Shown here: positions 1 to 64,000 of the stretch, piece after piece
Numbering within the stretch: the first letter of the stretch is position 1
Layout of the letters: each line of letters begins with the position of its first letter
Source of the DNA: an uncultured Verrucomicrobiota bacterium
GTDB lineage: Bacteria > Verrucomicrobiota > Verrucomicrobiia > Palsa-1439
Assembly: GCA_964541945.1 (NCBI GenBank)
Contig: CAZISE010000016.1
Coordinates: 20,484-84,483 of the forward strand
Reading direction: 5' to 3'
Length of the DNA stretch: 64,000 nucleotides
Made by a program: the position numbers and the translations under genes
Notes under the pieces: model-generated
Databases searched by the model: none
Seen by the model: the letters and a program-made list of their open reading frames with translations, nothing else
What the model was told of the DNA's origin: nothing

Positions 1-11
1 ACAAAACGCTG

Positions 12-902
12 GTGATGCGCGGCCCGTACCGCAACGCCGCCGTTCCCGGTTTCGCCGAGGCGGTTCTGCGACGGCTCGGCCACTCGCCGGCATTGAAAGA
101 GTTTGTGGACGGCAGCGAGGCACTGTTTGTTTTCTGTGCGCCCGTTGAAAAACCCGGCGACGCGACTGCCCAGCGCGGTCCCGCCCCAGACCCGCACGGC
201 CCCGATCGTGTCCGACTGATTCTGATGCGGTGTCGGCTGGCCGATGGCGCGACGCTGGCCGACGCGTTGGCAGACAAATCCAAACGTCAAATCCTTCGCG
301 GCTGTATCGCGACGGTCAACCTTGCGCGGCCGGAGAACACCGACTTTGTCGAGGGCAACCTCACGCTGCCCGGCCCCGGTTTTCCCGGCGAACAACGCTG
401 GGATGACCTGATGCAACAATTCGCCGGCCGGGAACGTCCCGCTGTCGTCGCGGACGGCGCAGCTCCGACCGCGACACTGGTGCTTGTGCAGGCGCCGATT
501 CTGCGGACGCGCCTCGATCCGGCGTTCGCCGCGCAACTGCGCGACCGGCTTGCGGCATCGCCCGTCTTTGCCGACCGTCTCCGAAAGGTCGGCGCCGGCG
601 GTAATATCGTGGCGGTGGCGTTTCCGCGTCCGGGACCGAACTGGTACCGCCAACACCATCGCCAGCCGCAGGTCAGCGTCTTCGTCATCCTCGCCCGACT
701 TCGCGACGGCGCGGCGTTGGACGAGCTTTTCACGATCAACAAACGCGATCTGGTCGGCGCATTCATCGTCGAGACGGATTTTCAACGCGAGGAGTTTGTC
801 GGCGAAATCACCGTCGTCGGCCCGAAACGTGACCTCGAAGAACGCTGGCGGTTCTTCCTGAGCGGCGTCGGCGGTGGTAACCTGCATCCGCACTGGTTAT
901 GA
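12..902 (+). CDS. hypothetical protein with two internally similar halves; possibly 5'-partial
   Basis: Long ORF with no stop between position 3 and the first start (GTG 12 / ATG 15), so it may begin outside the window. The two halves align by eye (RVRLILMRCRLADGATLADAL...GEQRWDDLMQQF vs QVSVFVILARLRDGAALDELF...LEERWRFFLSGV). Its stop overlaps the next start (ATGA at 899-902). No recognisable family. Confidence 0.45.
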   Translation: MMRGPYRNAAVPGFAEAVLRRLGHSPALKEFVDGSEALFVFCAPVEKPGDATAQRGPAPDPHGPDRVRLILMRCRLADGATLADALADKSKRQILRGCIATVNLARPENTDFVEGNLTLPGPGFPGEQRWDDLMQQFAGRERPAVVADGAAPTATLVLVQAPILRTRLDPAFAAQLRDRLAASPVFADRLRKVGAGGNIVAVAFPRPGPNWYRQHHRQPQVSVFVILARLRDGAALDELFTINKRDLVGAFIVETDFQREEFVGEITVVGPKRDLEERWRFFLSGVGGGNLHPHWL

Positions 903-2023
903 AATGGATTATCCTTTTACTTTTGTTGATGGCGCAGATTCACGCGCTGGCGTTCGAGCATCCGGGACTGTTACACACCCGGGCGGACCTGGCGCGGATG
1001 CGGGCCGGCATCGCCGCCGGGCAGGAGCCGTGGAAAAGCGGTTTTGAACGACTCCGGGTGGATGGACAATCGCGGGCCGACTGGCGGTTGCGCGGGCCGT
1101 TTCCGAGCGTTGCCCGCGATCCTGGACACAGCGTGCGCGTTGTGGAATTTGACCAGGACGGCAATGCGGCCTATCAGAACGCGTTGATGTGGTGCCTGAC
1201 CGGCAACGAGGCGCACGCGCTCAAGACCATCGAAATCCTGAATGCATGGTCGGGCACGCTGAAGGAGATCACCGGACGCGACAAAGAACTGTGCGCCTCG
1301 CTCGGACCGTTCAAGTACATCAACGCCGCCGAACTGATCCGCCACACCCATCCGGGCTGGCAACCCGCCGATGTTCGGCGTTTCGAGCAGATGTTGCGCA
1401 CTGTCGTGTACCCGGTGATCAAGGATTTTGCGCCGTTCGCCAACGGCAATTGGGATGCCGGTTGTATCAAGACCATGCTGGCCATCGGCATTTTCTGCGA
1501 GGACCGCGCGATCTACAACCGCGCCCTCCAGTACTACCTCAAAGGCCCCGGCAACGGGTGTCTGACCAACTACATCATCAACGAAACCGGCCAGTGCCAG
1601 GAAAGCGGACGCGACCAGCAACATACCCAACTCGGCCTGGGACATCTGGCAGAAACCTGCGAGATGGTCTGGAATCAGGGTTGGGACCTGTACGGCGCGG
1701 CGGACAATCGTCTTTTGCGCGGGTTCGAGTACACCGCCCAATACAACCTCGGCCATGACGTGCCGTTTGCGCCGTACACCGACATCACCGGCAAATACAA
1801 GGCGCGCACGATTTCCGATGAGGGCCGCGGCCGGTTGCGGCCCATCTACGAAATGGTCTGGAATCACTACCAGAACCGACGGGGCATCCCCGCGCCGTTC
1901 ACAAAACAGGCCGCCGACAAGATTCGGCCCGAAGGCCCGGCGCACGGCGCCGATCATCCCGGTTTTGGAACGTTACTCTTTTCGCGCCCGCCTCAACGTA
2001 ACGTGGCCGTGACTGGAAAATGA
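899..2023 (+). CDS. secreted alginate-lyase-family (polysaccharide lyase-like) protein
   Basis: N-terminal signal peptide (MKWIILLLLLMAQIHALA). Blocks typical of the Alginate_lyase domain family (HPGLLHT..DLARMR, NAAYQNALMW.LTG....A..A..ILNAW, GNWDA). Assigned from memory of the family. Confidence 0.65.
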   Translation: MKWIILLLLLMAQIHALAFEHPGLLHTRADLARMRAGIAAGQEPWKSGFERLRVDGQSRADWRLRGPFPSVARDPGHSVRVVEFDQDGNAAYQNALMWCLTGNEAHALKTIEILNAWSGTLKEITGRDKELCASLGPFKYINAAELIRHTHPGWQPADVRRFEQMLRTVVYPVIKDFAPFANGNWDAGCIKTMLAIGIFCEDRAIYNRALQYYLKGPGNGCLTNYIINETGQCQESGRDQQHTQLGLGHLAETCEMVWNQGWDLYGAADNRLLRGFEYTAQYNLGHDVPFAPYTDITGKYKARTISDEGRGRLRPIYEMVWNHYQNRRGIPAPFTKQAADKIRPEGPAHGADHPGFGTLLFSRPPQRNVAVTGK

Positions 2024-2865
2024 TCCGACGGATACCGTCCGTCCTGCTGAAAACGATCAATGGTCGCCTCCACCGGCACAAACGGCGGTGAACACAAAAT
2101 CCAGTCTATTCGACTCCCCTCTCGTTTCCCGTGGAAACCGTGGAAACTGGCTTCGTCGGGCTGGCGTTCGGGATGAAGGTGGCGATAGGTGTCGGTCAAT
2201 TTTGGCCTGTCATTTTCTCCCCCCAAAAGGATGCGGTATTGGGGCGAGTCTTCCGTGCTGTTGAAATCGCCCGTGATGATGACCGGCAGATTCGGCGTCT
2301 GCTCGGCAAGCCACCGGCGCATTTGTCTGGGCGATTCCAAACGCGCCTGTTGGCCCTTGTGGTCCCAGTGCGTGTTCAGCCAGAGAAACACGCGATCGGT
2401 CTTGCGGTCGCGGAGCTTGACCCATGTGACCATGCGGGGACACATGGCATCCCAACCTTTTTCCCCTGGTCGGTCGGGATGTTCGCTCAGCCAGTAATGC
2501 CCCGACGCCAACGTCTCGAATCGGTCGGTCTTGAAAAAAATGGTCATCTGCTCGCCGTTCTTCTGGCCGTCATCGCGCCCGACCCCCATGCGGGTGTAGG
2601 CGGGTAACCGGGCGCTGATGAATTCCGCCTGAAATGCCAGCGTCTCCTGCGTGCCCAACAGATCGGGATCAAACCGACGGATCGCCTCGATGAGAAGATC
2701 TTTGCGTTTCTCCCAACTGTTTTCGCCGTCCGCCGCGGTGCCGTACCGGACGTTGAAACTCATCACCCGCAACGGCGTCACCTCGGCGCCGCGCACGGGC
2801 ACGGCAACAAGCCACGCCGCCAGCGCGTATCCGGCCCATCGTGTCAGTGCGAACAGTTTGTTCAT
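1993..2865 (-). CDS. endonuclease/exonuclease/phosphatase (EEP) family protein, secreted
   Basis: Signal peptide, then LRVMSFNVRYG...GTQE...NTHWDH...TGDFN...SDHFPV, the canonical EEP catalytic motif series. Its 3' end overlaps the convergent 899..2023 gene by 31 nt. Confidence 0.8.
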   Translation of the reverse strand: MNKLFALTRWAGYALAAWLVAVPVRGAEVTPLRVMSFNVRYGTAADGENSWEKRKDLLIEAIRRFDPDLLGTQETLAFQAEFISARLPAYTRMGVGRDDGQKNGEQMTIFFKTDRFETLASGHYWLSEHPDRPGEKGWDAMCPRMVTWVKLRDRKTDRVFLWLNTHWDHKGQQARLESPRQMRRWLAEQTPNLPVIITGDFNSTEDSPQYRILLGGENDRPKLTDTYRHLHPERQPDEASFHGFHGKREGSRIDWILCSPPFVPVEATIDRFQQDGRYPSDHFPVTATLR

Positions 2866-2889
2866 ACGCCTTCGAGCCTCCGAACGGTT

Positions 2890-3765
2890 TTAGGGTAACC
2901 GGTCCATCCAGTGTTTGTCCACGAGGACATCGAGATCGAGGAACACCTTGCGGTTCATGGCGACCTCCAGTTCCTTGCGGGCGAAACTGCCGATGTCCTT
3001 GATCTTGCGGCCGCCCTCGCCGATGAGCATCCGCTGGTGTCGGTCGTCGGTGGTAAGGATGGCGGCCTTGATGTAGAGCAACGGCTCGCCGGATTTGGTC
3101 ACGCGGTCCTCGACTTTCTCCAACTGGACGGTGGCGGTATAGGGGACCTCCTGACTGGTTTTGAGGTAGAGTTTTTCGCGGATCAGTTCGGCAATCCAAA
3201 ATTCGTTGGTGACGTTGGTGACCTGTCCTTCGGGATAGTGCGGCGGCCCGACGGGGAGATGACGCAGAATGGCCCGGATGACAAGTTCCACGTTCGTTCC
3301 CTGCAACGCCGAGACTTCCATGACACTGGCGTAATCGGAGCCACGTTGAAGCCATGCCTCGCGGAAGGGACGGGAGGGCAGATCGAGTTTGTTCAGGACA
3401 AGAATCTTCGGCTGGGTCGCATGGGAGACCAATTCGAGAACCCGCTGGTCTTCGGGGCCAATGGGCCGCGACGGATCCGCCACGTGCACGAGAACATCCA
3501 CGCCTTCCAGGGCATCACGAACCTTGTGATGAAGACTGGCCACGAGTTTGCTGGGCTGGGTCTTGAAAATGCCGGGCGTGTCCACAAAAACAATCTGGCC
3601 TTCGGGACGGGTCACAATGCCGTGATAGGTGTCGCGGGTGGTCTGCGGTTTGGGAGTGACAATGGCAATCTTGGTGCCGACCAGAGCGTTCAACAGGGTG
3701 GACTTACCGACATTGGTGCGCCCCACCAGTACGGCAAAGCCAGACTTGAAATTGGGATTGTCCAT
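2890..3765 (-). CDS. era: GTPase Era
   Basis: G1 GRTNVGKSTLLNALVG, G3 DTPG, G4 NKLD, and a C-terminal KH-like region (IREKLYLKTSQEVPY...). Start reset to ATG 3765 (MDNPNFKSGF); the longer track ORF would run over the divergent gene. Confidence 0.9.
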   Translation of the reverse strand: MDNPNFKSGFAVLVGRTNVGKSTLLNALVGTKIAIVTPKPQTTRDTYHGIVTRPEGQIVFVDTPGIFKTQPSKLVASLHHKVRDALEGVDVLVHVADPSRPIGPEDQRVLELVSHATQPKILVLNKLDLPSRPFREAWLQRGSDYASVMEVSALQGTNVELVIRAILRHLPVGPPHYPEGQVTNVTNEFWIAELIREKLYLKTSQEVPYTATVQLEKVEDRVTKSGEPLLYIKAAILTTDDRHQRMLIGEGGRKIKDIGSFARKELEVAMNRKVFLDLDVLVDKHWMDRLP

Positions 3766-3811
3766 CGCGCCAGAGTCTAATGCGAAGGTTGCATTGGAGA
3801 CAAGATGCTTT

Positions 3812-4720
3812 ATGTTCGCGGACATGAACGACGTGTTGCCAGCCCACCGCCAACATCCGCGCGCGTTCGAGGACTTCAAGTTCGTTTACCCGGTCCTCTC
3901 GCGGCGCAGCGGCGGCATCTCCATCGGATTGAATCTCAACCCCGATCGAAAATGCAACTTCAACTGCATCTATTGCCAGGTGGACCGAACCGCCGCGCCG
4001 GCGATTCGGCGATTTGACCTGACAACCGCCGAAACGGAGCTGCGAACAATGCTGGACATGATGACATCGGGCGCGCTGGCCCGTCACCCGCAGTTTCGCG
4101 ATGTGCCGCCCGAATTGATGCGGTTGAAGGACGTGGCGCTCAGTGGCGACGGGGAACCGACGTTGCTGGCGAATTTTGCCGAGGCGGTCGAAATGGTGGC
4201 GCGAGTCAAACCGCCGGGAGTCAAATTGCTTTTGATCACCGACGCGGCGGGACTGGGGCGGGCGGAAGTCAAACGCGGGCTGACAATCATGGACAAACAC
4301 GAGGGCGAGATTTGGGCCAAACTGGACGCGGGCACGGAACAGTATTTCAAGCTGATTGACCGCGCCAACATCCCCTTTGCCCGCATCCTGCAGAACCTGA
4401 CCGACTGCGCCAAAGCGCGCCCCATCGTCATCCAAAGCATGTTCATGAAGTTATACGGACACGGACCGTCGCCGGAAGAAATTGTCGCCTACTGCGATCG
4501 TCTCCGAGACATTCGGGCTGCCGGCGGACAGATCAAACTGGTACAGATCGGCACCGTGGCGCGAACGCCTCTGGCGATCATCAACGGACGACCCGCCTGG
4601 CACGCCGTAACCGCCCTGTCAGACGCGGAACTCGACGCCATCCGGGATTGCGTGCGGCACCGGACAGAGCTGACGACCGAAAGCTACTACGGCACCCCCA
4701 CCCCGGAAAATCATCGTTGA
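3812..4720 (+). CDS. radical SAM protein, function unknown
   Basis: CNFNCIYC (CxxxCxxC) cluster motif followed by LSGDGEPT. Start reset to ATG 3812 (MFADMNDV). Confidence 0.7.
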   Translation: MFADMNDVLPAHRQHPRAFEDFKFVYPVLSRRSGGISIGLNLNPDRKCNFNCIYCQVDRTAAPAIRRFDLTTAETELRTMLDMMTSGALARHPQFRDVPPELMRLKDVALSGDGEPTLLANFAEAVEMVARVKPPGVKLLLITDAAGLGRAEVKRGLTIMDKHEGEIWAKLDAGTEQYFKLIDRANIPFARILQNLTDCAKARPIVIQSMFMKLYGHGPSPEEIVAYCDRLRDIRAAGGQIKLVQIGTVARTPLAIINGRPAWHAVTALSDAELDAIRDCVRHRTELTTESYYGTPTPENHR

Positions 4721-4782
4721 CGCCGGCGATGTCTTCCGCTACTTTTGCGCCCCCTCAGAGAAAAGAAAAACGAAGGAACTTT

Positions 4783-5100
4783 ATGTACGCAGTCATCAGA
4801 ACAGGCGCCAAACAGTATCGGGTCCAGCCCGGCGACAAAATTGAAGTCGAGCTGCTTCCCGGCGAAAACGGCAAGGAAATCAGCCTTGACGACGTGTTAC
4901 TCGTCGCCGACGGCGACAATGTGACCGTTGGCAAACCGACCGTCCCCGGCGCGCGTGTGACTGCCGAAGTCATCGAGGCCGACAAGGTGGGCAAAAAAGT
5001 CATCGCCTTCAAATTCCGCCGCCGCGAAGGTTACCATCGCAAACGCGGTGTCCGCCCCCACCACACCGTTTTGAAAATCAAAGAAATTGTTGTATCGTAG
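4783..5100 (+). CDS. rplU: 50S ribosomal protein L21
   Basis: [16 protein letters not shown]...VE is the canonical L21 N-terminus. GAAGGA RBS sits upstream of ATG 4783. Confidence 0.95.
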
Positions 5101-5124
5101 CATCCGTAAGAAGGAGTTCCCACC

Positions 5125-5382
5125 ATGGCACATAAAAAAGGACAAGGCAGTTCTCGCAACGGTCGCGATTCCATCAGTAAACGTCTTGGCGTAAAGGCGT
5201 TCGGTGGCGAGTTCGTCTCCGCCGGCAGCATTATCGTTCGCCAGCGCGGCGCCCGCTGGATCGCCGGCGCCAACGTCGGCACAGGCCGCGACTGGACCCT
5301 GTTCGCGCTCAGCGACGGTAAGGTCCGTTTCGACAAAAACGGTCGCCGCGTCAACGTGGACCTCGTTCCCGCAACCACCTAA
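5125..5382 (+). CDS. rpmA: 50S ribosomal protein L27
   Basis: [35 protein letters not shown] is the canonical L27 sequence. Confidence 0.95.
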
Positions 5383-5404
5383 TCCACACAATTCCACATC
5401 TGTC

Positions 5405-5449
5405 TCGGCGCGCGCTTGGACATTTCCGACGCGCGCCGAAACGTTTTTT
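5405..5449 (+). terminator. Rho-independent terminator after rplU-rpmA
   Basis: Perfect 10-bp stem TCGGCGCGCG (5405-5414) / CGCGCGCCGA (5430-5439), 15-nt loop, then AACG and a T6 run (5444-5449). Confidence 0.75.
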
Positions 5450-5576
5450 GGAGAACCGGCGGACACCGCCATTCCTTTATAGAGCCAGAAAAAACGTCCG
5501 CAAACCATTGTCCGGTTCAGAATTACCCGGTATTCCGCGCTTGATTTCAACGCCGAACTTGCCAAATACTGTTCCC

Positions 5577-6512
5577 ATGAAAACACTGCTGACCTTCCTT
5601 ATCGTCGTCTCACTCGCACTCCCCACCTTGGCGGTGGAAAAAGTCACCCTCAAATTCGTCAGTGCCGACAGCGAGGAAACTGCCGGCGAAGACGGACGCG
5701 GCGCCAACGCCGTGGATGGCAATCCTGAAACCATCTGGCACACCCAGTGGCAGGACGCCAACCCGGCGCATCCACACGAGATCGTTCTCAAACTCGATCC
5801 TCCCTGCAAAATCATCGGCCTCACCTACCTCCCGCGACAGGGCGAGATCGAAAACGGCGACATCAAAGAATACGAAATCTACGTCAGCACCGACGGCAAA
5901 GACTTCGGCAAACCGATCAAAAAAGGGGAATTTCGCCGTGGCAAGGACAAGAAAGCCGTCTTCTTCCCGGCCACCCAGTGCGCGTACATCAAGCTGAAAG
6001 CCCTTTCGGAAATCAATGACCAGAACTGGACCTCTGCCGCCGAGATCGGCGTCGTACAGGAAGGCGAGAAAATCGCCATCATGCCAACGTTGACCGTGGA
6101 AAAGGTTGACAGCGAAGAAACCACCGGCGAAGACGGTAAGGGTGCCAACGCCGTGGACGGTAAACCGGAGACCTTCTGGCACACCCAGTGGCAGGACGCC
6201 AGTCCCGCCTGTCCGCACGAGATTATCATCAAACTCGAACCCGCCACCAAAATCAAAGGATTCACCTACCTGCCCCGCCAGGACGAGACCGCCAATGGCA
6301 CCATCAAAGATTACGAGTTCTACGTCAGCACCGACGGCAAAGACTTCGGCAAACCGGTGGCCAAGGGCACCTTCGAGAATAACAAGGAGAAGAAGACCGT
6401 TCTGTTCGACGCCGTCAACGCCGGCTACATCAAGTTGAGAGCGCTCAGCGAGGTCAACGGCGAAGCTTGGACCTCCGCCGCCGAAATCAGCGTTGTCCCC
6501 GCCGAGCAATAA
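5577..6512 (+). CDS. secreted protein with two tandem discoidin (F5/8 type C)-like carbohydrate-binding domains
   Basis: Signal peptide MKTLLTFLIVVSLALPTLA. Two ~150-aa copies of ...GANAVDG.PET.WHTQWQDA.P..PHEI...L.....I.G.TYLPRQ....NG.IK.YE.YVSTDGKDFGKP... Confidence 0.75.
   Translation: MKTLLTFLIVVSLALPTLAVEKVTLKFVSADSEETAGEDGRGANAVDGNPETIWHTQWQDANPAHPHEIVLKLDPPCKIIGLTYLPRQGEIENGDIKEYEIYVSTDGKDFGKPIKKGEFRRGKDKKAVFFPATQCAYIKLKALSEINDQNWTSAAEIGVVQEGEKIAIMPTLTVEKVDSEETTGEDGKGANAVDGKPETFWHTQWQDASPACPHEIIIKLEPATKIKGFTYLPRQDETANGTIKDYEFYVSTDGKDFGKPVAKGTFENNKEKKTVLFDAVNAGYIKLRALSEVNGEAWTSAAEISVVPAEQ
5634..6509. repeat. intragenic tandem duplication, two ~440-460 nt units
   Basis: Unit 1 starts at GTGGAAAAAGTC (5634) and unit 2 at GTGGAAAAGGTT (6096). 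There are identical runs of 38 nt (5878-5915 = 6319-6356) and 27 nt (TCTGGCACACCCAGTGGCAGGACGCCA in both units). Confidence 0.85.
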
Positions 6513-6614
6513 CATCGCGCGGCCGTCTCACCACGACGGTGGTTGCCGCGACAGGGATACGACGGCTGGTTTTGACGACGACACGCGACAGCAACGGGAA
6601 TGGAGTGCCCCGGT

Positions 6615-8042
6615 TTACAGGGACCATCCTTCGCGGTACGGTTGGCGGACAAAAGCGTTAGCTTCCTTGTCGTTGGTAACCTCCATGTGCTCGCCGTCCC
6701 AGAGCAATCGGCGATTGGGGAATCGGACGGCGAGGTTGCCCATCAACACCATCTCCGAGAGCGGCCCGGCATAATCGAAGTTCGAGCAGGCCGGTTCACG
6801 GTCTTTGCGCCCGGAAAAATCGTTGCGGAATCCTGGTATGGCACCGGCCTTGCAGGCGCGGAGCCAATCTTTCTCGTGGCCGCTCTCGCCGCCGGGGATG
6901 CGGGGCAGATAGGGCGCGGGGCGTCGAAATTCCTTCATTTTCTTTTCGGGAATCAGGCGTGGGGCTTTGCCGTAACAGCCGCACATCAGTTTGCCCTTGG
7001 TGCCGATGAACAACACGCCGCCATCGTCGTCGCCCATGCGGCGGCCTTCTTCCAGTTCTTCGGGTCGCGGCGGCATCAGGCCGCCATCCCACCATGTCAA
7101 GGTGACCGCTGGCATCCGGTCGCGTTCGGGGAATTTGTAGCGGATGATGGTGGATCGCGGGAACGTCTCGTTTTTCGGCTCGGTTTTTTTCCAGAAACCC
7201 TCCCAGTAGGTGGAGATGTTACCCTCGACGCTGACGGGGTATTTTAGTTTTAACGAGCAAAACACGCAATCGAGCAGGTGGCAACCGAGGTCGCCGAGGG
7301 CGCCGGTGCCGAAATCCCACCAGGCCCGCCATTTCTGCGGGTGGTAGGCGGGATGATACGGGCGCCACGGCGCGGGGCCAATCCACAAATCCCAGTCCAA
7401 TGTCGCCGGCACCGGTGGCGTGTCTTTGGGGCGCTCGACCTCGATACCCTGGGGCCAGACGGGACGATTGGTCCAAGCGTGGACTTCATGCACGTCGCCG
7501 AGAACGCCGCTCCAGAGCCACTCGCAAATCAGGCGCACCCCGTCGCCGGAGCGCCCCTGGTTACCCATTTGCGTGACGACCTTGTAGCGGCGGGCTGCCT
7601 CGGTCAGGGCGCGCGCTTCCCAGACCGAGTGAGCGATGGGTTTCTGGACATAGACGTGTTTGCCTGCTCTCATGCAGGCCATGGCAATAACAGCGTGGGT
7701 GTGGTCGGGAGTGGCGATCACCACCGCGTCAATGTCCTTCTGTCGGTCGAGCATTTGGCGGAAGTCGGTGTAAACCTTTGCTTTCGGGTATTCCTGAAAG
7801 GTTTTGGCGGCGTAGTCGTGGTCCACGTCGCAGAGCGCGACAATGTTGTGGCCGGCTTCGGCGCATCGTTTCAGGTTGTTTTTCCCCATCCCGCCGATGC
7901 CGATGCCGGCGATGTTGAGCCGCTCGCTGGCCGGGGGTTGGCCGTTGGCGCCGAGCACGTGGCCCGGCAGAATCTGTGCCGCGGCCACTGCGGCGAGACC
8001 GGTTTTCAGAAAAGCGCGACGACTGGTAACGAACTTGTTCAT
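6615..8042 (-). CDS. Gfo/Idh/MocA family oxidoreductase with twin-arginine signal
   Basis: Start reset to ATG 8042 (MNKFVTSRRAFLKTGLAAVAAA, a TAT motif). Rossmann motif IAGIGIGGMG. Paralogous over its whole length to the next gene. Confidence 0.8.
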   Translation of the reverse strand: MNKFVTSRRAFLKTGLAAVAAAQILPGHVLGANGQPPASERLNIAGIGIGGMGKNNLKRCAEAGHNIVALCDVDHDYAAKTFQEYPKAKVYTDFRQMLDRQKDIDAVVIATPDHTHAVIAMACMRAGKHVYVQKPIAHSVWEARALTEAARRYKVVTQMGNQGRSGDGVRLICEWLWSGVLGDVHEVHAWTNRPVWPQGIEVERPKDTPPVPATLDWDLWIGPAPWRPYHPAYHPQKWRAWWDFGTGALGDLGCHLLDCVFCSLKLKYPVSVEGNISTYWEGFWKKTEPKNETFPRSTIIRYKFPERDRMPAVTLTWWDGGLMPPRPEELEEGRRMGDDDGGVLFIGTKGKLMCGCYGKAPRLIPEKKMKEFRRPAPYLPRIPGGESGHEKDWLRACKAGAIPGFRNDFSGRKDREPACSNFDYAGPLSEMVLMGNLAVRFPNRRLLWDGEHMEVTNDKEANAFVRQPYREGWSL

Positions 8043-8061
8043 GGCAATCTCCTCGAATGGG

Positions 8062-9435
8062 TTACAGGGTCCATCCTTCACGATAGGGTTGTTGGACGAA
8101 CCGGTTGGCGGATTCGACGTTGGTGACGCGCATTCGGACGGCATCCCATTCGATGCGCCGGCCGACGCGAATGGCGATGTTGCCGAGCAGCACGGCTCCG
8201 GTCAGCCGCTCGGCCCAATCAAAATGGCAACCGGCCTTTTCGCCGCCCCGGATGGCTTCCATCCATTCCACGTACACGCCGCCCCGGCGGCGAAGGGTTT
8301 TGGGGACACTCTCGAACTTTTTCGCGCGATCGGCCGACAGAATCGTCGGGCCGAGCATTTTGCCCTCGTCGCCGAGATAGAGCACTCCCTGATCCGGCAA
8401 CGGTTTTCCCAGTTCTGGCGGCGCAGGCGGTTTCAATCCGCCGTCGTACCAGACCAGGCGTGTGGGCGGCATTCCGTCGCGGGCGGGGAAATCGTAGGTG
8501 ACGATGGAAGCCAGCGGCGCGGTTTCCTCAAACACGCGGGTGGCCGTGGCTTCGACGGCGGTGGGGTGTTCCAGGTTCAAAGCGCGGAAGGGGGTGTTGA
8601 AATGGTGGCACCCCATGTCGCCGAGGGCGCCGGTGCCGAAATCCCACCAGCCGCGGAAGTTCCACGGGTGATAGATGCCTTTGGAGTGCGGTTTTTTGCC
8701 GCGATTGGCGGCAATCTGTTGTAACGGCAGATCGCCTTCTGTCCATTCGTTTTTGAACGGGCGCATTGGTGCCGGTCCAATCCACAAATCCCAGTCCAAC
8801 GTCGCCGGTACCGGGTCCTGTCCTGCCGGCCGCGTCATGCCCTGCGGCCACAACGGGCGGTCGGTCCAGATATGTACCTCGCGCACCGGACCGATGGCGC
8901 CGGCGGCGATCAACTCGCAGGTCCGGCAAGCGGCGTCGCTGGTGTTGGGCGAGGCCGTCACCTGTGTGGCAACGCCGGCGGCCCGCGCGGTCGTCACCAC
9001 GGCGCGACATTCGGCGAGGGTGCGTGTCAGCGGTTTGACGCAGCAGACATGTTTTTTTCGTCGCAGGGCCGCGAGCGTGATGACAGCGTGGGTGTGGTCG
9101 GGCGTGCCGCAGTACACGGCGTCAATTCGCTCGCTCTCGGCTTGGAGCATTTCACGGTAATCACGGTAACGGCGCGCCTGTGGCCAACGGTCGTAGGCTT
9201 TTTTTGCGTACAGGTCATCCACATCGCAGAGCGCGGCAATGCGGAATCCGGCTTCGACGCAGGATTTGAGTTGCCCGAACCCGACGCCGCCGACACCGAT
9301 GCCTGCGAGGTTGACGGTTTCGCTGGGGGGCGTTTGGCCGTTCAATCCCAGCACGAATCCCGGTACGATCTGCGCCGTGGCCATGGCGGCGAGACTGGTC
9401 TTCAAGAATCGGCGGCGACTGGTCATCCGGCTCAT
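8062..9435 (-). CDS. Gfo/Idh/MocA family oxidoreductase with twin-arginine signal (paralog)
   Basis: Start reset to ATG 9435, preceded by AAGGAA (MSRMTSRRRFLKTSLAAMATA). LAGIGVGGVG Rossmann motif. Shares blocks (WDLWIGPAP, WWDFGTGALGD.GCH) with 6615..8042. Confidence 0.8.
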   Translation of the reverse strand: MSRMTSRRRFLKTSLAAMATAQIVPGFVLGLNGQTPPSETVNLAGIGVGGVGFGQLKSCVEAGFRIAALCDVDDLYAKKAYDRWPQARRYRDYREMLQAESERIDAVYCGTPDHTHAVITLAALRRKKHVCCVKPLTRTLAECRAVVTTARAAGVATQVTASPNTSDAACRTCELIAAGAIGPVREVHIWTDRPLWPQGMTRPAGQDPVPATLDWDLWIGPAPMRPFKNEWTEGDLPLQQIAANRGKKPHSKGIYHPWNFRGWWDFGTGALGDMGCHHFNTPFRALNLEHPTAVEATATRVFEETAPLASIVTYDFPARDGMPPTRLVWYDGGLKPPAPPELGKPLPDQGVLYLGDEGKMLGPTILSADRAKKFESVPKTLRRRGGVYVEWMEAIRGGEKAGCHFDWAERLTGAVLLGNIAIRVGRRIEWDAVRMRVTNVESANRFVQQPYREGWTL

Positions 9436-9449
9436 GCGATTTCCTTTCG

Positions 9450-10874
9450 CTAGTCCAGCCCGCCCATGTCGGCGGGCCAATCGTATTTCAGCGGCGGCGG
9501 ACATTTCTTGTCGGTCCGGAAACAGAGCGCGGGTAATCCCGCGCCGTTGACGAGGTTGGCTCCGGCCACATCATGCCAGGCAAACCGCACCTGGGTGGGG
9601 GTGGGCACCGCCTCGCTCCAGACCAGGACGGAATCCGGGCCTGCGATTTCGGCTTTTGCTGTGTGATAGACGTTGTCGGAGCCGGCCACTTCAAAGAAAG
9701 TCAGCGGTTTGCCGTTGGATGATTTGAGGCCGCCGTGGGCGTGGTCGAAGGTGATGCGCACTTTGTTGCCTTCGATGGAGTGGGCGCGGTAGACCGGTCC
9801 GTGGCAGACGATGTTGGTCATGCCATAGACGTTGTGCAACGCCAGTCGGGCCAGCCGTTCGCCGACGGGCTGTTTGTCGAGCGGGTGAGTATTGTCCTTG
9901 CGTCCGTAATCGCAGGTAAGCGCCATCCCGGAATGGGGGATGTCGAGCGCCCGTTGCATGGCCTCGCTCATCAAGGGGCGGCCAGCGCCCGGTCCCTTGT
10001 AATCGCGCGGCGCCAGTTGGGTGAAGTAGAACGGGAACGGTTGGCCGCCCCAGGCCTCGCGCCAGCCGCGGACGAGCGTCCGCAGCATCTCGTCGTACAC
10101 CGCGGCTTCGCCCACGTTGGATTCGCCCTGATACCAGATGACGCCGCGGATGGCGAACGGCGTCAATGGCGCGATCATGCCGTTGTAGAGGTGCGACAGG
10201 CCTCCGCCAAATTTCTTGTATTGTTCGCTGACGGCGTATTTACCGTCGCGGTACAGCGGTTGTTGGGCGCCATCGCGCGTCCACTGTTGGATGGCCGAGC
10301 CGCCCACGGAACTGGCGATGAGTCCGATGGGTACCTTGAGTTTTTCCTGCAAGGCGACGCCAAAATAATACGCCACCGCAGAGAATCGTCCTGACGATTC
10401 CGGGCCGCACACAGCCCATTTTGCCTTGATACTGTCCTGCGGGGTTGGCTGCACGGAGCGCGGCACCAACAGCAGGCGGATGGTCGGGTGAGCCGATTGT
10501 GCCACGATCTCTTTGCCGTGGCGTGTTGTTTGCAGTGTCATCTCCATGTTGGACTGGCCCGACGCCAACCAGACCTCGCCGACCAACACGTCGGCCAGAG
10601 TTGTCGCTCCAATCCGCAAGGGCCGGCCCTCGGCGCAGGCCGGCATCGGATCGAGTGTGACCCGCCATTTGCCGTGGGCGTCGGCGGTCGCGGTTTTTGT
10701 CTGGCCAGCGAATTCGACGAGCGCTTTTTCGCCCGGCGAGGCGGTTCCCCAGACGGGGATCGGTTGGTCTCGTTGCAGAACCATGTGATCGCTGAACACG
10801 GAGGCCGGTTTCACTTCCGCCTGCGCCGCGCCGACCAGCGCCAGGCCCATCAGAATCGCCAAGAAGAATTTCAT
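9450..10874 (-). CDS. sialate O-acetylesterase (SASA/DUF303-type SGNH esterase), secreted
   Basis: Signal peptide, then VFSDHMVLQRD.PIPVWG...GEVWLASGQSNM, the typical family N-terminus with the GQSNM catalytic block. Confidence 0.8.
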   Translation of the reverse strand: MKFFLAILMGLALVGAAQAEVKPASVFSDHMVLQRDQPIPVWGTASPGEKALVEFAGQTKTATADAHGKWRVTLDPMPACAEGRPLRIGATTLADVLVGEVWLASGQSNMEMTLQTTRHGKEIVAQSAHPTIRLLLVPRSVQPTPQDSIKAKWAVCGPESSGRFSAVAYYFGVALQEKLKVPIGLIASSVGGSAIQQWTRDGAQQPLYRDGKYAVSEQYKKFGGGLSHLYNGMIAPLTPFAIRGVIWYQGESNVGEAAVYDEMLRTLVRGWREAWGGQPFPFYFTQLAPRDYKGPGAGRPLMSEAMQRALDIPHSGMALTCDYGRKDNTHPLDKQPVGERLARLALHNVYGMTNIVCHGPVYRAHSIEGNKVRITFDHAHGGLKSSNGKPLTFFEVAGSDNVYHTAKAEIAGPDSVLVWSEAVPTPTQVRFAWHDVAGANLVNGAGLPALCFRTDKKCPPPLKYDWPADMGGLD

Positions 10875-10978
10875 GGAGTTCGGATTACATCACACCGCCC
10901 CATCCCCTGTCCAGCCATCGTCCCGCGTCGGGCGGCTTTGGGCTTGACCCCGGTGCGGCGCAATCCAATCATGCCGTC

Positions 10979-13900
10979 ATGAAACTGTGGCTGGCGATTT
11001 CTCTTCTGGCTCTCGCTTCCGTCCGCGCCGATGACCTGCCGTTCTGGGGATTGGGGCCGTTTGTCCGCGCCAGAGACGCTCGTCCGATTTTGGCGGCCAA
11101 CACCAATTCCGTCGTGGACGGCGCGCATTGGGAATCGGGCGGCGTGTACAGCCCGACGGTGGTGTTGCAGGGCGACAAACTCGCGGTGGTGTACGCCGCT
11201 CTGGATGCGCCGCCCAGCAAGGGCGGTGTCGCCCGCATCGGCCTGGCCACGGGCGCCGACGGCACCAACTTCGTCCGGGCCGCCCGTCCGGTCCTGGCCA
11301 TCGGCAACGACAAGGAACGCCTCCCGGAGTCACCCGGCGGTTGCGCCATGCCGCGTGTGGTGGAGACGGACAGCGGCGCGTATGTGATGACCTACGTGCA
11401 ACGCGGCGGCCAGCGCCCACGTCTGGCCGTGGCCAGCTCGACCGATCTGGTCAAATGGGAAAAACATGGGCCTGCCTTTGCCGACCTCAAATCGTTGTCG
11501 CTGCCGCCGGGCGCGGGCGTGATTGTGACGCGACTGGTCAATGGACGGCTCGTGGCCGCCAAGCTTGGCGGACGTTACTGGATGTACTGGGGCGAAGGTG
11601 ACATCCGTCTGGCCGTGTCCACCGACCTACTACATTGGTCGGCGCTGCCGGAGGTCGTGCTGGCTCCGCGTCCGGAGGAGTTTGACAGCGAAGGATTGTT
11701 GCCGGGCGCGGCGGTGGTGACCGAACGCGGGTTGCTGCTTTTCTACAGCGGTCGCTCCAAAAACGTTATCGCGTCGGGACAAGCCCTGTTTGATCCGTCG
11801 CAGCCGGGACGGCTGTTGTTGCGCGCCAAAGCGCCGGCGCTGCGTCCCGAAACAATGTTTGAGCGGAGCCGACGCGGCGACAATGTGGCCGCCATCAGTG
11901 GTGTTGTGCCTTTCCAGAAACAGTGGATCGCCGTTTACGCCGCCGCCAACGGCTCCGTCGGACTGGCCACCTTCAACCCGGCGGATGTCTGGACGGCGCG
12001 CAATCCCGGCCTGACCGAGCCGCAGGACCCGGCGACGTTGCCGACGGCGAAAACGCCTCCAAGCCCGCCCCGGACGAAAACCGTTCGTGTCAGCGACGAG
12101 ACCCGCGCCGACGGCGCGGTGGCGTTGCGGGCCGGTTGGCGCCTGGCCGAGGCGCCCAAGGTGAATGCCGACGGCGCGGCCATCTCAAAACCGGGTTTTG
12201 ACGACGCGGCTTGGTGGCCGGCCACCGTGCCGGGAACGGTATTGACGACGTTGGTGGACCAGGGCGTCCACCCGGACCCGTACTACGGTCTCAACAACAT
12301 GGCCATTCCGGAAACGCTGAACAAACAACCTTACTGGTACCGTCTTTCCTTCCGCATTCCGCCGGCGATGTCGCAACGCAAAATCTGGCTGCAGTTCGAC
12401 GGCATCAATTATCGCGCCGATTTCTGGCTCAACGGCGCGGCGCTCGGCTCGGTCACCGGCGCGTTCATGCGAGCGGCGTTCGATGTGTCGGGTCTGGTAA
12501 CGCGCGACGGCGAGAACGTGTTGGCGGTGAAAATCGCGCCGCCGCCCCATCCCGGTATCCCGCACGAGCAATCGCTGAAAGCGGGACCGGGACCGAACGG
12601 CGGTCAGCTTTGCAAGGATGGACCGACATTTGTCTGCACGGAAGGTTGGGACTGGATTCCCGGCATCCGCGACCGTTGCGCCGGTATCTGGCAGGATGTG
12701 TTGTTGCGCGGCAGCGGTCCGGTGACGCTGGGCGATCCGCAGGTGGTGACCCGATTGCCGCTGCCCGAGCTGGCTCCGGCGGAGGTGTTTGTCAGTATCG
12801 AAGCAGTCAATCACACCGACCAGCCACAATCCGGGCTTGTCCGCGGCAGCTTTGAAGGAGCCACCTTCGAGCAAAAAGTCGCGCTGGCGCCCCGCGAAAA
12901 ACGACTGGTGAGCTTCGTGCCGGAGACGTTCCCGTCGTTGCGCCTGTCCAAACCGCGTCTCTGGTGGCCCAACGGCTACGGCAAACAGGAGTTGTACCGC
13001 CTCAACATCGCGTTTCTCGACGAGACCATGCGCGAGAGCGATCGCCGGTTGACCCGTTTCGGCATTCGCGAGTTGTCCTACGAGTTAACCGTCCAAACAC
13101 CGCTGCCGGACTGGAAACTCCAACGCATCGAATACACACCCACTGCCGAGCGCCAACGCAAGGAAGCCGCCGTGGATGTCCGCCACGACGCTCTCTGGCC
13201 GACCGGTTTCGAAGGCAGCGGCGTGCCCACTCTCCGCACCAACTCACCCGCCGTCCGTCTCCTGCCTGCCGAAACCGCCCCGCCGCATCTCGTCATCAAG
13301 GTCAACGGCCAGCGCATCTTCATCCGTGGCGGCAACTGGGGCATGGACGACGCGCTCAAACGTGTTTCCCGCGAAAAACTCGAACCGTACATCCGCCTGC
13401 ACCGCGATGCCAATCTGACCATGATCCGTAACTGGGTCGGACAAAGCACCTCGGAGACGTTTTACGAGCTGTGCGACGAGTACGGCCTGCTCGTGTGGAG
13501 CGATTTCTGGCTCTCCACCGTCAACTGGAACCTCGATCCCGACGACAACCGATTGTTCCTCGAAAACGCCGCTGACACCATCCGCCGGCACCGCAACCAC
13601 CCCTCGCTGGCCATCTGGTGCGGACGCAACGAAGGCATTCCTTCGCCCGTCCTCAACGAAGTGCTCTGGCAGTTGATCCACGAAATGGACGGCACCCGTT
13701 ACTACCAGCCCGATTCGCGCCGGGTTAGCGCCATGCCGAGCGGCCCGTGGGATTACCGACCGCCCGACGCCTATGCCCGGCTGGCCCGCGGTTTCAACTC
13801 CGAACTCGGCACTCCCTCGGTGCCCGAAGCCGAGGTCATGCGCTCCTTCATCCCGCCCTCGGAACAATGGCCGATCTCCGATACCTGGGCCTACCACGAC

Positions 13901-14773
13901 TGGCACACCAGCGGCGGCGGCAACTGCTGGAAATACTACGACGGCATCACTGCCCGTTTCGGTCCGCCGGCCAACCTCGATGATTTCTGTCGCAAAGCCC
14001 AAATGGTCAATTACGAGAGTCACCGCGCCATGTTCGAGGCTTGGAACGCCCGCCTCTGGAAACCGTGCAGCGGCCTGCTCGCCTGGATGAGCCACCCGTC
14101 CTGGCCCAGCCTCAACTGGCAGTTCTACACCTGGGACTACGATACCCACGCCTCCTACCACGCCGTTCGCAAAGCCTGCGAACCGGTCCACATCCAACTC
14201 GACCAACCCGACGGCACCCTCACCATCGTCAACACCACATTGGCGCCGTTGAAAAACCTCAAAACCGTTGCCACCGCCTACAGTCTTCAGGCCAAACCAC
14301 TGGCCAACGTCGCCTTCACCGCCGACGCACCTGCCAACGCCGCCGTCACGCTGGGCAAAGCGCCCGCGCTACCCGCCTCGACCAACGCGCCTGCCTACCT
14401 CCTGCGTCTCAAACTCCTTCAGGACGACACGCTCCTGTCGCAAAACGACTACTGGCTCGCCGACCAACCGGGCAAACTCCAGCAACTCAACCTTCTGCCC
14501 CCCGTCACCCTTCAGGGCCGCATCAAAACCACCGGCAACCTCGTAACCGTCCACCTCAACAACACCTCCGTCCATCCCGCCCTCATGATTCGACTCACCC
14601 TCCGCGACTCCAAAACTGGCGAGCGCATCCTGCCCGTTTTTTACAGCGACAACTACTTCTCGCTTCTGCCCGGCGACCCGCGTGTCGTCACCATCGAATC
14701 GCCCAAGCCGCTTCCCGCCAACATCAGCGTCACCGTCCACGGCTGGAACATCCAACCCGCCACCTTCCAATGA
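10979..14773 (+). CDS. 1264-aa secreted fusion: N-terminal GH130/DUF377-like beta-propeller glycosidase domain plus C-terminal GH2 (beta-mannosidase / exo-glucosaminidase-like) enzyme
   Basis: Signal peptide MKLWLAISLLALASVRA. Residues ~30-340 have five-bladed-propeller-type blocks (GGVYSPTVV..GDK, RIGLATGADG, YWMYWGEGDIRLAVSTDLLHW). From ~aa 400 there are GH2 blocks (WWPATVPGTVLTTLV, IWLQFDGINYRADFWLNG, IRNWVGQ...ELCDEYGLLVWSDFW, WCGRNEG). The GH130 assignment is weaker than the GH2 one. Confidence 0.75.
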   Translation: MKLWLAISLLALASVRADDLPFWGLGPFVRARDARPILAANTNSVVDGAHWESGGVYSPTVVLQGDKLAVVYAALDAPPSKGGVARIGLATGADGTNFVRAARPVLAIGNDKERLPESPGGCAMPRVVETDSGAYVMTYVQRGGQRPRLAVASSTDLVKWEKHGPAFADLKSLSLPPGAGVIVTRLVNGRLVAAKLGGRYWMYWGEGDIRLAVSTDLLHWSALPEVVLAPRPEEFDSEGLLPGAAVVTERGLLLFYSGRSKNVIASGQALFDPSQPGRLLLRAKAPALRPETMFERSRRGDNVAAISGVVPFQKQWIAVYAAANGSVGLATFNPADVWTARNPGLTEPQDPATLPTAKTPPSPPRTKTVRVSDETRADGAVALRAGWRLAEAPKVNADGAAISKPGFDDAAWWPATVPGTVLTTLVDQGVHPDPYYGLNNMAIPETLNKQPYWYRLSFRIPPAMSQRKIWLQFDGINYRADFWLNGAALGSVTGAFMRAAFDVSGLVTRDGENVLAVKIAPPPHPGIPHEQSLKAGPGPNGGQLCKDGPTFVCTEGWDWIPGIRDRCAGIWQDVLLRGSGPVTLGDPQVVTRLPLPELAPAEVFVSIEAVNHTDQPQSGLVRGSFEGATFEQKVALAPREKRLVSFVPETFPSLRLSKPRLWWPNGYGKQELYRLNIAFLDETMRESDRRLTRFGIRELSYELTVQTPLPDWKLQRIEYTPTAERQRKEAAVDVRHDALWPTGFEGSGVPTLRTNSPAVRLLPAETAPPHLVIKVNGQRIFIRGGNWGMDDALKRVSREKLEPYIRLHRDANLTMIRNWVGQSTSETFYELCDEYGLLVWSDFWLSTVNWNLDPDDNRLFLENAADTIRRHRNHPSLAIWCGRNEGIPSPVLNEVLWQLIHEMDGTRYYQPDSRRVSAMPSGPWDYRPPDAYARLARGFNSELGTPSVPEAEVMRSFIPPSEQWPISDTWAYHDWHTSGGGNCWKYYDGITARFGPPANLDDFCRKAQMVNYESHRAMFEAWNARLWKPCSGLLAWMSHPSWPSLNWQFYTWDYDTHASYHAVRKACEPVHIQLDQPDGTLTIVNTTLAPLKNLKTVATAYSLQAKPLANVAFTADAPANAAVTLGKAPALPASTNAPAYLLRLKLLQDDTLLSQNDYWLADQPGKLQQLNLLPPVTLQGRIKTTGNLVTVHLNNTSVHPALMIRLTLRDSKTGERILPVFYSDNYFSLLPGDPRVVTIESPKPLPANISVTVHGWNIQPATFQ

Positions 14774-14806
14774 AACCCGCCACAAACGGCATCAAGGCCC
14801 ACTACA

Positions 14807-15157
14807 ATGTCCACAGACACAAAAACTCTCAGTGACGCACTAGCGCTCATGCTCACACTGCCCTTCTTGATGTGTGGGGTGATGCTCATCTTGGAAGGAT
14901 TCTGGATATGCATGCTCGTCCATTGCGCAACCAATCAGAACCTGGATGGCAACGACAAACTGGTTTGGGCTCTAATTGTCCTATTTGCAAACTGGATCGG
15001 CGCATTGATCTATTGTTTCGTGCAACTTCCCAAAAAACAGGCCGTCGCACCTACAGTTCTGCGCCCCCCGCCGGTGATCCCAGCGCCCCCGCCACTGACG
15101 CCTGAAGACCCCACAAGAAGTACTATGAGAACTATGGAAAGAAATAACGCGGCTTGA
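14807..15157 (+). CDS. small membrane protein with PLD-nuclease N-terminal (PLDc_N)-like motif
   Basis: Two hydrophobic helices, the second with KLVWALIVLFANWIGALIYCF, which resembles the PLDc_N signature. Proline-rich tail. Confidence 0.5.
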   Translation: MSTDTKTLSDALALMLTLPFLMCGVMLILEGFWICMLVHCATNQNLDGNDKLVWALIVLFANWIGALIYCFVQLPKKQAVAPTVLRPPPVIPAPPPLTPEDPTRSTMRTMERNNAA

Positions 15158-15777
15158 CTTCGCAGTGCAGGAACTGTGCTTGAAATCGGCGGTGTTGTCA
15201 GCAGCAGTGCCATGAAAACGGCGGCAAAGTAATTTTCGGTGAACGCCAAAGGCGGTCATCGGTGCAACCCACCGCTACGAGTCTATCATGCAAGACCTGT
15301 ACGACTTGGTCGGTAACAACCGAGCGTGGGGATGAGCCTGACCGTCAGTCTCACCAATATGAAACGCCACCTTGAACGCGATGGCCTCCGTCCGAACACG
15401 ACCACCACGTCCTCGCCATCGGGGTTCGCAACCACTGATCCATGCGCAACAAACTGCGCAGAGCAAAGAAAACCCGCCCTATGACACCCCCATCACCTCC
15501 TTGTCTGACTCTGGAAGCTCCTTGGTCTCGGTGAGCACAACTCTTCCTCGACAAGAAAACCAAAGAAAAGCTGCGACACCACACCGCTGCTTCACATTAC
15601 GCCACTTCCGCATCCGGCGTCGCACAAAAGAAAAAAGAAATCCGCCCACCAGCTCAAACCTTAATTCGAGGAAGTTCTGGAAAGATTTCTCGAAGCTTGT
15701 AAAGCTCGCGCAACCAGTCAATAATGTCACTCATGGTTCTAACATGCGCGCTTTTGGCGTGCCAATGAAACTCGCCC

Positions 15778-16872
15778 ATGAAACGCATCCAACGAATCGG
15801 CATCCTCACCGGCGGCGGCGACGCGCCGGGTCTGAACGCCGTCGTGCGCGGCGTTGTGAAAGCCGCCATTCACACCCACGGCTGGCAGGTCTATGGTTTC
15901 TACGACGCCTTTCGCGGGCTGGTCACCGGCCGCGGCAAATGGCTTCGCTGGGATGACGTCTCCGGCATCCTCACCCAGGGCGGCACCATCCTCGGCACCA
16001 CCAACCGCGACAATCCGTTCGATTACGTGGACGACCATCGTTACCCCGACAAACGCCGAGACGCCTCCGATGACGTGGTCCGCCACTACCGCGAACTCAA
16101 GCTCGACGCCCTTGTGGCCGTTGGCGGCGACGGCACGCTCAAATGCGGTTACCAAATGTCGCAACTCGGCCTGCGCATCGTTGGCGTCCCCAAAACGATT
16201 GACAACGACGTGCGCGGCACCGAGATGACCTTCGGCTTCAACACCGCCATGACCACCGCGACCGAGGCGGTGGACAAACTCCACACCACCGCCTTCTCTC
16301 ATCATCGTGTCATGCTGCTGGAAGTCATGGGCCGCACCGCCGGTTGGCTTGCGCTCGGCAGTGGTATTGCTGGCGGTGGCGACGTGATTCTCATTCCCGA
16401 AATTCCCTACCGGCTCGAGGTCATCTGCGAAGCCATTCGTGCCCGGCAACGACGGGGCAAACATTTCAGCATCATCGTCGTCAGCGAAGGCGCCAAACCG
16501 CTCGGTGGCAACGTCGTGATTCGCCAAATGGTGGCCGGCTCTCCCGAAGCCGTCCGGCTCGGCGGCATCTCCGCGGTGTTGGCCAAACAAATCGAGGAAT
16601 GTTCCGGCGTCGAGACTCGCTACACCATTCTCGGTCATCTCCAACGCGGCGGCGCGCCGTCGCCATTCGACCGCTACCTGGCGACCCAGTTTGCCACCAG
16701 CGCCGTTGAACTGCTCGCGCAGGGACAGTTCAACCGGATGGTCTGCGTCCGACAGGGTCGCATCAGCAGTGTTCCGCTCAGCATCCCCGGCAAAGCCCCG
16801 CGCGTGGTTGACCCCAACTCCCCGGCCATCCGCATGGCTCGCTCTCTCGGCGTCAGTTTCGGCGACGAATGA
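15778..16872 (+). CDS. pfkA: ATP-dependent 6-phosphofructokinase
   Basis: IGILTGGGDAPGLNAV, VAVGGDGTL (the GGDG form is associated with ATP dependence), PKTIDND, MGR.AGWLAL. Confidence 0.9.
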   Translation: MKRIQRIGILTGGGDAPGLNAVVRGVVKAAIHTHGWQVYGFYDAFRGLVTGRGKWLRWDDVSGILTQGGTILGTTNRDNPFDYVDDHRYPDKRRDASDDVVRHYRELKLDALVAVGGDGTLKCGYQMSQLGLRIVGVPKTIDNDVRGTEMTFGFNTAMTTATEAVDKLHTTAFSHHRVMLLEVMGRTAGWLALGSGIAGGGDVILIPEIPYRLEVICEAIRARQRRGKHFSIIVVSEGAKPLGGNVVIRQMVAGSPEAVRLGGISAVLAKQIEECSGVETRYTILGHLQRGGAPSPFDRYLATQFATSAVELLAQGQFNRMVCVRQGRISSVPLSIPGKAPRVVDPNSPAIRMARSLGVSFGDE

Positions 16873-17804
16873 ATCGCATCGTCCCGCCAACTGCAGAGAA
16901 CATCGCGCGCGCCGCGGCGATTCTGCGCGCCGGCGGGCTGGTGGCGTTTCCGACCGAAACGGTGTACGGACTCGGCGCCAATGCGCTCGATCCGGCGGCC
17001 GTCCGCAACGTCTTTGTCGCCAAAGAACGTCCCGACTGGGACCCGCTCATCGTTCACGTCAGCGGACTCGCGATGGCGCGGCGGCTGACAATTCAGGAGC
17101 TGCCGTCGGAATTGACGCAGCGGTTTTGGCCGGGCCCGTTGACGTTGGTGGTGCGGAAAGCGGCTTGTGTGCCGGACGAAGTGACAGCGCGCCGGCCAAC
17201 GGTCGCGCTGCGGATGCCGCGGCACCCGGTCGCGCAGGCGTTGCTGGCCGCCGCCCAATGCCCGATTGCCGCGCCGAGCGCCAATCGGTTCGGGCGCCCC
17301 AGCCCGACACGCGCCGAACATGTGGCCGCCGACCTCGGTGAGCGGGTGGAATTGATTCTCGACGGCGGGCCGACAGAACTGGGCGTGGAATCCACCGTGC
17401 TGGACCTGACACAATCGCCGCCGGTGATTTTGCGTCCGGGCGGGGTCACACGGGAACAACTCGGCGGTTTGCGACTGGCTGGCGGCGTGGCGGAGGAAGT
17501 CGCCGCCAAAGGGCTGGCCGGGCCGGGCATGACGGTGCGGCATTACGCCCCGCGGGCGGCCGTGGAATTGTTCGAGGACGAAACGGCCATGCAAGCGCGC
17601 GCCGGGCAATTATGCGGTCGGCGGGTTGGTGTACTGGTTCCGACGGCGGAAAATCTTTACGCGGAAATGCGGCGGCTGGAGGCGGAGGGTGTGGAAGTGA
17701 TTTTGTGTTTGTTGCCGCCGCCGACGGGAGTGGGGCTGGCGGTTCGTGACCGGTTGTGTCGGGCGGCCGGTTGCGGGCTTGCAGAAGAGGAGCGAAGCGG
17801 CTAG
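16869..17804 (+). CDS. L-threonylcarbamoyladenylate synthase (Sua5/YrdC/TsaC family, long form)
   Basis: LRAGGLVAFPTETVYGLGANA...VF.AKERP..DPLIVHV, SANRFG. About 310 aa, implying a Sua5 C-terminal domain. ATGA overlap with pfkA (16869-16872). Confidence 0.85.
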   Translation: MNRIVPPTAENIARAAAILRAGGLVAFPTETVYGLGANALDPAAVRNVFVAKERPDWDPLIVHVSGLAMARRLTIQELPSELTQRFWPGPLTLVVRKAACVPDEVTARRPTVALRMPRHPVAQALLAAAQCPIAAPSANRFGRPSPTRAEHVAADLGERVELILDGGPTELGVESTVLDLTQSPPVILRPGGVTREQLGGLRLAGGVAEEVAAKGLAGPGMTVRHYAPRAAVELFEDETAMQARAGQLCGRRVGVLVPTAENLYAEMRRLEAEGVEVILCLLPPPTGVGLAVRDRLCRAAGCGLAEEERSG

Positions 17805-17822
17805 AGTCCCGCCCGACGCTGC

Positions 17823-17912
17823 GGAGGGGTGGCAGAGCGGTTTAATGCGCACGCCTGGAGAGCGTGTGGGGTCGAAAGGCCCTCGGGAGTTCGAATCTCC
17901 CCCCCTCCGCCA
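17823..17912 (+). tRNA. tRNA-Ser (anticodon GGA), type II with long variable arm, CCA encoded
   Basis: Hand-folded. Acceptor GGAGGGG/CCCCTCC; D stem GCA/TGC; anticodon stem CACGC/GCGTG with loop CTGGAGA (anticodon GGA); variable arm GGGGTCGAAAGGCCCTC; T arm GGGAG-TTCGAAT-CTCCC; discriminator G plus CCA. Confidence 0.9.
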
Positions 17913-17936
17913 TTTTTTCAGGAGGCATTGTTTACC

Positions 17937-18842
17937 ATGAAACCAACGTTATTGGTCCTGGCCGCCGGCATGGGTAGCCGTTACGGCGGGCTGAAACAGG
18001 TGGACCCCGTCGGGCCGAACGGCGAGACCATCATTGACTATTGCATTTACGACGCGATACGGGCGGGTTTCGGCAAGGTGGTGTTTGTGATCCGCCACGA
18101 CATCGAGACGGCTTTTCGCGAGGCGGTTGGGGCGCGTTTTGAGAAGCGCCTGCCCGTGGAGTACGTTTTTCAGGAGCTTGACAAGGTTCCCGCCGGGTTT
18201 GTCGTGCCGGCAGGACGAAAAAAGCCGTGGGGCACGGCTCACGCGATTCTGATGGCCGAGGAGGCAATCCGCGAGCCGTTTGCGATGATTAATGCCGACG
18301 ATTTTTACGGCGCCGATTCTTTTCGCGTGCTCGGTGGGTTCCTTGCGAACTCGCGCTCGGACAGCACGGACTACGCGATGGTCGGGTTCATCCTGCGCAA
18401 CACGCTCAGCGAACATGGCACCGTCTCGCGCGGTGTCTGCCGCGTCAACGCGCAGAACATGTTGCAGCAGGTGGTCGAGATGCTCAAGATCGAGAAGCAC
18501 GGAATCGCCGCCCGCAACCTCGACGGCAAGGGCGGTTTCGAGCCGTTGACGGGCGACGAGTATTGTTCGATGAACATGTGGGGGTTCACGCCGACGTTGT
18601 TTCCGTTTCTGCGCGAGGAGTTCACCCGGTTTCTCCGGGCGCACGGCCAGGAAGAGAAAAGCGAGTGTCTGATTCCGACGGCCGTCAATCACCTCGTCAC
18701 CAGCGGACGCGCGACGGTAAAGGTGCTGCCCACGCAATCGGCGTGGTTCGGCGTGACCTATCAGGAGGATCGCCCCAAGGTGCAGGAGAGCATCCGCGCC
18801 CTCATCCGGCGCGGCGAGTATCCGGAAAAGTTGTGGCCATAA
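17937..18842 (+). CDS. sugar-phosphate nucleotidyltransferase family protein
   Basis: Start reset to ATG 17937, after the tRNA (the track ORF overlapped it). N-terminal LVLAAGMGSRYGG.K NTP-transferase motif. Confidence 0.7.
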   Translation: MKPTLLVLAAGMGSRYGGLKQVDPVGPNGETIIDYCIYDAIRAGFGKVVFVIRHDIETAFREAVGARFEKRLPVEYVFQELDKVPAGFVVPAGRKKPWGTAHAILMAEEAIREPFAMINADDFYGADSFRVLGGFLANSRSDSTDYAMVGFILRNTLSEHGTVSRGVCRVNAQNMLQQVVEMLKIEKHGIAARNLDGKGGFEPLTGDEYCSMNMWGFTPTLFPFLREEFTRFLRAHGQEEKSECLIPTAVNHLVTSGRATVKVLPTQSAWFGVTYQEDRPKVQESIRALIRRGEYPEKLWP

Positions 18843-19416
18843 TCTCCGGTTTCAGCACGCCGACACAGGGCAGGTTGCGATACCGCTCCTGGTAATCGAG
18901 TCCGTAACCGACCACGAACTTGTCGGGAATGTGGAACCCGACATAATCGGGATGGAACTCCGTGTCGCGGGCGACCTGCTTTTCCAGAAACACACAAAAC
19001 TTCAAACTGCGTGGGCGCAACGCCGCCAGCAGGTCCCGCACCCGCGCCAGACTCAGCCCGGTGTCGAGGATATCGTCCACCACCAGCACGTCGTGATCCT
19101 GCACGTCAAGCTGAAGCGCCTTGGTAATGTGAATGTCGCCGGAAGAACGGGTCTGACCGCGGTAGCTGGAGATGCCGAGAAAATCCAGACGCAACGGCCC
19201 CGGCAGGCGCCGCAACAGATCGGCCACGAACAGAACACTGCCCGTCAGCAACGGCACCAGAGTCAGTTCCTTGTCGGTGTAGTCGCTCTGAATCTCCGCC
19301 GCCAACTCGTCGAGCCGCTGCTGGATTTGCGATTCGACCAACAGAACCTCCTGAAGATCATTGCGGATGGAGTTCACGGCGTCTGACTTTACCCCAGACA
19401 ACGGTTCCGACGCCAC
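18802..19416 (-). CDS. hpt: hypoxanthine phosphoribosyltransferase
   Basis: PRPP-binding loop VLVVDDILDTGLSL, FVVGYGLDY..RYRNLP. Start uncertain: GTG 19416 chosen (AAGAG upstream) because the track start at 19527 would overlap the divergent gene by 67 nt. Confidence 0.8.
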   Translation of the reverse strand: MASEPLSGVKSDAVNSIRNDLQEVLLVESQIQQRLDELAAEIQSDYTDKELTLVPLLTGSVLFVADLLRRLPGPLRLDFLGISSYRGQTRSSGDIHITKALQLDVQDHDVLVVDDILDTGLSLARVRDLLAALRPRSLKFCVFLEKQVARDTEFHPDYVGFHIPDKFVVGYGLDYQERYRNLPCVGVLKPEIMATTFPDTRRAG

Positions 19417-19460
19417 CTGAAAACTCTTGAATCCGTTTGCCCGCCCGTTAGGCTGCCGCC

Positions 19461-20471
19461 ATGAAAGCCGCCCGACTCCACGGCCCCCGCGACATGCGCA
19501 TCGAAGACCTCTCTCGCCCGCGTGCACCGCGCGCCGGTGAGGTTCTCCTCCACGTCACCGCCACCGGCATCTGCGGCAGCGATCTGCACACGTACAACGA
19601 AGGACGCATTGGCGACACCGTGCTGAAGACGCCGTTCATCCTCGGCCACGAATTTGCCGGCGTAGTCGAGACGGACGGACGTGGGGTAAACCTGAAACCC
19701 GGACAGCGCGTGGCGGTGGACCCGGCCATACCCTGTGGCCGTTGCGACCGTTGCCGGGAAGGCAACCCGAACCTTTGTGCGCGTGTCAAATTTTGCGGGC
19801 TTTGGCCGTGCCACGGCAGCCTGCGCGAACAGATGCTCATGCCGGCACGAAACTGTTTTCCGTTGCCCGATTCGGTGGACGACGGCGAGGCGGTCATGCT
19901 GGAACCGCTCGGCGTCGCGCTCCATGCCACCGACCTGGCAAAGATTCACAACGGCGATCGTGTTGCGATTCTCGGTTGCGGCCCGATCGGTTTGTGTTTG
20001 CTCCAAACCGTCCGCCTGGCCGGCGCGGCGCGCGTGTTCGTGTCCGATCCACTCCCGTGGCGGCAGAAACTCGCCGAACAACTCGGAGGGACACCCCTGC
20101 GCGGCAGAGTCGAAGCCGATATTGTCATGGAAGCCGCCTGGGCGGGCGATGCCGCGCAACGAGCCATTGCGCTGGCGCGAGCGGGTGGACGTGTCGTGCT
20201 GGTCGGCATTCCCGACAACGACCGTTTGGAGCTGACCCACTCAACGGCGCGCCGCAAAGGGTTGACGCTGGTTTTCGTCCGGCGCATGAAACACACCTAT
20301 CCGCGCGCCATCCAGCTCGTGGCTGACGGGCGTGTGAATGTTCGCCGCCTCATTTCCCATCGTTTTCCGCTCTCGGCGGCGGCGGAAGCGTTCGCGCTGA
20401 ACGCGGCCTACCGCGACAACGTTCTGAAGGTCCTCATCACCGCCGCGGCGGGACATCGTTCTTGCCTTTGA
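19461..20471 (+). CDS. zinc-dependent alcohol/polyol dehydrogenase (MDR family)
   Basis: [14 protein letters not shown], the structural-zinc cluster C..C..C.......C ([15 protein letters not shown]), and the GCGPIGL Rossmann motif. Confidence 0.8.
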
Positions 20472-20496
20472 GCTGCCGGGCGCGTAACAGTTGGTC

Positions 20497-21030
20497 ATGA
20501 ACGTTTCGCTGGTGATGACCGTCATCGGAACCGACCGTCCCGGTCTGGTTGGGCGCCTTTCCGCCGTGATTGCCGAACACGGTGGCAACTGGCTCGAAAG
20601 CCGCATGGCCCATCTCGGCGGCCAGTTCGCCGGTATCCTTCGCATCCAGGTGCCCGCCATACAAGAAGACGCCCTGATGAGCGCTCTTCAAACACTGGAC
20701 AGCCACGGTTTGTCCGTGCGCGTTCAACGCGACAGCGCCGCCGTCGTCGCGCCCGCGGCCCGACGACGACTGGCTGTGATCGAGTTGGTGGGACATGACC
20801 GGCCCGGTATTGTCCGCCAGATTTCACAAGTGCTGGCGCAACACCAGGTCAACGTCGAGGAACTGGTTACCCGTTGCGACAGCGCCCCGATGTCGGCGGA
20901 AATGCTCTTTCACGCCACCGCCACCGTCCAGCTTCCCGAATCCTTCCCACTGGCCCGCCTGCGGGCGGCGCTGGAACAAATCGCCGCCGATCTGATGGTG
21001 GACATCAGTGTGATGCCCGAACGGGTGTAG
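20497..21030 (+). CDS. two-ACT-domain protein (GcvR-like)
   Basis: Two copies of the ACT-type block (VIGTDRPGLVGRLSAVIAEHGGN; LVGHDRPGIVRQISQVLAQHQVN). ATG 20497 preferred over TTG 20491. Confidence 0.65.
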   Translation: MNVSLVMTVIGTDRPGLVGRLSAVIAEHGGNWLESRMAHLGGQFAGILRIQVPAIQEDALMSALQTLDSHGLSVRVQRDSAAVVAPAARRRLAVIELVGHDRPGIVRQISQVLAQHQVNVEELVTRCDSAPMSAEMLFHATATVQLPESFPLARLRAALEQIAADLMVDISVMPERV

Positions 21031-21095
21031 CCGGCACAACGGGATTGCGAGGCGTTCGCCGTGGTGTTAGGCTGCGTCCGCATGTGGAGGTTTGC

Positions 21096-21893
21096 ATGAA
21101 AACCCGGTGGTTGTTGTTGGTTGCCTGGATGACGGTCGCGGCGAGCGGCCCCAACGCCCCTCAAACAGCCGACGATGTCATCAAATTCTCATCCACAAAA
21201 ATGGCCGACTACAAGACCTGGTCGGCCGACATCCGTCAGAGCATCAACCTCATGGGCGTGCCGATGACGTTGCAGGGCAGGACCTGGTTCAAGATGCCGC
21301 GTTGGACCCGCACGGAGATGCAAATGCCACTGGTGGGCGCGCTGGGTAAAATGACGGTTGTCATGGGAGAAGACGGTTTGATGTGGCAGGAAATGGACAT
21401 GCTGGGCCGCAAACAGGTCGCCAAAATGGACATGAACAAACTGATGGCCGGTCTCGCCGGCGAAACCGACCCGAAACTGCAACTCCCCCAAAACCCCGAC
21501 CCGGCCCGCCAGTGGGAACAGAGCCGACAATTCATGAACTTCAAACTCCTGCCCGCCGTGACGTTGGAAAACCAACCCATGTGGGTGCTGGAAGGCACCT
21601 GGAAACCCGAAATCGCCACCAACCCGGTCATGGCCGCCCAAATCACTCAAATCGGCAAGATGCGCCTCTACATCGGACAACAGGACGGATTCACCCACCG
21701 CGTCGAGCAATTCGAACCGGCCAAAGACAAACCCGCCGTCACCATGGAGTTCACCAAATTGAAGTTCAACGAGAAACTCGACGACGCCATGTTCCAATAC
21801 AAACCGCCCAACGGCACCCAGGTCATTGACATCACCGAAATCTCCCGCCAGATGCTCCAACAAGGCAGCCCCTCCTCCTCACCCAAACCGTGA
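21096..21893 (+). CDS. secreted hypothetical protein (possibly LolA-fold / outer-membrane lipoprotein-sorting-like)
   Basis: Start reset to ATG 21096 (GGAGG upstream). Signal peptide MKTRWLLLVAWMTVAASG. The fold assignment is a weak impression only. Confidence 0.45.
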   Translation: MKTRWLLLVAWMTVAASGPNAPQTADDVIKFSSTKMADYKTWSADIRQSINLMGVPMTLQGRTWFKMPRWTRTEMQMPLVGALGKMTVVMGEDGLMWQEMDMLGRKQVAKMDMNKLMAGLAGETDPKLQLPQNPDPARQWEQSRQFMNFKLLPAVTLENQPMWVLEGTWKPEIATNPVMAAQITQIGKMRLYIGQQDGFTHRVEQFEPAKDKPAVTMEFTKLKFNEKLDDAMFQYKPPNGTQVIDITEISRQMLQQGSPSSSPKP

Positions 21894-22831
21894 GCCACCT
21901 GCGTCAGGACCCCATCCACCAGTGGCCCGTGTCAGAAGCGGGATTGACAAGACGTGTCGTCCGATGCCTCCAAAACGCCGGTCTCACCACCATCGGCCAG
22001 GTACGCGCCCTCGACGCCTCCCAGCGACGTCGAATTCCCCGATTCGGTCCCGCCGCCGCCCGCCATATCCGGTGGTTCTTCGACTGGACGGAACGCCTCG
22101 AAACCGACCGGTTGCTCCCCGCCGACCTGCGAGCCTGGCTGGACGCCTTCCTCACACCCGCCGAACGCGTCGTTGTCGAACAACGATACGGCCTGGACGA
22201 CATGTTGTTTCGGCCCCAGACGAAACGGCGAACCTTCCGAGAGATTGCCACCACCACCGGCGGCGGTTCCCCGGCGCGCGTCCGCCAGCTTTTCCAACGC
22301 GCCATTCACAAACTCCAATCCCGCCTGGCCCGCGCCGCCGCCCATCTTCCCCTCACGGCCTGCCAACAACAAATCGTCGCCGCGGGCAGCGTCGTCACTT
22401 CCGCCGAACTCGCCGGCTGGCGCGGCGCGCCGTGGCTGGCAGACTACCAACCGTGGGGCGCCCTGCTGCTGTGGAGCGAAACCACCGGTGAAATCACCCG
22501 ACGCCACGATTACTTCTCCACATTGCCCGCCGCGGAATTGGAACGGATCGAGCAGCGACTTTTCGAGGCCGTGGCACGAGCAAAAGAACCGGTCTCGGTG
22601 GAAAACATTGCGGGAGAAATCGCGCCGCGACTCGCACGGGTTCTCCTCGACCGCCATCCGCAGGTGGACGCGACTCGCGACGGACGTTTTTTTCTGTTTC
22701 CCGACGGCGCGCGCCCATTGTTGAACGGCCTCTGCGGTGAAGGCGACGAACTGGCAGCCCGCTACAACGCGCTTGTGGCCCCACACAGCCGCCGCGAACC
22801 GTCCGAACTCGCGCGCCTCCGCAAGCCGTGA
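21890..22831 (+). CDS. putative DNA-binding protein: RpoA-CTD-like helix-hairpin-helix plus sigma-70 region-4-like HTH
   Basis: GLTRRVVRCLQNAGLTTIGQV resembles the RNAP alpha CTD. ERVVVEQRYGLDD...RTFREIA...G.SPARVRQLFQRAIHKLQSRL resembles sigma region 4. GTGA overlap with the upstream gene (21890-21893). Confidence 0.5.
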   Translation: MSHLRQDPIHQWPVSEAGLTRRVVRCLQNAGLTTIGQVRALDASQRRRIPRFGPAAARHIRWFFDWTERLETDRLLPADLRAWLDAFLTPAERVVVEQRYGLDDMLFRPQTKRRTFREIATTTGGGSPARVRQLFQRAIHKLQSRLARAAAHLPLTACQQQIVAAGSVVTSAELAGWRGAPWLADYQPWGALLLWSETTGEITRRHDYFSTLPAAELERIEQRLFEAVARAKEPVSVENIAGEIAPRLARVLLDRHPQVDATRDGRFFLFPDGARPLLNGLCGEGDELAARYNALVAPHSRREPSELARLRKP

Positions 22832-23019
22832 TGGCCTTCTGGCCTCATCCGCGAGATGAACGAGCGGGCAATCGCTTCTTCGGCGTACCGCTGCGGTGAT
22901 CATTGACGGATGAGTATGCCTGTTTGCGACGGGATAATGCCATTCCAAGATTCCGGCAAAACCACGGTTTGCTCGCCCGCCTCGACAAGTCGCCGGTGTT
23001 TGGGCATATTGACGGCGTT

Positions 23020-23946
23020 ATGGCAAAGAAACTGGCAGAGATCGTGGACAGCCTGGTCGCCTCATTCCGCGAACACGGCGGCATCAATCACCTCGACGGT
23101 TCCAACCTCCCGTCGCGCGACGCGGTGGTCGGCATTACCAAAGACCTCCTGCGGCTGGTTTTTCCCGGCTTTTACGACGCCGAACCGGTCCATTCCGCCC
23201 AGATTGCTGCTTACACCGCTGAATTGACCGCTTCCATCGCCCGACGCCTGGAAACGGAAATCCACAAAAGCCTCGAATACCGCCCCTGTCCACAGTGCGA
23301 CATCACGGACCTCGGCGCAACGGCGGCGCGTGTAACCCACGAGTTTCTTGCCGAGCTGCCTGAAGTGCGGGCGTTGTTGCAGACCGACGTGGTGGCCGCC
23401 TACGAAGGCGACCCGGCAGCGATTAGTACCGAGGAAGTGATCGTCGCCTATCCCGGTATCGAGACGATTGCCGTTCAACGCATGGCCCATCGCCTGTACC
23501 GACGACACATTGCGCTCATCCCGCGGATCATGACCGAGTGGGCGCACAACAAGACCGGCATAGACATTCATCCTGGCGCCGAGATCGGGCCGAGTTTCTT
23601 CATTGACCACGGCACGGGGGTTGTCATCGGCGAGACCACGGTTATCGGGCGCAACGTCAAAATCTACCAGGGCGTCACCCTCGGCGCGAAGAGCTTTCCC
23701 AAAGATGCTCAGGGCCGATGCGTCAAAGGCATCAAACGCCATCCCAACATCGAGGACAACGTCACCATCTACGCGGGCGCCACCATTTTGGGTGACATCA
23801 CCATCGGCCATGATTCCATCATTGGCGGCAACGTCTGGCTCATCCAGGCGGTCCCGCCCAACACCGTCGTCTATCAGGAGGGTGGCCAAACCAAAATGAA
23901 GACCACGGCCCGCGAACGCGACAAAATGGTCGGCCACGCCGAATAA
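23020..23946 (+). CDS. serine O-acetyltransferase-like hexapeptide acyltransferase
   Basis: YPG..TIAVQR.AH.L......IPR...E.AH..TGIDIHPGA.IG..FFIDHGTGVVIGET..IG.NV.IYQGVTLG is the CysE core. Start reset to ATG 23020. Confidence 0.8.
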   Translation: MAKKLAEIVDSLVASFREHGGINHLDGSNLPSRDAVVGITKDLLRLVFPGFYDAEPVHSAQIAAYTAELTASIARRLETEIHKSLEYRPCPQCDITDLGATAARVTHEFLAELPEVRALLQTDVVAAYEGDPAAISTEEVIVAYPGIETIAVQRMAHRLYRRHIALIPRIMTEWAHNKTGIDIHPGAEIGPSFFIDHGTGVVIGETTVIGRNVKIYQGVTLGAKSFPKDAQGRCVKGIKRHPNIEDNVTIYAGATILGDITIGHDSIIGGNVWLIQAVPPNTVVYQEGGQTKMKTTARERDKMVGHAE

Positions 23947-24134
23947 CCAGAACAAACGAGTACGAACAAACAATCTCCGCGGTTACCCGTGACGATTCGT
24001 CTCGTTATACTTGCCGTGTTGAAGGGGAGAGTCTGTAATGGGTCAACAACCGGCTAATTATCAAAATCTTCATCGGCAGCGGAACAGGCGCAGTGATGGC
24101 GCAGAAGCCGGGGCGGCACTGAAGCGGCCGCGTC

Positions 24135-24842
24135 TCAATCAAAGAAGCGATAGCGGAAGATGAACCAGAGGGCGGCAAGGCCGTCTTTCCAATTGATTTT
24201 TTTGCCTTCGGTGTAATCGCGGCCGGAGTAGCTAATGGGCGTTTCGTAAAAGCGGTAGCGGCGTCGGGCCAGTTTGGCGGTCAGTTCCGGTTCGATACCG
24301 AAACGTTCCGCGGTCAGGGTCAGCCCCTCCAAGCAGGAACGTTTGAAGACCTTGTAACCGGTCTCCATGTCGGTAAGGTTGAGATTGCAGACCATGTTGG
24401 ACAACAAAGTGAGGAACCGGTTGGCAACGTAGTGCCAGAACAACAACACGCGATGCGGTCCGCCGAGGAACCGCGAGCCGTACACCACGTCCGCTCGCCC
24501 GTCCAGAAGCGGTTTCAACAACAGCGGGTAATCGGATGGGTCGTATTCGAGGTCGGCATCTTGAATCAGCAGAATGTCGCCGGTGGCGTGCTCGATGGCG
24601 GTACGGACGGCGGCGCCCTTGCCGCGGTTGAACGAGTGGGAGAAGACCTTCAGATCGCCGTCGCGGGAGAGTTTTTGCAAAATCTCGCTGGTGCCGTCGG
24701 TGGAAGCGTCGTCCACGAGGATCAATTCTTTTTCGAGGCCGCCGGTATCGGCGGCGCGGACGCGGCGGATGATTTCCTCGACGGTACGCGCTTCGTTGAA
24801 GACCGGGATCAGGATGGAGATTTTGCGAAAATCGGAAGTCAT
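24135..24842 (-). CDS. family 2 glycosyltransferase (polyprenol-phosphate sugar synthase-like)
   Basis: ISILIPVFNE, LILVDDASTDGT, NRGKGAA, LIQDADLEYDP. Start reset to ATG 24842; the track ORF is a 166-aa upstream over-extension. Confidence 0.85.
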   Translation of the reverse strand: MTSDFRKISILIPVFNEARTVEEIIRRVRAADTGGLEKELILVDDASTDGTSEILQKLSRDGDLKVFSHSFNRGKGAAVRTAIEHATGDILLIQDADLEYDPSDYPLLLKPLLDGRADVVYGSRFLGGPHRVLLFWHYVANRFLTLLSNMVCNLNLTDMETGYKVFKRSCLEGLTLTAERFGIEPELTAKLARRRYRFYETPISYSGRDYTEGKKINWKDGLAALWFIFRYRFFD

Positions 24843-25420
24843 GCGCGGCGAGTATAGGGGGTGGAGGAAAATTTTTCCAGTGGCAATGACACGTGAAAAT
24901 AGCTGCTTTTGGGTGGTTGTTCGGCTTTCGCCGCTTGTTTTCGTTTCTTCCCAATCGCTCGTCCGTTGGTTTCGTACCACCCCGGCAGATGTGGCCCATA
25001 GTGCACGCGCCAGCCAACGTCCGTCCCAATGTTCGCAGACTTTGACGCGGCTTTTGGCAAAACTCCACCGCGCGCTCTGCGGCGCAATCGGTAGCCACAC
25101 GCGCCGCCATCGTGTGTTCGTGTTGGATACAGAAAAACGGCGTCCCGATCCAGATGCGCCGCACGGACAAAGGCGTCGCCCGGCTGCGTCGGTGTTTCGG
25201 CCCAGTGCCGCCGATGCCACGGCAAAAACACGTCGCCGATGTAGCGGGGTTGGCTGTCGTCCACGTAGAGCATCCTCCCGCGCAACGGATCGGTGAAATG
25301 CGTAACGTTGAAGCCCTGGTGTGGTTCGCAGTAAAGCCACAAGACTTGTTCTGCGCTGGCCAGCAGCAACTTCTTGAGGCTCACATCCTCAACCTGCCCA
25401 GTGGACGTTTCACCTGTCAT
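24839..25420 (-). CDS. hypothetical protein, translationally coupled to the GT2 gene
   Basis: 193-aa ORF with an ATG start. Its TGA overlaps the GT2 ATG (ATGA at 24839-24842). No family recognised. Confidence 0.5.
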   Translation of the reverse strand: MTGETSTGQVEDVSLKKLLLASAEQVLWLYCEPHQGFNVTHFTDPLRGRMLYVDDSQPRYIGDVFLPWHRRHWAETPTQPGDAFVRAAHLDRDAVFLYPTRTHDGGACGYRLRRRARGGVLPKAASKSANIGTDVGWRVHYGPHLPGWYETNGRAIGKKRKQAAKAEQPPKSSYFHVSLPLEKFSSTPYTRRA

Positions 25421-25475
25421 TTCCAGCGGTCATATCACTTGTTATCAACACATCCGAAAAGGGATATTGCCAATC

Positions 25476-25503
25476 CGTCACGGGTTCGTTACACCTTTGT
25501 GAC
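25476..25503 (+). promoter_or_regulatory. candidate Pho-box-like hexamer array upstream of the DUF47-PiT genes (weak)
   Basis: CGTCAC (25476), CGTTAC (25487) and TGTGAC (25498) are phased at exactly 11 bp. The array abuts the RBS (25504-25510), which is atypically close to the start codon. Confidence 0.3.
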
Positions 25504-25516
25504 AAGGAGAAGCGTT

Positions 25517-26143
25517 ATGCTGAGAGCCTTGATTCCACAAGAGTTCGATTTTTTTACTTGTTTCGAGAGGGTAGCCGAGAAGGCGGTGGGGGCGGCGAAG
25601 TTGTTGCAGAAGATGACCGAAAACTACGGCGACGCCGATCCGTTGGCGCGAGAGATTGAATCGGTGGAGCACTGTTGTGATGACATCACTCACGAGGCGC
25701 TGGATCGGCTGAACAAGGTGTTTATCACGCCGCTGGACCGCGAGGACATTCACACGATCATCATTCGCATGGACGATGTGGTGGACCTGATTCATGCCTC
25801 ATCGAGTCGGATGGCGTTTCTGGCCATTGAGAAGCCGACGACTCACTCGGTCAACATGGCCAAACAAATCGTTCGCGGCTGTGAGAAGATGGCCGAGGCG
25901 GTTCACGGGTTGCGCTCGACCAAGAACTACAACCAGGTCACTCAGGATTGTATTGCCATCCACGAGGTGGAAAATGCCGCCGACGATATTTTGCACTATG
26001 CGCTGGCGGAACTGTTTACGACGGTCAAGGACCCCATCACCGTGATCAAGTGGAAAGACATTTACGAGAGCATGGAGAATGTAACCGACCGCTTGGAGGC
26101 GGTGGCCAACGCCCTGCATGGAGTCATCGTCAAGATGAGCTGA
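25517..26143 (+). CDS. DUF47 / PhoU-divergent family protein (Pit accessory protein)
   Basis: AAGGAGA RBS, ATG 25517. Blocks E...D.I.HE....L...FITP.DREDI and VKWKDIYE..E...D match the DUF47 family, which is usually paired with PiT. Confidence 0.85.
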   Translation: MLRALIPQEFDFFTCFERVAEKAVGAAKLLQKMTENYGDADPLAREIESVEHCCDDITHEALDRLNKVFITPLDREDIHTIIIRMDDVVDLIHASSSRMAFLAIEKPTTHSVNMAKQIVRGCEKMAEAVHGLRSTKNYNQVTQDCIAIHEVENAADDILHYALAELFTTVKDPITVIKWKDIYESMENVTDRLEAVANALHGVIVKMS

Positions 26144-26144
26144 C

Positions 26145-27194
26145 ATGGACGCTTTTCTTCGCGACATCGGTAGCATCGTTCACCACCCGTATGTGGCCCT
26201 GATTTTTTTTGCCGCGCTGGCGTTTGATTTCATCAACGGGTTTCATGACGCGGCCAACTCCATCGCCACCATTGTTGGCACGCGGGTGCTACGGCCATTC
26301 CCTGCGGTTTGTTGGGCGGCATGGTGGAACTTCGCTGCAGCGTGGTTTTTTGGCGTCCACGTCGCCAATGCGGTGGCCAAATGGGTTCATGTAGAGTACG
26401 TGACCATTGACGTGATTTTGGCCGGATTGATCGGCGCGATTGTCTGGAACCTGATCACCTGGCGCGGTGGATTGCCGTCCAGTTCTTCCCACGCATTGCT
26501 GGGCGGATTTGGCGGGGCAGCCATTGCTCATGCCGGCCAAGCGCACGGGGTGTTGTACACAGCAAAGGTGGTGGCCACCGTGGAGTGGATTGTTCTGGCT
26601 CCGATGCTCGGCATGGTATTGGGATTGTTGTTTATCACCATCGTAATGTGGGCATTTCGCAAGACATCCATGATCAAGGTGGATCGTTGGTTCCGCGTGG
26701 CTCAGCTTGGCAGTGCGGCGGCCTATTCCCTTGGCCACGGCACCAATGACGCGCAAAAAACCATGGGCATTATTGCGGCGCTTTTGTATGCAACCATCTG
26801 GAGCAAGGACCAGGAAGCTTTTGCCAGTGGCAAGGTGGAGTTTCCATTCTGGATTGTGCTGGTCTGCCATGCAGCCATTGGATTGGGCACGATGGCGGGC
26901 GGGTGGCGTATCGTCAAAACCATGGGTATGCGCATCACCAAGCTGCGCCCCTATGATGGCGCTTGCGCGGAAGTGGCCGCGGCCACTTCGTTGTTCACCT
27001 CGGCGTCTCTCGGTATCCCGGTCAGTACCACCCACACCATTACCGGAGCCATTGTGGGGGTTGGCTCGGTGTATCGGCTCTCTGCAGTCCGCTGGGGTGT
27101 GGCGCGGCAAGTGGTGTGGGCATGGATTTTGACGATTCCCTGCTCGGCTCTCGTGGCGGCCATTTCTTACTATGTTATTCTGTTCTTTCGGTAG
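26145..27194 (+). CDS. pitA: inorganic phosphate transporter, PiT family
   Basis: FINGFHDAANSIAT near the N-terminus and the repeated GTNDAQKTMGII block. Multi-pass membrane protein. Confidence 0.9.
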   Translation: MDAFLRDIGSIVHHPYVALIFFAALAFDFINGFHDAANSIATIVGTRVLRPFPAVCWAAWWNFAAAWFFGVHVANAVAKWVHVEYVTIDVILAGLIGAIVWNLITWRGGLPSSSSHALLGGFGGAAIAHAGQAHGVLYTAKVVATVEWIVLAPMLGMVLGLLFITIVMWAFRKTSMIKVDRWFRVAQLGSAAAYSLGHGTNDAQKTMGIIAALLYATIWSKDQEAFASGKVEFPFWIVLVCHAAIGLGTMAGGWRIVKTMGMRITKLRPYDGACAEVAAATSLFTSASLGIPVSTTHTITGAIVGVGSVYRLSAVRWGVARQVVWAWILTIPCSALVAAISYYVILFFR

Positions 27195-28980
27195 CCAACG
27201 GCACTGTAAAATAAAAACGGCTTCCTTCGCCTACCCGGCTTTCGGCCCAGACGCGGCCGCCGTGCGTCTGGACGATGTGTTTGACGATGGATAATCCAAG
27301 ACCCGTTCCTCCCAGTTCCCGGCTTCGCGCTTTGTCCACACGGTAAAACCGCTCGAAGATGCGCGGCAGATGTTCCGCGGCGATGCCGGGGCCGTTGTCG
27401 GCCACGCAACACTCGATCTCGTTGCCATTTTGTCGGGCACAGATGGTAATGCGACCACCGGTTGGGGTGTACTTGATGGCGTTGTCAAGAAGGTTGACGA
27501 ACACCTGGTGCAATCGCCGCCGGTCGCCCCGAACCATCGGCAGGGCGTCCGGAAATTCCAGCGTAATGTCCATGGATTTCTCACGGGCCTGTTTGGCTAG
27601 TTCCTCCGCCACCGACCGGGCCACGTCGCACAGGGAGAGCGTTTCCAGTTCCAACCGGGCTTGTTGCGATTCCAGCGCGGAAATGTTGAGGAGGTCTTCG
27701 ATGAGGTTTTCCAGGCGCTGCGAGTGTTTTCGGATGATTTCCAGAAACTGTCGGGTAAGCGACGGATCGGGTGGCGGCTCTTCAAGCAATGTTTCCACAT
27801 AGCCCTTGATGATGGATAGCGGCGTGCGCAATTCGTGGCTGACGTTGGCGACGAATTCCTTGCGAACATTTTCCAGTTGTTTCAGGCGGGTAATGTCGTG
27901 AAACACCATCACCACGCCCGCGTGGTTGGGGAGCGACGCGGCATTGACGGCAAACACCCGTTCCGACGGGGTCAGAAACGCCAGCTCGCACGCGGTCGGC
28001 GTGGTCACCAGTTTTTCCAGTTCCACATTGCGAAAAACCTCCAAAACCGTCTTGCCGATCGTTTCGTCACCAAGCTGAAACTGCTGGCGCAACGCCCGAT
28101 TGATCAACCGAATCCGTCCCTGATCATCCGCCACCAGTACCCCCTCGGTCATCCCCGCCAGAACGGCCGAGAGTTCCGCCTTTTCCTTGTCCAACTCCCG
28201 CAACCGGGCGGCAAGCTGGGAGGCCATCTCATTCAATGCGCCCGCCAGTTCGCCCAACTCACCGCCGATGTCTCGCGGAGCCGTGCGACTGAAATCACCG
28301 CCCGCCACCCGCACGGCCATCTGCCGCATCGTTTCAATCGGACGACTCCATCGCCGCGCCAACAGAAACAGCATCGGCACCGATAAACACCATACCATCA
28401 GCCCGGCCACAGCCACGATCCAGAAAACCCGTTGCGCGATGGCCTCGACCGTTTGCAGCGACAACGCCACACGCACCACGCCCACGATGCGGTCGTCGCC
28501 CCCCAAGACTGGCTGTGCCACATACAACAACGCCTGACCGGTCGTGCTGCTGCGACGTTGATCCGCGCCAACTCCTTTTGTCAGCGCCCCCACAACCTCC
28601 GGTCGGTAACGATGATTCTCGATGGACACCAACAGTTCCGGCGGCTTGTCCGATTCGCCCACCACCGTGCCGTCCGCCGTCATGATGGTCACGCGCAATC
28701 CCGTCTCCTTTCCCAACGTTTGCGCCATCTGGTTGATCTCCTGAACCGGCACGGGGGAAGTCACCAACAACGGCGCCGCAAAATGTCGCACCACCCGACC
28801 ATTGCGCTCCAAATCCTTTTGCAGGGTGCCGACAATATAGGGACGGAGAAAATGCTCGCTGCCCAGAATGACCACGCCCAACAACGCCGCCAACAACCCG
28901 GTCAGACCGAAAAACCAGCGCCATTGCAATGAAAACCGAAACGCCATCAACGCGAAGGATAACCGACACCCCGCCGACAC
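27175..28980 (-). CDS. phoR: phosphate-regulon sensor histidine kinase (PhoR-like: TM-HAMP-PAS-HisKA-HATPase)
   Basis: FVANVSHELRTPL H-box, N-box NLLDNAIKYT, G-boxes DNGPGI / GGTGLGLSIV, and an upstream HAMP-like segment. GTG 28980 is preceded by GGAAGG. Its 3' end overlaps pitA by 20 nt (convergent). Confidence 0.85.
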   Translation of the reverse strand: MSAGCRLSFALMAFRFSLQWRWFFGLTGLLAALLGVVILGSEHFLRPYIVGTLQKDLERNGRVVRHFAAPLLVTSPVPVQEINQMAQTLGKETGLRVTIMTADGTVVGESDKPPELLVSIENHRYRPEVVGALTKGVGADQRRSSTTGQALLYVAQPVLGGDDRIVGVVRVALSLQTVEAIAQRVFWIVAVAGLMVWCLSVPMLFLLARRWSRPIETMRQMAVRVAGGDFSRTAPRDIGGELGELAGALNEMASQLAARLRELDKEKAELSAVLAGMTEGVLVADDQGRIRLINRALRQQFQLGDETIGKTVLEVFRNVELEKLVTTPTACELAFLTPSERVFAVNAASLPNHAGVVMVFHDITRLKQLENVRKEFVANVSHELRTPLSIIKGYVETLLEEPPPDPSLTRQFLEIIRKHSQRLENLIEDLLNISALESQQARLELETLSLCDVARSVAEELAKQAREKSMDITLEFPDALPMVRGDRRRLHQVFVNLLDNAIKYTPTGGRITICARQNGNEIECCVADNGPGIAAEHLPRIFERFYRVDKARSRELGGTGLGLSIVKHIVQTHGGRVWAESRVGEGSRFYFTVPLATERTE

Positions 28981-29020
28981 GCAACGCCTTCCATGTTACA
29001 AAACCGTGACAACACCGATC

Positions 29021-29803
29021 TCAGCCATACCGGCCCTCGATGTAGTCGGCCGTGCGCGGGTCTTTCGGGGTCAGAAACAGATCGGTGGTCCGGGCGTGCT
29101 CGATCACCTCGCCGAGCAGCATGAAGAAACATTCATCACTCACCCGACGGGCCTGCGCCATGTTGTGGGTGACGATGACAATCGTGTAGTGCCCCGCCAA
29201 CTCGCGCATCAACTCCTCGATGCCGAGCGTGCCGGCGGTGTCCAGCGCGCTGCACGGCTCGTCCATCAGAATGATCTGCGGTTTGAGCGGCAACAAGCGC
29301 GCAATGCAGAGTTTTTGTTGCTGTTCCAGTTGCAGGCCGGTCGCCCGATGATGTAGCCGGTCTTTCAGGTCGTCCCACAACAGCACCTCGCGCAACGCCT
29401 TTTCCACGGCATCGTCCAACTCGGACTTCCGCAGGGCGCGTCGCTCGCTGTGAATGCGCAGGCCGAACACGACGTTCTCGTAGATTGAGATCGGCAATGG
29501 ATTGGGTCGTTGGAAAACCATGCCGACATGTTTGCGCAACTCGATCAGCGACACATCGGGAGCAAAAATGTTCTGACCGAGCACCGTGATCTCGCCGGTG
29601 GTGGTGACATAGCCAAAGCGCTCGTTGATACGGTTGAAACAGCGCAACAACGTCGTTTTGCCGCAGCCACTCGGCCCGATCAACGCGGTAATCTTACCGT
29701 GCGGAATGTTGACCGTGACGTTCTTCAGCGCCTGAAACTTCGCGTACCAGAGGTTCAGGTCGCGTGTCGTGATGCTGTAACCGTTGGCAGGCGTAAGGCT
29801 CAT
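29021..29803 (-). CDS. pstB: phosphate ABC transporter ATP-binding protein PstB (canonical motifs)
   Basis: Walker A GPSGCGKTT, Q-loop VGMVFQRPNP.P.SIYENV, Walker [13 protein letters not shown]-loop IVTHNM. Confidence 0.9.
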   Translation of the reverse strand: MSLTPANGYSITTRDLNLWYAKFQALKNVTVNIPHGKITALIGPSGCGKTTLLRCFNRINERFGYVTTTGEITVLGQNIFAPDVSLIELRKHVGMVFQRPNPLPISIYENVVFGLRIHSERRALRKSELDDAVEKALREVLLWDDLKDRLHHRATGLQLEQQQKLCIARLLPLKPQIILMDEPCSALDTAGTLGIEELMRELAGHYTIVIVTHNMAQARRVSDECFFMLLGEVIEHARTTDLFLTPKDPRTADYIEGRYG

Positions 29804-30570
29804 CCGAACACTCCGTGGGTGTAATCGTAGGTCCGCCGGTCGCGCGGGGTTTCGGAAAAGATTTTCTCCGTGGCGTCCAACTCAACCAGTTCGCCATTGA
29901 ACAGAAACGCCGTCCGGTCGGCCAAGCGACGGGCTTGCTGCACCAGGTTGGTCACCAGCAGGATCGTCATCCGGGCGCGGAGTTCTTTTAGCACGTCTTC
30001 AATCCGCATCGTGGTGACCGGGTCAATCGCGATGGAAAACTCGTCGAGACAGAGAATCTCCGGGTCATGTGAGAGCGCGCGGGCAATGGTGAGCCGTTGT
30101 TGTTGGCCGCCGGAGAGCTTCGTGCCGAGTGTGTGCAACCGGTCTTTCACTTCGTCCCAGAGCGCGGCCTGCCGCAGACAACGCTCGACACGCTGTTCGA
30201 GTTCGGCCCGGTCGGTGATGCCAGCCATGCGCGGGGCAAAAGCGACGTTGTCGAAAATCGTCAACGGCAACCCGACCGGCAACGGCGCGACCATGCCGAC
30301 GCGCCGGCGCAGGTCATAAACGTTGTTGCTCTGGCGGATGTCTTCGTTGTCCACCTTGATCACGCCAGTCACGCGAGCGTGCCGTTCGTGGTCAAGCGTG
30401 CGGTTGAGGCAACGCAACAGCGTGGTTTTGCCGGACTGGGCCGGGCCGATGATGGCCAGAATCTCGTTGCGTTGGACGGTGAACGACACCCCTCGCAAGG
30501 CAGCTTTCGCGCCATAGTGAACGGTCAGGTTTTCGATCTCGATGTGGGGAGCGGAAATCATTGTCACCAT
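29800..30570 (-). CDS. PstB-like ATP-binding protein with degenerate Q-loop and H-loop
   Basis: Walker A GPAQSGKTT and signature LSGGQQQR are present. The Q-loop position reads VGMVAPLP (no Gln), Walker B reads LCLDEFSIAID, and the H-loop reads LLVTNLVQQ (His to Asn). Start ATG 30570 overlaps the pstA stop; its own stop overlaps the next pstB start (29800-29803). Confidence 0.8.
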   Translation of the reverse strand: MVTMISAPHIEIENLTVHYGAKAALRGVSFTVQRNEILAIIGPAQSGKTTLLRCLNRTLDHERHARVTGVIKVDNEDIRQSNNVYDLRRRVGMVAPLPVGLPLTIFDNVAFAPRMAGITDRAELEQRVERCLRQAALWDEVKDRLHTLGTKLSGGQQQRLTIARALSHDPEILCLDEFSIAIDPVTTMRIEDVLKELRARMTILLVTNLVQQARRLADRTAFLFNGELVELDATEKIFSETPRDRRTYDYTHGVFG

Positions 30571-31469
30571 TTCTTCCGGGAACGGAGCCAGACACGAAGA
30601 ATGATGGCCAGCGCGTTGATGCACAGCACCGTGCCGAGCAGGACAACCGCCGTGGCGAACGGCAGTGCGTGCGGCACGTCCGGCACCTGCGTCGAAATGG
30701 TGAACAGGTGCATCGAAAGCGCCATGCACTGGTCGCGCAGGCCGTAGGCGAACGGGTTCCCCTCCTCGATGGCCTTGAAGAAAACCGCCCCGGTAAACAT
30801 GATCGGCGCGGTCTCGCCCGCCGCGCGCGACACCTGTAGGATCACGCCGGTCAGAATGCCGCTAATCGAGTTCGGCAACACGACATGCCGGATCGTCTGC
30901 CACCGGGTCGCGCCGACGTTCCAGCAGGCTTCGCGGAACGACTGCGGTACGGCAGCCAACGCTTCTTTCGTGCTGGCGATGATGACCGGCATCGTCATGA
31001 TCGCCAGTGTCAGCGACGCCGCGAGGATGGATTTGCCCAGCCCGAAGAAAATGACAAACGCACCCAACCCGAACAGCGCGTGCACGATGCTCGGCACGGC
31101 GGCGAGATTGATGACGGCGAGGTTAACAAGGCGCGTGAACCAGTTGTCCCTGGCGTACTCATTGAGATAGACCGCCGCCAGCACGCCGATGGGCGCGGCC
31201 ACCAGCAGCGAGAATCCAACCAGATAAAACGTGCCGAGCAATGCCGACCAGATGCCGCCCGCTCGCATCCCGCGTTTCGGGTTGGTGGTCAGAAACTCCC
31301 ACGACAACACCGGCCATGCCTGCACGACCAGATACACCACAATCAACACCAGCGGCACAACCAGCAACAACGCCATCGTGAAGAACACCGCGCGCGCCAG
31401 TTGTTCGTGACGCTGTTTCTTTCGCGTCAACGGTGTCGCGGCAAAGATGTGTGGGGCGGGCGCGTTCAT
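30564..31469 (-). CDS. pstA: phosphate ABC transporter permease PstA
   Basis: Start reset to ATG 31469 (MNAPAPH...), in ATGA overlap with the pstC stop. Six-helix permease with the EAA-like loop (TKEALAAVPQSFREACWNVGATRWQTI). Confidence 0.9.
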   Translation of the reverse strand: MNAPAPHIFAATPLTRKKQRHEQLARAVFFTMALLLVVPLVLIVVYLVVQAWPVLSWEFLTTNPKRGMRAGGIWSALLGTFYLVGFSLLVAAPIGVLAAVYLNEYARDNWFTRLVNLAVINLAAVPSIVHALFGLGAFVIFFGLGKSILAASLTLAIMTMPVIIASTKEALAAVPQSFREACWNVGATRWQTIRHVVLPNSISGILTGVILQVSRAAGETAPIMFTGAVFFKAIEEGNPFAYGLRDQCMALSMHLFTISTQVPDVPHALPFATAVVLLGTVLCINALAIILRVWLRSRKKW

Positions 31470-32359
31470 TTCTTCCGCACCCCCCGGATGATCAGGTCGG
31501 CGGTCAGGTTCACAGCGGTCGTGATGAGGAACAACAAAATGCCAATGACGAACAACACCCGGTAATGATCCGAATGCACCGGTGCTTCGCCGAGTTCGGC
31601 GGCAATGGTGGCGGTCAACGTGCGGACCGGGTCGAGCAGGCTGGTCGGGATGTTGATGGCGTGACCGGTGGCCATGAGCACGGCCATCGTTTCGCCAACC
31701 GCGCGCGCAACGCCGAGCAACCCCGCCGCAAGCAGGCCGTTTTTGGCAGCCGGCAACAGCACCCGGTAAATCAACTGCCACCGGGTCGCACCGAGCGCCA
31801 GCGCCGCTTCGCGGTAAGAATCCGGCACCGCTTTCAGCGCGTCTTCGCCAATGGAGACGATGATCGGGACGCTCATCAGAGCGAGGATGACACCGCCGTT
31901 GAGCACGTTCAGGCCAATGGGCGCGTCAAACAACCAGATAATCAGCGGATTGAGCACAGTCAACCCGATGAACCCCCATACCACTGACGGAATCGCCGCG
32001 AGTAGTTCGATGACGATCTTGAGTGTTTCCTTCAGTTTTGGCCCGCAAAACTCCGACACAAAAATGGCCGCGCCAATGCCGAACGGGACGGCGATGACCA
32101 TTGCCAGCGCGGTGACGCTGAAGGTGCCGGCCACCAGTGCCAGCGTGCCGTAACGGACATGGCTGGGCGAACTCGGATACCATTCGGGACTGAAGAAAAA
32201 CTCACCGAACTTGAAGTGCTTGAACAACACCGCGCCACCCTCGCGGAACACAAAGAAGAAAATGCTGAACACAAACAAAATCGCGCTGACGCCACAAAGA
32301 CGGATCACCGACTCGATGAGCCATTCCAGAATAATTTCTCGCTGGCCGCGTTTTGTCAT
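31466..32359 (-). CDS. pstC: phosphate ABC transporter permease PstC
   Basis: Start reset to ATG 32359, in ATGA overlap with the pstS stop. Contains GEDALKAVPDSYREAALALGATRWQ. Confidence 0.9.
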   Translation of the reverse strand: MTKRGQREIILEWLIESVIRLCGVSAILFVFSIFFFVFREGGAVLFKHFKFGEFFFSPEWYPSSPSHVRYGTLALVAGTFSVTALAMVIAVPFGIGAAIFVSEFCGPKLKETLKIVIELLAAIPSVVWGFIGLTVLNPLIIWLFDAPIGLNVLNGGVILALMSVPIIVSIGEDALKAVPDSYREAALALGATRWQLIYRVLLPAAKNGLLAAGLLGVARAVGETMAVLMATGHAINIPTSLLDPVRTLTATIAAELGEAPVHSDHYRVLFVIGILLFLITTAVNLTADLIIRGVRKK

Positions 32360-33291
32360 GCGTCCAATCGGGGTCGTCGTTCGGGCGGCACGGGCACGTA
32401 GCCGCATTGGGCCAGTCGTTGCTGGCCGGCATCGGAATAAATCCAGCGCAGATATTGCCGGACGTGGCCGGTTGGCTCGCCGAGCGTGTACATCAACAGC
32501 GGACGAGCAATCGGATACGAACCGTTGAGCGTGCTCTCGGCGCACGGCAGGACGGACGGCGCGCCCGGTTGCTTGGCGACACGCAACATTTTGACCCGCG
32601 GCGTGGCGTAGCCCATGCCACTGTAGCCAATCGCGCCCGGCGTTCGCTCGATGAGTTCCACGACTTCCTTCGAGCCGTGCAGGTCAAGCGAGCCGAGACG
32701 GAAATCGGCTTTCTTGCCGAGAATGGCTTCGCGGAAAAAATGATACGTGCCGGAATTGGACTGGCGGCTGACACGGATGATCTTGTCGCCCCCCTTGCCG
32801 GGCAGTTGAACACCGAGATCGGACCAGCGGGTGTAGCGGCCTTTTTCGGCATAGATTTCGGCGATCTGACCGATGGTGATTTCCTCCAGCGGATTGGCGC
32901 GGTTGACAAAAATCGCCAGCGCGTCGTAGCCGACCACAAACTCGACCGGTTCCTTGCCGGTGTTTTGCTTGGCGCGGGCGGCTTCTTCGGGCGTGACGTG
33001 CCGGCTGGAGTTGGCGATGTCCACCGTGCCGGCGATCAACGCGGCGATACCGGTGCCCGAACCGCCGCCGGACACTTCGACGGAGACGGTCGGTTCGACC
33101 TCGGCATATTCCTCCGCCCAGGCCTGGGCGACGTTGACAAGGGTGTCCGAGCCGGCATTCTGGATGACGGCTTTTTTGTGGCCGTTTGTCGTGGATTTGT
33201 TTCCGCCACAACCCGGCCCGGCCAGCAGCAGCCCCACCGCGAGCAGGCTCGCGGCCACAAGGGAAGGTGTTGCCGCGGGCCGCCGCATCAC
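32356..33291 (-). CDS. pstS: phosphate-binding protein PstS (lipoprotein-type signal)
   Basis: Signal with a Cys (LLLAGPGCGG), GSDTL.NVAQAWAE.Y, VSGGGSGTGIAAL..G..DIANSSR. Confidence 0.85.
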   Translation of the reverse strand: MMRRPAATPSLVAASLLAVGLLLAGPGCGGNKSTTNGHKKAVIQNAGSDTLVNVAQAWAEEYAEVEPTVSVEVSGGGSGTGIAALIAGTVDIANSSRHVTPEEAARAKQNTGKEPVEFVVGYDALAIFVNRANPLEEITIGQIAEIYAEKGRYTRWSDLGVQLPGKGGDKIIRVSRQSNSGTYHFFREAILGKKADFRLGSLDLHGSKEVVELIERTPGAIGYSGMGYATPRVKMLRVAKQPGAPSVLPCAESTLNGSYPIARPLLMYTLGEPTGHVRQYLRWIYSDAGQQRLAQCGYVPVPPERRPRLDA

Positions 33292-34406
33292 TGCACCTCG
33301 TCGCGCTCTCCCAGGATGGCCTGGGTCAGGTGGCGAATGTGGGTTTGAAGAAAGTCAAACGCCGTTTCGTAGGCAGCGCGCACGGTTTCGGCGTCGCCGG
33401 TGACCTTCGCCGGGTCCACCACGTGCCATTCGAGGCCGACGGTTTTGGTAGGGGCGGAAGGGAAAAGTTTGCGCGCTTCGCGGCAGAGGCCAATGACCAC
33501 CTGTGCCTGATCCAGGTCGCCGATTTCGTCCACCGACCGCGGCGTGTGTCCGGAGACATCCATCCCTTTGGAACGCATGAATTCAATCATTTGCGGGTTG
33601 AGCTGGCCGGCCACCAATCCGGCGCTGGTAAAGCGGAAGCGTTCCTGACCCAGGGAGCGGGCAATCGCCTCGGCCATGACGCTGAGGCAGGTGTTGCTTT
33701 CACCAATGAAAACGACGTGAAACGACTCCATGGGCCGATGTTTCTGATATTCGCCGGTGGCGTAGTACAGCGCTTCTTCGCAGATGTTGTAGGCCTGGTC
33801 GGCAGCGCGCTCAAAACGACGGGCCACCGCCAGCAGTGGCGCCAGCTCGGTCAATGTGGGGGAGACAGGCCCCAACAGGCGGGTCAACTCCTGATTGATC
33901 TGGTTTCGCAGGGCATCGGCCTGATCCTCGCCGACCATGGTGGCGCGGGCCAGGTCGGCGTCTTTTTCCAGAAAGGCGCGGACGGCATTGCGCACCATGG
34001 GGATGACCAGATTGGCCATTTGTTCGAATTTGTCGCGGGGAATCCCCTGGGGCAGGGTATTGAGTTGCAAAGCCTGACGCGCCACGCTTTCGGCGTAATC
34101 GCCGATGCGTTCGAGTTCCTTGATGATTTTGCTGGTCGAATAGACGAATCGTAAGATGCCGGCGGCGGGCTGGTAGCGGACCAGAAATTCCAGGCAGAGA
34201 CGGTCGAGTTCGGTTTCCAACTCGTCCACGCGACGGTCGCGCAGGATGACGGTGTAAGCCAGTTGCCGGTCGAGGGAGAGGACGGCCTGCAACGAGCTGC
34301 GCAGAGCCTGCTCGTCGAGTTCTTCCATGGCCTGCAATTTGGCGCGGATGGCGGCCAGGTCGTGTTCAAGGCTGGCTTCCAAATGAAGTGGCTGTGGGGT
34401 ATTCAC
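33288..34406 (-). CDS. PhoU domain fused to an LMW-phosphatase/ArsC-like domain with a degenerate P-loop
   Basis: The N-terminal ~215 aa have two PhoU repeats (..KELERIGDYAESVA.. and ..RRFERAADQAYNICE..). The C-terminal ~150 aa align to LMWP/ArsC (VVFIGESNTCLSVMAEA, SAG, WHVVDP). The nucleophile Cys and the Arg of CX5R are replaced (G...L). GTG 34406 has AAGGA upstream. Its stop overlaps the pstS start (ATGA 33288-33291). Confidence 0.8.
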   Translation of the reverse strand: MNTPQPLHLEASLEHDLAAIRAKLQAMEELDEQALRSSLQAVLSLDRQLAYTVILRDRRVDELETELDRLCLEFLVRYQPAAGILRFVYSTSKIIKELERIGDYAESVARQALQLNTLPQGIPRDKFEQMANLVIPMVRNAVRAFLEKDADLARATMVGEDQADALRNQINQELTRLLGPVSPTLTELAPLLAVARRFERAADQAYNICEEALYYATGEYQKHRPMESFHVVFIGESNTCLSVMAEAIARSLGQERFRFTSAGLVAGQLNPQMIEFMRSKGMDVSGHTPRSVDEIGDLDQAQVVIGLCREARKLFPSAPTKTVGLEWHVVDPAKVTGDAETVRAAYETAFDFLQTHIRHLTQAILGERDEVQ

Positions 34407-34484
34407 GGCGAATATCCTTAGGGGAAGTCAGGTGGAGGCGACAAGCAGATTTCAAAGAAATGTGACCGGAACGGGATGCGGTGA

Positions 34485-35165
34485 TCACGGAAGATCGGCG
34501 AAACGATAGCCGACACCGCGAACGGTCTCGATCAGTTCGCCGGCTTTGCCGAGTTTCTCGCGCAGCCGGCGAACGTGTGTGTCCACGGTGCGCGTGTCAA
34601 TGTCGCCTTCGTATCCCCACACGTCGGACAACAGGGTGTCGCGGGTTTGGACCCGTCCGCGGCGTTGCATCAAGGTGGAAAGGAGCTTGAATTCCGTGGC
34701 TGTCAGCTCGACCGGCTTGTTTTTGATGCTGGTCTGATGTTTGCCAATGTCCACCAGCAGATCACCGCACTTGAGGATTTCCGCCACCGCCGGGCTGGCG
34801 CGTCCGAGGAGTTTTTTCACACGCAACACCAGTTCGCGCGGGCTGAATGGTTTGGTCACATAATCGTCGGCGCCAAGTTCGAGGCCCAACACGCGGTCCA
34901 CTTCCTCGGCTTTGGCTGTCAACATCACAATCGGAATGTGCGCGGTCCTGGGATCGGCCTTGAGACGTTTGCAAACCTCGGTCCCATCCATTTCCGGCAA
35001 CATCAAATCAAGCACCAGCGCCGCCGGCAACAGATCGCGGGCTTTCGCCAGCCCGCTCAGGCCGTCGCGCGCCGTGGCGGTGTGATACCCGGCCTTGCGC
35101 AGGTGAAACACGACCAGGTCCAGCACATCGGATTCGTCTTCGACGATGAGAATGGTCTCTGACAT
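34485..35165 (-). CDS. phoB: phosphate regulon response regulator (OmpR/PhoB family)
   Basis: ILIVEDE, LDLMLPEMDG, ADDYVTKPF, and a winged-helix tail (VWGY...DTRTVDTHVRRLREKLG). Start reset to ATG 35165. Confidence 0.9.
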   Translation of the reverse strand: MSETILIVEDESDVLDLVVFHLRKAGYHTATARDGLSGLAKARDLLPAALVLDLMLPEMDGTEVCKRLKADPRTAHIPIVMLTAKAEEVDRVLGLELGADDYVTKPFSPRELVLRVKKLLGRASPAVAEILKCGDLLVDIGKHQTSIKNKPVELTATEFKLLSTLMQRRGRVQTRDTLLSDVWGYEGDIDTRTVDTHVRRLREKLGKAGELIETVRGVGYRFADLP

Positions 35166-35175
35166 GGCTTGTATT

Positions 35176-35838
35176 TTACTCGGTTCGGTGGCGGATGTCT
35201 CGCGCTTCGTAAAGATAAACCACTTCTTCGGCAATGTTGGTGGCGTGGTCGGCGATGCGTTCGAGGTTGTGCGAGACGCTCATCAGGCTCAGGGCGCGAG
35301 TGATGGTTTGCGGGGCTTCGATCATGAAACTGGTCAGCTCGCGATGGAGTTGACGATTGAGCGCGTCCACTTCTTCGTCGCGGCGAATGACCTCGCGGGC
35401 CAGGTCGGATTTGCCGTACACGAAGGCATCCAGCGCGTCGTTGACCATGCCGCGGGCCAGGTCGGCCATGCGCGGGATGTCAATCAACGGTTTCAGTTGC
35501 GGTTCGGCGTTCAATTCCCTGGCGCGATGGGCGATGTTGACGGCCTGATCGCCGATGCGCTCCAACTCGGCGGCGATTTTCATGGACATCAGGATGAATC
35601 GAAGGTCTTTCGCGGCGGGCTGGCGCAGGGCAAGCAGTTTGACCACCCGGTCGTCAATCTCCATTTCCAAATGATCAATCGGCTCGTCGGCGGCATCCGC
35701 TTTGTCCGCCAGCGCGTTGTCCCGTTGGACCAACGCCTTCAATGCCTCCGCCACGCTCTGTTCGGCCAGGGCCGACATGCGCAACAACGCCTGCTTCAGT
35801 TCTTCCAGTTCCAGGTCAAAATGTCGTTCCATGATCAA
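35176..35838 (-). CDS. phoU: phosphate signalling complex protein PhoU
   Basis: 220 aa with two PhoU repeats ([15 protein letters not shown]; [16 protein letters not shown]). The start overlaps the pstB stop (ATGA 35835-35838). Confidence 0.9.
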
Positions 35839-36704
35839 CCAAACCTTCCGGTCACATAGTCTTCTGTCTGTTTGTTGCCGGGATTGGTAAAGATTTTTTC
35901 TGTCGTATCGTACTCGATGAGCCGTCCGAGATAGAAGAATGCCGTGTAATCGCTGACGCGAGCGGCCTGTTGCATGTTGTGCGTCACGATAATCACGCTG
36001 TACAGCCCTTTCAACTGGTAGATTAACTCTTCGACCTTACCGGTGGCAATGGGATCGAGCGCGCTGCACGGCTCGTCCATCAACAAGACCTCCGGTTCCG
36101 CCGCAATGGCTCGGGCAATGCAAAGCCGTTGCTGCTGGCCGCCGGACATTTGCAACGCCGACTCATGCAGACGGTCTTTTACCTCGTCCCAGAGCGCGGC
36201 GCGCTGGAGGCTGCGTTCCACCACCTCATCGAGCACGCTTTTGCGGCGTTCGCCGTCAATGCGCAACGGGTAAATCACGTTCTCGTAAATGCTCATCGGG
36301 AAGGGATTGGTTTTCTGAAAGACCATCCCTGTGCGTTTCCGCAACTCGATTACATCCACGTCGCGCCCGAAGATGGATTGCCCGTTGAGCCGCATGTCGC
36401 CCGAATAACGCACGCCTTCGATCAGGTCATTGAGACGGTTAATGCTGCGGATCAGAGTGGATTTGCCGCAGCCGCTCGGCCCGATCAACGCGGTGACCTT
36501 GCCGCGCGGAAACTTCAGGTTCAGGTCAAACAATGCCTGTTTCGCCCCATACCAGAGGTTGAACTGCTCCACCTCCAATACGATTTCCTCGTTGGCCAGC
36601 GACAACGCCGCGCTTGCCTTGCCGGCCACGGCGGGGGCAACCGTCCGCGGCGCGGCATGTGTCGGCGTTTCAACTGGCCGTTGTGTTTCCATGAGAGCCA
36701 TCAT
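35835..36704 (-). CDS. pstB: phosphate ABC transporter ATP-binding protein PstB (canonical; likely serves the long-form Pst system)
   Basis: [68 protein letters not shown] 36704 chosen (GGAG 7 nt upstream). Confidence 0.9.
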
Positions 36705-36758
36705 GTGATTCTCCAACAGGCACACTCGTCTCCTGCGCCATCACCATGCCGGTGCCAT

Positions 36759-36786
36759 GTGACAAACAGGTGACAACCATGTGACA
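36759..36786 (-). promoter_or_regulatory. Pho box: three perfect TGTCAC hexamers at 11-bp phasing, upstream of pstB-phoU-phoB
   Basis: The plus strand reads GTGACA at 36759, 36770 and 36781. In the sense of the minus-strand genes this is TGTCACatggtTGTCACctgttTGTCAC, ending 54 nt before ATG 36704. It matches the enterobacterial PhoB site core (C)TGTCA(T/C), which repeats every 11 bp. Confidence 0.7.
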
Positions 36787-37110
36787 TCGGCGCAAAACGA
36801 CCGACGGAATCGCGTCGCCCGGCCACACGCCCGGCCGGGAAAAAACCATTGTCCACCGCGATGTTGATGGTGGCGGATGTTTTCGTCGCTCGCCTGCCGT
36901 CGTCAACCGCCTGTTGTCCGGCGTCGGCAAAACTGCTTTCGTTGTTTCGTCAGTGGCAAAACGATTGCCCAATACCACTCGTTCTCGATGCCCGTCGTGA
37001 ACGGGTTGACAGCAGATCGTTGTGTCGTTGGGATGAAGACGACCGCAATGGCGCCTGACGTTTTCATGTCATTTCGTCTGTTTCCCGGTTCTATTGCGCT
37101 TCGTGGCGGC

Positions 37111-38775
37111 TCAGAACTGGGCGCCCACGTAGCGTTTTTTCAGCCGGTTACGAATGTAAATGGCGCTGAGATTCAACAGCGCAATCAGCAAAATCAACAG
37201 CAGCGTCGTCGTAAACACCATCGGCTTGGCCGCCTCGCTGTTGGGCGATTGGAACCCGACATCGTAGATGTGGAAGCCGAGGTGCATAAAGCTGCGGTTC
37301 AGATGCAGGAACGGGAAATGACCGTCCACCGGCAGTTCCGGCGCGAGTTTGACCACGCCGGTAATCATCAACGGCGCCACCTCGCCGGCGCCACGAGCCA
37401 TGGCCAGGATCAAGCCGGTCATCACACCGGGCATGGCGCGCGGCAACACGATGCGCTTGATCGTCTGCCATTTACTGGCGCCGCAGGCGTAACTGCCTTC
37501 GCGCATGGAACTCGGCACGGCGGCCAGCGCTTCTTCCGTCGCCACGATCACCACCGGCACGGTCAACAACGCCAGCGTCAGCGATGCCCAGATAATACCG
37601 CCGGTGCCGTAGGTCGGCGACGGCAGGCGTTCGGGAAAAAACAGCGCGTCCATCGTGCCGCCAACCACGTAGCAGAAGAAACCGAGGCCGAACACGCCAA
37701 AGACGATGCTCGGCACGCCGGCGAGGTTGTTGACGGCGATGCGGACGGCGCTGAGCAACGGTCCTTGTTTGGCGTATTCGCGCAAATAGAGCGCGGCGAT
37801 CACGCCGAACGGCGCGACCGAAAACGACATGATCAGGGTCATCATCACCGTTCCGAAAATGGCCGGCAACACGCCACCCTCGGTGTTGGCTTCGCGCGGT
37901 TCGCTGGTCAGAAACTCCCGCCACCGGCTCAGGTACACCCCGGCGCGCTGGAGAAAATTGAGATCGTTGGCGGGATAGGCGCGGACGATCTCGGAAAACT
38001 TCAACTCTTTCGTCCGCCCGCCGACTTCCCGCACTTCGACGGTGTAACGGGCGTCCTCAGCGCGGATGGCAGCCACTTTCGCGCCGAGCTTGTCGTATTC
38101 CGCGCGCAACGCTTCCTCGCGCTGTTTCGCCTCGACCACGGCGCGGGTATATTCGGGAGAGTCTTTACCGTGTTTGAGTTCGACCTTGCGAACGGTGAGT
38201 CGCAACTGTTCGAGGGTGCGGTTGACCTCGCCGATTTCCGTTTTCTCGATGCGTTTGATCCGACGGAACCGGTCACGTGCCGGCTCGTGCAGTTGGGCAA
38301 ACGAGTTCGTCGTGGGTCTGCCGTCCACGCGGATTTCTTTGATGAAGCCGACGAACACACCCCATTCCTGCCGCTCAAACAGCCAGGCGCCGGTCGGGGT
38401 TTCGCGCCGGGCAATGTCGTGGTCGTTGATCCATTTGAAGTGGTCGCCGTAGAGGTCAAAGTTGCCGGTGCGCAACAGGCGACGGCGGGCGACACGGCCT
38501 TCGCGCTGGAAGGCCTCGGTGCGGGCAATTTCTCCGAGAAACGTCTGACCATCGCGTGTGGTGATCTTGACGATCCGTTTCGGCCAGAAGGTGAGCGTAC
38601 CCTTCACCACCACCAACAACAGCAGCCCGGCAATCATTAACGTCGCCACGGCCAGCCCGCCGCCGGTCAGCCAGATCATGGGTTCGCCACGCGCTCGCCG
38701 GGAGGTGCGCCGTTCGCGGCGCATCTTGGCCGGCGGGGACGGGTTGGTAAAGATGCCGCGAATCGCGAGGCTCAT
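37111..38775 (-). CDS. pstA: long-form phosphate ABC transporter permease PstA (554 aa)
   Basis: The C-terminal ~280 aa are a PstA permease core (NNLAGVPSIVFGVFGLG, TEEALAAVPSSMREGSYACGASKWQTI). The N-terminal ~270 aa are one TM helix plus a soluble coiled-coil-rich insertion. ATG 38775 chosen (GGAGG 8 nt upstream). Confidence 0.85.
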   Translation of the reverse strand: MSLAIRGIFTNPSPPAKMRRERRTSRRARGEPMIWLTGGGLAVATLMIAGLLLLVVVKGTLTFWPKRIVKITTRDGQTFLGEIARTEAFQREGRVARRRLLRTGNFDLYGDHFKWINDHDIARRETPTGAWLFERQEWGVFVGFIKEIRVDGRPTTNSFAQLHEPARDRFRRIKRIEKTEIGEVNRTLEQLRLTVRKVELKHGKDSPEYTRAVVEAKQREEALRAEYDKLGAKVAAIRAEDARYTVEVREVGGRTKELKFSEIVRAYPANDLNFLQRAGVYLSRWREFLTSEPREANTEGGVLPAIFGTVMMTLIMSFSVAPFGVIAALYLREYAKQGPLLSAVRIAVNNLAGVPSIVFGVFGLGFFCYVVGGTMDALFFPERLPSPTYGTGGIIWASLTLALLTVPVVIVATEEALAAVPSSMREGSYACGASKWQTIKRIVLPRAMPGVMTGLILAMARGAGEVAPLMITGVVKLAPELPVDGHFPFLHLNRSFMHLGFHIYDVGFQSPNSEAAKPMVFTTTLLLILLIALLNLSAIYIRNRLKKRYVGAQF

Positions 38776-38785
38776 ACAAACGGCC

Positions 38786-38930
38786 TCCAAATCCGAATGC
38801 CGAAGCGCAAACCACGAAACAAATCCGAATGCCCAAAATCCCAAGTCCCAAACAACCGCACCGCCGCCCCGTTTCGGCATTCGAATTTCGCGCTTGTTTC
38901 GCGCTTCGGATTTCGTGCTGCGAATTTCAT
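38786..38930. repeat. repeat-rich intercistronic element between long pstC and long pstA
   Basis: Direct copies of AAATCCGAATGCC at 38789-38801 and 38821-38833. Inverted copies at GGCATTCGAATTT (38876-38888), CTTCGGATTT (38904-38913) and GCGAATTT (38920-38927). CCGAAGCGC (38800-38808) is complementary to GCGCTTCGG (38901-38909). Together these can form a long imperfect hairpin around a C-rich ~40-nt loop. Confidence 0.6.
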
Positions 38931-41242
38931 AACTGGAATGCCCTCTTGCGGAACCGCTGTCGGATCACCTCGGCTGCGGTGTTGAGAAGGAAGGTCATCA
39001 CAAACAACGTCAGCGCCGCCAGAAACAGCATCCGATACAGCGTGCTGTCTTTCACGGCCTCCGGCAGTTCGACGGCGATGTTGGCCGAGAGTGCCCGCAG
39101 GCCGTTAAAAATGTTCCAGTCCATCAGTGGCGTGTTGCCGGCGGCCATGACGACAATCATCGTTTCGCCAACCGCCCGCCCCAGGCCGATCATGCACGCG
39201 GAAAAGATACCGGACATTGCCACCGGCACGATCACGCGGATGGCTGTCTGCCACGGCGTGGCACCACAGGCAAGCGAGGCCGACCGCAAATGCTCCGGCA
39301 CGCTGGACAGGGCATCCTCGGAAATCGTGTAGATGATCGGGATGACCGCAAACCCCATCACGAAACCGACCACGAGCGTGTTGCGTTGCACATAAGGACC
39401 GATGCGGGCGTTGAGCCATGCTTTGAAATCGCCGGCAAACAGGACCGTTTCAACCGGCCCGCTCAACACGACGGCCAGCCAGACCGCGACCGGTGCAAGC
39501 GCCAACACCAGGAGGAACTGCGCCCCGCCGGGCACACGCGCCCGCCAGCGGGCCGGCAACCATTGCCACGAAAAACCGCCCGCCAACAACACGCACGGGA
39601 GAAACGCGAACGTCAACAGCACCGCCACGATCCAGTTTTCCACCACCGGGGCGAGCACCAGCGCGGCAATGAATCCGAGCACGACGCTCGGCAGTGAGGC
39701 CATCGTTTCGATGGCGGATTTGATCGGCGCCCGTAGGCGCGGGTCAAGGAATTGCGACGTGTAAATCGCTCCGAGCAACGCGATCGGCACGGCGAACAGC
39801 ATCGAGTAAATCGTCGCTTTCAACGTGCCGAACACGAGCGGCACGAGCGAGAATTTCGGCTCAAAATCGTCGTTGGCCGACGACGATTGCCAGGTGTAGT
39901 CCGGGTGGTCATAGCCTTCGTACCAGACCTTGCCGAAGATCGTGCCCCATGTCGTTTCCGGGTGCGGATTGCGAACGTTCCAGCGATACGCTCGCCCGTC
40001 CGCATCGAGCGCAAACAGGCCGTCGCCCTTGGGCGTGAGATGAACCGCCACGACCCGGTCGGACGCGACCGTCGGGCGCGCCGGGGTTGTTTCTCCTTCA
40101 CGGACGCCCCGTCGGTTTGTTGTCACCTTTCCCAACACCTGCCGGCTGGTCATGTGGCGCAACCAAATTTCGCCGTTGACGGCACCGGTCACGAGGCATT
40201 TGTCGCGGGTGGACATGTCGGCGGCGCTGACGGCGGCGGTGTGCGCATCGAGTTTGTGTGCCGCAACCAGACGATAGCCGTCGGCCGTGCCCGATTCGGG
40301 ACGATGGACGCGGAACCAGGCGGTCACGCCGCCGTGGGAATCGCCGGCAATCACGGATTGATCGCCGAACATGAACTGAAGCCGGGTCAGTTCGATGCCG
40401 GGCGTTGGCGTGAAATCGGCGGTCTCGGCAATGACCGGCGCGGCGATGTCGCGCAGGTCGTAGCGTTGCACGGTGCCGTCGCGCCAAGCGAGATAAACCT
40501 GGTCGCCCTGTGTGTTTTGTAGAAGGTAATCGGGCAGATCGGCTCGTCCGGCAGGCGGACGGTAGGGCAGGTCGTGTTTGGTGAGTTTGGTGGTGATTTT
40601 GCCGGTGAGGATGTTTTCGCGATGGGTAACCTCGTCCCAAAAGAGTTCGCCATTGGCCTTGAGTACAGTGAGCACCGAACGATTGTCGCTGGGTTTGTAA
40701 TCGAGCCGGTGAACGGCCACGCCCGGTTTGCCGACCAACAGCGGGTCTTCAAGCGCGGCTTCCACGCCGTCGGCGGTGAACCGCAGGCGGCCAAGTCGGA
40801 CGGTGCCGTCGGCGAATCCGAGCGCGATGTGACCGCCGCGCAAGGTGCGGGCAAACGCCGTGATGCCGGTGGCGAGGAGTTGTTCGGAGACAATTTTGCC
40901 GGTGGGCGCGTCAAAAACGGTGAGTCGGCCCTGTCGGTCAAGGACGAATCCGTGTTGTTGATGTTCATCGAGCTGAACGGCCCAAAGTTGGTTGGCCCGG
41001 TCGGGGTCGAGCAGCCGGTAGCTGCCGGCGGCGGTAATTTGGGCCCCGCGAAAGAGCGGGACGACAACCGAGACGAGATAGACGAGGATGCCAATGACCG
41101 CCACGATGACCATAATGCCGCCGGTGGTGATGCCCCAAGTGGTCAGTTTGTCCACAACGCGGACGGCCCGGCTGGTTTGCCGGGCGCGCGGGCGGGCCAT
41201 CGGCGCGGCGGGCGGCGGGGTTGTTTCAGTGGCGGCTGGCAT
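38927..41242 (-). CDS. pstC: long-form phosphate ABC transporter permease PstC (771 aa) with a large N-terminal repeat-containing extracytoplasmic domain
   Basis: The C-terminal ~300 aa are a PstC core (ISEDALSSVPEHLRSASLACGATPWQTAI). After one TM helix (WGITTGGIMVIVAVIGILVYLV) come ~430 aa with recurring beta-propeller-like blades (GFADGTVRLGRL, WRDGTVQRYDL, GDSHGGVTAWFRV, GAVNGEIWLRHM, LDADGRAYRWNV). Confidence 0.85.
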   Translation of the reverse strand: MPAATETTPPPAAPMARPRARQTSRAVRVVDKLTTWGITTGGIMVIVAVIGILVYLVSVVVPLFRGAQITAAGSYRLLDPDRANQLWAVQLDEHQQHGFVLDRQGRLTVFDAPTGKIVSEQLLATGITAFARTLRGGHIALGFADGTVRLGRLRFTADGVEAALEDPLLVGKPGVAVHRLDYKPSDNRSVLTVLKANGELFWDEVTHRENILTGKITTKLTKHDLPYRPPAGRADLPDYLLQNTQGDQVYLAWRDGTVQRYDLRDIAAPVIAETADFTPTPGIELTRLQFMFGDQSVIAGDSHGGVTAWFRVHRPESGTADGYRLVAAHKLDAHTAAVSAADMSTRDKCLVTGAVNGEIWLRHMTSRQVLGKVTTNRRGVREGETTPARPTVASDRVVAVHLTPKGDGLFALDADGRAYRWNVRNPHPETTWGTIFGKVWYEGYDHPDYTWQSSSANDDFEPKFSLVPLVFGTLKATIYSMLFAVPIALLGAIYTSQFLDPRLRAPIKSAIETMASLPSVVLGFIAALVLAPVVENWIVAVLLTFAFLPCVLLAGGFSWQWLPARWRARVPGGAQFLLVLALAPVAVWLAVVLSGPVETVLFAGDFKAWLNARIGPYVQRNTLVVGFVMGFAVIPIIYTISEDALSSVPEHLRSASLACGATPWQTAIRVIVPVAMSGIFSACMIGLGRAVGETMIVVMAAGNTPLMDWNIFNGLRALSANIAVELPEAVKDSTLYRMLFLAALTLFVMTFLLNTAAEVIRQRFRKRAFQL

Positions 41243-41292
41243 GGGGAATTGTCATGGGTGTGTGTTGGAAAATGGCAGGGCGCGAAGCCTGT

Positions 41293-41352
41293 CGTGTCGG
41301 TTTCGCGCCGTTCCCCTCTCCATCCCGCGGCGCGATACCCCGAAACGACACG
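41293..41352 (-). promoter_or_regulatory. intercistronic stem-loop between pstS and long pstC
   Basis: CGTGTCGGTTTCGCGCCG (41293-41310) pairs with CGGCGCG..CCGAAACGACACG (41328-41352), with one bulge and one internal loop. It lies in the 150-nt pstS-pstC gap. Confidence 0.5.
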
Positions 41353-41392
41353 GGGCATCGCGCCCGACAACAGAAACGGGAGATGGACGGAG

Positions 41393-42379
41393 TTATTTTA
41401 ATCCGAGTTTGCGTCTTTCCTCCATGATGATGGTGCCGGGAATGGGTAGGTAACCGTCTTTGATAACGACTTCCTGGCCTTCTTTGCTGAGCACGAAGCG
41501 AAGGAACTCGGCGCGGAGCGGGTCGAGTTTTTCGCCGGGTTTTTTGTTGACGTAGAGCAACAGGTAACGAGCGAGCGGGTAGTCGCCGCTATAGACGTTT
41601 TCCATGTTGCCCTCGTAGGCGGGTTCGCCTTCTTTGGCGGCCAGCGGCACGGCCCGGACGTCGGCGGTTTTGTAGCCGATGCCGGAGTAACCGATGCCGT
41701 ATTTGTCGGAGGCGACACCCTGGACGACGGAGCTGGAGCCGGGTTGTTCTTTGACGGTGTCCTTGTAGTCGCCTTTGAACAGGGCGTGTTCTTTGAAGTA
41801 GCCGTAGGTACCGGAGGCGGAGTTGCGGCCGTAGAGGCTGATTGGTTTGTCGGCCCATTCGCCAGTGAGACCGAGGTCGCCCCAGGTTTTGATGTCGGTC
41901 TTGTAGCCGCCGCGGCGTGTCTTGGAGAAGATCGCGTCCACCTGCGGCAATGTCAGGCTCTGGATCGGATTGTCTTTGTGGACATAGACCGCCAGCGCGT
42001 CAAAGGAGGTGCGGACGGCGGCGGGTTTGTAGCCGAATTTCTTTTCGAAGGCGTCGAGTTCGGCGTCTTTCATGGGTCGGGACATCGGGCCGAAGTGAGC
42101 GGTGCCGCTGACCAGCGCGGGCGGGGCGGTGCCGGAGCCTTTGCCTTCGATTTCGATTTTGACGTTGGGATAATGTTTTTTGAAGCCTTCGGCCCAGAGA
42201 GCCATGAGGTTGTTCATGGTATCGGAGCCGATGCTTTTGAGGTTGCCGGACACGCCGCTGGTGGGCGTGTAGGCGGGAATGGTCGGGTCCACCTGAACGG
42301 CGTCGGCGTGGGCGCTGTGCGCTGCCAGCAAGAGGGCCGCCAGGGTGGCGAGGGCGGTTGTGAGTTTTGTGTTTTTCAT
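41393..42379 (-). CDS. pstS: phosphate-binding protein PstS (second copy)
   Basis: Signal peptide ...AHSAHA, then [49 protein letters not shown]. Confidence 0.9.
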
Positions 42380-42414
42380 GGCTTTTCCTTGTTGATTGTT
42401 TATCGGGTTGGTTT

Positions 42415-42453
42415 GTTACGAATTGGTGTCAACGTGGTTTCGGTTGGGTGAAT
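42415..42453 (-). promoter_or_regulatory. candidate Pho-box-like phased hexamers upstream of the second pstS
   Basis: In sense orientation: ATTCAC, CGAAAC, TGACAC, CGTAAC, with starts exactly 11 nt apart (plus-strand 42448-42453, 42437-42442, 42426-42431, 42415-42420). The last ends 36 nt before ATG 42379. Matches to TGTCAC are 4/6, 3/6, 5/6 and 4/6. Confidence 0.4.
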
Positions 42454-42461
42454 TTTGGGTG

Positions 42462-42495
42462 CTTGCCCCGGCGGCGTCGTGGTCGCCGGGGCAAG
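42462..42495 (-). terminator. GC-rich hairpin just after the porin gene (terminator/attenuator candidate; no U-tract)
   Basis: Perfect 12-bp inverted repeat CTTGCCCCGGCG (42462-42473) / CGCCGGGGCAAG (42484-42495) with a 10-nt loop, 17 nt downstream of the porin stop. It is not followed by a T-run in the minus sense. Confidence 0.5.
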
Positions 42496-42511
42496 AGGTC
42501 AGGAGGACACC

Positions 42512-43900
42512 CTAGAATTTGAACGAGGAATCCACCTGGAGGCGGAGCATGTCCTGTCCGTGGTCGGCGCCGATGCCGCCGACGGTGTTGTGGCCGCTGT
42601 TGGGGCGTTGACTGATTTTCTCGGTGAGGAAGACGGTACAGGCCAGTTGCCACCAATCGGTCATGTTATAGACTCCCTTGATGATGTGGCCTTTGCGGTC
42701 GGTGCCGCCGGTGCCCCAGTCGGAGTCAGTGAGGGCATCCCAAACAGCGTCGGCTTCGAGATGTTTGTACTGGTAGGAGACCTGCCATTGGCCTTTTTTC
42801 TTGGCTTCGCCGAAGGCGAGTTGGACGGTCCAGCCCAGGGTCTGGTTTTTGTCCAGCGTCTGGGCGGAGCCGATGAGGGTGTCGTATTCGTTTTTGATGT
42901 TGCAATCCACTTCGCCGCCGAGGGTCAGGACGGGCGGGGTGCCGAGGAACGGTTGTTCTCGGATGACGTAGGCGATTTCGCCGCGGCCATAAACGACACG
43001 GAAGTCGGCGAGCCAGTTGTTGGTGCTGGAGCCGGAGCCGTTGGCGTTGCCCGTGTTGGGGCTGTCGCCGTAGGTGTAGGAGCTGTTGCTGAGGTTGTGG
43101 GTAAAGAAGTATCCGCCGGCGGCGGTAAGTTTGAGTTTTGGTTTTTTGGGAAGATCGCCGCCGAAGCCGGCCTGGAAGCCGCCTTGCAGGTCAAAGAGGT
43201 AGGGATCGCGGGAGTTGCCACTGACTTCTTTGAGGACGAACTGGCCAAATTGCCCGAAGAGACGGTACTGGCTGCGGTCGCCGAAATCGTATTCCAGCAC
43301 TTCTCCCGCGCCTTCGGGTGTCACGTCAAAGTCATAGATCATGGGCGAGTTGAATTTGGGTTGCCAGATGGGATTGTCCATTTTACCGCCCATGAGTTTG
43401 AGCCATTTCCAGTGTGGCGGTTGGATGGTTACGTATGCCGCGTCAATGGTGAGCGGTTTCTTTTTGAAGGTATCGGTGAAACTTTGGTTGGTGCTGACGG
43501 GATCACCCGGCGAGGCTTCGCCGCTGGCCAGTCGCAAGGTCACCTTGGCCCACTCCTGATACTCGAAGTCCATTTGCAGACGCAGACGGTACCGGAAACG
43601 AAGTCGGTCGGCGGAGTTGCGGTAGTCCTCAAAAATAAAGTCCTCGGCGCGGAGACGGAAGTCGCCGGAAAACTTTACGGCATCCAGCCAACTGGAGAAT
43701 TTGCCCTTGTTGGCGCGTTCCATGGCGCGCGCCAGGTCGGCGTCCACTTCTTTTTTCAGTTCTTTCACTTCCTGTTCGGTGACGATGCCCTTACGCAGCA
43801 GCAGGTCCAGGATGGCGTCGGCGCCCTGGGAGCGGGCCGTCTGCGCGCTTCCCAACGCCAGCAGAACTGCCAGCGTCGTGAGGATGAGACGTTGTTTCAT
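42512..43900 (-). CDS. outer-membrane porin, phosphate-selective OprO/OprP-like
   Basis: Signal peptide, an N-terminal coiled segment (ILDLLLRKGIVTEQEVKELKKE), then alternating beta-strand pattern ending in ...LRLQVDSSFKF (C-terminal Phe). Its position at the head of a pst operon supports the call. The family call is from memory. Confidence 0.6.
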   Translation of the reverse strand: MKQRLILTTLAVLLALGSAQTARSQGADAILDLLLRKGIVTEQEVKELKKEVDADLARAMERANKGKFSSWLDAVKFSGDFRLRAEDFIFEDYRNSADRLRFRYRLRLQMDFEYQEWAKVTLRLASGEASPGDPVSTNQSFTDTFKKKPLTIDAAYVTIQPPHWKWLKLMGGKMDNPIWQPKFNSPMIYDFDVTPEGAGEVLEYDFGDRSQYRLFGQFGQFVLKEVSGNSRDPYLFDLQGGFQAGFGGDLPKKPKLKLTAAGGYFFTHNLSNSSYTYGDSPNTGNANGSGSSTNNWLADFRVVYGRGEIAYVIREQPFLGTPPVLTLGGEVDCNIKNEYDTLIGSAQTLDKNQTLGWTVQLAFGEAKKKGQWQVSYQYKHLEADAVWDALTDSDWGTGGTDRKGHIIKGVYNMTDWWQLACTVFLTEKISQRPNSGHNTVGGIGADHGQDMLRLQVDSSFKF

Positions 43901-43987
43901 TGGTTCTGACTTCTCCTATGCGTTGTGGTCTGCGCAAGGCAGACCGTGGTTTCGTGGTTGCGTTGTAGGCGTTATTTGCGGGACGAA

Positions 43988-44026
43988 CGTGACAGCCAAA
44001 GGACGGAATTGTTACGAAATCGTGAA
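43988..44026 (-). promoter_or_regulatory. candidate Pho-box-like phased hexamers upstream of the porin gene
   Basis: Plus strand: GTGACA (43988), AGGACG (43999), GTTACG (44010), GTGAAG (44021). In sense order this is CTTCAC-CGTAAC-CGTCCT-TGTCAC at 11-bp phasing, ending 87 nt before ATG 43900. Confidence 0.45.
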
Positions 44027-44077
44027 GATGCGAACGCGCTCGCGGGACGCCAAGGGCAACGAAAAGGCGCGAAACAG

Positions 44078-44686
44078 TTACCGCGCAGGAACCGTCTTGT
44101 CGTTGAGAAGATCGAATTCGACCGGGCAGGCAAACACCGCCTCAAACAGGCCGCGCTTGCGGGAGGCGCCCTCGATGTGCAGCCCGGCCTCAGCGGTGGC
44201 GCGGACACGAATAAGGACGTGCCGGTCGGTGATTTGGCAGGCAATCGCGCTCACCCATTGCAGGTGTGGCCGGTCCAGGCCGTCGGCCAGGCGCAACAAC
44301 GCCGCCAGCTTCTGAATGCGACGCCGGGTTGGTTCGGGCTGAGCGGCGAAATCCTCGTGTTCGACGGATGGCTCGGATTTGCGATGATACCGCGCCACGA
44401 GCGCGAGTTGTTCGATTTCTGACGGGTTGAAACCGGGCAGTTTGGCGGCGTTGAGACGGATCAGGTCGGCGCTGTGTTTGTGGTGTTTCTTGCCGGTGAC
44501 AGTCCAACCGATATCGTGAAGCAGGGCGGCGGCTTCGAGGAGGTCGCGCTCGGGGGCGCCAAGCTGATGGAGCGGCTGAAGCTGGTCGAACAACGCGAGC
44601 GCCAGGTCGCGCACTTTGCGGGCGTGTTCGATTTCCCAGCCGTAGGCCGCCAGCAATTGTTCGGCTGCCGCAATGCGCGGGTTCAT
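44078..44686 (-). CDS. stand-alone HD-domain protein resembling the C-terminal half of Ppx/GppA
   Basis: LLHDIGW......HHKHS..LI and LALVARYHRK....D plus LLRLADGLD, which is the HD region pattern of Ppx/GppA phosphatases. There is no N-terminal actin-like domain. The start overlaps the ROK stop (ATGA 44683-44686). Confidence 0.7.
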   Translation of the reverse strand: MNPRIAAAEQLLAAYGWEIEHARKVRDLALALFDQLQPLHQLGAPERDLLEAAALLHDIGWTVTGKKHHKHSADLIRLNAAKLPGFNPSEIEQLALVARYHRKSEPSVEHEDFAAQPEPTRRRIQKLAALLRLADGLDRPHLQWVSAIACQITDRHVLIRVRATAEAGLHIEGASRKRGLFEAVFACPVEFDLLNDKTVPAR

Positions 44687-45672
44687 TGAGCCAGGGTGCG
44701 CGCCGCCAGGGCGCCGCCGAGGACGCCGGCATCGTCACCAAGACCGCTGTCGAGGATGCGAACGCGCTCATCGGTGGCGCCGATGACGTGCGACCATGCA
44801 GCCCGGCGAATACGCGGCAACATTTTCTTGCCCAACGCCTCGATGAGGCCGCCGCCGAGGATGACGGCTTGCGGGTTCAAGACGTTGATGAGATTGGCGG
44901 CGCCGATGCCGATGTAGTGGCAGGCGTCGTCCACGATTTCCCGCACCAGTTTGTCGCCCTCCAAATAGGCTTCGGCAATGATGCGGCTCCGAATCCGTCG
45001 CGTGTCGCCATCGCAGAGGTCGCGCACGACGCTCTTGCGGCCGTTGTTCATTTCCTCGATGACACGCCGCACAATGGCGCCGCGGCTGGCCACGGCCTCC
45101 AAACACCCGCGGTTGCCGCAGCCGCATTTCGGGCCGCCCTGGGCAATGACGGCCATGTGCCCGATTTCGCCGCCCATGCCGGCAGAGCCGCGATATTGTC
45201 GTCCGCCGATGACGATGCCGCCACCGATGCCGGTGCCGATGAACATGCAGACGAAATCCTGCAACCGGCGTCCCGCGCCGAACTGTTGAACGGCCATGGT
45301 GCCGGCCTGCACGTCGTTGACGACGACCACGGGGATGTGGATACGAGCTTTCAGGAGGCGGGCAAACGGGAACTCTTGCCAGCGAAGATTTGGGGCCACG
45401 CGGACGATGCCGGTGCGGGTGTTGACCATGCCGGGGATGCCGACGCCAACAGCAGCAACGGCGGCGTGCGGTACGGCGGCCAGCGCGAGGGCTTCGTTGA
45501 GGCACTCGGCGATGCGGCTGACGACCGCTTCGGGGCCGAGGTCGGGTTTGGTGGATTTTTTCTCGCGGGCGAGGATGCGATATTGGGCGTCAAAGACGGC
45601 CGCAAGAATCTTGGTGCCGCCGAGGTCCACGCCGACGGCAAACGTTTTTTCGTCGGATCGTTTCATCACCAT
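44683..45672 (-). CDS. ROK-family sugar kinase (glucokinase-like)
   Basis: VGVDLGGTKI, GIGIPG, NDV.AG, GTGIGGGIV, and the zinc motif GHM......GP.CGCGN.GCLE. Confidence 0.85.
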   Translation of the reverse strand: MVMKRSDEKTFAVGVDLGGTKILAAVFDAQYRILAREKKSTKPDLGPEAVVSRIAECLNEALALAAVPHAAVAAVGVGIPGMVNTRTGIVRVAPNLRWQEFPFARLLKARIHIPVVVVNDVQAGTMAVQQFGAGRRLQDFVCMFIGTGIGGGIVIGGRQYRGSAGMGGEIGHMAVIAQGGPKCGCGNRGCLEAVASRGAIVRRVIEEMNNGRKSVVRDLCDGDTRRIRSRIIAEAYLEGDKLVREIVDDACHYIGIGAANLINVLNPQAVILGGGLIEALGKKMLPRIRRAAWSHVIGATDERVRILDSGLGDDAGVLGGALAARTLAQ

Positions 45673-45959
45673 TGTTCCACGGTTTCGGTGAGCCGTTTGA
45701 TGAGTTTGTCGAGCGCTTTTAGGTCGCGCCGTCGTCCTTTGTGCGGTTTGAGGTCGAGTTTGTTGATCCAGTCGGACATCCGCCGCAACTCGGCCATTCG
45801 TCGGGGACTTGGTTCGACATCAGCCAGAGCGCGGTCCACGCGGGCGATGTCGGCCTGCAGGCCGGCGAGGTAGTTGCCGCCGACTTCCTTGACGAGGAGG
45901 CGCAGGGTTTGCAGGGAAGCGGAAAGTCGGCGCTGGCGGTTGTGGAATCGGGCGTTCAT
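45666..45959 (-). CDS. 97-aa basic, helical hypothetical protein
   Basis: ORF locked into the operon by overlaps at both ends (ATGA 45956-45959; ATGGTGA at 45666-45672). No family recognised. Confidence 0.5.
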   Translation of the reverse strand: MNARFHNRQRRLSASLQTLRLLVKEVGGNYLAGLQADIARVDRALADVEPSPRRMAELRRMSDWINKLDLKPHKGRRRDLKALDKLIKRLTETVEQW

Positions 45960-46666
45960 GGGGTGTAGGCGAGGATTTCCTGGACGCGGTTGCGCAGTTC
46001 GTTGTGGATGGCGCGCGGTTTGCGGTTGCCGTTGATGACGGTGAATCCGTATTCGGCCTGCATTCGGCGGAACTCGGCCTGGATGAGCCGTTGGTATTTC
46101 ATGAAGCTCTCGAACATGTCGCGGGACAGGCCGATGTCCATGCCGCTTTCCCAGTAGTTGAGGGTGGCGTTTTTGCGGAAGTTGCGTTCGACGAGGATTT
46201 GGGGGCTGACGCGCAGGTAAAACACGACGTCCGGTTTCAGGGCAATGGAGTACAGTGATCGGACCCAGGCGCGGTCGGCACCGCGCACGATGTCGCGGGC
46301 CATGAGGGTGTAGATGTAGCGGTCGGCCAGCACGACAAAGCCGGCCCGCAGGGCGGGGATGATGTTGTTTTCCAATTGGTCGGCAAAGTCGGTCGCGTAA
46401 AAGAGGCTTCGGGTGGTGTGGCCGAGGATGTTGCCCTGCTGGGCTTGTTCGAGTTCGTCGGCGACCAGGGTGCTGCGTTTCAAGCCGACATTGATGGTGC
46501 CGTAGCCGAGATTTTCCAGCCAGTTTCGGAGCATGTCAATCTGCGTGGAACGGCCGGAACCGTCGGCGCCTTCGAGCACGATGAGTTTGCCTTTCAGCTT
46601 GGAGAAATCGCAACCGGGCAGTTGTGTGCCGAAATGTTGTTTGCCGATGGGGCGCGTTGTTTTCAT
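45956..46666 (-). CDS. thymidylate-kinase-like P-loop protein with Walker-A Lys replaced by Arg
   Basis: IVLEGADGSGRSTQ (GK[ST] becomes GRS), VLADRYIYT (DRY motif). ATG 46666 is preceded by GGAGAGGGAA and overlaps the upstream stop (ATGA 46663-46666). Confidence 0.75.
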   Translation of the reverse strand: MKTTRPIGKQHFGTQLPGCDFSKLKGKLIVLEGADGSGRSTQIDMLRNWLENLGYGTINVGLKRSTLVADELEQAQQGNILGHTTRSLFYATDFADQLENNIIPALRAGFVVLADRYIYTLMARDIVRGADRAWVRSLYSIALKPDVVFYLRVSPQILVERNFRKNATLNYWESGMDIGLSRDMFESFMKYQRLIQAEFRRMQAEYGFTVINGNRKPRAIHNELRNRVQEILAYTP

Positions 46667-47343
46667 TGTTTCCCTCTCCAACGGAAGGATGGCAGGTCAA
46701 TTTTTTGCTCGACGTATTTGCGAACCATGGCCTGTTGTTTCTCGATGGGCAACATGCCGTCCATCACCATGAAACCTTCCGGCTCGATCATCTTCTTGTA
46801 TTCGGCGTAGATGCGTCCCTGAAAAATCTTGAAGCTCTCGTATTCGTTGTCGGCGAGGTTCAGGTCCATGCCCGCCTCGAAATACTTCAGTTTCGGTCGT
46901 CCGCTCAAAATCCTGTCCAGCGACACCGCCAGCGGGGTGTCAAAGAAAAACGTGATGTCCGGCACGACGGCGAAACTGTAAAGGTTGCGGACCCATTGCG
47001 GGTCGCAGCCGCGGACGATGTCACGCGCAAAGGCGGTGTACATGTAGCGGTCGGCCAGCACGATGTAGCCCGCCCGCATCAGGGGCAGAATCTGTCGCTC
47101 GAACCGGTCGGCAAAATCCGTCGCGTGCACCAGCGAGAATGTCGTGGGCGTCAGCAATTGGCGTTTCTTGCCTTTGCGGGTGGCATCCTTGACGAGCACG
47201 GATGAGTTCCATTCCGTGAAGAAGACCTTCAGGCTCTGCATTTCCATCCAGCGTTTCAGCAGATACACTTGCGTGGACTTGCCGGAACCATCCAGCCCTT
47301 CCACGGCGATCAGTCGGCCCGGATAATTGTGTTTGCTAATCAT
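46663..47343 (-). CDS. thymidylate-kinase-like P-loop protein (canonical Walker A)
   Basis: IAVEGLDGSGKSTQ, VLADRYMYT. Paralogous along its whole length to 45956..46666 (e.g. HATDFADRFERQILP.MRAGY vs YATDFADQLENNIIPALRAGF; YFEAGMD vs YWESGMD). Confidence 0.75.
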   Translation of the reverse strand: MISKHNYPGRLIAVEGLDGSGKSTQVYLLKRWMEMQSLKVFFTEWNSSVLVKDATRKGKKRQLLTPTTFSLVHATDFADRFERQILPLMRAGYIVLADRYMYTAFARDIVRGCDPQWVRNLYSFAVVPDITFFFDTPLAVSLDRILSGRPKLKYFEAGMDLNLADNEYESFKIFQGRIYAEYKKMIEPEGFMVMDGMLPIEKQQAMVRKYVEQKIDLPSFRWRGKQ

Positions 47344-48034
47344 GCTCCCACTTCACTTTCTTGACCCAATGCCGACGGTCGTCAAGTAACTTCCGCACCG
47401 CGGCCCATCGGCGTTTGTGTTCCTTTTTGAAATGTTCCCGCAGCGTCCCCGGCGGCAACTCCTTCAACAGGGTTTCCACATCATGACAGGCGCCCATCAA
47501 TTCTTGCAACCGTTTTAGCGGTTTGACCGGTTTTGTCGCCCCCGCGATTTCCAGGCCGTAACGATATTTTTTTACCGCAATCCGCAGGCGATGGAAGGCC
47601 GCGCGGCTCTCTTTTTTCTCAAACTGCCGCAGACGTTTTTCCATCGTCTGCCGTAATCGCTCCAGCACGCGATGCGCATCCACCGGACGCTGCTGCCACA
47701 CGACGGGGTTCATCCTCCGATACAACCGTTGCAGCTCTGCCAGGCGCCGCCGCCGCTCCTGCGCGAATCGCCGTTCCAGCACCGGACATCGCTGCGGCGC
47801 GTCCCGCAACAACGCCCGATGAACATCCAGCGCCCGCACCGCCCCCAATGCGCGACCCAGCCGACGCAATTCGGGCGGGCAACGAACTCCGAAAAAACGC
47901 AGTCCGGCCCGCAACCGGCGCGAGGCCACGCGCATCCGGTGAACCGTCTCCGCATTGTCAAAATCCGGCGATGGCAGGAACAGCCGTCGCGTTTGTTTGC
48001 GAAGACGGTTTGCGATTTGTGAAGTCAGGTTCAT
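47336..48034 (-). CDS. CHAD-domain protein
   Basis: VHRMRVASRRLRAGLRFF and FHRLRIAVKKYRYGLE are the repeated CHAD helix signatures. Overlaps on both sides (ATGA 48031-48034; 8 nt at 47336-47343). Confidence 0.8.
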   Translation of the reverse strand: MNLTSQIANRLRKQTRRLFLPSPDFDNAETVHRMRVASRRLRAGLRFFGVRCPPELRRLGRALGAVRALDVHRALLRDAPQRCPVLERRFAQERRRRLAELQRLYRRMNPVVWQQRPVDAHRVLERLRQTMEKRLRQFEKKESRAAFHRLRIAVKKYRYGLEIAGATKPVKPLKRLQELMGACHDVETLLKELPPGTLREHFKKEHKRRWAAVRKLLDDRRHWVKKVKWEHD

Positions 48035-48423
48035 GGTTCCTGTCCTGCCCGGCGCAAGAGTACAACCACGCGCGCCAACAGTTCCCGCATCTCAAATGGT
48101 TTTGTCAGGTAATCATCCGCCCCCACCTGAAAACCTTCAAGTTTGTTTTCTGTCGTGGCCATGGCCGTCAACATCAACACCGGGATTTGGCGCAACGGAC
48201 TGGCCTTCAACAGCCGACAAACCTCCAGCCCGTTCATCTGCGGCATCATGCGATCCAGAATCACCAGCGCCGGCTTGCGTTCAAACACGGCATTGAGCGC
48301 GGCGACGCCATTGCGGACAATGATCGCGGCATAGCCCCGACGCCTCAGATGATAGGCTATCAAACGGGCCGTATCGGCTTCGTCCTCGGCCACGAGAACC
48401 AACGGCGCGTTCGCGTTGCTCAT
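48031..48423 (-). CDS. single-domain response regulator (CheY-like receiver)
   Basis: VLVAEDE, ILDRMMPQMNG, LTAM, ADDYLTKPF. 130 aa with no output domain. Start reset to ATG 48423, which overlaps the upstream stop (ATGA 48420-48423). Confidence 0.85.
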   Translation of the reverse strand: MSNANAPLVLVAEDEADTARLIAYHLRRRGYAAIIVRNGVAALNAVFERKPALVILDRMMPQMNGLEVCRLLKASPLRQIPVLMLTAMATTENKLEGFQVGADDYLTKPFEMRELLARVVVLLRRAGQEP

Positions 48424-49175
48424 GACACCATTCGCTCCGGCTGCAAAACGGCTGTCGTACGATGAGTTTGCCATCGAATCAGTTCGATCCGACCATCGTA
48501 ATCCTCCACCAGCGCCGAACGGCTTTCCACCCAATCGCCGCAATTGTAGTAGGAAATCCCGCGGATGATCGCCACCGCCGGGGTGTGAATGTGTCCGCAA
48601 ATCACCCCGTCCGCATGATGCAACTCGGCATAGCGTGCCAGCGCGTCTTGAAACCGCCCGATGAAACTGACCGCCTCTTTCACATAGGCGCTGAGCGACC
48701 AATAGCCGAGTCCCAACGTGTTGCGAATGAAATTCAGCGGGAGATTCGCCTTCAACAGCGCCATGTAACCCAAATCTCCCAGATGCGCCAGCCATTTGGC
48801 ATGCGTGATCACCGTGTCCAACTCGTGGCCGTGCATCACCAATAACCGCCGCCCATCGGCGGCGGTGTAGAGGTCGCGCGGCTTGATGACGACATTTCCA
48901 TATGCGCCAACAAAATGCGCGCAAAACTCGTCGTGGTTACCCGGAACCCAGATCACCTCCGTCCCTTTCCGCGCTTTGCGCAGAAGCTTCTGGATCACGT
49001 CATTGTGCGATTGCGGCCAGTACCGGTTCCGCCGCAAATGCCACAAATCCACAATGTCACCCACCAAATACAACCGCTCGAACTCGTTGAGCTTCAGAAA
49101 CTCCAGCACCCCGGCGGCATCGCAATGGCGCGTGCCCAGATGCAGATCGGATATCCATGCCGTTTTGCAGTTCAT
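48420..49175 (-). CDS. LpxH-like calcineurin-type metallophosphoesterase
   Basis: ISDLHLG, LVGDIVD, PGNHDE, MHGHE, GHIH, GDW: the full metallophosphoesterase motif series, in the arrangement seen in the UDP-2,3-diacylglucosamine-hydrolase-like family. Confidence 0.8.
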   Translation of the reverse strand: MNCKTAWISDLHLGTRHCDAAGVLEFLKLNEFERLYLVGDIVDLWHLRRNRYWPQSHNDVIQKLLRKARKGTEVIWVPGNHDEFCAHFVGAYGNVVIKPRDLYTAADGRRLLVMHGHELDTVITHAKWLAHLGDLGYMALLKANLPLNFIRNTLGLGYWSLSAYVKEAVSFIGRFQDALARYAELHHADGVICGHIHTPAVAIIRGISYYNCGDWVESRSALVEDYDGRIELIRWQTHRTTAVLQPERMVS

Positions 49176-49211
49176 GCGGCCAACAACGTGCGTTCCGATA
49201 TTGTCGGACAG

Positions 49212-49239
49212 TTGACAATCTTGTTACAGACTCGTGAAC
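49212..49239 (-). promoter_or_regulatory. candidate Pho-box-like phased hexamers upstream of the 8-gene operon
   Basis: In sense orientation: GTTCAC (49239-49234), TGTAAC (49228-49223), TGTCAA (49217-49212) at 11-bp phasing, ending 36 nt before ATG 49175. Caveat: on the plus strand 49212-49217 reads TTGACA and could instead be a -35 box for the divergent Rieske gene. Confidence 0.4.
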
Positions 49240-49277
49240 TGTTGCCAACACGCCCCGAATGCGCTACTGAATTTGCC

Positions 49278-49586
49278 ATGAGCGAATGGATCCATGCCGC
49301 CAAAACCGGCGACCTCAAACCCGGTGAAGCCAAAATCATCGCTGCCGGCGACCGCGAAATCGCCCTGTTCAACGTGAACGGCCAATTCCACGCCATTGAC
49401 AACATCTGCCCGCACCGCGGCGGCCCGCTCGGCGACGGTGTTCTCGAAGGGAACGTTGTCATCTGTCCGTGGCACGGCTGGCGGTTCGATGTCACCAACG
49501 GCAAATCACCGGTGATGCCGGTGGTGTCCGTGGAGAAATTTGAGGTCGCCGTCGAAGGCGACGACGTGAAAGTGAAGGTGAACTGA
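49278..49586 (+). CDS. small Rieske [2Fe-2S] protein (NirD-like)
   Basis: CPHRGGPL ... CPWHGWRF are the Rieske ligand motifs. 102 aa. Start reset to ATG 49278. Confidence 0.85.
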   Translation: MSEWIHAAKTGDLKPGEAKIIAAGDREIALFNVNGQFHAIDNICPHRGGPLGDGVLEGNVVICPWHGWRFDVTNGKSPVMPVVSVEKFEVAVEGDDVKVKVN

Positions 49587-49587
49587 C

Positions 49588-49875
49588 ATGCCCCTGAAAT
49601 CCGCTTGGGAACTGGCACTGGAACGCACCGGCGGGGCCAGCACCGCCAAACTCACCGATGCCCAAAAAGCGAAGCTGGCCGAGCTGGACAAACTTTACAC
49701 GGCCAAAATCGCGCAGGAAGAACTCACGCTCAAACCGAAGATTGCCGAGGCTCGTGCCGCCGGCGACGATGAGAAAGCCCAAAAACTCGAAGAACAACTT
49801 CAAACCGCTCTTGCCCGGCTGCGCCGCAAACTGGAGGAAGAGAAGGAAGCCGTCCGAAAGGAGAAAACGGTGTGA
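49588..49875 (+). CDS. 95-aa Lys/Glu/Ala-rich coiled-coil hypothetical protein
   Basis: ORF begins 2 nt after the Rieske stop and overlaps the queC start (GTGA). No family recognised. Confidence 0.45.
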   Translation: MPLKSAWELALERTGGASTAKLTDAQKAKLAELDKLYTAKIAQEELTLKPKIAEARAAGDDEKAQKLEEQLQTALARLRRKLEEEKEAVRKEKTV

Positions 49876-50573
49876 CACACGCGAGGTCACGCGAAAGCGT
49901 GTCCCTTCGACAGCGGCAGGTTGCGCTTCCGAGCGAGCGGGGTTCCGTCTGCGTCCTTGTCAGCGGTGGTCTCGACAGTTGCGTCATGCTGGCCGAACTG
50001 GCAAACCGCCATGTGGTTTATCCTTTGTACGTGCGTCATGGTTTGCGCTGGGAACAAGCCGAGCTATCCCATCTCCGACGTTTCCTGCGCGCGCTGCCCG
50101 TTCCCCGTTTTCCGCTGCATGCGTTGACGGTGCTGCATTTGCCAGCACGTAATTTGTACGGCCCGCATTGGAGTCTGAACGGCAAGGGTGTTCCCGGAAG
50201 AGCATCCCGCGATGAGGCCGTGTATCTGCCAGGACGCAATCTGTTGTTGTTGGCGATGGCCTCGGTCTTCTGTGCGGTACGCGGCATTCGCACAATCGCC
50301 ATCGGCACACTGCGCGGCAACCCGTTTGCCGATGCCACGCCGGTGTTTTTCCGGCAGTTCGCCACGTTGGCTGTTCGGGCATTACACTTTTCTGAGACGA
50401 TCGTCTCACCGTTTTGTAATCTTTCCAAGGAACAGGTCATCCAACGGGGTCGTCAATTGCCGTTGCATCTGACCTTTTCCTGCCTCAACCCGCAACGCGG
50501 TCGCCCGTGCGGTCGCTGCAACAAATGCGCCGAACGCCAGCGCGCCTTTCAATCGGCGGCACAAAAACGGTAG
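49872..50573 (+). CDS. queC: 7-cyano-7-deazaguanine synthase (QueC/ExsB family)
   Basis: PP-loop VLVSGGLDS, YLPGRN, and the C-terminal zinc cluster C......C..C..C (CLNPQRGRPCGRCNKC). Start uncertain (GTG 49872). Confidence 0.75.
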   Translation: MTHARSRESVSLRQRQVALPSERGSVCVLVSGGLDSCVMLAELANRHVVYPLYVRHGLRWEQAELSHLRRFLRALPVPRFPLHALTVLHLPARNLYGPHWSLNGKGVPGRASRDEAVYLPGRNLLLLAMASVFCAVRGIRTIAIGTLRGNPFADATPVFFRQFATLAVRALHFSETIVSPFCNLSKEQVIQRGRQLPLHLTFSCLNPQRGRPCGRCNKCAERQRAFQSAAQKR

Positions 50574-51226
50574 CCTATCCCCGGTTCCGTCCTGATCAGT
50601 TTGCGTCCGGCGCCGGGTTCGAGTTTCTGGCGCAGGTGCGTGACATAGACGCGCAGGTATTGCGACTGTTCCTCGGCATGCGGCCCCCAGACGACGCGCA
50701 AGAGGTGTTTGTGAGTGACAACCTTGCCAGCGTGTCGGACCAATTCACGCAGCAGCGCGTACTCCGTGGCCGTCAGATGAACGTCCTGTCCTTTCACCGT
50801 GACGACACGAGCCGCGAGATCAACCGTTAGATCGCCGACCACCACGACTGGTTCCTCGTTCGCTTCTGGCGCGCGACGCTGAATAGCGCGCAACCGGGCA
50901 AGCAGTTCCGCCGTGCTGAACGGCTTGGTGAGATAATCATCGGCACCGTTGTCGAGCGCAGCGACCTTGTCCGCCTCGCCCTCGCGCACCGAGAGCACGA
51001 GCACGGGCGTCTGGTTCCACTCGCGCAAACGTTTCAACACCGTTTGCCCATCCATGTCCGGCAGACCGAGATCGAGAATGATCACATCGGGGCGTCGCAC
51101 AGCGGCCTCCTGAAGGCCGAGTTGCCCGGTTTCAGCCTCGAAGACCTGATACCCCTGCGGTTCAAGCGTCAACCGCAACAGCCGCCGGATCGGCGGCTCG
51201 TCGTCAACAATCAGCACGGTTTTCAT
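50549..51226 (-). CDS. kdpE: OmpR-family response regulator, KdpE-like
   Basis: VLIVDDEP.IRR.LR..L...GY, ILDLGLPDMDG, VLSVR, ADDYLTKPF..ELLARLRA. ATGA overlap with the kinase stop. Confidence 0.8.
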   Translation of the reverse strand: MKTVLIVDDEPPIRRLLRLTLEPQGYQVFEAETGQLGLQEAAVRRPDVIILDLGLPDMDGQTVLKRLREWNQTPVLVLSVREGEADKVAALDNGADDYLTKPFSTAELLARLRAIQRRAPEANEEPVVVVGDLTVDLAARVVTVKGQDVHLTATEYALLRELVRHAGKVVTHKHLLRVVWGPHAEEQSQYLRVYVTHLRQKLEPGAGRKLIRTEPGIGYRFCAAD

Positions 51227-52599
51227 GTGGCAAGTGGAATAAAAATGGTGAAGGTGACGCCTTCACCAAGGTTGTTTGTAGCGGACACCACGCCGCGGTG
51301 GGCGTTGACGAATCCCTTGACGATGGAAAGCCCCAAACCGACTCCACCGGATCGCGCGCCTTTGCCGCGATAGAATTTGTCGAACACTTTTGTCTCTTCG
51401 CCGGGCGTTAATCCGCTGCCGGCATCCGTCACGCGAAGCACCAACTGCCCTTCGCGTATTTCCGCGCTCAATCGGATGAGCGACCTGGCCGGGCTGTGCT
51501 GAGCGGCATTCAGGAGCAGGTTGCAGAGTGCTTGTTCCATCAACCCGAAATCCAGTTGCACCAGCGGCAGGCCGTCGGCGACAGTGATGTTCACCCGTTC
51601 GGGCGAAATCTCGTTTTGCAGTTGCTCGACCGCCGACTCCAACAGGTCGCGCACGTCGCACCATTCCGGGCGAAACGGGAGTTGGCCGGACTCGATCCGG
51701 GTCATGTCGAGCAGGTTCGAAACAATCCGTTCCAACCGGCGATTGGCCGCGGTAATTTCGTTGAGGAATGTTCCCGCCAACGGCGGTGCGCCATCGGCCA
51801 GTTGTGTCGCAAGGCCATCGGTCGCAGTGCGGATGACAGCCAACGGTGTTTTCAACTCGTGCGACACCGAGTCGAGCAGCGTGCGGTGAAGCCGTTCCGA
51901 CTCCTGGGCCAACTGCGTTTGCCGTGCCACGGCCAGCAGTTGTTGGCGTTCGACAAAGGCGGCAATCTGGCTGGCGAATGTCTCCAGCAATTCGCATTCG
52001 CTGGGCGCCAACACCCGGTTTCCTTTCAATTCTACACCCATCCAGCCCACGCGCCCGTTGGCCGTCTGCAGCGGCAGGCACAACGATGTTGTCGGCGCCG
52101 TTTCCTCCAACAAGATTCGAGTCTGGACCTGAAACAATGCGTTCACTTCTTCTACGGCCCGCGCGAGTCCGTCCGCCAGCGAGTCGCTCACGGCCAATCC
52201 CTGCAACAACCGGTTGAGCGCGGCGGTGCGTTGTTCACGGCGTCGCTCCGATTCCTCGCGCCGGCGCAACTGGTTGGTCATGTGCCCCATCACCAGCGCG
52301 ACGACGAAGTACATGCTGAACATCATCACGTCCTCCGTCGCTTCGATGTGGAAGGTGAATTGCGGCGGTATAAACAGGAAATCCCATAGCACGGCACTCA
52401 ACGCCGCCGCCAACAGAACTGCCCAGCGGTTCAGTTTCAGCGCCAAGAATACCACCGTGAGCAGATACACCAACGAAATCGCCCAGTAGCCGGTAACAGT
52501 GCGCAGCATCAGCGCCAACCCGGTTACCGCCGCGACTGCCAGCACGCCCCAGCCACAATGACGAAGTATCTGTTTGGCCAACGAGACGTCCATGCACAC
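51223..52599 (-). CDS. KdpD-type sensor histidine kinase lacking the N-terminal KdpD/Usp modules (DUF4118-HisKA-HATPase)
   Basis: An N-terminal four-helix membrane block like KdpD DUF4118 (ISLVYLLTVVFLAL...VLWDFLFIPP.FTF), then SHELKTPL, NLLLNAAQHS, DAGSGL, GVGLGLSIV. Start is GTG 52599 or ATG 52593. Confidence 0.8.
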   Translation of the reverse strand: MCMDVSLAKQILRHCGWGVLAVAAVTGLALMLRTVTGYWAISLVYLLTVVFLALKLNRWAVLLAAALSAVLWDFLFIPPQFTFHIEATEDVMMFSMYFVVALVMGHMTNQLRRREESERRREQRTAALNRLLQGLAVSDSLADGLARAVEEVNALFQVQTRILLEETAPTTSLCLPLQTANGRVGWMGVELKGNRVLAPSECELLETFASQIAAFVERQQLLAVARQTQLAQESERLHRTLLDSVSHELKTPLAVIRTATDGLATQLADGAPPLAGTFLNEITAANRRLERIVSNLLDMTRIESGQLPFRPEWCDVRDLLESAVEQLQNEISPERVNITVADGLPLVQLDFGLMEQALCNLLLNAAQHSPARSLIRLSAEIREGQLVLRVTDAGSGLTPGEETKVFDKFYRGKGARSGGVGLGLSIVKGFVNAHRGVVSATNNLGEGVTFTIFIPLAT

Positions 52600-52602
52600 A
52601 CT

Positions 52603-54630
52603 TTACATGATATTGGCCGCCCGTGCCGAGCGCTGAAGTCGGACCGGCAAAATCACCACCGGCACCCCGGCGAAACGGAGCCGACGTTGAATGGCGTAAG
52701 CGGTGTCGTTGTGTAGAAGACGATCAAACCAGCGCGGCTCGTCAAACACCACCTCGCCGGCGAAAAAGACGCCTCGCGCGTATTGCTGGTGAAGTTCAAG
52801 GCACAATTTGGAAACCTCCTCGACCACATCGGTTCCGATGCGATACGCGGAACGGGCCGGGATGCCCAGCTTGCCGGCGTGTTCGACGTACCGCGCCAGA
52901 TTGTCCTTCGTGTGTTGCTCCAACGCCGCCATTTGCTCTTCGCCCTTGAACAGTTCAGAGTCAATGACGCCCACCGAGACGAAGACAACATTGCGGAACG
53001 TCTCCGGGAACAGGCGAAAGATCGTCAGCAAACAATGGATGCCCAACCGCGCGTAGCCGCCGACGAGAATCAAGGCCGTCGGTTTCCGGGGATCGAAATC
53101 GCGGATCGGTTTGGATGATTCCGCTGGGATGTCTTCGAGCGTCTGTTCGACGGCGCGGACCCGCTGCCCAACGTTGTGGTAGTGCCGGCGGATCAGCAGG
53201 CAGATGCCGATGCACAGACAGGTGATCGTCAGCGTGATCCAGCCGCCTTCCTTGAATTTCATCGTCAACATCACACACAGGATCAAAAAACACAGCAGCA
53301 GCCCGGTGGCGTGGATCGGCAGATGTCGTTTCCAGTCCGATTTTGTTTTGCGGTGACGAATCCAGAACCGCACCATGCCGGTTTCCGACAACGAGAACGT
53401 TGCGAACACGTTGATGCTATACATGACGACCAGGATGCCGATGTTGCCCCGCGTGTATGCCAGTGCCGCCGCCGCCGCCAAGCTGATGAGCAGGACGCCG
53501 TTTTGCACCGTCAGGCGGTCGGACAACGACGCGAACCGACGGGGCAGCCAGTTGTCAATCGCCATGTTCGCCATCACCCGCGGGCCGTCAATGAAACCCG
53601 TTTGCGCCGCTACCAGCAACAGCACCGCCTCTGAGAACATCGTCACTGCCGCAAACCACCGGCCCACCGGCCACGACCCGATATGAAACCCGCCGGCGAA
53701 CTGATCCACAAGCACTGCATTCAATGTCCGCCCCTCAATCGGCTGCACGCGAAACAGCAGATAACAGAGGATCAACCCACACGCTGTCAACGCGAGCGAG
53801 AGAGCCATGTAGGTCATTGTGCGTTTGCCGGTCTCGACTTTCGGGTCGCGCATGATGGCAACGCCGTTGGACACCGCCTCGATGCCCGTGTACGTGCCGC
53901 CGCCGAGCGAATAGGCGCGCAGAAACAACAGGAACATTCCCCACCCGCCGAGTTGCGCGAGGCCGCTGCGAAAACCACCGGCCACGTTGCCCGCCACCGC
54001 TGGCACCTCGCCCAAATGCCGGATGATTCCGCCCACGATCAGGATGGCGTGCGTCACCATGAACGCCAGGAAAATCGGCACCAGTGGCGCGACCGATTCT
54101 TTCACACCGCGCAGATTCATGATCATGAGAAACAGAATCGCGCCAAACTCCACCGGCAACTTATACGGCTGCCATGCCAACGGCAACACGCTGAAGATGG
54201 CGTCGCCCCCGCCGGCGATGGAAACGGTAATTGTCAGCACGTAATCCACCAGCAACGCGCAACCCGACACGACGCCGGCGGGTTTGCCCAACAGTTCCGT
54301 GGACACAACGTAGCCGCCGCCGCCGTGCGGGAAATGCTCGATGATCCGACTGTAGGCGTAGGAAATGATGAACACTGTCGCTGCCGATGCCACCGCCAAC
54401 AACACGGCAAGATACGTGTGCGTGCCCAGTTGCCGGTAAGCTTCCTCCGGGCCGTAGGCCGACGATGACAAGCCGTCCGCGCCCAACCCAACCCACGCTA
54501 GGAAAGCAATCAACGAAATCTTGTGTAGGATCGCTGCGTCTTTCAGGTCGCGTGGCCGCCCTAACAAGAGTTGCCGCACGTGCGCCCATGTTCCCTGCGG
54601 CAGATGAAATTGTGTATGCGTTGTACTCAT
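52603..54630 (-). CDS. APC-superfamily transporter closely resembling the KimA (YdaO) K+/H+ symporter family, with a C-terminal cytoplasmic domain
   Basis: Block-by-block resemblance to my memory of B. subtilis KimA: LLLGRP, SSSAYGPEE, FPHGGGGYVVS, LLVDYVLTITVSIAGG.DAI, MNLRGVKES, TGIEAVSNG, and a ~190-aa soluble tail. ATG 54630 overlaps the Usp stop (ATGA). Confidence 0.7.
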   Translation of the reverse strand: MSTTHTQFHLPQGTWAHVRQLLLGRPRDLKDAAILHKISLIAFLAWVGLGADGLSSSAYGPEEAYRQLGTHTYLAVLLAVASAATVFIISYAYSRIIEHFPHGGGGYVVSTELLGKPAGVVSGCALLVDYVLTITVSIAGGGDAIFSVLPLAWQPYKLPVEFGAILFLMIMNLRGVKESVAPLVPIFLAFMVTHAILIVGGIIRHLGEVPAVAGNVAGGFRSGLAQLGGWGMFLLFLRAYSLGGGTYTGIEAVSNGVAIMRDPKVETGKRTMTYMALSLALTACGLILCYLLFRVQPIEGRTLNAVLVDQFAGGFHIGSWPVGRWFAAVTMFSEAVLLLVAAQTGFIDGPRVMANMAIDNWLPRRFASLSDRLTVQNGVLLISLAAAAALAYTRGNIGILVVMYSINVFATFSLSETGMVRFWIRHRKTKSDWKRHLPIHATGLLLCFLILCVMLTMKFKEGGWITLTITCLCIGICLLIRRHYHNVGQRVRAVEQTLEDIPAESSKPIRDFDPRKPTALILVGGYARLGIHCLLTIFRLFPETFRNVVFVSVGVIDSELFKGEEQMAALEQHTKDNLARYVEHAGKLGIPARSAYRIGTDVVEEVSKLCLELHQQYARGVFFAGEVVFDEPRWFDRLLHNDTAYAIQRRLRFAGVPVVILPVRLQRSARAANIM

Positions 54631-55121
54631 GCATTTGGGAATCTGCGCCGACTGGACCCGACCACCAACACCGGACAAGGCGCCTCACGCAACACGTGTG
54701 CCACCGTCCGTGGGTGTAGAAAACACAGCCATTCTGTGTGACGATGGCTGGCCATGACGATGAGATCGGCGCCGAGCTTTCGGGCTTGATCAAGAATTTC
54801 CTCATGGGGATGTCCTTCGACAATTACCAAGCGGACAGGACGGTCGCTTTTGCACAGCGTCGCCAGCGAACGCTGAAGTTGGATGCGCGCCTCCTCTCCC
54901 AATTGATGGAGCAGACGAGTACGGGGAATGCCGAGTTCCTCACCGCCGATATTAAGCTGTACCACGTGCAACACCGTGATCGAAGCGTTCAGCGTCTGTG
55001 CCAATTCCACTGTGTACTGCAACGCTCCGATGGACTCGAACGACAAATCCACCGGCGCGAGAATCCGCTGCAAATGAAACTGCGCCGGTTTGGAGTTCTG
55101 CATGGTGGTGTCGTTGCTCAT
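54627..55121 (-). CDS. universal stress protein (UspA family)
   Basis: ILAPVD.S, ..VLHVV, GADLIVM.SH, VAHVLREAPCPVLVV. Start uncertain (ATG 55121 or GTG 55136). Confidence 0.8.
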   Translation of the reverse strand: MSNDTTMQNSKPAQFHLQRILAPVDLSFESIGALQYTVELAQTLNASITVLHVVQLNIGGEELGIPRTRLLHQLGEEARIQLQRSLATLCKSDRPVRLVIVEGHPHEEILDQARKLGADLIVMASHRHTEWLCFLHPRTVAHVLREAPCPVLVVGSSRRRFPNA

Positions 55122-55245
55122 AATCTCTGCCAACACATCATCCGTCTATTTGCACGCCACAGGTAATTAAAAGCCACCTCGCTCCCGTTAAAAATCCGTT
55201 AACGACGGATTGACATGTAGCGCCATTTTCCCACAGAGTGGTTTT

Positions 55246-57489
55246 ATGAACCCCCTCCTCCTCGCCTGTCTTGCGGCCATCGCGTGGCTCACGGAACCGA
55301 AAACCGTTGAGATGGACCGCGGCACCAACGCCGCCATCCGCCTGCCCGATGTGACGGCTGCCGGTGGCGGCTACGTTGTCGTGCCCGTGCGCGAAGGATT
55401 GTTGGTGCCGGCCAACCCGAAACGAACATTCACACACCGTTTCGGCACCTATGAGTACGAAGGTTGCCATATGCGCATGATCGGGTTGGTCGAGAACGGC
55501 TGCGCGGCGTTGGTCACGTGGGATGATCTCTACGCAAACGCTGAGCTTCGCAATGGCCCGGCGGCGCTCGCTACGTCGTTATCGGCAAAATCGTGTCGCA
55601 TCCACTTCCTCGGCAAGGGTGATTACCTGACCATTGGCCGGGCCTACCGGAAACTGGCTCCCCAAGCCCATGCCAATCCCAAACTTTTTGGCGCTTCCAA
55701 CGTGAAACTTTGGAGCACGCTCTCCCGCCGCATGAACGACGATAGCACCAAAGAGGAATCGGTGACGGTCAACTGGACATTTGACGAAGCGGCGCAAATT
55801 GCCGAACACCTGAAGAACGACCTGAAGATTGACAAGGTGCTCTTCACCCTTGGCGGCTGGATCCATCGCGGCTACGACAACCAGCATCCCGACATCCTGC
55901 CGGCTGCGCCCGAATGCGGCGGCAACGACGGCCTGGCCGATTGTGCGCGCCGTGTCCGCAACCTCGGTTACACGTTTTGTCTGCATGACAATTATCAGGA
56001 CATGTACCGCGATGCGCCGTCTTGGAATGAAGATTTCCTTCAGAAACGACGCGACGGCAGCCTCGCCAAAGGCGGCAAATGGGCTGGCGGACGCGCCTAT
56101 CTGACGTGCGCGCAAAAAGCGTTTGAGTTGGCCCAGCGCCCGCAAAATCTTCCTGCCGTCCGAAAACTCACCCGCGCCGACGCCTACTTCATTGACACCA
56201 CCTATGCCGTCGGGTTGCAGGAGTGTTTCGACCCGAAACATCCGCTTGACCGCGCCGGCGACATGAAATGGAAGCTGGCGCTATCCGATTACGCGCGTCG
56301 GGTATTCGGGATTTTCGGCAGCGAGTGCGGCCGCGAATGGGCGATTGGCCATGCCGACTTCTTCGAGGGGCTGACCGGTGTCGGTGGAACCTATTATCAT
56401 GACAAAGGGTTACCGGCCAAACTCGGCGGGGTCGTCATTCCGTTGTTTGAGATTGTCTATCGCGACAGCGTCGCGCTGTTCGGCAAATACGGTTACAGTC
56501 CGGAAAAAGCCGCCGAATACGTTCTTCACCACATCGTCATGGGGCGCCCGCTTCACTACCACAACATCCCGCCGCATCTTTACTGGAAAGATTCGTCTGG
56601 CCGACAAAAACCATTCGATATTACGCCGTCGGTGTCCGAAGTGACGCCCCTTGAGCCGCGCAAGTTCCGCATCGCCTACCAGTGGACCGTCAACGATCTG
56701 CCGCCCGCCGACGACTGGCGTGTCTTCGTTCACTTCACAACGGCGAGCGGTGAAATTGAATTCCAGGGCGACTATGCGCCGCCGTTGCCGTGGACAAAAG
56801 GGACCGTGCAACACGGCCCGTTCACCATCATGGTTCCGGTCCATCGTGTCGGCACGTTTGATGTCCGCATCGGTTTCTTTCACCGGCAACATCACGGGCG
56901 GCTCTGGATTCGCGGTCCGCAGGACGAGGAACGTCGTTGTCTGCTCGGCAAATTGCACGTCGCCGCCAACGGCAATGTCCGGTTTGAACCGTGGCCGTCT
57001 TCCGCCGACAAACCGCTGGCGATGAGTGTGTTTGTGCGCTCGGACAACGGCTGGGCGAACGGAATGCATCCGATGGATGTGTTCATCAAAAACACGCACG
57101 AGATTCTCTCGCCGCTGCACGAGTTGACCGCGACAACGCCGCCGACGCGCCACGAGTTTCTGACGTCCGATCGCAAAGTGCAGCGTACCGTGTGGGAGGA
57201 TGTCGAGGCGGTGGTCAACATGAGCGCCACGCCCTACCAACATGGCGAGGTGTTGCTGCCGCCGTTTGGATTTGTCATTCAATCGCCAACATTTGTGGCG
57301 TTCCATGCCGCCAGCTTCAACGGCCTGCGTTACGATGATCCGCCACTGTTCACATTGCGAAGCCTCGACAACCGCCCATTGAGCCGTTCCCGTCGCATCC
57401 GTGTGTTCCACGGGTTCGGCGACCCGCGCCTCCAACTCGGCGAGAAGTTGGAAACCGTCGCCAAAGAAGCGGTGCTGTCGGCGCGTTGA
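55246..57489 (+). CDS. large secreted hypothetical protein (possible TIM-barrel glycoside hydrolase; family not recognised)
   Basis: Signal peptide MNPLLLACLAAIAWL (ATG 55246). 747 aa. The central region (GGWIHRGYDNQHPD, CLHDNYQDMY, YFIDTTYA, GSECGREWAIGHADFFEG) suggests a catalytic barrel, but this is only an impression. Confidence 0.45.
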   Translation: MNPLLLACLAAIAWLTEPKTVEMDRGTNAAIRLPDVTAAGGGYVVVPVREGLLVPANPKRTFTHRFGTYEYEGCHMRMIGLVENGCAALVTWDDLYANAELRNGPAALATSLSAKSCRIHFLGKGDYLTIGRAYRKLAPQAHANPKLFGASNVKLWSTLSRRMNDDSTKEESVTVNWTFDEAAQIAEHLKNDLKIDKVLFTLGGWIHRGYDNQHPDILPAAPECGGNDGLADCARRVRNLGYTFCLHDNYQDMYRDAPSWNEDFLQKRRDGSLAKGGKWAGGRAYLTCAQKAFELAQRPQNLPAVRKLTRADAYFIDTTYAVGLQECFDPKHPLDRAGDMKWKLALSDYARRVFGIFGSECGREWAIGHADFFEGLTGVGGTYYHDKGLPAKLGGVVIPLFEIVYRDSVALFGKYGYSPEKAAEYVLHHIVMGRPLHYHNIPPHLYWKDSSGRQKPFDITPSVSEVTPLEPRKFRIAYQWTVNDLPPADDWRVFVHFTTASGEIEFQGDYAPPLPWTKGTVQHGPFTIMVPVHRVGTFDVRIGFFHRQHHGRLWIRGPQDEERRCLLGKLHVAANGNVRFEPWPSSADKPLAMSVFVRSDNGWANGMHPMDVFIKNTHEILSPLHELTATTPPTRHEFLTSDRKVQRTVWEDVEAVVNMSATPYQHGEVLLPPFGFVIQSPTFVAFHAASFNGLRYDDPPLFTLRSLDNRPLSRSRRIRVFHGFGDPRLQLGEKLETVAKEAVLSAR

Positions 57490-57532
57490 TACGGCTGGAA
57501 TTTGGTTGCGCGGCTGTGGTATCAGTGACGCC

Positions 57533-58060
57533 ATGCAGGAGACGTGTTGGCTATGTCATGCGCCGCTGGAATCGGAGACGGAAACTGTGAGCCGTCCCGT
57601 CTTGAGAGGGGTTTGCCCGCAGTGCAGCCGGTTGCTGTCGGTTGATGCTGCCCCCATGTCCTTGAGTGACTATCTCGACCAGCTCGATGTGCCGGTGTTG
57701 GTAATGAAAGACGATGTTCGCGTGGCCGGTTACAATGAAGCCGCGCGCGCCCTTCTGGGCGGTCAGCGGGGCGATCTTGTCGGGCTGCTGGGTGGCGACG
57801 CGCTGTCGTGCGAGTTTGCCCGGTTGCCGGGCGGTTGCGGCAAGACGGAGCACTGCAAGGGGTGCGCGGTTCGTCATGCGGTGACCGCCACGCAGGAAAC
57901 GGGCGCCAGCATGGTGAAAATTCCCGCCTATCATCGCCGGAGGACTCCAAACGGGACGGAAGAGGTCCGGCTCCTCGTATCCACGGAGCGGATGGGCCGG
58001 TTTGTGTTGTTGCGCATTGACGAGGTCACACCTGCACACCAACGAAAGGAGACGACATGA
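57533..58060 (+). CDS. Cys-rich hypothetical protein (N-terminal CxxC...CxxC ribbon plus a PAS-like region carrying a C-x8-C-x5-C-x2-C cluster)
   Basis: CWLCHAP...CPQCSRL, then ...LSCEFARLPGGCGKTEHCKGCAVRH. Start reset to ATG 57533. Confidence 0.45.
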   Translation: MQETCWLCHAPLESETETVSRPVLRGVCPQCSRLLSVDAAPMSLSDYLDQLDVPVLVMKDDVRVAGYNEAARALLGGQRGDLVGLLGGDALSCEFARLPGGCGKTEHCKGCAVRHAVTATQETGASMVKIPAYHRRRTPNGTEEVRLLVSTERMGRFVLLRIDEVTPAHQRKETT

Positions 58061-58716
58061 AATCGTGGATCGCGGTCTTGACGATGACCTGGGGGGCGCT
58101 GACAGCGATGGCCCAGAAACCGGCCGAGGTGGAACTGCGGTCGCAGCCGATGGCGAAGGATGAAACGGAGAAAAAGATTCTTGCCGTGCTGGAAGAGATG
58201 CGGGGGCGATCGCGCGGAATGATGAGCGTGCCGCGCGATGACGGGCGGTATCTGCGGCTGCTGGTTGAGAGCACGGGTGCGACCAACGTCGTGGAAATCG
58301 GCACCTCGCATGGTTACTCCGCCGTCTGGCTTTGCCTCGGCCTGTTGCGAACAGGCGGACGGCTGACGACGTTTGAGATTGACGCCGGGCGGGCCGCGCT
58401 GGCTCGTGACAATTTCAAGCAGGCCGGCGTGGAAAAAATCGTCACGTTGGTGGAGGGCGACGCGCACGTGGAGGTGGCACGGTTGAAGGAACCCATTGAT
58501 TTGCTGTTTCTGGACGCGGACAAGCAGGGCTACATTGACTACCTCAACAAACTGCTACCGCTGGTTCGTCCCGGCGGGTTGATCGTGGCCCACAACATGG
58601 ATTCGCGCATGGCCGATCCGCGTTACGTGAAGGCCGTCACCACCCATCCCGAATTGGAAACTCTCTTCGTGAATCTTGGCGCCTCCGGCATTGGGGTCAC
58701 GCTGAAGAAACGGTGA
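58057..58716 (+). CDS. class I SAM-dependent O-methyltransferase (caffeoyl-CoA OMT-like), with signal peptide
   Basis: VVEIGTSHGYSAVWL, FEID, FLDADK..Y, LL.PGGLIVAHN. Confidence 0.8.
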   Translation: MKSWIAVLTMTWGALTAMAQKPAEVELRSQPMAKDETEKKILAVLEEMRGRSRGMMSVPRDDGRYLRLLVESTGATNVVEIGTSHGYSAVWLCLGLLRTGGRLTTFEIDAGRAALARDNFKQAGVEKIVTLVEGDAHVEVARLKEPIDLLFLDADKQGYIDYLNKLLPLVRPGGLIVAHNMDSRMADPRYVKAVTTHPELETLFVNLGASGIGVTLKKR

Positions 58717-58717
58717 C

Positions 58718-60016
58718 GTGGCGGGAAAACCGCGACAGGAACTTGGCCTGTTCGACAGCACCTGCCTGGTGGTCGGCATCATTATTGGCGTCGGCATCTA
58801 CCAGATGGCGCCGGACATCGCCCGGGGAGCGGGCAGCGCGTGGGGGGTGCTGGGCATCTGGCTGTTGGGCGGTCTGCTCTCGTTGTGCGGGGCGTTGAGC
58901 TACGCGGAACTGGCAGCCGCCTACCCGCAGGAGGGTGGCGATTACGTCTATCTGAGCCGGGCTTACGGTCCATGGGCGGGATTCCTGTTTGGCTGGCTTC
59001 AGTTGGCGGTTGTCCGTCCCGGCGACATCGCGGTCATGGCCTTCGCGTTTGCAACGTATGCGCGAACATTGTGGGATCCGTTTCCGGGCGCGCAACGTTT
59101 TTACGCTGTCGCCGCCGTCGCGGTTCTTACGCTGATCAACACGCTCGGTGTCCGCGAGGGTAAATGGACGCAAAATCTGTTGACGGTGGCAAAAGCGCTC
59201 GGATTGTTGCTGGTGGTCGTGGCGGCATTGTTGGCCCGGCCCGCGCAGTCCGTTGCCGAGACGAGTGAGAAATCGCCATTGCCGTTCACCCTCGCGTTGA
59301 TCTTCGTCCTGTTCACCTACGGTGGCTGGAACGAAATGGCCTACGTCGCCGCAGAAGTGAGAGATCCGCGCCGCAACATCGTTCGCGCCCTGTTTCTCGG
59401 TACCGGCACGGTCACGGTCCTGTACCTGATGGTCAATGGCGCTTTCCTCTGGGCGCTTGGCTACGACGGGTTGAGCGCGTCCAAGGCCGTGGCCACCGAC
59501 ACCGTGGCGGCGGCGTTCCCGTGCGTCGGCGGCGTCCTGATCGGCATTCTCATTTGTGTTTCCGCTCTGGGCGCCGTAAACGGGTTGATCTTGACGGGAG
59601 CGCGCATTTCATACGCGATGGGCGCGGATCATCGTCTGTTTCGTCTCCTCGGCCAATGGCACCCGCGCTACGGAACGCCCGCGGTGGCGCTTTTGGCGCA
59701 GGGGAGCATCGCGGCCTTGCTCGTCATGATTTTGGGATCGTTTGTAAACGCCGTCCTGTACACGGCGGCAGCGGTGTATTTGTTCTACCTTGCGTCCACG
59801 CTGGCCGTCGTGGTGCTCCGCCACAAGGAACCTCACAGGGATCGCCCTTATCGCGTCATTGGCTATCCGTTGCCCCCGTTGGTGTTTGCCGTCGTTTGCC
59901 TTTTCCTGATCCACAGCGCTGTCACCTACAAACCGTGGATCAGCGCCAGTTCGCTCGCGTTATTACTGCTCGGCCTGCCGCTTTACCACTTCAGCAACCG
60001 TCTTGGGCGTTCGTGA
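58718..60016 (+). CDS. APC-family amino acid permease
   Basis: 12-TM pattern with G.IIG.GI, YAELA.A.P..GG.Y.Y. GTG start at 58718. Confidence 0.8.
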   Translation: MAGKPRQELGLFDSTCLVVGIIIGVGIYQMAPDIARGAGSAWGVLGIWLLGGLLSLCGALSYAELAAAYPQEGGDYVYLSRAYGPWAGFLFGWLQLAVVRPGDIAVMAFAFATYARTLWDPFPGAQRFYAVAAVAVLTLINTLGVREGKWTQNLLTVAKALGLLLVVVAALLARPAQSVAETSEKSPLPFTLALIFVLFTYGGWNEMAYVAAEVRDPRRNIVRALFLGTGTVTVLYLMVNGAFLWALGYDGLSASKAVATDTVAAAFPCVGGVLIGILICVSALGAVNGLILTGARISYAMGADHRLFRLLGQWHPRYGTPAVALLAQGSIAALLVMILGSFVNAVLYTAAAVYLFYLASTLAVVVLRHKEPHRDRPYRVIGYPLPPLVFAVVCLFLIHSAVTYKPWISASSLALLLLGLPLYHFSNRLGRS

Positions 60017-60069
60017 CGGTTCCGGTTCGGCACTTGCGAAACCGCCACCGACAGCGGTATCCTCTGCTC

Positions 60070-61296
60070 ATGCCATTCAAATCGCTCGGCTTATCCCCTG
60101 ATGTGCTCCGCGGCGTCGAAGCCGCGGGATACTCACAACCCACCGCCATCCAGGCGCGCGCCATTCCGCTCATTCTCGCCGGGAAAGACATCATCGGCGG
60201 CGCACAGACCGGCACCGGTAAAACCGCCGCTTTTGCCCTTCCGATCCTCACCAAACTGCAACGCCACGGCACCTGCCGTTGCCTTGTGTTGGAACCGACA
60301 CGCGAACTCGCCGCGCAAGTCGAGACGGCGTTTCGCGATTACGGGCGATTCACCGACCTGCGCACCGCCGTCATCTTCGGCGGCGTCGGCTACGGCAAAC
60401 AACGCGAAGCCATCCAACGCGGCGCCGATATTCTCGTCGCCACTCCGGGACGCCTGTTGGATTTCCTGCGCCAGGATGAAATCCGGTTGCATGAGATTCA
60501 ATTCCTCGTCCTCGACGAGGCCGACCGGATGCTCGACATGGGATTTCTGCCCGACGTGCGCCGCATCATCGAAAAATGTCCGCGCCATCGCCAAACCTTG
60601 TTGTTCTCCGCCACAATCCCGCCCGAGATTGAGCGGCTCGCCGCCTGGGCATTACGCCAACCCGAACAGATTGTCATTGGCGAACGCCGTTCCCCCGCCG
60701 AGACCGTCAACCACGCTTTTTACCCGGTCAGCAGCACCCAGAAATTTCAACTCCTCCTCGTCCTCCTCGAACGCACCAACTACAACAGCGTCCTCATTTT
60801 CTGCCGCACCAAACACGGCGCCGACAAAATCGCTCGTCGCCTCCAACGCGCCAACCACGCCGTCGCCGTCCTCCACTCCAATCGTACCCAAAACGAACGC
60901 ATCGAGGCCCTCAACGGCTTCAAATCCGGCAAATACGAAGTCATGGTCGCCACCGACATTGCCGCTCGCGGCCTCGACATCGAGGATGTCAGCCACGTCA
61001 TCAACTACGATGTCCCGCAACATCCCGAAGACTACGTCCACCGCATCGGACGCACCGGCCGCGCATTAAAAGTGGGCGACGCCTTTACGCTCATCACCAC
61101 CGAGGAAATGGACCACGTCCGCGCCATCGAGCGATTCATCGGCCAGAGCGTTCCCCGCGTGAAACTGGAAAACTTTCGCTACGATGAGACCGCCGCGTTC
61201 CGCACCGAGGCCGACGTCGGCAGCCGCCGCGCTGTCAGCGTCGCCCGCACTGCTCGTGGCGGCTGGTCTTTTGCTCCCGCCCGACGCCGACACTAA
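60070..61296 (+). CDS. DEAD-box ATP-dependent RNA helicase
   Basis: Q motif (GYSQPTAIQ), [39 protein letters not shown]. Start reset to ATG 60070; the track ORF over-extends across the permease gene. Confidence 0.9.
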
Positions 61297-62525
61297 CCCA
61301 GCGCCAACACCAACGCCACCCCCACCACCGTCGTCAACACCGTAATCGGAATACCGAGCTTCGCGTAGTCCCAAAAACCAACCTCGCAATGGCCACGCGC
61401 CGACTCAACAACAATGATGTTGGCCACCGAACCAAGAATTGTCAGATTACCCGCAAACGTCGTCGTCAACGCCAGCACCTTCCACATCAATTCGGGCCGG
61501 CAAAAGCCACCCATCCACTTCCCCACCACCAATACAAACGGCACATTCGAGAAAATGTTCGACCCCACAACCGAAAACCATGTCAGATTCCACGCCTGCG
61601 CCGTTGCGCTCGCGCCAAACGACGGTCGAACCTGTTCCGGCAACCCCGTGCTGTTCAACCCCTCCACTACCACAAACAACGCCGCAAAAAACACCAACAA
61701 ATGCCAATCCACATGCTTGAGCACCACATGCGTGTCCCGACGCGCCACCACCATAATCAACGCCGCGCCCGACAATGCCGTCCACGGCAGATTGAACCCG
61801 GCAAGAAATCCCGCAAACACCAGCACAAACACTCCGCCCACAATAACACACAACTTCACATCTAACGGCGGCGCCACTTCACTCGTCGAATCGGGATTGA
61901 TCCCTGCCGCTCTCAGCGTCTTCCGAAAACCCCATGCCAGCACCGCATAATTGATCGCCAAACATACCACCGCAACCGGCACGAGCGTCAACGCATACCG
62001 TCCAAACGACATCCCCGACATCTGTCCGATGATCATGCATTGCGGATTACCTACCAATGTCGCCACACTCCCCGTGTTGGCGCTCGTCGCCAACGCCATC
62101 AGGTATGGCAACAACGGTAACCGCCCCCGAACAATGACCGCCACCACCAACGGCGTCAGCAACAGACACACTGTGTCGTTGACCAGCAACGCCGACAACG
62201 TCGCCGAGGTCAACATCACCAATAGCAACAACCGTTGCGGCGTTCGCGCATGACGCAAAATCCAATCCGCCGCCCACCCGAAAAATCCCGCCATGTGCAA
62301 GTACGCGGCGATAAGCATCATCCCCAGCAACAGCACGATTGTGTTGTAATCCACCGCCCGATAGGCCTGCTCCGGTGTCATCACCCCCGTGGCCACCATC
62401 AACACCGCCCCCAGCAACGCCGCCGCCGGCCGATACAACGGCAACACCTTCAAGCGCCGCCCACTGATCAACACATACGTCGCGGCAAAGACACCAACGG
62501 CAATTACCTCTTTGTTCCAACTCAT
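61293..62525 (-). CDS. ArsB/NhaD-superfamily anion/ion permease
   Basis: Multi-pass membrane protein with blocks typical of the family ([26 protein letters not shown]). Start reset to ATG 62525. Convergent 4-nt overlap with the helicase gene. Confidence 0.75.
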
Positions 62526-62765
62526 GGCTCCGTCAATACCAAACCCCACCTGCAAATCAAGCCCCACCCTCCCCACAACTTCTCCCTCTTGTGGTTTGAG
62601 GCGGGACCGATTCTATTCCTATTCCAGTGGCACCAGCAAAGAACGCTGTTTTTTGGCCACCTCGCACTGACTACACTGCCATTGGACCGGCTGCAGAACC
62701 GCCGTCCAACTTCATTCCCAAACCATCCCGACAAACCCGCACTTCAGCAACCGTCTGCAAATTGG

Positions 62766-63171
62766 TTAAGTGGCAATCATTGTCGTTGAAGATGTCATGA
62801 TAAACACAATCACACACTGATCGCCTTCTTGCGCGGTTTCCTCGTATAGTTTGATGAAGAACCTCTTACCGGTTTCATTCTGCAAATAGTTCTTCTTGAT
62901 GAGATTGTGCTCTGCGCAAAGAGTTTGTTCATTCTTCATTCATGTCATCCGATTCGCCCTTGTCCTTTGGAACCCTGTGGCCGGCACAAATCTCGACACT
63001 ATCTTCACGACCGCGGCCACAAACAACGCACCGATAACCATCACGCCGAAAGATTTCCTCCTTCACTTCCGGCGGAAAATCCTGAAGTTCCATCTGATGC
63101 ACATGGCCAGGATCGTATTTGTAAACTCCTTTATTTTTCAGAACCCCTTCTTGATACCGCTTGCGAATCAC
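62766..63171 (-). pseudogene. HNH endonuclease gene split into two ORFs by a +1 frame break
   Basis: ORF A (63171-62929) ends ...RDGYRCVVCGRG...AGHRVPKDKGESDDMNEE*. ORF B (62939-62766, 57 aa, below the track cut-off) starts MKNEQTLCAEHNLIKKN. Joined, they give a canonical HNH layout (CxxC...H...N...CxxH). The break lies in GACATGAATGAAGAATGAA, where deleting one ATGA restores ...SDDMKNEQTLC... Confidence 0.55.
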
Positions 63172-63258
63172 ACACCACGTATCTTGCGGTTTCCTGCCAT
63201 ACTGGGTTAGATACCGTCCCTCAATTGGTCAACAACAGGTCCAGGCGAAGCATCCTGT

Positions 63259-64000
63259 TTAGGGGGTTGTCTGAAGCATCTGACAACCAACTCTGTGATG
63301 CTCATGTGCTCCGCCTGGCCCCTGCATCGGTAATTTCAACTGAGCGATTCCAACCTGGTCAAGCAGACGTTTCACAGCAAGCTCGCAGTAAGCACGCGCA
63401 ATTTCCGTTCCGATGCCATGACGGTTCGTCTCGTAGCAAGCGACCAGAGTTGTGCCACTTCCGAGAAATGGATCCAAAACCGTGTCACCCACAAAACAGA
63501 ACAACTTGATACAACGACGTGGCAATTCCACCGGATACGGCGCAGGATGACCAATGCGCTTTTTGCTCTCACCGCTAAATGTCCAGACACCGTTTGTCCA
63601 CTCCATGAACTCCTCACGTGTGATGTCTGAGACGCCGGATCCCGATGTTTTTTTCCATGTTTCCTTGTAGAGAACAACGATTACTTCGACAGGGGCAATC
63701 ACAAAAGGAGCCGAGGCGGAGAGCCAGGACCCCCACGCTGTGCGGCGTGAGATGTTTTGTTCATTCCAGATTATGGTGGAGTGGTATTTCCAGCCTATGC
63801 TTTTTGCAATCGTGGTAATGTCAGCACAAACGCTTTGTTGCCCGCCTTTGTTCTTGTCCAGCGGGATATTGAGGCAGAACCGCCCGTCACTCTTGGCCAA
63901 ACGATAACATTTTTCCATCCACTTCCTTGTGAACTCCAGGTATTCGCTGTATTCCAATTGATCGTTGTGCGTGCTGTACGCGATGTCCACGTTATACGGT
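63259..64000 (-). CDS. beta-class DNA methyltransferase (N6A/N4C type), 5' end outside the window
   Basis: In-frame codons upstream of the track's GTG read ..PYN, the end of the (D/S)PPY motif IV, right at the window edge. Downstream are GHPAPYPVELP and motif I (VLDPFLGSGTT) in the beta (IV...I) order. Confidence 0.85.
   Translation of the reverse strand, partial: PYNVDIAYSTHNDQLEYSEYLEFTRKWMEKCYRLAKSDGRFCLNIPLDKNKGGQQSVCADITTIAKSIGWKYHSTIIWNEQNISRRTAWGSWLSASAPFVIAPVEVIVVLYKETWKKTSGSGVSDITREEFMEWTNGVWTFSGESKKRIGHPAPYPVELPRRCIKLFCFVGDTVLDPFLGSGTTLVACYETNRHGIGTEIARAYCELAVKRLLDQVGIAQLKLPMQGPGGAHEHHRVGCQMLQTTP

Follow-up and report, generated by a model that had tools for sequence, protein, structure and literature searches.

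We describe a gene, in a 64,000-nucleotide window from an uncultured Verrucomicrobiota bacterium, that encodes a PhoU protein fused to a thioredoxin-type ArsC/LMW-phosphatase fold whose catalytic residues have been lost, and that heads a distinct pst cassette. Because the catalytic residues are gone and the linkage to a pump with two ATPases is constant, the fusion is probably a dedicated regulator of its pump and not an enzyme. More specifically, we tentatively propose that it serves a distinct Pst-type importer as its own regulatory, non-catalytic subunit, and that the dead domain would most likely serve to read an anion.

The two folds lie in a single in-frame open reading frame of 372 aa (33288..34406, on the minus strand, as are all features given here) with a GTG start and an upstream AAGGA Shine-Dalgarno-like site. 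Residues 1-222 (33741..34406) are a two-repeat PhoU. Pfam PF01895 matches them in two stretches (E 1.3e-36), NCBIfam phoU_full (TIGR02135) scores 155.3 bits over residues 13-219 against a cut-off of 130.25, and in the AF2 model this half consists of six helices that Foldseek matches to PhoU 1t72 with a TM of 0.93. Both acidic metal-binding E-R-x-x-D motifs are retained (E99..D103 and E199..D203), and E99, R100, G102, D103, E199, R200 and D203 are invariant among 70 homologues. The two-repeat six-helix bundle, the motifs, the phoU_full score above cut-off and the setting in a pst/phoBR cluster are all common to canonical PhoU (E. coli/Salmonella; 1t72 from Aquifex, 4q25 from Pseudomonas and 1sum from Thermotoga). 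Unlike canonical PhoU, the fusion carries an additional 150-aa C-terminal domain, is paired with two unequal PstB proteins and has a PhoU half that forms a clade separate from unfused PhoU. It also departs from the usual place of phoU as last gene of pstSCAB-phoU, standing first, ahead of pstS, in 47 of 50 genome loci. The AF2 model has a pLDDT of 90 and a pTM of only 0.64, so the placement of the PhoU half relative to the ArsC-like half is not defined.

The C-terminal domain (residues 229-365; 33312..33722) was assigned from Pfam, PDB phmmer and Foldseek. Pfam LMWPc (PF01451) covers residues 231-347 (E 6.4e-12; 46.3 bits against a gathering threshold of 23.2), and in the structure prediction that an earlier note on this DNA had proposed, the C half matches ArsC 1jl3 with a TM of 0.88. 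The NCBIfam arsC_pI258_fam model, by comparison, gives 71.4 bits where its equivalog cut-off is 174.3. Identity to pI258 ArsC, B. subtilis ArsC (1jl3) and Synechocystis ArsC (2l17) is about 28%. In phmmer comparisons with the PDB, VVFIGESNTCLSVMAEA aligns gap-free to VMFVCKRNSCRSQMAEG of Synechocystis ArsC, and the P-loop alignment to B. subtilis ArsC is likewise ungapped. Within this remodelled P-loop (F-I-G235-E-S-N-T-C240-L241-S; 33681..33710), Gly235 occupies the position of the nucleophilic Cys and Leu241 that of the CX5R Arg. The sole Cys of the loop, Cys240, aligns with Cys15 of pI258 ArsC, which is the second Cys of that P-loop and is not essential. The disulfide relay of these enzymes is incomplete in the fusion, with Cys308 at the Cys82 position and Phe315 at the Cys89 position. 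Pfam, NCBIfam, PDB phmmer and MAFFT concur on these assignments without gaps, and an alternative alignment that puts a Cys and an Arg back in the P-loop was rejected on that ground. The earlier note had read the loss of both residues from the letters, had suggested HMM alignment as a check and had expected neither phosphatase nor reductase chemistry; our alignments confirm the loss, and the expectation is supported for this protein.

Compared with thioredoxin- and glutaredoxin-coupled ArsC, the fusion thus differs in three catalytic positions (Cys to Gly, Arg to Leu, Cys89 to Phe), in its score below the equivalog cut-off, and in being joined to PhoU outside any ars operon. It nevertheless keeps the SAG loop (residues 261-263), the P-loop Asn and Ser, the second P-loop Cys, the Cys82 equivalent and the WHVVDP block (327-332) with its general-acid loop, in which Asp331-Pro332 is the equivalent of Asp105-Pro and the Asp is found in 115 of 120 homologues. 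With its fold retained, its catalytic residues gone and the domain under purifying selection, the C-terminal half is a predicted pseudoenzyme; it probably descends from a thioredoxin-type arsenate reductase and is predicted to be a non-enzyme. The eukaryotic pseudophosphatase STYX has its catalytic Cys replaced by Gly, retains the P-loop Arg and binds phosphoproteins. It and the fusion have in common a phosphatase fold kept under selection, as a putative binding module, after the nucleophile became Gly (Asp in other pseudophosphatases). However, the fusion belongs to another branch of the phosphatase superfamily and has lost the Arg as well.

A homologue search with the fusion returned more than 1,000 protein clusters at E<=1e-5. 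Architecture was read for the 120 listed, and every one has the same PhoU-ArsC arrangement. The phyla include Verrucomicrobiota, Acidobacteriota, Myxococcota, Fibrobacterota, KSB1, Planctomycetota and others. The family is currently annotated simply as 'PhoU'. The earlier note had asked how widespread such fusions are and whether the catalytic loss is conserved. They are genuine and conserved by Pfam, NCBIfam, homologue clusters and genome loci alike, and Cys is absent at position 235 from all 120 closest homologues (Asp in 102, Gly in 18), with Leu at position 241 in 107 of them. Among 46 PhoU-bearing representatives obtained by 50% clustering, position 235 is Asp in 33, Ser in 7, Cys in 3, Gly in 2 and Tyr in 1. 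Of 79 unfused relatives, 63 have the nucleophilic Cys and 72 the Arg. The two halves of the fusion show similar identity to close homologues (for example 85.6 and 88.7%, or 81.1 and 74.3%), and judged by these comparisons both halves are under purifying selection.

The fusion gene is the first of a cassette with the order fusion-pstS-pstC-pstA-pstB(a)-pstB(b). It is followed by pstS2 (32356..33291), whose periplasmic phosphate-binding product scores 222 bits with TIGR02136 (cut-off 207), and by the permease genes pstC2 (31466..32545) and pstA2 (30564..31781), both given as maximal ORFs whose real starts are probably later. A gene for a PhoR/PnpS-type histidine kinase with Cache-like, HAMP, PAS, HisKA and HATPase domains directly follows the cassette (27175..28980). 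The position at the head of a pst operon and the translational coupling to pstS were correctly seen in the earlier note; the start/stop overlap is real, and its sequence is GTGA (TGATG if an ATG is used) and not the ATGA first reported. The 770-nt distance to a canonical phoU (220 aa; 35176..35838), which closes the pstS1-C1-A1-B1 operon, is likewise correct, with the omission of a phoB-type response regulator gene (34485..35234) that lies between the two, immediately upstream of the fusion. As that note also held, the fusion is an addition to canonical PhoU in the present genome, and the two coexist in L001 and L031 as well. The 78-nt gap between phoB and the fusion gene holds no terminator-like site. 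A GGTCAC...TTGTCGC pattern in this gap resembles one in L001 and is too weak to be claimed as a Pho box.

The neighbourhood is a phosphate island comprising Pit+DUF47, PhoR, PhoB, PhoU, two pst operons and a Ppx-HD fragment. It contains no ars genes, and an arsenic-resistance setting was rejected for that reason. Within the window each transporter has one PhoU-type protein: Pit has DUF47, Pst1 has canonical PhoU and Pst2 has the fusion. Across genomes, pstS is the next gene after the fusion in 47 of 50 loci, while Planctomycetota loci have the order pstS-fusion-pstC.

The downstream operon, called pstSCAB in the earlier note, is not an ordinary one: it encodes two PstB proteins that are degenerate in complementary ways. 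PstB-a (29800..30729) has lost the Q-loop Gln (GMVAPL) and has Asn for the H-loop His (VTNL), with its LSGGQ intact. PstB-b (29021..29803) has canonical Walker A/B, Q-loop and H-loop sequences and a degenerate signature (LQLEQQQK, with LQLEQ for LSGGQ). Neither is a canonical PstB by these residues, and with TIGR00972 (cut-off 343) they score 285 and 328 bits respectively, compared with 396 for PstB1. In a PstB-a/PstB-b heterodimer, one ATP site is predicted to be of the consensus type and the other to be dead. The complementary degeneration is conserved across phyla, and both proteins are present in all 34 fusion loci that have at least 5 kb of downstream sequence; on this genomic evidence the linkage of the fusion to the asymmetric pst cassette is obligatory. 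Heterodimeric ABC ATPases with one degenerate site exist, and the putative PstB-a/PstB-b dimer has this arrangement in common with them. Degenerate nucleotide sites also occur in bacterial ABC importers (PMC11466899). In the literature searched we found neither degenerate PstB heterodimers nor a degenerate ATP site in a Pst system.

PhoU links PstSCAB to PhoR, whose PAS domain it contacts (PMC9239213, PMC13577022). In the mechanism that we tentatively favor, the importer would consist of PstS2, PstC2, PstA2 and a PstB-a/PstB-b heterodimer in which one ATP site works and the other is dead. The PhoU half would act as PhoU does elsewhere, binding the ATPase subunits and probably also the neighbouring PhoR-type kinase, and under phosphate-rich conditions it would hold back both transport and signalling. 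The dead ArsC domain may then be a non-catalytic binding module built around the conserved remodelled P-loop, most likely one that responds to a small anion of the cytoplasm, be it phosphate, arsenate or a phosphorylated metabolite, and tunes the PhoU brake, as a trans-inhibition device supplied in trans. Type I ABC importers are known to carry trans-inhibition domains, such as the C2 domain of MetN and the C-terminal domain of ModC. The dead domain would share with these the character of a cytoplasmic add-on of ligand-binding type that could throttle the importer, and differs in that it sits on a separate PhoU-type subunit instead of on the ATPase.

The residues of the pocket give a divided answer about anion reading. 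Of the 124 14-residue windows in the ArsC-like domain, the one at the P-loop is the best conserved in the near family, which speaks for anion binding. The fusion also keeps Asn238, Ser242 and Asp331-Pro332, residues that give active enzymes their pocket shape. Against anion sensing, the fusion lacks the oxyanion-gripping Arg, and because most relatives have Asp at the nucleophile position, anions should be repelled from their pockets. Pocket side chains (235, 240, 241, 308 and 331) differ among members of the wider family, whose invariant positions are mostly core residues. Together the lost Arg, the Asp at 235 in most relatives and the variable pocket argue against a uniform oxyanion pocket, and a variable pocket around an invariant core is as compatible with a structural or docking role as with sensing.

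It is possible, if rather unlikely, that the dead domain binds no small molecule and is an extra protein-protein interface, one that fits PhoU to the asymmetric PstB-a/PstB-b dimer (for example by sitting on its degenerate-site side) or to the PhoR-type kinase, or that brings about dimerisation. The loss of the anion-binding Arg and the pattern of core over pocket conservation suit such an interface, as do the strict co-occurrence with the two-PstB cassette in 34 of 34 loci and the single canonical PstB that accompanies catalytically intact fusions (described below). The retained pocket-shaping residues speak against it, however, as does the fact that the best-conserved stretch of the near family is the P-loop and not a surface patch.

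The two remaining cysteines raise a different reading, in which a reversible Cys240-Cys308 disulfide, or arsenite bound by the pair, would couple Pst2 to oxidative or arsenic stress. Related chemistry occurs in the active enzymes: the Cys82 loop of pI258 ArsC comes up to the P-loop for disulfide formation, and LMW-PTPs are protected by a disulfide that involves their second P-loop Cys. Cys240 is invariant in the 120 close homologues and Cys308 is present in 74 of them. Against this, Cys308 is replaced by Ser in 29 of the 120, of 46 representatives of the wider family only 24 retain Cys240 and 3 retain Cys308, and Cys240 is absent from a Limisphaera isolate and from Planctomycetota members. Cys240 was therefore rejected as a universal functional residue, being invariant in the near family only, and we regard a thiol/redox or As(III) switch as improbable.

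More doubtful still is residual enzymatic activity, by which the domain would hydrolyse phospho-substrates or reduce arsenate in an unconventional way, for example with an Asp nucleophile in the D235 subfamilies. A Cys-to-Asp mutant of PTP1B retains weak activity, some subfamilies have Asp235 and Arg241 together (motif FVDE[HR]DACRGQMA), and Asp331-Pro332 (the general acid), Asn238 and Ser242 are kept in the fusion. However, Gly235 and Leu241 are common to the fusion protein and its 17 closest clusters, which therefore have no nucleophile and no Arg, and the ArsC equivalog score is far too low (71 against 174 bits); we consider this reading highly improbable. The chance that the fusion is a frameshift or assembly artefact joining two genes, or a functionless C-terminal relic, is negligible, given a continuous ORF, an identical fusion protein on two contigs, the more than 1,000 matching clusters with both Pfam domains and a length of ~370-380 aa in all 120 listed, 50 genome loci in many phyla, and an ArsC-like domain conserved as much as the PhoU half.

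Two PhoU-ArsC fusions, P0257 (locus L081) and P0309 (locus L082), have C10, R16, C82, C89 and D105 all intact. They are rare, with one sequence per cluster. They share with the dead fusion the PhoU-then-ArsC order, a similar length (~366 aa) and adjoining pst genes, and differ from it in their catalytic residues and in standing where phoU normally does, behind one canonical pstB instead of PstB-a/PstB-b. P0309 closes the operon in L082, all of which lies on the contig. The ArsC halves of both proteins have their closest relatives among free-standing ArsC (~50% identity). The PhoU half of P0309 is closest to unfused PhoU; that of P0257 is about equally near fused-family and unfused PhoU and lies ambiguously near the split between them. 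In neighbour-joining trees of the ArsC and PhoU halves (152 and 221 columns, without support values) both proteins fall outside the pseudo-enzyme clade in either half. A direct ancestry of the dead family from intact fusions is unsupported by these groupings, and at least one intact fusion appears to be an independent fusion event.

In the literature searched we found no description of a PhoU-LMWP/ArsC fusion, and no paper describing the fusion family, the two-PstB cassette or the intact fusions. How PhoU perceives phosphate status and relays it between Pst and PhoR is still unresolved according to PMC9239213. A PhoU with a recognisable fold of ligand-binding type would be a concrete, mutable handle on that perception, in a family abundant in poorly studied soil and freshwater phyla (Verrucomicrobiota, Acidobacteriota, Myxococcota and Planctomycetota). 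The PstB-a/PstB-b pair suggests a type I phosphate ABC importer that runs with one degenerate ATP site, which would have consequences for how the energetics and regulation of Pst are modelled. The repeated fusion of PhoU to ArsC, in active and dead forms, is Rosetta-stone evidence that phosphate uptake is physically linked to arsenate handling. A bolder and distinctly unlikely possibility is that fusion and cassette form an unrecognised class of importer, an asymmetric Pst with an ArsC-derived sensor on PhoU that binds Pi or arsenate, allosterically shuts the pump and signals to PhoR. If so, the asymmetric Pst would pair a catalytic ATP site with a degenerate, regulatory one. The ligand of the dead P-loop would be phosphate inside the cell, or arsenate that had entered by way of Pst, and the Pho pathway would for the first time have a Pi/As(V)-sensing site within the cell that can be identified directly. 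The intact PhoU-ArsC fusions would be devices for arsenate reduction at the transporter mouth.

The fusion gene (33288-34406, minus strand) is an uninterrupted open reading frame with a GTG start that encodes 372 aa. By Pfam it has two PhoU repeats (E 1.3e-36), followed over residues 231-347 by an LMWPc domain that clears the gathering score (E 6.4e-12). Among NCBIfam models the N half scores 155 bits against phoU_full, above the curated cut-off of 130, and the equivalog nearest to the C half is the thioredoxin-type ArsC, at 71 bits far under its cut-off of 174. An AlphaFold2 model built with 70 homologues as input (mean pLDDT 90.3) superposes on Aquifex PhoU over its N half (TM 0.93) and on B. 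subtilis ArsC over its C half (TM 0.88), and structure comparison of this model found no PDB entry spanning both halves. Pfam, NCBIfam, PDB alignments and the model all agree with the earlier note, which had described PhoU fused to an LMW-phosphatase/ArsC-like domain. When the protein was searched with phmmer against all PDB sequences, its P-loop aligned gap-free with Synechocystis ArsC (2l17) and B. subtilis ArsC (1jl3), and a MAFFT alignment with pI258 ArsC concurs on the catalytic positions. Gly235 occupies the place of the nucleophile Cys10, Leu241 that of Arg16 and Phe315 that of Cys89, so the reported absence of the catalytic Cys and Arg holds; Cys240 corresponds to the non-essential Cys15, Cys308 to Cys82, and Asp331-Pro332 to Asp105-Pro.

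Compared with PhoU, the fusion protein conforms in sequence and fold but departs in gene order. Its C half shares the ArsC/LMWP fold but falls short on every catalytic criterion and on the curated cut-off, and thus neither arsenate reductase nor phosphatase is a suitable label for the protein. It comes nearest in concept to STYX-type pseudophosphatases, in which Cys is likewise changed to Gly, but the fusion is bacterial and the domain sits on a transporter regulator.

We considered whether the fusion could be an artefact. Against this stand the uninterrupted frame, an identical copy of the protein on two contigs, and its spread, which the earlier note had proposed to survey: at E<=1e-5 there are matches in 1,114 protein clusters, with the PhoU+LMWPc architecture in all of the best 120 (about 365-390 aa), and 50 fusion-bearing loci turned up when each GTDB species was scanned through a single genome. 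Carriers fall in Verrucomicrobiota, Vicinamibacterales, Bryobacteraceae, Myxococcota, Fibrobacterota, KSB1, Calditrichota, Raymondbacteria and Planctomycetota, with the best match among these loci (78%) in Verrucomicrobiota. Source annotation calls these proteins just "PhoU" or "phosphate transport system protein", and we found no description of a PhoU-ArsC/LMWP fusion in the literature.

Across the 120 closest clusters position 235 is Asp in 102, Gly in 18 and never Cys, and position 241 is Leu in 107 and elsewhere Thr, Val or Met among other residues, which answers whether the Cys/Arg loss is conserved. Cys240 is invariant in this set, and Asn238, Ser242 and Asp331-Pro332 are nearly so. An exhaustive HMMER search with the C-terminal domain alone against 1.84 billion representatives gave 2,707 matches at E<=1e-3. 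Of the best 150, 46 carry a PhoU half, with D33/S7/C3/G2/Y1 at position 235 and L22/R12/other at 241; unfused matches have Cys at 235 in 63/79 and Arg at 241 in 72/79. Loss of the catalytic residues extends across the family, and the C-terminal domain is under selection. Conservation relative to close homologues is much the same in the two halves, and the 14-residue P-loop window is the most conserved of 124 C-half windows in the near family, which together indicate that the domain is maintained and that the P-loop region matters. In the wide family the side chains of the pocket differ between members and invariance is mostly confined to core residues; no one "ligand-binding signature" is conserved throughout. 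The P-loop of Limisphaera sp. VF-2 (L040, 7953-9083), a cultured isolate among the carriers and a possible experimental host, reads D-G-D-H-G-L-R-S, with Arg retained and both the nucleophile and second Cys gone, and illustrates this variability. A large subfamily (P0271-P0305, e.g. L083 8001-9101) has the motif FVDE[HR]DACRGQMA, in which Asp holds the nucleophile position, Arg is kept and the P-loop Ser is Gly; in the one locus examined, that of member P0271 in L083, the fusion again comes first in a pstS-C-A-B-B cassette.

Overall, the window is a phosphate island, and its minus strand runs pstS1, pstC1, pstA1, pstB1, phoU, phoB, fusion, pstS2, pstC2, pstA2, pstB-a, pstB-b and a PhoR/PnpS-type kinase gene. 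A canonical phoU does lie upstream of the fusion gene as noted earlier, but phoB intervenes, and the overlap with pstS2 is GTGA/TGATG rather than ATGA. Just past the kinase, on the plus strand (25112-27194), a DUF47 (PhoU_div) gene precedes a PHO4/Pit-type phosphate transporter; thus three PhoU-type proteins are each encoded beside a different phosphate transporter. The 78-nt phoB-fusion gap (34407-34484, minus strand) contains no terminator-like site. It holds GGTCAC...TTGTCGC about 22 nt apart, with a similar pattern in locus L001, which may be a Pho box and is too weak to call. PstC1 (771 aa) and PstA1 (589 aa), together at 37111-41242 on the minus strand, are much longer than usual, and their N-terminal extensions of several hundred residues each have no Pfam match. 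Past pstS1, a 202-aa Ppx-HD open reading frame (44078-44686, minus strand) aligns to Ppx/GppA phosphatases only over domain III and the HD region and lacks the N-terminal actin-like domains; further on, two thymidylate-kinase-like genes of 241 and 226 aa are adjacent and overlapping (45956-47343, minus strand).

The fusion heads a distinct pst cassette with two pstB genes. pstS is the next gene in 47 of the 50 loci, the Planctomycetota order being pstS-fusion-pstC, and two tandem pstB genes occur in all 34 loci having at least 5 kb downstream. In the window (29021-30729, minus strand) the two products degenerate in complementary fashion: PstB-a keeps the LSGGQ signature and has lost the Q-loop Gln (GMVAPL) and the H-loop His, now Asn (VTNL), while PstB-b keeps Walker A, Q-loop, Walker B and H-loop and reads LQLEQQQK where LSGGQ is expected. 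The pattern recurs in about 40 loci from many phyla, among those numbered L001-L052, and we found no description of degenerate PstB pairs in the literature. Against the PstB equivalog cut-off of 343 bits, PstB-a (285) and PstB-b (328) both score under and PstB1 scores 396. At each ATP site of an ABC dimer, one subunit contributes its Walker/Q-loop/H-loop side and its partner contributes the signature. Because this established architecture shares each site between subunits, the pair is predicted to form one consensus, active site and one dead site. PstS2, PstC2 and PstA2 pass phosphate-specific models, so phosphate is the likely substrate of Pst2.

Two PhoU-ArsC fusions retain the full arsenate-reductase catalytic set (Cys10, Arg16, Cys82, Cys89, Asp105): P0257 (L081 2977-4077), directly after a single pstB, and P0309 (L082 7427-8527), last gene of a normal single-PstB pstS-C-A-B operon. 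Both preceding PstB proteins have all canonical motifs. The ArsC halves of P0257 and P0309 share about 50% identity with free-standing ArsC, within which they nest in a tree; in a second tree, of PhoU halves, the dead fusions group as one clade separate from unfused PhoU, with P0257 and P0309 on the unfused side. These simple neighbor-joining trees, which carry no support values and are indicative only, point to PhoU having joined an ArsC-type domain independently at least twice; P0309, at least, looks independent in origin. Two or more such unions would be Rosetta-stone evidence of a physical meeting between PhoU and ArsC activities, for which the entry of arsenate through Pst is a plausible reason.

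PhoU has been shown to bridge PstSCAB and PhoR and to contact the PhoR PAS domain, with its reading of the signal still unclear (PMC9239213, PMC13577022). We tentatively favor a model in which the fusion protein would be a dedicated regulatory subunit of an asymmetric Pst2 importer: its PhoU half would engage the PstB-a/b dimer and probably also the adjacent kinase, and its dead ArsC half would serve as a non-catalytic binding module centered on the remodeled P-loop and would most likely read a small anion. The chief alternative, possible but somewhat less probable, is that the C-terminal domain only offers a docking surface, one that co-evolved with the two unequal PstB subunits. A thiol switch in this domain is unlikely, as its cysteines are poorly conserved beyond the near family. 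Residual catalysis, very improbable overall and implausible for the window protein with Gly235 and Leu241, is still conceivable in Asp235/Arg241 subfamilies. The fusion family, whose function we infer, is robust, widespread, unannotated and experimentally tractable.

Follow-up and report, generated by a model that had tools for sequence, protein, structure and literature searches.

PHO boxes are built from direct head-to-tail units of 11 nt, each with 7 conserved and 4 less conserved positions (PMC4415409). In the E. coli pstS promoter (NC_000913.3) the same 7+4 unit, CTGTCAT/C, is present in four or five repeats, and TATTTT stands 10 nt past the last of them, CTGTCAC. Alphaproteobacteria such as Sinorhizobium meliloti have pstSCAB-phoU-phoB operons (PMC4415409, citing Yuan et al. 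2006), and the Pho boxes of SphR in cyanobacteria have been predicted computationally as three tandem 8-bp repeats (PMC1906773). A literature search found no verrucomicrobial Pho-box study. We know of no Pho operator described so far in Verrucomicrobiota.

Here we describe a cluster of three phased TGTCAC hexamers immediately upstream of pstB in an uncultured Verrucomicrobiota bacterium. Judged from its sequence, the cluster is probably a PhoB-type operator (PHO boxes) of a phosphate-starvation-activated promoter that lies within a porin-pstSCA-pstB-phoU-phoB gene string. A PHO-box promoter is of a known kind and would bring no new mechanism; its position is uncommon.

Organisation of the phosphate super-locus

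The whole stretch of DNA that was analysed, referred to as the window, is 64,000 nt long and contains a phosphate super-locus. On the minus strand this runs from the polyphosphate operon through porin, pstS, pstC, pstA, a spacer, pstB, phoU and phoB to a PhoU-LMWP fusion gene, a second pstSCA with two pstB genes, and phoR. Past phoR, on the plus strand, is a DUF47-PiT gene pair, divergent from a gene for a GT2 glycosyltransferase.

The genes that flank the spacer are those named in an earlier note made from the sequence, and Pfam and NCBIfam agree on the identity of all four. Long-form pstA (37111–38880, minus strand) encodes 589 aa as its longest ORF; its stop codon is at 37113–37111 and the C-terminus, ending in GAQF, is common to relatives. 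A long-form pstC of 771 aa lies upstream in the same gene string. The product of pstB (35835–36704, minus strand; 289 aa) matches TIGR00972 with 396 bits (cut-off 343), and has an N-terminal extension of ∼40 aa that is kept in close relatives; its N-terminus, MMALME, aligns with the PstB N-termini of relatives. The phoU gene (35176–35838, minus strand) overlaps the pstB stop codon, and is followed by the gene for a PhoB-type response regulator, phoB (34485–35165, minus strand; 226 aa from the ATG at 35165). At the other end of pstA, the PstA proteins of relatives align only from residue ∼35–65 onward of the 589-aa ORF (window 38786–38930), so translation of pstA may really begin further downstream, leaving a pstC-pstA spacer of more than 46 nt.

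The best NCBIfam match of the regulator is PhoB (TIGR02154, 1.6e-74), with a score of 250 bits that is below the equivalog cut-off of 296.2. The kinase scores 400.6 with PnpS, for which the cut-off is 400, and 331 with phoR_proteo, for which it is 334. The DNA-binding domain of the regulator, whose recognition helix reads RTVDTHVRRLR, has E. coli PhoB among its best solved-structure matches; the corresponding helix of E. coli PhoB we take to be RTVDVHIRRLR. The phoU/pst gene context supports the assignment of the pair as PhoR and PhoB.

Between the pstA stop codon (37111) and the pstB ATG (36704) is a 406-nt spacer (36705–37110), as the earlier note had reported. The Logan assembly of run SRR12976788, made independently, matches the locus at 100% identity along 4969 nt, and its gene caller places no gene in the pstA-pstB spacer. 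The spacer is the longest junction in the locus. Its surroundings had been described as overlaps and short spacers throughout, a description that does not fit the porin-pstS (132 nt), pstS-pstC (150 nt) and phoB-next gene (78 nt) junctions. The PstB core lies at a distance of 532 nt from the pstA stop, compared with at most 369 nt in 140 other long-form junctions sampled from many phyla; where this distance is longer among the sampled junctions, the additional length is coding. Phased TGTMA repeats are found in none of these 140 junctions, and we reject on that ground the idea that a pstB-proximal box is a general trait of long-form pst operons.

The operator upstream of pstB

The core of the candidate PhoB-type operator (36759–36786, minus strand) comprises three TGTCAC hexamers, at 36786–36781, 36775–36770 and 36764–36759, whose start-to-start spacing is 11 and 11 nt with no mismatches. 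On the minus strand 36786–36759 reads TGTCACatggtTGTCACctgttTGTCAC, and as heptamers the repeats are ATGTCAC, TTGTCAC and TTGTCAC. Exactly 54 nt (36758–36705) separate the last hexamer from the pstB ATG at 36704, and the earlier description of three identical hexamers at exact 11-bp spacing, ending at this distance from the gene, is thus borne out. A weak fourth repeat, TTTTGC (36792–36797, minus strand), which is CTTTGC in two related genomes (G005 and G027), lies 11 bp 5′ of the first hexamer. We infer that it is a putative PhoB half-site; the four repeats would suit two PhoB dimers. By the published definition (PMC4415409), a PHO box requires at least two direct head-to-tail units of 11 nt with 7 conserved and 4 less conserved positions, and here three perfect units and one weak unit are found at 11-nt spacing.

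Downstream of the operator, a candidate −10 hexamer, CATGGT (36743–36748, minus strand), begins exactly 10 nt past the last TGTCAC; its resemblance to TATAAT is weak. No sigma-70-type promoter is called at the operator by a consensus scan. Since an activator-dependent promoter is expected to fail such a scan, the absent call proves neither side. A ribosome-binding site, GGAG (36711–36714, minus strand), is placed 6 nt 5′ of the pstB ATG. A BLAST search of E. coli genomes with the pstB box, at E up to 10, gave no match.

Such a cluster is not expected by chance. With up to one mismatch allowed, TGTCAC-N5-TGTCAC matches four times in the window where 0.26 matches would be expected; none of 100 shuffles reaches four. 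Exact matches in the 3.95-Mb genome are confined to two overlapping places, both in the pstB operator, and the reversed-pattern control gives no match in the whole genome. The triple is the highest-scoring phased triple of the genome, with 18/18 positions, the runner-up scoring 16, and from the frequency of TGTCAC (1458 sites on both strands) a perfect triple is calculated to occur ∼5e-5 times per genome. Sites with at most one mismatch number eight genome-wide, four of them inside the phosphate super-locus.

Related sites at other phosphate genes

As a further mark of PHO boxes, related half-sites recur upstream of several phosphate genes of the genome. Within the same super-locus, YGTMAC repeats with 11-bp phasing precede porin, pstS, phoR, the GT2/PiT pair and the polyphosphate operon. 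The pstS box, TGACACcaattCGTAAC (42415–42431, minus strand), takes the form TGTAAC-N5-CGTAAC in relatives and is kept in five related genomes, about 30–60 nt 5′ of the ATG in each; four of the five have TGTAAC, TGACAC or AGTAAC followed by N5-CGTAAC, and in G005 the second hexamer is CGACAC. Porin is preceded by four degenerate phased hexamers, CTTCAC, CGTAAC, CGTCCT and TGTCAC (43989–44027, minus strand), and another Pho box, TGTCACggtttTGTAAC (28995–29011, minus strand), follows the second pstB pair, ahead of phoR. Phased TGTCAC, TGTAAC and CGTGAC hexamers lie between the divergent GT2 glycosyltransferase and DUF47-PiT genes (25477–25504, minus strand), and GTTCAC, TGTAAC and TGTCAA (49212–49239, minus strand) stand before the polyphosphate operon, which is led by a metallophosphoesterase gene.

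The porin-pstS spacer has features of its own (window 42440–42500). A GC hairpin of 9–10 bp, CCCCGGCG...CGCCGGGG, comes directly after the porin stop codon and is followed by the pstS box. The hairpin and the conserved box together indicate that porin and pstS are probably separate units too.

Two of the genes behind phased Pho-type repeats encode the GT2 glycosyltransferase (24135–25340, minus strand) and an LpxH/PlcP-like metallophosphoesterase (48420–49175, minus strand), a pairing reminiscent of the PlcP-Agt pathway of lipid remodelling under phosphate starvation. In another genus of the family a Pho-type motif precedes genes for MGDG-synthase-like glycosyltransferases, which also fits lipid remodelling under phosphate starvation. 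Elsewhere in the genome under study an exact TGTCACaaattTGTAAC (L240:837–853, G000:C37) is located 103 nt 5′ of a gene (957–10037) for a protein of 3026 aa, with six lamin-tail domains in addition to Malectin, PA14 and CotH domains; to judge from these features it may be a surface protein induced by phosphate starvation.

The same word is also seen in a quite different setting. A conserved TGTCACGG(A/T)TTTGTCAC / TGTCACGGATTTGTCAC stands past the 3′ end of a tRNA gene and ahead of a gene for a tyrosine integrase of ∼407 aa in at least seven related genomes (L038, L040, L046, L049, L055, L056 and L057, around position 1500 in each; integrase identified by Pfam Phage_integrase), where an integrative element may have it as an arm-type site or for regulation. 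A Pho-box word by itself therefore does not identify a Pho site. We accordingly rejected counting every TGTCAC-N5-TGTMAC match in relatives as a Pho site, and set the recurrent tRNA/integrase subset aside.

Conservation in related genomes

The pstB of this long-form system is present in seven genomes of the order, including the genome under study (G000). The earlier note had named absence of the motif from orthologous loci as evidence against a promoter; the operator is homologous and in register in three of the seven loci, and the other four lack both spacer and box. It reads TTTTGC-TGTCAC-TGTCAC-TGTCAC in G000, CTTTGC-CGTAAC-TGTCAC-TGTCAC in G005 and CTTTGC-CGTAAC-TGTCAC-CGTCAC in G027, with CATGGT, TAGGAT and CACTTT, respectively, as the hexamer 10 nt downstream. 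Common to the three are the weak upstream yTTTGC and an xAxxxT hexamer that starts exactly 10 nt past the last repeat; among these downstream hexamers only the A at position 2 and the T at position 6 are invariant, and the match to TATAAT is weak. Homologues are found for positions ∼315–364 of the 406-nt spacer only.

In the four loci without box and spacer (G008, G012, G015 and G026) the pstA-pstB gap is 13–33 nt. One of them, G008, is the sister of G000 in the PstA tree, with 98/98 support. The absence of the box from G008 and three others shows the putative promoter to be dispensable and lineage-variable. The long-form Pst system itself is carried by six further genera of the family (G008, G005, G027, G012, G015 and G026), and a long-form Pst query against three genomes of the same genus (G001, G002 and G003) gives only short-form PstA matches of ∼52% identity; this patchy distribution suggests gain and loss, or transfer.

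In G027 pstSCA ends on contig C18 (L230) with no pstB behind it, and pstB-phoU-phoB is found on contig C8 (L233), behind an unrelated gene and the operator, the triple box being about 75–100 nt 5′ of pstB. As the detached unit cannot be reached by read-through from pstSCA, the boxes are its only plausible route of expression. In G005 the operator precedes pstB-phoU only.

The remainder of the spacer

The non-conserved remainder of the spacer, ∼313–314 nt (36798–37110, minus strand), is unique to this genome and is probably functionless filler. The earlier note had left ∼320 nt upstream of the box without an assigned function, and no sign of function was found in them; its suggestion of a structure search for a conserved RNA yielded only chance matches in Rfam, a fold z-score of +0.72 and no homologues on which covariation could be assessed. 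The Rfam search extended to E values of 10, and z-scores of +0.72, +0.69 and +0.07 indicate no unusual fold. We reject a conserved RNA or sRNA, given that there is no Rfam match and that folding is no better than in shuffles. A single copy of the spacer is present in the genome, with no homologue in 45 family genomes, and its remainder has none in the orthologous loci either; a repeated or mobile element is rejected because of the single copy, the lack of inverted terminal repeats and the absence from all 45 genomes.

Coding relics were considered as well. No ORF or open frame of the spacer, on either strand, matches Pfam at E up to 10. The one ATG-started sense ORF, of 54 aa (37067–36906), has no protein homologue that we could find, and a decayed gene is rejected on these two grounds. 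A resemblance of 'NPF...IEN' to the Q-loop region of PstB, together with short blastn matches to pstB of relatives, is not significant (E ≥0.27) when tested against the three PstB paralogues of the genome. On the plus strand, 36918–36933 is a 16-nt word coding for (P)GVGKT that several ATPase genes elsewhere in the genome share, letter for letter, in their P-loop codons. These are ClpB-, F1-beta- and Lon-like, with no wider similarity, and the antisense 'SGVGKT' 16-mer is rejected as a P-loop relic because the ATPases that it matches are unrelated; it is probably a chance occurrence.

Two hairpins lie upstream of the operator (36802–36839, minus strand), one with an 8-bp GC stem (36839–36818) and the other with a 5-bp stem and GTCGTTTTGC (36817–36802). 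They are no better than shuffles (z = 0.07) and could at most act as a weak attenuator of read-through from pstSCA. A terminator after pstA was rejected, as the candidates are weak and terminator-like matches in the locus occur at the chance rate.

Alternative explanations

The main alternative to a promoter is that the cluster binds PhoB and has no promoter activity, being a relic, decoy or titration site that arose by rearrangement between pstA and pstB, with the unit expressed by read-through from pstS or porin. We consider this unlikely. The pstA-pstB junction is evolutionarily unstable, four of the seven orthologous loci manage without the box, the −10 candidate is weak, and many PhoB sites in E. 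coli are transcriptionally inert (PMC10294691). The inert E. coli sites, however, are weak, intragenic and unconserved, whereas the pstB operator is intergenic and the strongest site of its genome, and the operator and the xAxxxT hexamer at +10 nt are kept in register in three genomes. In G027 the operator is the sole upstream element of the detached pstB-phoU-phoB, where pstSCA read-through is impossible. The same genome tells against a roadblock or attenuator, a very improbable reading by which tandem PhoB∼P and the upstream hairpins would reduce pstSCA read-through and so lower the level of PstB, PhoU and PhoB, with no initiation at the site, for G027 has no upstream pst transcript to block. 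Hairpins do lie 15–50 nt upstream of the boxes, and the binding protein and the ATPase and regulators are plausibly needed in unequal amounts, but the hairpins are no more stable than shuffled sequence, terminator-like matches are at the chance rate, and E. coli PhoB has no roadblock effect at intragenic sites (PMC10294691).

That the repeats are bound by some other protein, a different OmpR-family regulator or a recombinase at an arm-type site, and have no role in phosphate metabolism seems to us scarcely credible. It could draw on the recurrence of TGTCACGGATTTGTCAC between tRNA and tyrosine-integrase genes in at least seven related genomes and on the score of the regulator below the PhoB equivalog cut-off. 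Against this, the operator is found exclusively among phosphate genes in G000, G005 and G027, the same half-site family stands 5′ of pstS in five genomes, and neither an integrase nor a tRNA gene is near the pstB operator. An additional functional element in the unique 5′ part of the spacer, whether a small RNA, the 54-aa peptide (37067–36906) or a decayed gene, would be compatible with the promoter and is quite improbable. The spacer is unusually long compared with the 140 other junctions, and holds both the ATG-started sense ORF and, on the opposite strand, the P-loop-coding word; yet it has no homologue in relatives, no Rfam match, a fold z-score of +0.72, no Pfam match at E = 10, no protein homologue and no significant similarity to the PstB paralogues, and the independent gene caller leaves it empty.

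Proposed role of the operator

Taken together, the motif, the lack of other exact copies in the genome, the related repeats at phosphate genes, the conservation and geometry of the site and the detached unit in G027 support in silico the reading of the cluster as a PhoB-type promoter. The earlier note had proposed such a promoter for pstB-phoU-phoB, and geometry, recurrence, conservation and the G027 arrangement all favour that proposal. PhoB binding, the start site and the extent of the transcript at the pstB operator are what we infer on this basis.

Under low phosphate, PhoR would phosphorylate the PhoB-type regulator encoded two genes downstream, and PhoB∼P dimers would bind the 11-bp-phased repeats head-to-tail, occupying all four in a pattern of two strong proximal pairs and one weak distal repeat. 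The bound repeats would replace a −35 element and bring RNA polymerase to the weak candidate −10, CATGGT, 10 nt downstream of the operator, so that transcription would start ∼30 nt 5′ of the pstB ATG. The genes for the ATPase (pstB), the negative regulator (phoU) and phoB would then form a transcription unit separable from pstSCA, combining positive autoregulation of PhoB with built-in negative feedback, and would be independent of pstS and the permeases, whose expression needs differ greatly. As the 78-nt spacer between phoB and the next gene has no convincing terminator, transcription could continue into the PhoU-LMWP gene and the second Pst system. What separates pstA from the operator, ∼314 nt, would be a lineage-specific, non-functional spacer, or at most a weak attenuator.

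It is possible, and we offer it tentatively, that pstB-phoU(-phoB) constitutes a signalling cassette in its own right, autoregulated by PhoB and carrying the strongest Pho operator of the genome, and that this cassette can be fused to (G008), spaced from (G000) or detached from (G027) the long-form pstSCA. If so, the ATPase would be regulated primarily with the signalling proteins and not with the transporter, and the cassette may serve both Pst systems of the super-locus.

For this uncultured Verrucomicrobiota lineage, the predicted Pho operator can now be defined at the sequence level as YGTMAC with 11-bp phasing, and a first putative regulon list comprises porin, two Pst systems, PiT, phoR, glycosyltransferases of the lipid-remodelling type and the polyphosphate operon. 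A pst operon would appear to be transcriptionally splittable at the pstA-pstB boundary, with the ATPase, PhoU and PhoB as a feedback unit of their own, a split that would be useful to consider when phosphate signalling is annotated or modelled in environmental genomes.

Comparison with known systems

The PHO boxes of E. coli pstS, phoA and phoBR resemble the present operator in their 7+4 direct repeats at 11-bp phasing, several in tandem, and in the half-site, CTGTCAT/C there and TTGTCAC here. In both, the last repeat comes 10 nt before a −10-like hexamer, a weak candidate in our locus, and phoB is autoregulated, putatively so in our locus. The TATTTT of the E. coli pstS promoter is reportedly the −10 (Makino et al. 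1988). The differences lie mainly in arrangement: the E. coli boxes are upstream of pstS or phoB, whereas the operator described here is between pstA and pstB, phoB follows phoU within one unit, and a separate box precedes phoR. The genome, that of an uncultured organism, is also GC-rich, and the spacers between its repeats are not AT-rich.

The Alphaproteobacterial pstSCAB-phoU-phoB operons are alike in having phoB downstream of pstB-phoU and in the self-induction of PhoB, putative in our locus, through a pst-linked Pho box. There one Pho box, ahead of pstS, governs the entire operon, whereas here a second, stronger operator precedes pstB, and in G027 the unit is detached altogether. Initiation inside the pst operon would not be without parallel, as Spira and colleagues reportedly described in 2010 PhoB-independent internal promoters of the E. 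coli pst operon, within coding sequence. Internal initiation there supplies the distal genes, as it would here; what sets our locus apart is that a dedicated spacer carries a complete PHO-box operator. The SphR boxes of cyanobacteria have a different half-site, CTTAACCT, and belong to another regulator lineage, but like the pstB operator they comprise three tandem repeats at 11-bp phasing, which are taken as the functional unit, and cyanobacterial pst clusters are likewise predicted to contain sub-transcriptional units with boxes of their own (PMC1906773).

Follow-up and report, generated by a model that had tools for sequence, protein, structure and literature searches.

An eight-gene operon of a Verrucomicrobiota bacterium with PPK3-like and PlcP-like genes behind a Pho-box-like array

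Overlapping genes and phased hexamer arrays

Eight consecutive genes lie on the minus strand of the 64-kb stretch of DNA analysed here (the window), reading from 49175 to 44078 (Table 1), and the same eight were returned by an independent gene caller for the identical public contig. All seven junctions are stop/start overlaps, exactly as the first-pass annotation of this DNA had claimed, a succession that would be far beyond chance for unlinked genes and that argues for co-translation. Domain searches of the eight proteins bore out all of the earlier domain calls, namely Metallophos (gene 1, 2.5e-9), Response_reg (gene 2, 1.4e-26), CHAD (gene 3, PF05235, 1.8e-19), Thymidylate_kin (genes 4 and 5, 8e-20 and 6e-21), ROK (gene 7, 1.5e-68) and Ppx-GppA_III/HD (gene 8, PF21447, 1.7e-27); the 97-aa product of gene 6, S97, has zero matches in Pfam, NCBIfam and PADLOC. 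The porin, pstS and pstC genes reported downstream are present, and neither PPK1 nor PPK2 domains were found in the window, be it among its called genes or its major ORFs, again as stated before. The hairpin at the end of the operon is only suggestive, since the total of terminator-like sites is not above shuffle expectation.

The 11-bp-phased, TGTCAC-like array noted earlier in front of the operon was recovered with scores of 31 and 30, and it ends about 26–37 nt 5′ of the first start codon. Six arrays of such quality occur in the window vs 0.13 expected from shuffles. Phased TGTCAC arrays precede this operon and the porin, pstB, phoR and PhoU_div-PHO4 (pit) genes, and L004, L005, L007, L008 and L088 have an equivalent array 34–37 nt 5′ of their orthologue of gene 1. 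The motif is Pho-box-like, and the operon would be induced by Pho; the earlier placing of a polyphosphate (polyP) module in a Pho context is supported for this operon.

Table 1 Features of the operon and its flanks
Feature	Position in window	Strand	Remarks
Pho-box-like array, 11-bp-phased hexamers	49201..49239	−	GTTCAC-N5-TGTAAC-N5-TGTCAA, then TGTCCG
Gene 1, metallophosphoesterase	48420-49175	−	251 aa
Gene 2, receiver	48031-48423	−	130 aa
Gene 3, CHAD protein	47336-48034	−	232 aa
Gene 4, TmkA, cPPK3-like	46663-47343	−	226 aa
Gene 5, TmkB, rPPK3-like	45956-46666	−	236 aa
Gene 6, S97	45666-45959	−	97 aa
Gene 7, ROK kinase	44683-45672	−	329 aa
Gene 8, PPX/GppA domain-III HD protein	44078-44686	−	202 aa
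ATGA overlaps	48423-20, 48034-31, 46666-63, 45959-56, 44686-83	−
ATGATTAG overlap	47343-36	−
ATGGTGA overlap	45672-66	−
Weak terminator-like hairpin	44067..44086	−	overlaps stop codon of last gene
Second Pho-box-like phased array	43989..44027	−	CTTCAC-N5-CGTAAC-N5-CGTCCT-N5-TGTCAC; upstream of porin-pstS genes

Two thymidylate-kinase-fold paralogues matching PPK3

TmkA matches STK_15430 of S. tokodaii (PDB 2plr/5h70) at 4.4e-63 and is 47% identical to Saci_2019, with which it clusters in the tree; GSGKST, DRY and the KGKKR basic patch are intact, and the canonical Tmk motifs TREPGG and SSxAYQ are replaced. TmkB is 30% identical to Saci_2020 and shares with it the signatures ADQxEN and G[LI]xxSxL[VM]AD. 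It keeps DRY, has lost the basic patch that is conserved in TmkA, and its Walker A reads GSGR[ST] in 78/80 bacterial orthologues. Across the 80+ loci compared the pair does not vary, TmkB always lying directly downstream of TmkA. At least 574 bacterial species genomes carry the two genes side by side in this order, compared with the 'a few bacteria' named in the abstract of the PPK3 paper (PMC12995831).

The archaeal system was described from the S. acidocaldarius operon sixA-ppx-saci_2019 (cPPK3)-saci_2020 (rPPK3)-CHAD (Hofmann et al., JBC 2026, PMC12995831). Saci_2019 is the catalytic subunit and makes polyP, and Saci_2020 serves as its activator; dTMP kinase activity is lacking in both, and loss of the DRX arginine explains why archaeal rPPK3 is inactive (PMC12995831). 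Comparison of the two loci shows the same order of two adjacent Tmk-fold paralogues, a divergent second subunit devoid of the basic patch, and accompanying CHAD and PPX-derived genes; Pst genes are also close by, a feature that the paper mentions for the bacterial PPK3 loci it predicts (PMC12995831). The loci differ in that the window operon has neither SixA nor a PPX catalytic domain (domain III only), carries S97 and the ROK kinase as extra conserved partners absent from the paper's text (PMC12995831), and has the module joined, under a Pho box, with a PlcP-like gene and a receiver gene.

On these matches TmkA and TmkB are orthologous to cPPK3 and rPPK3 of Sulfolobus, so that the operon represents a known system in a bacterial version, to which a few partner genes not described before are added. 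In the neighbour-joining tree Saci_2020 falls outside the two bacterial clades, on a long branch of its own, so that the orthology of TmkB to rPPK3 is based on where the gene lies and on the motifs that the two proteins share. TmkA is predicted to be the cPPK3-like catalytic subunit of a family-3 polyphosphate kinase with a thymidylate-kinase fold, and TmkB a rPPK3-like, probably non-catalytic second subunit; because it retains the DRX arginine that the archaeal subunit has lost, it may also be active or differ in role. A bacterial second subunit with the DRY arginine but a Walker-A Lys→Arg exchange appears to be new. The earlier hint at PPK2-like action, drawn from the relatedness of the Tmk fold to PPK2, was essentially right; the proteins are orthologues of heteromeric PPK3. 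The operon had also been called a candidate undescribed module, which no longer holds: a 2024 preprint (bioRxiv 10.1101/2024.08.28.610084) and a 2026 paper (PMC12995831) present PPK3 together with predicted bacterial operons in which CHAD, PPX and Pst genes are neighbours.

Public annotations name the pair dTMP kinases, and the two proteins score 80.5 and 84.0 against TIGR00041, around its cut-off of 83.25, as would be expected if they were ordinary dTMP kinases, the ROK protein an ordinary glucokinase and the clustering with CHAD and HD genes incidental housekeeping. We give this explanation hardly any credence, given that dTMP kinase activity is missing from Saci_2019 and Saci_2020, the nearest relatives that have been characterised, and Saci_2019 makes polyP, that TREPGG and AYQ are replaced and TmkB has the Walker-A Arg, and that PPX, CHAD and SixA accompany the pair across phyla.

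Recurrent partners of the PPK3 pair

The CHAD, HD, ROK and S97 genes recur with PPK3 in varying combinations. ROK lies directly downstream in 35/82 loci from several phyla, and is absent from more than half; S97 directly follows the pair in 24/82 bacterial loci, PPX or split PPX is found in 24, CHAD in 12 and SixA in 8. In Sulfolobus and in loci of the Geobacter type, too, PPK3 is flanked by CHAD genes. The recurrent synteny of ROK and PPK3 argues for a functional link, one that appears to be new.

S97 likewise appears to found a new, unannotated PPK3-linked family, which falls into 697 clusters at 50% identity and whose K-P-x-K-G-R-x-x-D loop is invariant; the Tmk pair precedes distant members in 3/3 sampled cases. 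Its AF2 model (mean pLDDT 87.9) predicts a three-helix bundle, for which a fold search returned no significant match. We propose S97 as an accessory factor of PPK3 or polyP.

The ROK protein scores 224.9 against TIGR00744 (cut-off 260) and 54.6 against the PPGK model (cut-off 250), and the structures closest to it are those of glucokinases (3vgk, 3vov and 2qm1). Its profile is that of the ATP-glucokinase type and not of the PPGK type. The actinobacterial PPGKs, polyP/ATP-glucomannokinases of ROK/ASKHA fold (PDB 1woq), resemble it as ROK-fold sugar kinases in a polyP context, and the net chemistry of the window system would likely be the same, polyP-driven glucose phosphorylation. The window protein, however, matches 3vgk with 170 bits vs 58 bits for 1woq, and its link to polyP is proposed to run through ATP made by PPK3 and not through direct use of the polymer.

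The HD protein, with its HD...HHKH motif intact, aligns with residues 352-481 of exopolyphosphatase 8jgo (7e-27), corresponding to the HD-like domain III of Ppx/GppA enzymes. Since the catalytic ASKHA domains I-II are missing, it cannot be a conventional exopolyphosphatase. No ORF for PpxN, the catalytic N-terminal half of PPX, is present in the window, and full or split PPX stands at the equivalent position in relatives, so that the state of the window looks like PpxN loss.

The ASKHA superfamily includes the catalytic domains of PPX as well as ROK. It is conceivable that ROK and HD together form a split PPX-like enzyme, a two-subunit, ATP-independent polyP-glucokinase in which ROK passes the terminal phosphate of HD-held polyP directly to glucose. 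The ATGA overlap couples the two genes translationally, the window has no PpxN, and L017, L166 and L167 carry a split PPX (PpxN, then HD) after the S97 gene, all of which would fit. Nevertheless, we consider such an enzyme improbable: ROK falls far below the PPGK model and closest to ATP-glucokinases, and it coexists with PpxN in many loci (ROK-PpxN; ROK-PpxN-HD in L050 and L056; ROK-PPX-HD in L005), so that ROK is no general replacement of PpxN.

A PlcP-like gene, a receiver and a two-module reading

The metallophosphoesterase motifs of gene 1 are all invariant, and its similarity to LpxH is weak (46.9 bits, cut-off 134). It is 50% identical (233 bits) to an S. meliloti gene adjoining sinI, sinR and malic enzyme that is probably SMc00171. 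PlcP-Agt systems pair a Pho-regulated metallophosphoesterase phospholipase C with a GT4 glycosyltransferase in lipid remodelling; they are described in S. meliloti (SMc00171), SAR11, Phaeobacter, P. aeruginosa and Methylosinus, with plcP-agt operons bearing Pho boxes (PMC4796936, PMC9239053). Gene 1 resembles them as an LpxH-like enzyme with all metal-binding motifs, an identity at the level found among characterised PlcPs, and a Pho-box-like array upstream. A GT4 gene comes next in about two thirds of the loci of its ~50%-identity homologues; in the window gene 1 is followed instead by receiver, CHAD and PPK3, and no agt/GT4 glycosyltransferase of that family was found in the 64 kb. Gene 1 is orthologous to the PlcP family and probably encodes a PlcP-type phospholipase C that would turn phospholipids of the membrane into diacylglycerol when the cell is starved of phosphate, an identification resting on the 50% identity to the putative SMc00171.

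By sequence, the gene 2 product classes as a single-domain response-regulator receiver closest to PhoB-type receivers: among NCBIfam models the PhoB receiver scores best (122.8 bits), and identity is 45% with the receiver of the PhoB-like regulator encoded in the window and 38% with the neighbouring OmpR-type regulator. It is dispensable in relatives, being missing in L007 and relocated in L008.

The first-pass annotation had combined all eight products into one dedicated phosphate-transfer machine gated by the orphan receiver. The seven overlaps argue for co-translation, and the gene order is kept whole in L004 and largely in L005-L008, which would agree with such a machine. These five close relatives from a narrow Verrucomicrobia clade are, however, the only carriers of the complete order. 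Elsewhere the components separate freely: relatives of gene 1 usually adjoin a GT4 gene far from PPK3, ROK, S97, CHAD and HD each accompany a subset of PPK3 loci, and the receiver is not constant even within the clade. The eight genes are a mosaic and not one fixed machine, and gating of a single assembly by the receiver is highly improbable.

We favour, with a probability of about 0.7, a Pho operon of two functional modules, membrane phosphorus recovery and polyphosphate, behind one Pho-box promoter. In the first, the PlcP-type enzyme would probably cleave membrane phospholipids to diacylglycerol and free phosphorus, and the PhoB-like receiver, probably phosphorylated by the local PhoR, may serve as modulator or phosphate sink. 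In the second, TmkA and TmkB would form a bacterial PPK3 that moves phosphate reversibly between ATP/ADP and polyP, (i) TmkA being catalytic and (ii) TmkB a degenerate partner for assembly and activation. The CHAD and HD proteins would bind the polymer, the three-helix S97 may assist PPK3 or associate with polyP, and the ROK glucokinase would consume ATP regenerated from polyP and ADP. The net outcome would be phosphorylation of glucose by polyP, with ADP/ATP as shuttle.

The flux could also run in the opposite direction, with a Pho-induced PPK3 that mainly builds polyP ('overplus' preparation, as for Pho-regulated ppk1) and a ROK kinase unrelated to polyP use. The operon adjoins high-affinity Pst uptake genes, ppk is among the Pho-regulon members induced in S. 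meliloti (PMC3596328), and SaPPK3 works in both directions, with synthesis of polyP at high ATP/ADP (PMC12995831). We regard this as possible, though unlikely, because the kinetics of SaPPK3 strongly favour the formation of ATP from polyP and ADP, and synthesis is inhibited by ADP (PMC12995831); the adjacent glucokinase would itself yield ADP and thereby push PPK3 toward polyP consumption.

The TmkA–TmkB pair as a bacterial PPK3

Independent gene calling of a public contig whose sequence is identical in the operon region gave the same eight minus-strand genes between 49175 and 44078 and overlaps at all seven junctions (five ATGA, one ATGATTAG and one ATGGTGA), as described in the first-pass annotation. 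Pfam confirmed its domain calls (Metallophos, Response_reg, CHAD, two Thymidylate_kin, ROK and Ppx-GppA_III/HD), and these family assignments, like the conservation patterns reported below, are direct observations. Its remark that PPK1 and PPK2 are missing also holds: neither domain was found in any called gene or major ORF across the 64-kb window, nor was a third Tmk. We also considered that the genes might form a defence system; when the eight proteins were run against PADLOC, the matches were weak and generic, the best being PDC-M51B (5e-8) in the P-loop region, and we rejected this reading.

TmkA and TmkB both match PF02223. TmkA aligned to the crystal structure of S. tokodaii STK_15430 (2plr/5h70) with E = 4e-63 and 216 bits, compared with at most 57 bits (about 1e-14 at best) for canonical thymidylate kinase structures, and TmkB matched the STK_15430 chain at 5e-47. 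STK_15430 corresponds by homology to Saci_2019, the subunit that carries out catalysis (cPPK3) in a heteromeric polyphosphate kinase whose non-catalytic activating subunit (rPPK3) is the neighbouring gene product, Saci_2020; dTMP kinase activity is absent from both, and the enzyme (SaPPK3) is reversible, with polyP + ADP → ATP favoured (Hofmann et al., JBC 2026, PMC12995831; preprint 2024). Most of the PPK3 clade is bacterial, and PPX, SixA, CHAD, NUDIX and PstS/C are its neighbours (PMC12995831), and the earlier description of the operon as an undescribed module has been overtaken by these 2024/2026 publications.

TmkA is 47% identical to Saci_2019, with which it has in common the motifs GSGKS, TEWNSS and DRY and a K-K-K/R patch before LLTP. 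Across TmkA orthologues GSGKST, DRY and KGKKR are invariant, and the alignment places TEWNSS and YTAFAR where T. thermophilus Tmk has TREPGG and SSxAYQ. TmkB is 30% identical to Saci_2020; ADQxEN and G[LI]xxSxL[VM]AD are common to both proteins and absent from cPPK3 sequences, and the basic patch is lost in both. In a neighbour-joining tree Saci_2019 joins the bacterial TmkA clade, and Saci_2020, on a long branch, falls within neither bacterial clade, so that the orthology of TmkB and rPPK3 rests on gene position and shared motifs. TmkA and TmkB are PPK3 by family, and their enzymatic activity is predicted accordingly from sequence. To our knowledge, PPK3 has been characterised in one archaeon only; the locus and its relatives provide concrete bacterial targets for biochemistry.

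The archaeal PPK3 operon (sixA-ppx-saci_2019-saci_2020-CHAD in S. acidocaldarius) is the closest known system, and the window resembles it in structure and in context, with CHAD, PPX domain III and an adjoining porin-pstSCAB forming a comparable polyP-gene neighbourhood. The exception is the second subunit: archaeal rPPK3 lacks the DRX arginine (DGY in Saci_2020), whereas DRY is kept in all 80 bacterial TmkB orthologues from the fetched loci L004-L083 and the Walker-A lysine is replaced instead, by arginine (GSGR[ST]), in 78 of the 80. Sulfolobus rPPK3 has the reverse of this pattern. This indicates a different route of degeneration of the second PPK3 subunit in bacteria. In one Verrucomicrobiae MAG (L027) the TmkB gene is split over several frames, by pseudogenisation or assembly error.

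Distribution and locus architectures

Peptide patterns specific to cPPK3 were scanned against GTDB, with a single genome standing for each species, and matched at least 574 genomes. Among the matches listed are Verrucomicrobiota, Sumerlaeota, Desulfobacterota/Geobacter, Acidobacteriota, Latescibacterota, KSB1, Chloroflexota and other groups. PPK3 is therefore widespread in Verrucomicrobiota and several other phyla, many of the lineages being uncultured soil or freshwater ones; the nearest relatives of the operon itself are Verrucomicrobia MAGs. Neighbourhoods were counted in 82 bacterial loci (80 fetched and two earlier). The order TmkA then TmkB is invariant in all 82 and is the same in Sulfolobus. 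ROK lies directly downstream of the pair in 35 loci, the 97-aa family accompanies it in 24, PPX or its catalytic N-terminal half (PpxN) lies within 3.5 kb in 24, CHAD accompanies it in 12 and SixA in 8. From these counts and the architectures we conclude that the eight-gene order is kept only in a narrow clade and the polyP core widely.

Architectures of bacterial PPK3 loci (MPE, metallophosphoesterase; REC, receiver)
Architecture	Occurrence	Gene order
A	window clade, five species, TmkA identity ≥85%	MPE-[REC]-CHAD-TmkA-TmkB-97aa-ROK-[HD]-(porin-pst)
B	many Verrucomicrobia	TmkA-TmkB-ROK-PpxN(-HD)
C	split PPX, Pfam-checked	TmkA-TmkB-97aa-PpxN-HD
D	Geobacter type	SixA-TmkA-TmkB-97aa-CHAD-PPX
E	Sumerlaeota and others	TmkA-TmkB-97aa-ROK
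F		TmkA-TmkB pair alone

In one bacterial lineage, genes for AP_endonuc_2 (a xylose-isomerase-like TIM barrel) and LPG_synthase_TM recur just upstream of PPK3.

Proteins encoded with the PPK3 pair

The ROK protein (PF00480, 231.9 bits) carries the DxGGT, ExGH and CxCGxxGC motifs as DLGGT, GEIGH and CGCGNRGC in translation. It scores 224.9 with the glucokinase model TIGR00744, under the cut-off of 260.35, and is nearest to the ATP-glucokinase structures 3vgk (170.5 bits), 3vov and 2qm1. A polyphosphate glucokinase, which would draw on the polymer directly, was rejected on NF045942 (54.6 against a cut-off of 250) and on PDB 1woq (57.9 bits, against 170.5 for 3vgk). ROK is not mentioned as a PPK3 neighbour in the main text of PMC12995831 or its preprint.

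The HD protein contains PF21447 (domain III) and HD only, the N-terminal ASKHA catalytic domains (PF02541) being absent; it aligns with residues 352-481 of exopolyphosphatase 8jgo, and its HD...HHKH motif is intact. The window contains no PpxN ORF. Because related loci carry ROK-PpxN-HD or ROK-PPX-HD at this position, the catalytic half of PPX appears, from these sequence comparisons, to have disappeared from the operon in the window lineage. That ROK generally stands in for this catalytic half is a weakened explanation, since ROK and PpxN coexist in many loci. The HD motif does not differ between stand-alone and fused HD proteins. The exopolyphosphatase beside bacterial PPK3 is often encoded by two genes, one for the ASKHA catalytic half and one for the domain-III HD half.

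The 97-aa protein has no match in Pfam, NCBIfam or PADLOC. An exhaustive profile search collected 697 clusters at 50% identity, almost all of them small stand-alone proteins, and the annotated members are all 'hypothetical' or obviously misnamed. The motif K-P-x-K-G-R-x-x-D is invariant in the family. An AF2 model computed with database homologues (mean pLDDT 87.9) shows a three-helix bundle and places the motif in the loop that joins helix 2 to helix 3. A PDB fold search with this model returned nothing at E < 0.001 and only generic helical bundles, and derivation from a CHAD domain was rejected (hhalign probability 0.7%). Three of three distant members (~25% identical), sampled from the family side, directly follow a Tmk pair; the gene is absent from the Sulfolobus PPK3 locus.

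Both the 97-aa family and the ROK kinase recur as partners of PPK3, and they could account for the way in which polyP is primed, tethered or spent. A bolder reading is that bacterial PPK3 is a distinct three-component enzyme, consisting of (i) TmkA, (ii) TmkB in a non-archaeal role and (iii) an obligatory subunit that primes or tethers polyP, the 97-aa KPxKGR protein, and that this enzyme is physically coupled to ROK (and HD) as a polyP-to-sugar phosphate metabolon under phosphate or energy stress. On this reading the Walker-A arginine and the retained DRY would set the role of TmkB apart from that of the 'dead' subunit in archaea; as a whole we consider this proposal unlikely, at roughly one chance in five. 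Overall, the locus contains nothing categorically new. The bacterial features that go beyond the text of the 2024/2026 PPK3 work are the Walker-A Arg subunit, the 97-aa family, the ROK link, the split or truncated PPX and the plcP fusion under a Pho box.

In the metallophosphoesterase the calcineurin-like motifs DxH, GD, GNHD, HGH and GHxH are invariant. An LpxH identity was rejected, the similarity being weak (equivalog scores of 46.9 and 42.4, with cut-offs of 134 and 190). In S. meliloti the protein has a counterpart with 50% identity (233 bits), encoded after sinI, sinR and a gene for malic enzyme, dme (SMc00169). The locus tags of sinI and sinR are SMc00168 and SMc00170 (PMC5596199), and 'phospholipase C SMc00171' is named as a member of the Pho regulon (PMC3596328). 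By gene order, the gene after the malic-enzyme gene is most probably SMc00171, the characterised Pho-regulated phospholipase C (PlcP). A metagenome scan places the metallophosphoesterase in a large family at ~50% identity, of which only the closest members (identity ≥63%) precede CHAD-PPK3. Where there was room, ~38 of 59 loci of these ~50% identical homologues have a GT4 glycosyltransferase gene directly downstream; about two-thirds of the remaining homologues thus show the arrangement of the plcP-agt system of phosphate-starvation lipid remodelling (PMC4796936, PMC9239053). The window contains no GT4 (agt) homologue. The first operon gene fits the PlcP family except for this missing partner, and its activity is predicted on that basis. 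A 3.7-Mb PLSDB record labelled 'plasmid pSymB' (CP090106.1, L170) carries sinI/sinR and a frameshifted malic-enzyme gene and appears to be the S. meliloti chromosome.

The receiver shows the acidic pocket typical of such domains, along with the Asp, Thr and Lys positions. Compared with the PhoB-like regulator of the window its identity to the receiver domain is 45%, and compared with the adjacent OmpR-type regulator 38%. It is absent from one related locus (L007) and moved in another (L008).

Pho-box-like arrays and the phosphate island

The window contains six stringent hits to TGTCAC-like hexamer arrays with an 11-bp phase, compared with 0.13 expected from shuffles. The array reported earlier in front of the operon is among them; orthologous loci have a counterpart 34-37 nt ahead of their first gene despite diverged surrounding sequence. 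Downstream of the operon, the porin-pst context was found as claimed (a Porin_5 porin, PstS and a 771-aa PstC), and the interval 25477-44027 is a single phosphate island with arrays before several of its units. The phased arrays together with this island make Pho control of the operon well supported in silico, as a Pho-box motif match, and the perfect triple between pstA and pstB suggests an internal Pho promoter within the pst cluster. With a weak hairpin 3' of the last operon gene and an array of the porin's own, the eight genes probably form a transcription unit separate from porin-pst. In the 771-aa PstC homologue the permease-domain match covers the last ~250 residues and follows a ~500-residue N-terminal extension.

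Coordinates of features in the window and, where an L-number is given, in loci fetched for comparison
Feature	Coordinates	Position or context
TGTCAC-like array, three hexamers	49239-49201	before operon
TGTCAC-like array, three hexamers	44027-43989	before porin
TGTCAC-N5-TGTCAC-N5-TGTCAC, perfect triple	36786-36759	between pstA and pstB
TGTCAC-like array, two repeats	29011-28995	before PhoR-like kinase
TGTCAC-like array, three hexamers	25504-25477	before PhoU_div-PHO4
porin, pstS, pstC, pstA, pstB, phoU, phoB-like regulator		phosphate island
PstC homologue	38927-41242	
PhoU+LMWPc fusion protein	33288-34406	phosphate island
second pstSCAB with two pstB genes, phoR-like kinase (27175-28980)		phosphate island
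divergent PhoU_div-PHO4 pair (pit-type transporter)	25517-27194	phosphate island
Rieske to QueC genes	49283-50573 (+)	divergent from operon
OmpR-type regulator to Usp genes	50549-54678 (-)	further out
split TmkB	L027:4955-6044	
AP_endonuc_2/LPG_synthase_TM	L017:9070-9915; L166:2582-3415; L167:2666-3490; L168:2638-3483; L002:5886-6779	just upstream of PPK3
split PPX	L017:11729-13283; L166:5382-6952; L167:5371-6869; L168:6373-7904	next to PPK3

In the scheme that we propose, phosphate limitation would switch on the operon through the PhoB-like regulator, and the PlcP-like enzyme would salvage phosphorus from membrane lipids. PPK3, as TmkA2-TmkB2 by analogy with SaPPK3, would interconvert polyP and ATP, with the polymer held by CHAD and the domain-III HD protein and the 97-aa protein assisting. 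The ROK kinase would spend the ATP on glucose, so that polyP would effectively drive sugar phosphorylation. We infer for this scheme the activities of the operon products, the relay from PPK3 to ROK, the net direction of flux and the receiver's partner. In silico, PPK3 here falls within a Pho regulon, beside lipid remodelling and Pst uptake, a placement that bears on phosphorus cycling and on enhanced biological phosphorus removal.

On the other side of the operon, the divergent genes encode a Rieske-domain protein, a 95-aa lysine/glutamate-rich protein and QueC; further out lie genes for the OmpR-type regulator, a DUF4118 (KdpD-type) histidine kinase, a 691-aa transporter of the amino-acid-permease family and a Usp protein.

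Follow-up and report, generated by a model that had tools for sequence, protein, structure and literature searches.

Operon organization and genomic context

The locus lies in a 64-kb window (the whole stretch of Verrucomicrobiota DNA that was analyzed) and consists of four consecutive genes, listed here in the order in which they are read:

54627-55136, minus strand: Usp gene, 169 aa from a GTG start (164 aa from an ATG at 55121 in an independent gene call)
52603-54630, minus strand: transporter gene, 675 aa from an ATG start
51223-52599, minus strand: histidine kinase gene, 458 aa from a GTG start (456 aa in an independent gene call)
50549-51226, minus strand: response regulator gene, 225 aa

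Together they form a single compact operon on the minus strand (50549-55136), with ATGA overlaps at 54627-54630 and 51223-51226 and a 3-nt gap at 52600-52602, the kinase ORF starting 3 to 9 nt past the stop codon of the transporter. This order and these junctions had been described in the original prediction, and both the ORFs and independent gene calls bear them out, the identical four genes being called on two further assemblies that carry this sequence. The prediction had also stated that the window holds no kdpFABC genes, in agreement with a tblastn search using KdpA, KdpB, and KdpC of E. coli, which gave no match in the 64 kb at E < 1e-6.

Phosphate and polyphosphate genes were found around or near the cassette in the window. 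At a second locus, L086, the cassette is flanked by two pst/phoU clusters, in an arrangement that differs from that of the window. The sequencing runs holding the locus were exclusively DNA metagenomes, mostly from hot springs, sludge, and sediment, with none among RNA runs, and the source Verrucomicrobium is a probable inhabitant of hot springs.

A KimA-like transporter

Against the PDB, the only significant sequence match of the transporter (phmmer) was the K+/H+ symporter KimA (6s3k, E = 1.3e-61, residues 17 to 502), and no other transporter, amino acid transporters included, appeared at E < 1. Pfam placed the protein only in AA_permease_2 (4.9e-21) and AA_permease, and its homologues are named “amino acid transporter” or “APC family permease” in databases. 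An AlphaFold2 (AF2) model (pLDDT 76, pTM 0.74) was used for a Foldseek search, in which the best three matches were all KimA structures (8b70, 8b71, and 6s3k) over 631 to 642 aligned columns, with E values down to 5.8e-26, while amino acid transporters matched at 1e-8 or weaker. The model depicts 12 TM helices (LeuT fold) followed by a C-terminal alpha/beta, PPAT/HUP-like cytoplasmic domain. KimA is nearer than the amino acid APC permeases by both sequence and predicted structure, and the similarity to KimA that had been claimed in the original prediction, soluble C-terminal domain included, extends over both domains.

In KimA, D36, Y43, T121, T230, and Y377 are K+-binding and gate residues, D117 and S125 belong to the tunnel, and E233 takes part in H+ coupling (PMC6994465, PMC10284832). 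All eight are kept in the window transporter (D52/D36, Y59/Y43, D129/D117, T133/T121, S137/S125, T248/T230, E251/E233, and Y404/Y377, window protein first) and none of them varies among 16 homologues. Its sequence, predicted fold, and ion-site residues make the transporter a KimA-like K+/H+ symporter of the KUP/KimA subfamily that would be expected to carry K+.

A truncated KdpD-type kinase and its KdpE-like regulator

Pfam recognized DUF4118 (1.1e-25) in the kinase, together with HisKA and HATPase_c above threshold and a sub-threshold GAF domain, but neither the KdpD domain (PF02702) nor a Usp domain. The protein aligns with E. coli KdpD only from about residue 400 to 883 (H673 of KdpD corresponding to H247), and its GAF region is ca. 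38 residues shorter. Residues 1 to 395 of E. coli KdpD had no tblastn match in the window. Its best NCBIfam family was KdpD (250 bits, the next family reaching 148), although this score lies below the whole-protein cutoff of NF007793 (1123 bits), and its PDB matches were to KdpD itself, namely to its catalytic core (6lgq, E = 2.5e-36) and its TM domain (2ksf, E = 2.5e-6). These comparisons identify it as a KdpD-derived sensor, truncated at the N terminus, with a four-TM DUF4118 block, a shortened GAF domain, DHp, and CA. [quoted passage not shown] What did not hold is the further proposal that KdpD had been split into separate parts: an N-terminal KdpD domain is encoded nowhere in the operon and the free Usp does not resemble the Usp domains of KdpD, so the kinase is truncated, not split.

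Full-length KdpD proteins containing PF02702 are among the nearest relatives of the kinase (55 to 63% identity). A metagenome scan with the kinase retrieved, besides near-identical copies, no more than a few distant KdpDs. A closely related (66%) truncated kinase-regulator pair, at L101, does not adjoin a KimA-like gene. In a neighbor-joining tree, drawn without support values, truncated and full-length kinases interleave by lineage, which fits repeated loss of the N-terminal domain. It also fits the description of this domain as a separable module whose job is to phosphorylate KdpB (PMC11018627).

The regulator contains Response_reg and Trans_reg_C domains and is 58% identical to E. coli KdpE, keeping D52, Y191, R193, H198, R200, and T215; Arg193 is conserved only among KdpE orthologues (PMC3264566). 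KdpE was its best NCBIfam family, with 268.9 bits (below the equivalog cutoff of 325 bits for NF007820) versus 189.9 for PhoB. By sequence it is a KdpE-like member of the OmpR family, with the phospho-acceptor Asp and a winged helix carrying the KdpE-specific Arg193. A KdpDE-type pair, as proposed originally, is therefore upheld by both proteins, given this identity and the best family of the kinase.

A free-standing Usp protein

The first gene does encode a stand-alone Usp protein, as had been noted (Pfam Usp, 2.8e-25). It does not have the ATP-binding motif G-x2-G-x9-G(S/T), and in its group an (S/A)HRH-type stretch replaces the glycine-rich nucleotide loop. An origin as a detached KdpD domain was ruled out, since blastp against the N-terminal regions and Usp domains of four KdpD proteins returned no match. 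Its relatives were instead Usp proteins of L086 (51% identity) and L067 (30%), both encoded directly upstream of a KimA-like gene. An iterative HMM search for this Usp type across 80 loci found it only at L067 and L017, indicating that it is no general companion of KimA-like genes. It is therefore easier to see Usp as a partner that was added to the operon than as a KdpD fragment. Most likely it would act as a post-translational partner of either the transporter or the signaling pair.

Sequences flanking the operon

Three putative regulatory features were located upstream and downstream of the genes:

55185..55202, minus strand: candidate response-regulator box TTAACGG-N4-TTAACGG, a direct repeat of 11-bp period lying ca. 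65 nt before the ATG of Usp
55162..55173, minus strand: conserved block CTTTTAATTACC, possibly a -10-like promoter element
50527..50543, minus strand: terminator-like hairpin just past the regulator stop codon, the probable operon end (from a consensus scan only)

The repeat is the sole exact match to its pattern in the window, where the pattern is not rarer than chance when up to three mismatches are allowed. It is largely kept (TTAACGA-N4-TTAGCAG) in L086, whose transporter is 77% identical. The KdpE site of E. coli is TTTATA-N5-TTTACA (PMC3264566); the window repeat has the same 11-bp geometry, with a different half-site (TTAACG versus TTTAYA). By this analogy, the regulator would bind the repeat at 55185-55202. 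The CTTTTAATTACC block is invariant in the window, L091, and the diverged L086, while its flanks differ. A scan for consensus sigma-70 promoters found none upstream of the operon, so a -10-like role of the block is only suggested by its conservation. Terminator-like sites in the region were not more numerous than expected from shuffled sequences, which makes the hairpin weak evidence for the end of the operon.

A ydaO-yuaA c-di-AMP riboswitch was also considered and ruled out, as a permissive Rfam search (E ≤ 1, both strands of 50300-55500) gave no match. The operon leader agrees with the idea that control differs from that of kimA in Bacillus.

Recurrence of the KimA-Kdp linkage

Among 80 species-representative genomes, 14 carry a KimA-like gene no more than 8 kb away from genes for KdpD/KdpE or from kdpABC. 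The KimA-like gene adjoins a KdpD-type kinase in nine loci (L017, L032, L055, L058, L059, L060, L068, L073, and L078), with KdpE also alongside wherever the contig reaches, and adjoins kdpABC and/or a gene for the KdpD N-terminal domain in L022, L029, L038, L067, and L076. One of the kinase-linked loci (L060) belongs to a cultured organism, Geomonas azotofigens Red51, with the arrangement kimA-kdpD'-kdpE. The reassortment of regulator and effector suggested from the window alone thus recurs in other phyla. Because it does so in several of them, the pairing of KimA with a KdpDE-like system looks like a reused, apparently undescribed, way to switch on K+ uptake. However, most KimA-like genes have no adjoining two-component system, and this includes relatives of the window transporter with 71 to 79% identity; the wiring is therefore lineage specific, and the cassette does not go back to the ancestor of the clade.

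Candidate regulatory boxes also recurred. In seven loci, CTTGAY-N5-CTTGAY boxes are clustered immediately upstream of KimA-like genes, and the same box precedes kdpA in L076 (Geobacter argillaceus) and kdpD in L073. In one Geobacter it thus stands before kimA-like and kdp genes alike, although the pattern resembles a -35 hexamer and was derived partly from loci in which it was then counted. Generic 11-bp direct repeats gave a weakly positive difference between linked and unlinked loci (P = 0.02), the motif-specific scan being more informative.

Interpretation of the operon

The explanation that we consider probable is a four-gene K+-uptake operon in which a KimA-type K+/H+ symporter occupies the place of kdpFABC within a kdpFABCDE layout, under KdpDE-like control. 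In E. coli KdpD, K+ sensing maps to the membrane, GAF, and catalytic parts, and these are the parts that the window kinase keeps and with which it may sense K+. Under K+ limitation, the truncated kinase would phosphorylate the KdpE-like regulator, which would bind the 11-bp-spaced repeat upstream of usp and activate usp-kimA-kdpD'-kdpE, its own genes included. [quoted passage not shown] Transport of K+ by the one protein and its sensing by the other are what the sequences lead us to expect.

It is very improbable that the transporter is instead an APC-superfamily permease for amino acids or other organic cations that takes up no K+. Its Pfam placement and the database names of its homologues would suit such a function, as would the paralogues located beside amtB-glnK in L085, but against it stand the sequence and structure searches (only KimA at E < 1 in the PDB; 6e-26 for KimA versus 1e-8 or weaker for amino acid transporters), the invariance of all the K+-coordinating and H+-coupling residues of KimA, and the repeated location of KimA-like genes beside kdp genes. 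A different objection is that the KdpDE pair is an ordinary paralogue that in reality serves a kdpFABC operon at another genomic site, the transporter and Usp doing no more than share a transcript driven by a KdpE-independent promoter. Our view of the genome spans 64 kb, the same truncated pair occurs without KimA at L101, and KimA-like genes coexist with kdpABC in L076, L067, L022, and L029, so that one uptake system does not preclude the other. Nevertheless, we regard this as unlikely: with such stop/start overlaps the genes can hardly escape cotranscription with those of the regulators, the only available promoter carries a repeat box of the kind typical of OmpR-family regulators, and the serine kinase domain that acts on KdpB is missing from the window kinase. 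Moreover, kdpDE of E. coli are classically transcribed by read-through from the very promoter that they activate.

We also give little credence to the kinase sensing a cue other than K+, such as phosphate limitation, osmolarity, or pH, with the operon providing K+ as an osmolyte or counter-ion when that stress occurs. The shortened GAF domain speaks for it, as does the position of the cassette, which is surrounded by or close to genes for phosphate and polyphosphate functions in two arrangements that differ from each other (the window and L086), and one report links E. coli KdpDE with phosphate limitation (PMC5458449). However, the kinase still has its DUF4118 membrane block and catalytic core, the same pairing is found in other phyla with no phosphate genes nearby, and the CTTGAY box precedes kdpA as well in L076.

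Extending the preferred reading of a K+-limitation-controlled symporter operon beyond this locus is more tentative. KdpD/KdpE might possibly be a portable K+-limitation switch that, in Verrucomicrobiota, Desulfuromonadota, Myxococcota, Gemmatimonadota, and Ignavibacteria-like lineages, was retargeted several times independently, exchanging the Kdp pump, driven by ATP, for a KimA-type symporter driven by protons. The serine kinase domain that brakes KdpB would have been lost each time, and some lineages would have gained a dedicated Usp for post-translational control of the transporter, the role that c-di-AMP plays for KimA in Firmicutes.

If confirmed, control of the symporter by a KdpDE-like system would help to explain how Gram-negative phyla regulate the very large KimA-like family, whose thousands of database members are annotated merely as amino acid or APC permeases, and would allow better annotation of a widespread, misnamed group of transporters. 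[quoted passage not shown]

Comparison with known systems

KdpDE is regarded as dedicated to the control of the Kdp pump, and a paper on single-target regulators includes E. coli KdpE (PMC5934670). The window operon shares with kdpFABCDE of E. coli the order uptake system, sensor kinase, regulator, with overlapping genes, as well as the DNA-contact residues of KdpE, the KdpD-type membrane and catalytic core, and an upstream direct repeat of two half-sites with 11-bp spacing. [quoted passage not shown]

KdpD-type kinases consisting of TM/GAF/DHpCA alone, like that of the window, were described by Silberberg et al. 2024 (PMC11018627), in a survey confined to species with an annotated Kdp pump. 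There, the kinase has a separate KdpD/Usp chain as its partner, whereas in the window no KdpD-domain protein is nearby and the neighbor is a KimA-like transporter. A precedent for the free Usp is UspC of E. coli, a soluble Usp in Kdp signaling that scaffolds KdpD/KdpE via the Usp domain of KdpD (PMC2714519), a domain that the window kinase does not have. Unlike UspC, the window Usp is a member of a group encoded upstream of KimA-like genes.

B. subtilis KimA (YdaO; PDB 6S3K and 8B70) and the window transporter have in common the 12-TM LeuT fold with a C-terminal alpha/beta domain and the TM1 stretch D-x-LSS-x-AYG. The window protein also seems to have equivalents of the c-di-AMP-contact residues R337, Y118, N237, H579, and N580, those of H579 and N580 on the basis of a non-significant local alignment. 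Identity is only about 25%, and the window protein comes from a Gram-negative phylum. Work on KimA is, to our knowledge, confined to Firmicutes, in which c-di-AMP controls it at both the RNA and the protein level. While kimA of B. subtilis is preceded by a ydaO-type c-di-AMP riboswitch, the gene of the window transporter is probably cotranscribed with those of a Usp protein and a two-component system.

Gene content of the operon

The original prediction described four closely packed genes in the order usp, transporter, histidine kinase and response regulator, joined by ATGA overlaps and a 3-nt gap. This arrangement was recovered, together with a candidate regulatory repeat:

54627-55136, minus strand: Usp ORF (164 aa by independent gene calls)
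52603-54630, minus strand: transporter ORF, 675 aa
51223-52599, minus strand: histidine kinase ORF, 458 aa (456 aa by independent gene calls)
50549-51226, minus strand: response regulator ORF, 225 aa
55185-55202, minus strand: candidate repeat box TTAACGGATTTTTAACGG, exact 7-mer with 11-bp periodicity

The Usp/transporter and kinase/regulator junctions are ATGA overlaps, and the transporter-kinase gap is 3 nt, or 9 nt with the kinase start at the ATG two codons further in. Independent gene calls (two public assemblies of the same sequence) gave the identical four-gene set. Judging by the names of the best homologues and by the sequencing runs that contain the sequence, none of them RNA, the source is probably a Verrucomicrobium of hot-spring metagenomes. 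According to Pfam, the first protein has a Usp domain, the transporter AA_permease_2, the kinase DUF4118, a weak GAF, HisKA and HATPase_c, and the regulator Response_reg and Trans_reg_C. The Pfam scan detected neither a KdpD (PF02702) nor a Usp domain in the kinase, in agreement with the predicted start at DUF4118. The proposed lack of kdpFABC also held, as tblastn with E. coli queries (kdp locus L083) found no KdpA, KdpB or KdpC homologues within the 64-kb window, and Pfam scans found no P-type ATPase among its largest other ORFs (glycoside hydrolases, ABC permeases, a second kinase, a helicase and an ordinary amino-acid permease). The divergent neighbor of the operon (55210-57489, plus strand, 759 aa), with weak DUF5696, DUF6259 and GH129-like matches, may be an uncharacterised glycoside hydrolase; the intergenic region with the repeat box is common to both.

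A KimA-type transporter

Among all PDB sequences, B. subtilis KimA was the sole match below E = 1 besides one chance match (E 1.3e-61, residues 17-502), and no amino-acid transporter passed this threshold. An AlphaFold2 model built from 16 homologues (mean pLDDT 76, pTM 0.74) predicted 12 TM helices and a C-terminal alpha/beta domain. Its top three Foldseek matches were the KimA structures 8b70, 8b71 and 6s3k (E 6e-26 to 1e-20), aligned over 631 to 642 columns and thus across both domains, followed by eukaryotic cation-chloride cotransporters (1e-11) and then amino-acid transporters (1e-8 or weaker). The KimA residues with a reported part in K+ binding, pore gating or H+ coupling, D36, Y43, D117, T121, S125, T230, E233 and Y377 (PMC6994465, PMC10284832), correspond in the alignment to D52, Y59, D129, T133, S137, T248, E251 and Y404, all eight invariant among the 16 homologues (59 to 73% identical to the window transporter). 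The KimA c-di-AMP contacts R337, Y118 and N237 align with R364, Y130 and N255, and an LHN(D)T stretch parallels LHNQS of KimA (H579, N580), tentatively, since this local alignment is non-significant. The predicted resemblance to KimA, including the C-terminal domain, is upheld by PDB search, modelled fold and ion-site residues alike, with amino-acid transporters far weaker in the comparison. By sequence and model, the protein is a KimA-type K+/H+ symporter, for which we infer K+ transport itself. The family comprises at least 8,000 database clusters (<1e-10) from many phyla, annotated only as amino-acid or APC permeases.

A second APC-superfamily gene in the window (58718-60016, plus strand, 432 aa) scored 190 bits with AA_permease_2, versus 76 for the KimA-like protein; it seems an ordinary amino-acid permease and provides an internal contrast. 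On a 703-kb contig (L085:4684-12134), a BBP2 porin, amtB and glnK precede a tandem pair of KimA-like paralogues (71% and 48% identical to the window transporter), with a third APC permease and glnA nearby, an arrangement that prompts us to ask if part of the family is connected with ammonium or nitrogen status.

A KdpE-like regulator and a truncated KdpD

The regulator shares 129 of 222 aligned positions (58%) with E. coli KdpE. Both the phospho-acceptor D52 and the residues for DNA binding (Y191, R193, H198, R200 and T215) are retained, and R193 reportedly occurs as a conserved residue only in KdpE orthologues (PMC3264566). Its top NCBIfam family was KdpE, with 268.9 bits, below the equivalog cut-off of 325 (PhoB, 189.9). 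For the kinase it was KdpD (250 bits; next family, 148). The kinase aligns to residues ca. 400 to 883 of E. coli KdpD, with H247 equivalent to H673 and ca. 38 GAF-region residues missing, and also matches the solved KdpD catalytic core and TM domain in the PDB. Its nearest database relatives are mixed, some of 450 to 520 aa beginning with DUF4118 and others carrying PF02702 (55 to 63% identity); for two PF02702 carriers, both with the contig ending inside the gene, the next gene encodes a KdpE-like regulator 78 to 80% identical to that of the window. The alignment, family score and nearest relatives rule out a generic DUF4118 kinase. Given its best family and the PF02702-bearing KdpDs among its closest relatives, the kinase is a recently truncated KdpD. 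In L101, a closely related truncated kinase-regulator pair has a TnsA-like gene as its neighbor instead of a KimA-like one.

An NJ analysis of the catalytic cores did not separate truncated from full-length kinases; the two types mix within lineages (L060 groups with L076, L078 with L073, and the window, L086 and L101 with L099 and L100), which, in a tree without support values, suggests that the N-domain was lost repeatedly. As an atypical serine kinase, this domain inactivates KdpB (PMC11018627), a role that the pattern fits: with an effector other than KdpFABC, the N-terminal serine-kinase module would have no substrate.

The idea of a KdpD split into separate parts did not stand, since the operon encodes no N-terminal KdpD domain and its free Usp is unlike the KdpD Usp regions. 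By blastp it had no similarity to those of E. coli KdpD, the full-length KdpDs of L073 and L076 or the N-domain protein of L067, so a detached KdpD domain is out. Usp relatives lie directly upstream of KimA-like genes in L086 (51% identity) and L067 (30%; kdpA-kdpB-kdpC-kdpD(N)-usp-kimA), and an 80-aa remnant occupies this position in L017. Read directly from the sequences, Usps of this type are missing the G-x2-G-x9-G(S/T) nucleotide loop. For the KimA cytoplasmic domain, a phosphopantetheine-adenylyltransferase-like nucleotide-binding fold has been described (PMC6994465). Right after another KimA-like gene (75% identical to that of the window), L088:8058-9983 encodes a 641-aa APC permease with a C-terminal Usp domain (Pfam 6e-8), a fusion connecting Usp domains with transporters of this kind. 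By analogy with this fold and fusion, a Usp-transporter partnership is plausible.

Recurrence of the linkage

The comparative set consisted of 80 loci, one genome per species, with relatives 52 to 66% identical to the window transporter, from Verrucomicrobiota, Myxococcota, Desulfuromonadota, Gemmatimonadota, Acidobacteriota, Planctomycetota, Bacteroidota/Ignavibacteria and other groups. Linkage was scored by tblastn with the window proteins and E. coli Kdp proteins. A DUF4118-first KdpD-type kinase lay beside the KimA-like gene in eight loci (L017, L032, L055, L058, L059, L060 from the cultured Geomonas azotofigens, L068 and L078), seven of them with a KdpE-like regulator (47 to 55% identical to the window's); the contig of L032 ends first. 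Full-length KdpD and KdpE adjoined it in L073, kdpABC in four loci (L022, L029, L067 and L076, the last from Geobacter argillaceus in the order kimA-kdpABC-kdpD), and a KdpD N-domain gene was near it in L038. Since a Kdp locus takes up well under 1% of a genome, the total of 14 linked loci out of 80 is a strong enrichment, and these species representatives support, by comparative genomics, the suggested regulator/effector re-assortment as a recurrent one. Within the sequence available, kdpABC was not found in any truncated-kinase locus; six loci encode a KdpD N-domain, and four of them have kdpABC. Most KimA-like genes lack a two-component neighbor, including relatives 71 to 79% identical to the window transporter.

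Two loci had additional components. In L055, from a Gemmatimonadota MAG, the KimA-like gene is separated from truncated KdpD/KdpE by a gene (9958-11037) for a BBP2 (OmpL-like) beta-barrel porin (Pfam 3.5e-68), pointing to an outer-membrane part of the uptake operon. In a Deltaproteobacteria MAG, L067:5711-7381, after kdpABC, encodes a 556-aa protein with PF02702 (6e-90), a weak Usp and a C-terminal PTS EIIA-2 domain (1.8e-17). As E. coli EIIA-Ntr (PtsN) has been reported to interact with KdpD, it could be a "Rosetta stone" fusion of both partners.

Upstream DNA

The repeat box is the sole match in the window, within the ca. 120 bp that separate usp from its divergent neighbor. Its equivalent in L086, where the transporter is 77% identical and the flanking genes differ, is TTAACGATTTCTTAGCAG, and the downstream block CTTTTAATTACC is unchanged there while neighboring bases vary. 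The E. coli KdpE site is TTTATA-N5-TTTACA (PMC3264566), as confirmed in the L083 sequence; the window repeat has the same geometry but a different half-site sequence. L055, with its kinase-regulator pair, has a TTAACA-N5-CTAACG repeat ca. 40 bp upstream of the KimA-like gene.

A further pattern, CTTGAY-N5-CTTGAY (≤1 mismatch), was derived from L060, L073 and L078, leaving L028, L068, L076 and L077 as independent cases; it is similar to a -35 hexamer. Across 2 x 1.08 Mb of comparative loci there were 22 hits, 10 of them on the coding strand within ca. 450 bp upstream of a KimA-like gene in these seven loci, versus ca. 0.4 expected by chance. More boxes precede kdpD in L073 and kdpA in L076; no other single result is as telling as the kdpA box, whose genome also has kimA copies of it. 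The boxes at L028:7887-7935 and L077:7854-7870 precede KimA-like genes with no KdpD/KdpE pair nearby (the neighboring kinase and regulator of L028 are of another type), so the regulon link may extend beyond genomes with adjacent genes.

Function and comparison with known systems

The cassette could be linked to phosphate status, through a possible K+/phosphate connection, as phosphate and polyphosphate genes lie nearby in two arrangements. In the window (27175-48034) there are genes for a CHAD protein, Ppx/GppA-HD, a ROK kinase, thymidylate-kinase-like proteins, a Porin_5 porin, two very long PstC/PstA-like permeases and a PAS-HAMP kinase; the L086 cassette is bracketed by two pst/phoU clusters (1-5350 and 10075-13600), beside a PhoB-like regulator. 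We consider it reasonably probable that the operon serves K+ uptake and is subject to KdpE-type control.

In Bacillus, kimA is controlled by a c-di-AMP riboswitch, whereas here no Rfam family matched 50300-55500 even at E ≤ 1, indicating that the operon has none. Full-text literature searches (KimA with KdpD or KdpE, and DUF4118 kinases without the N-terminus) did not turn up a KimA-type gene described as being under KdpDE-type control; a 2024 survey of KdpD architectures was restricted to species in which a Kdp pump is annotated (PMC11018627). In E. coli, the soluble Usp UspC is a precedent for action on KdpD/KdpE (PMC2714519), but it binds the Usp domain of KdpD, and the window kinase has no such domain. 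The parts (KimA/KUP symporter, KdpD catalytic core, KdpE and Usp) are known, and what is new is their combination.
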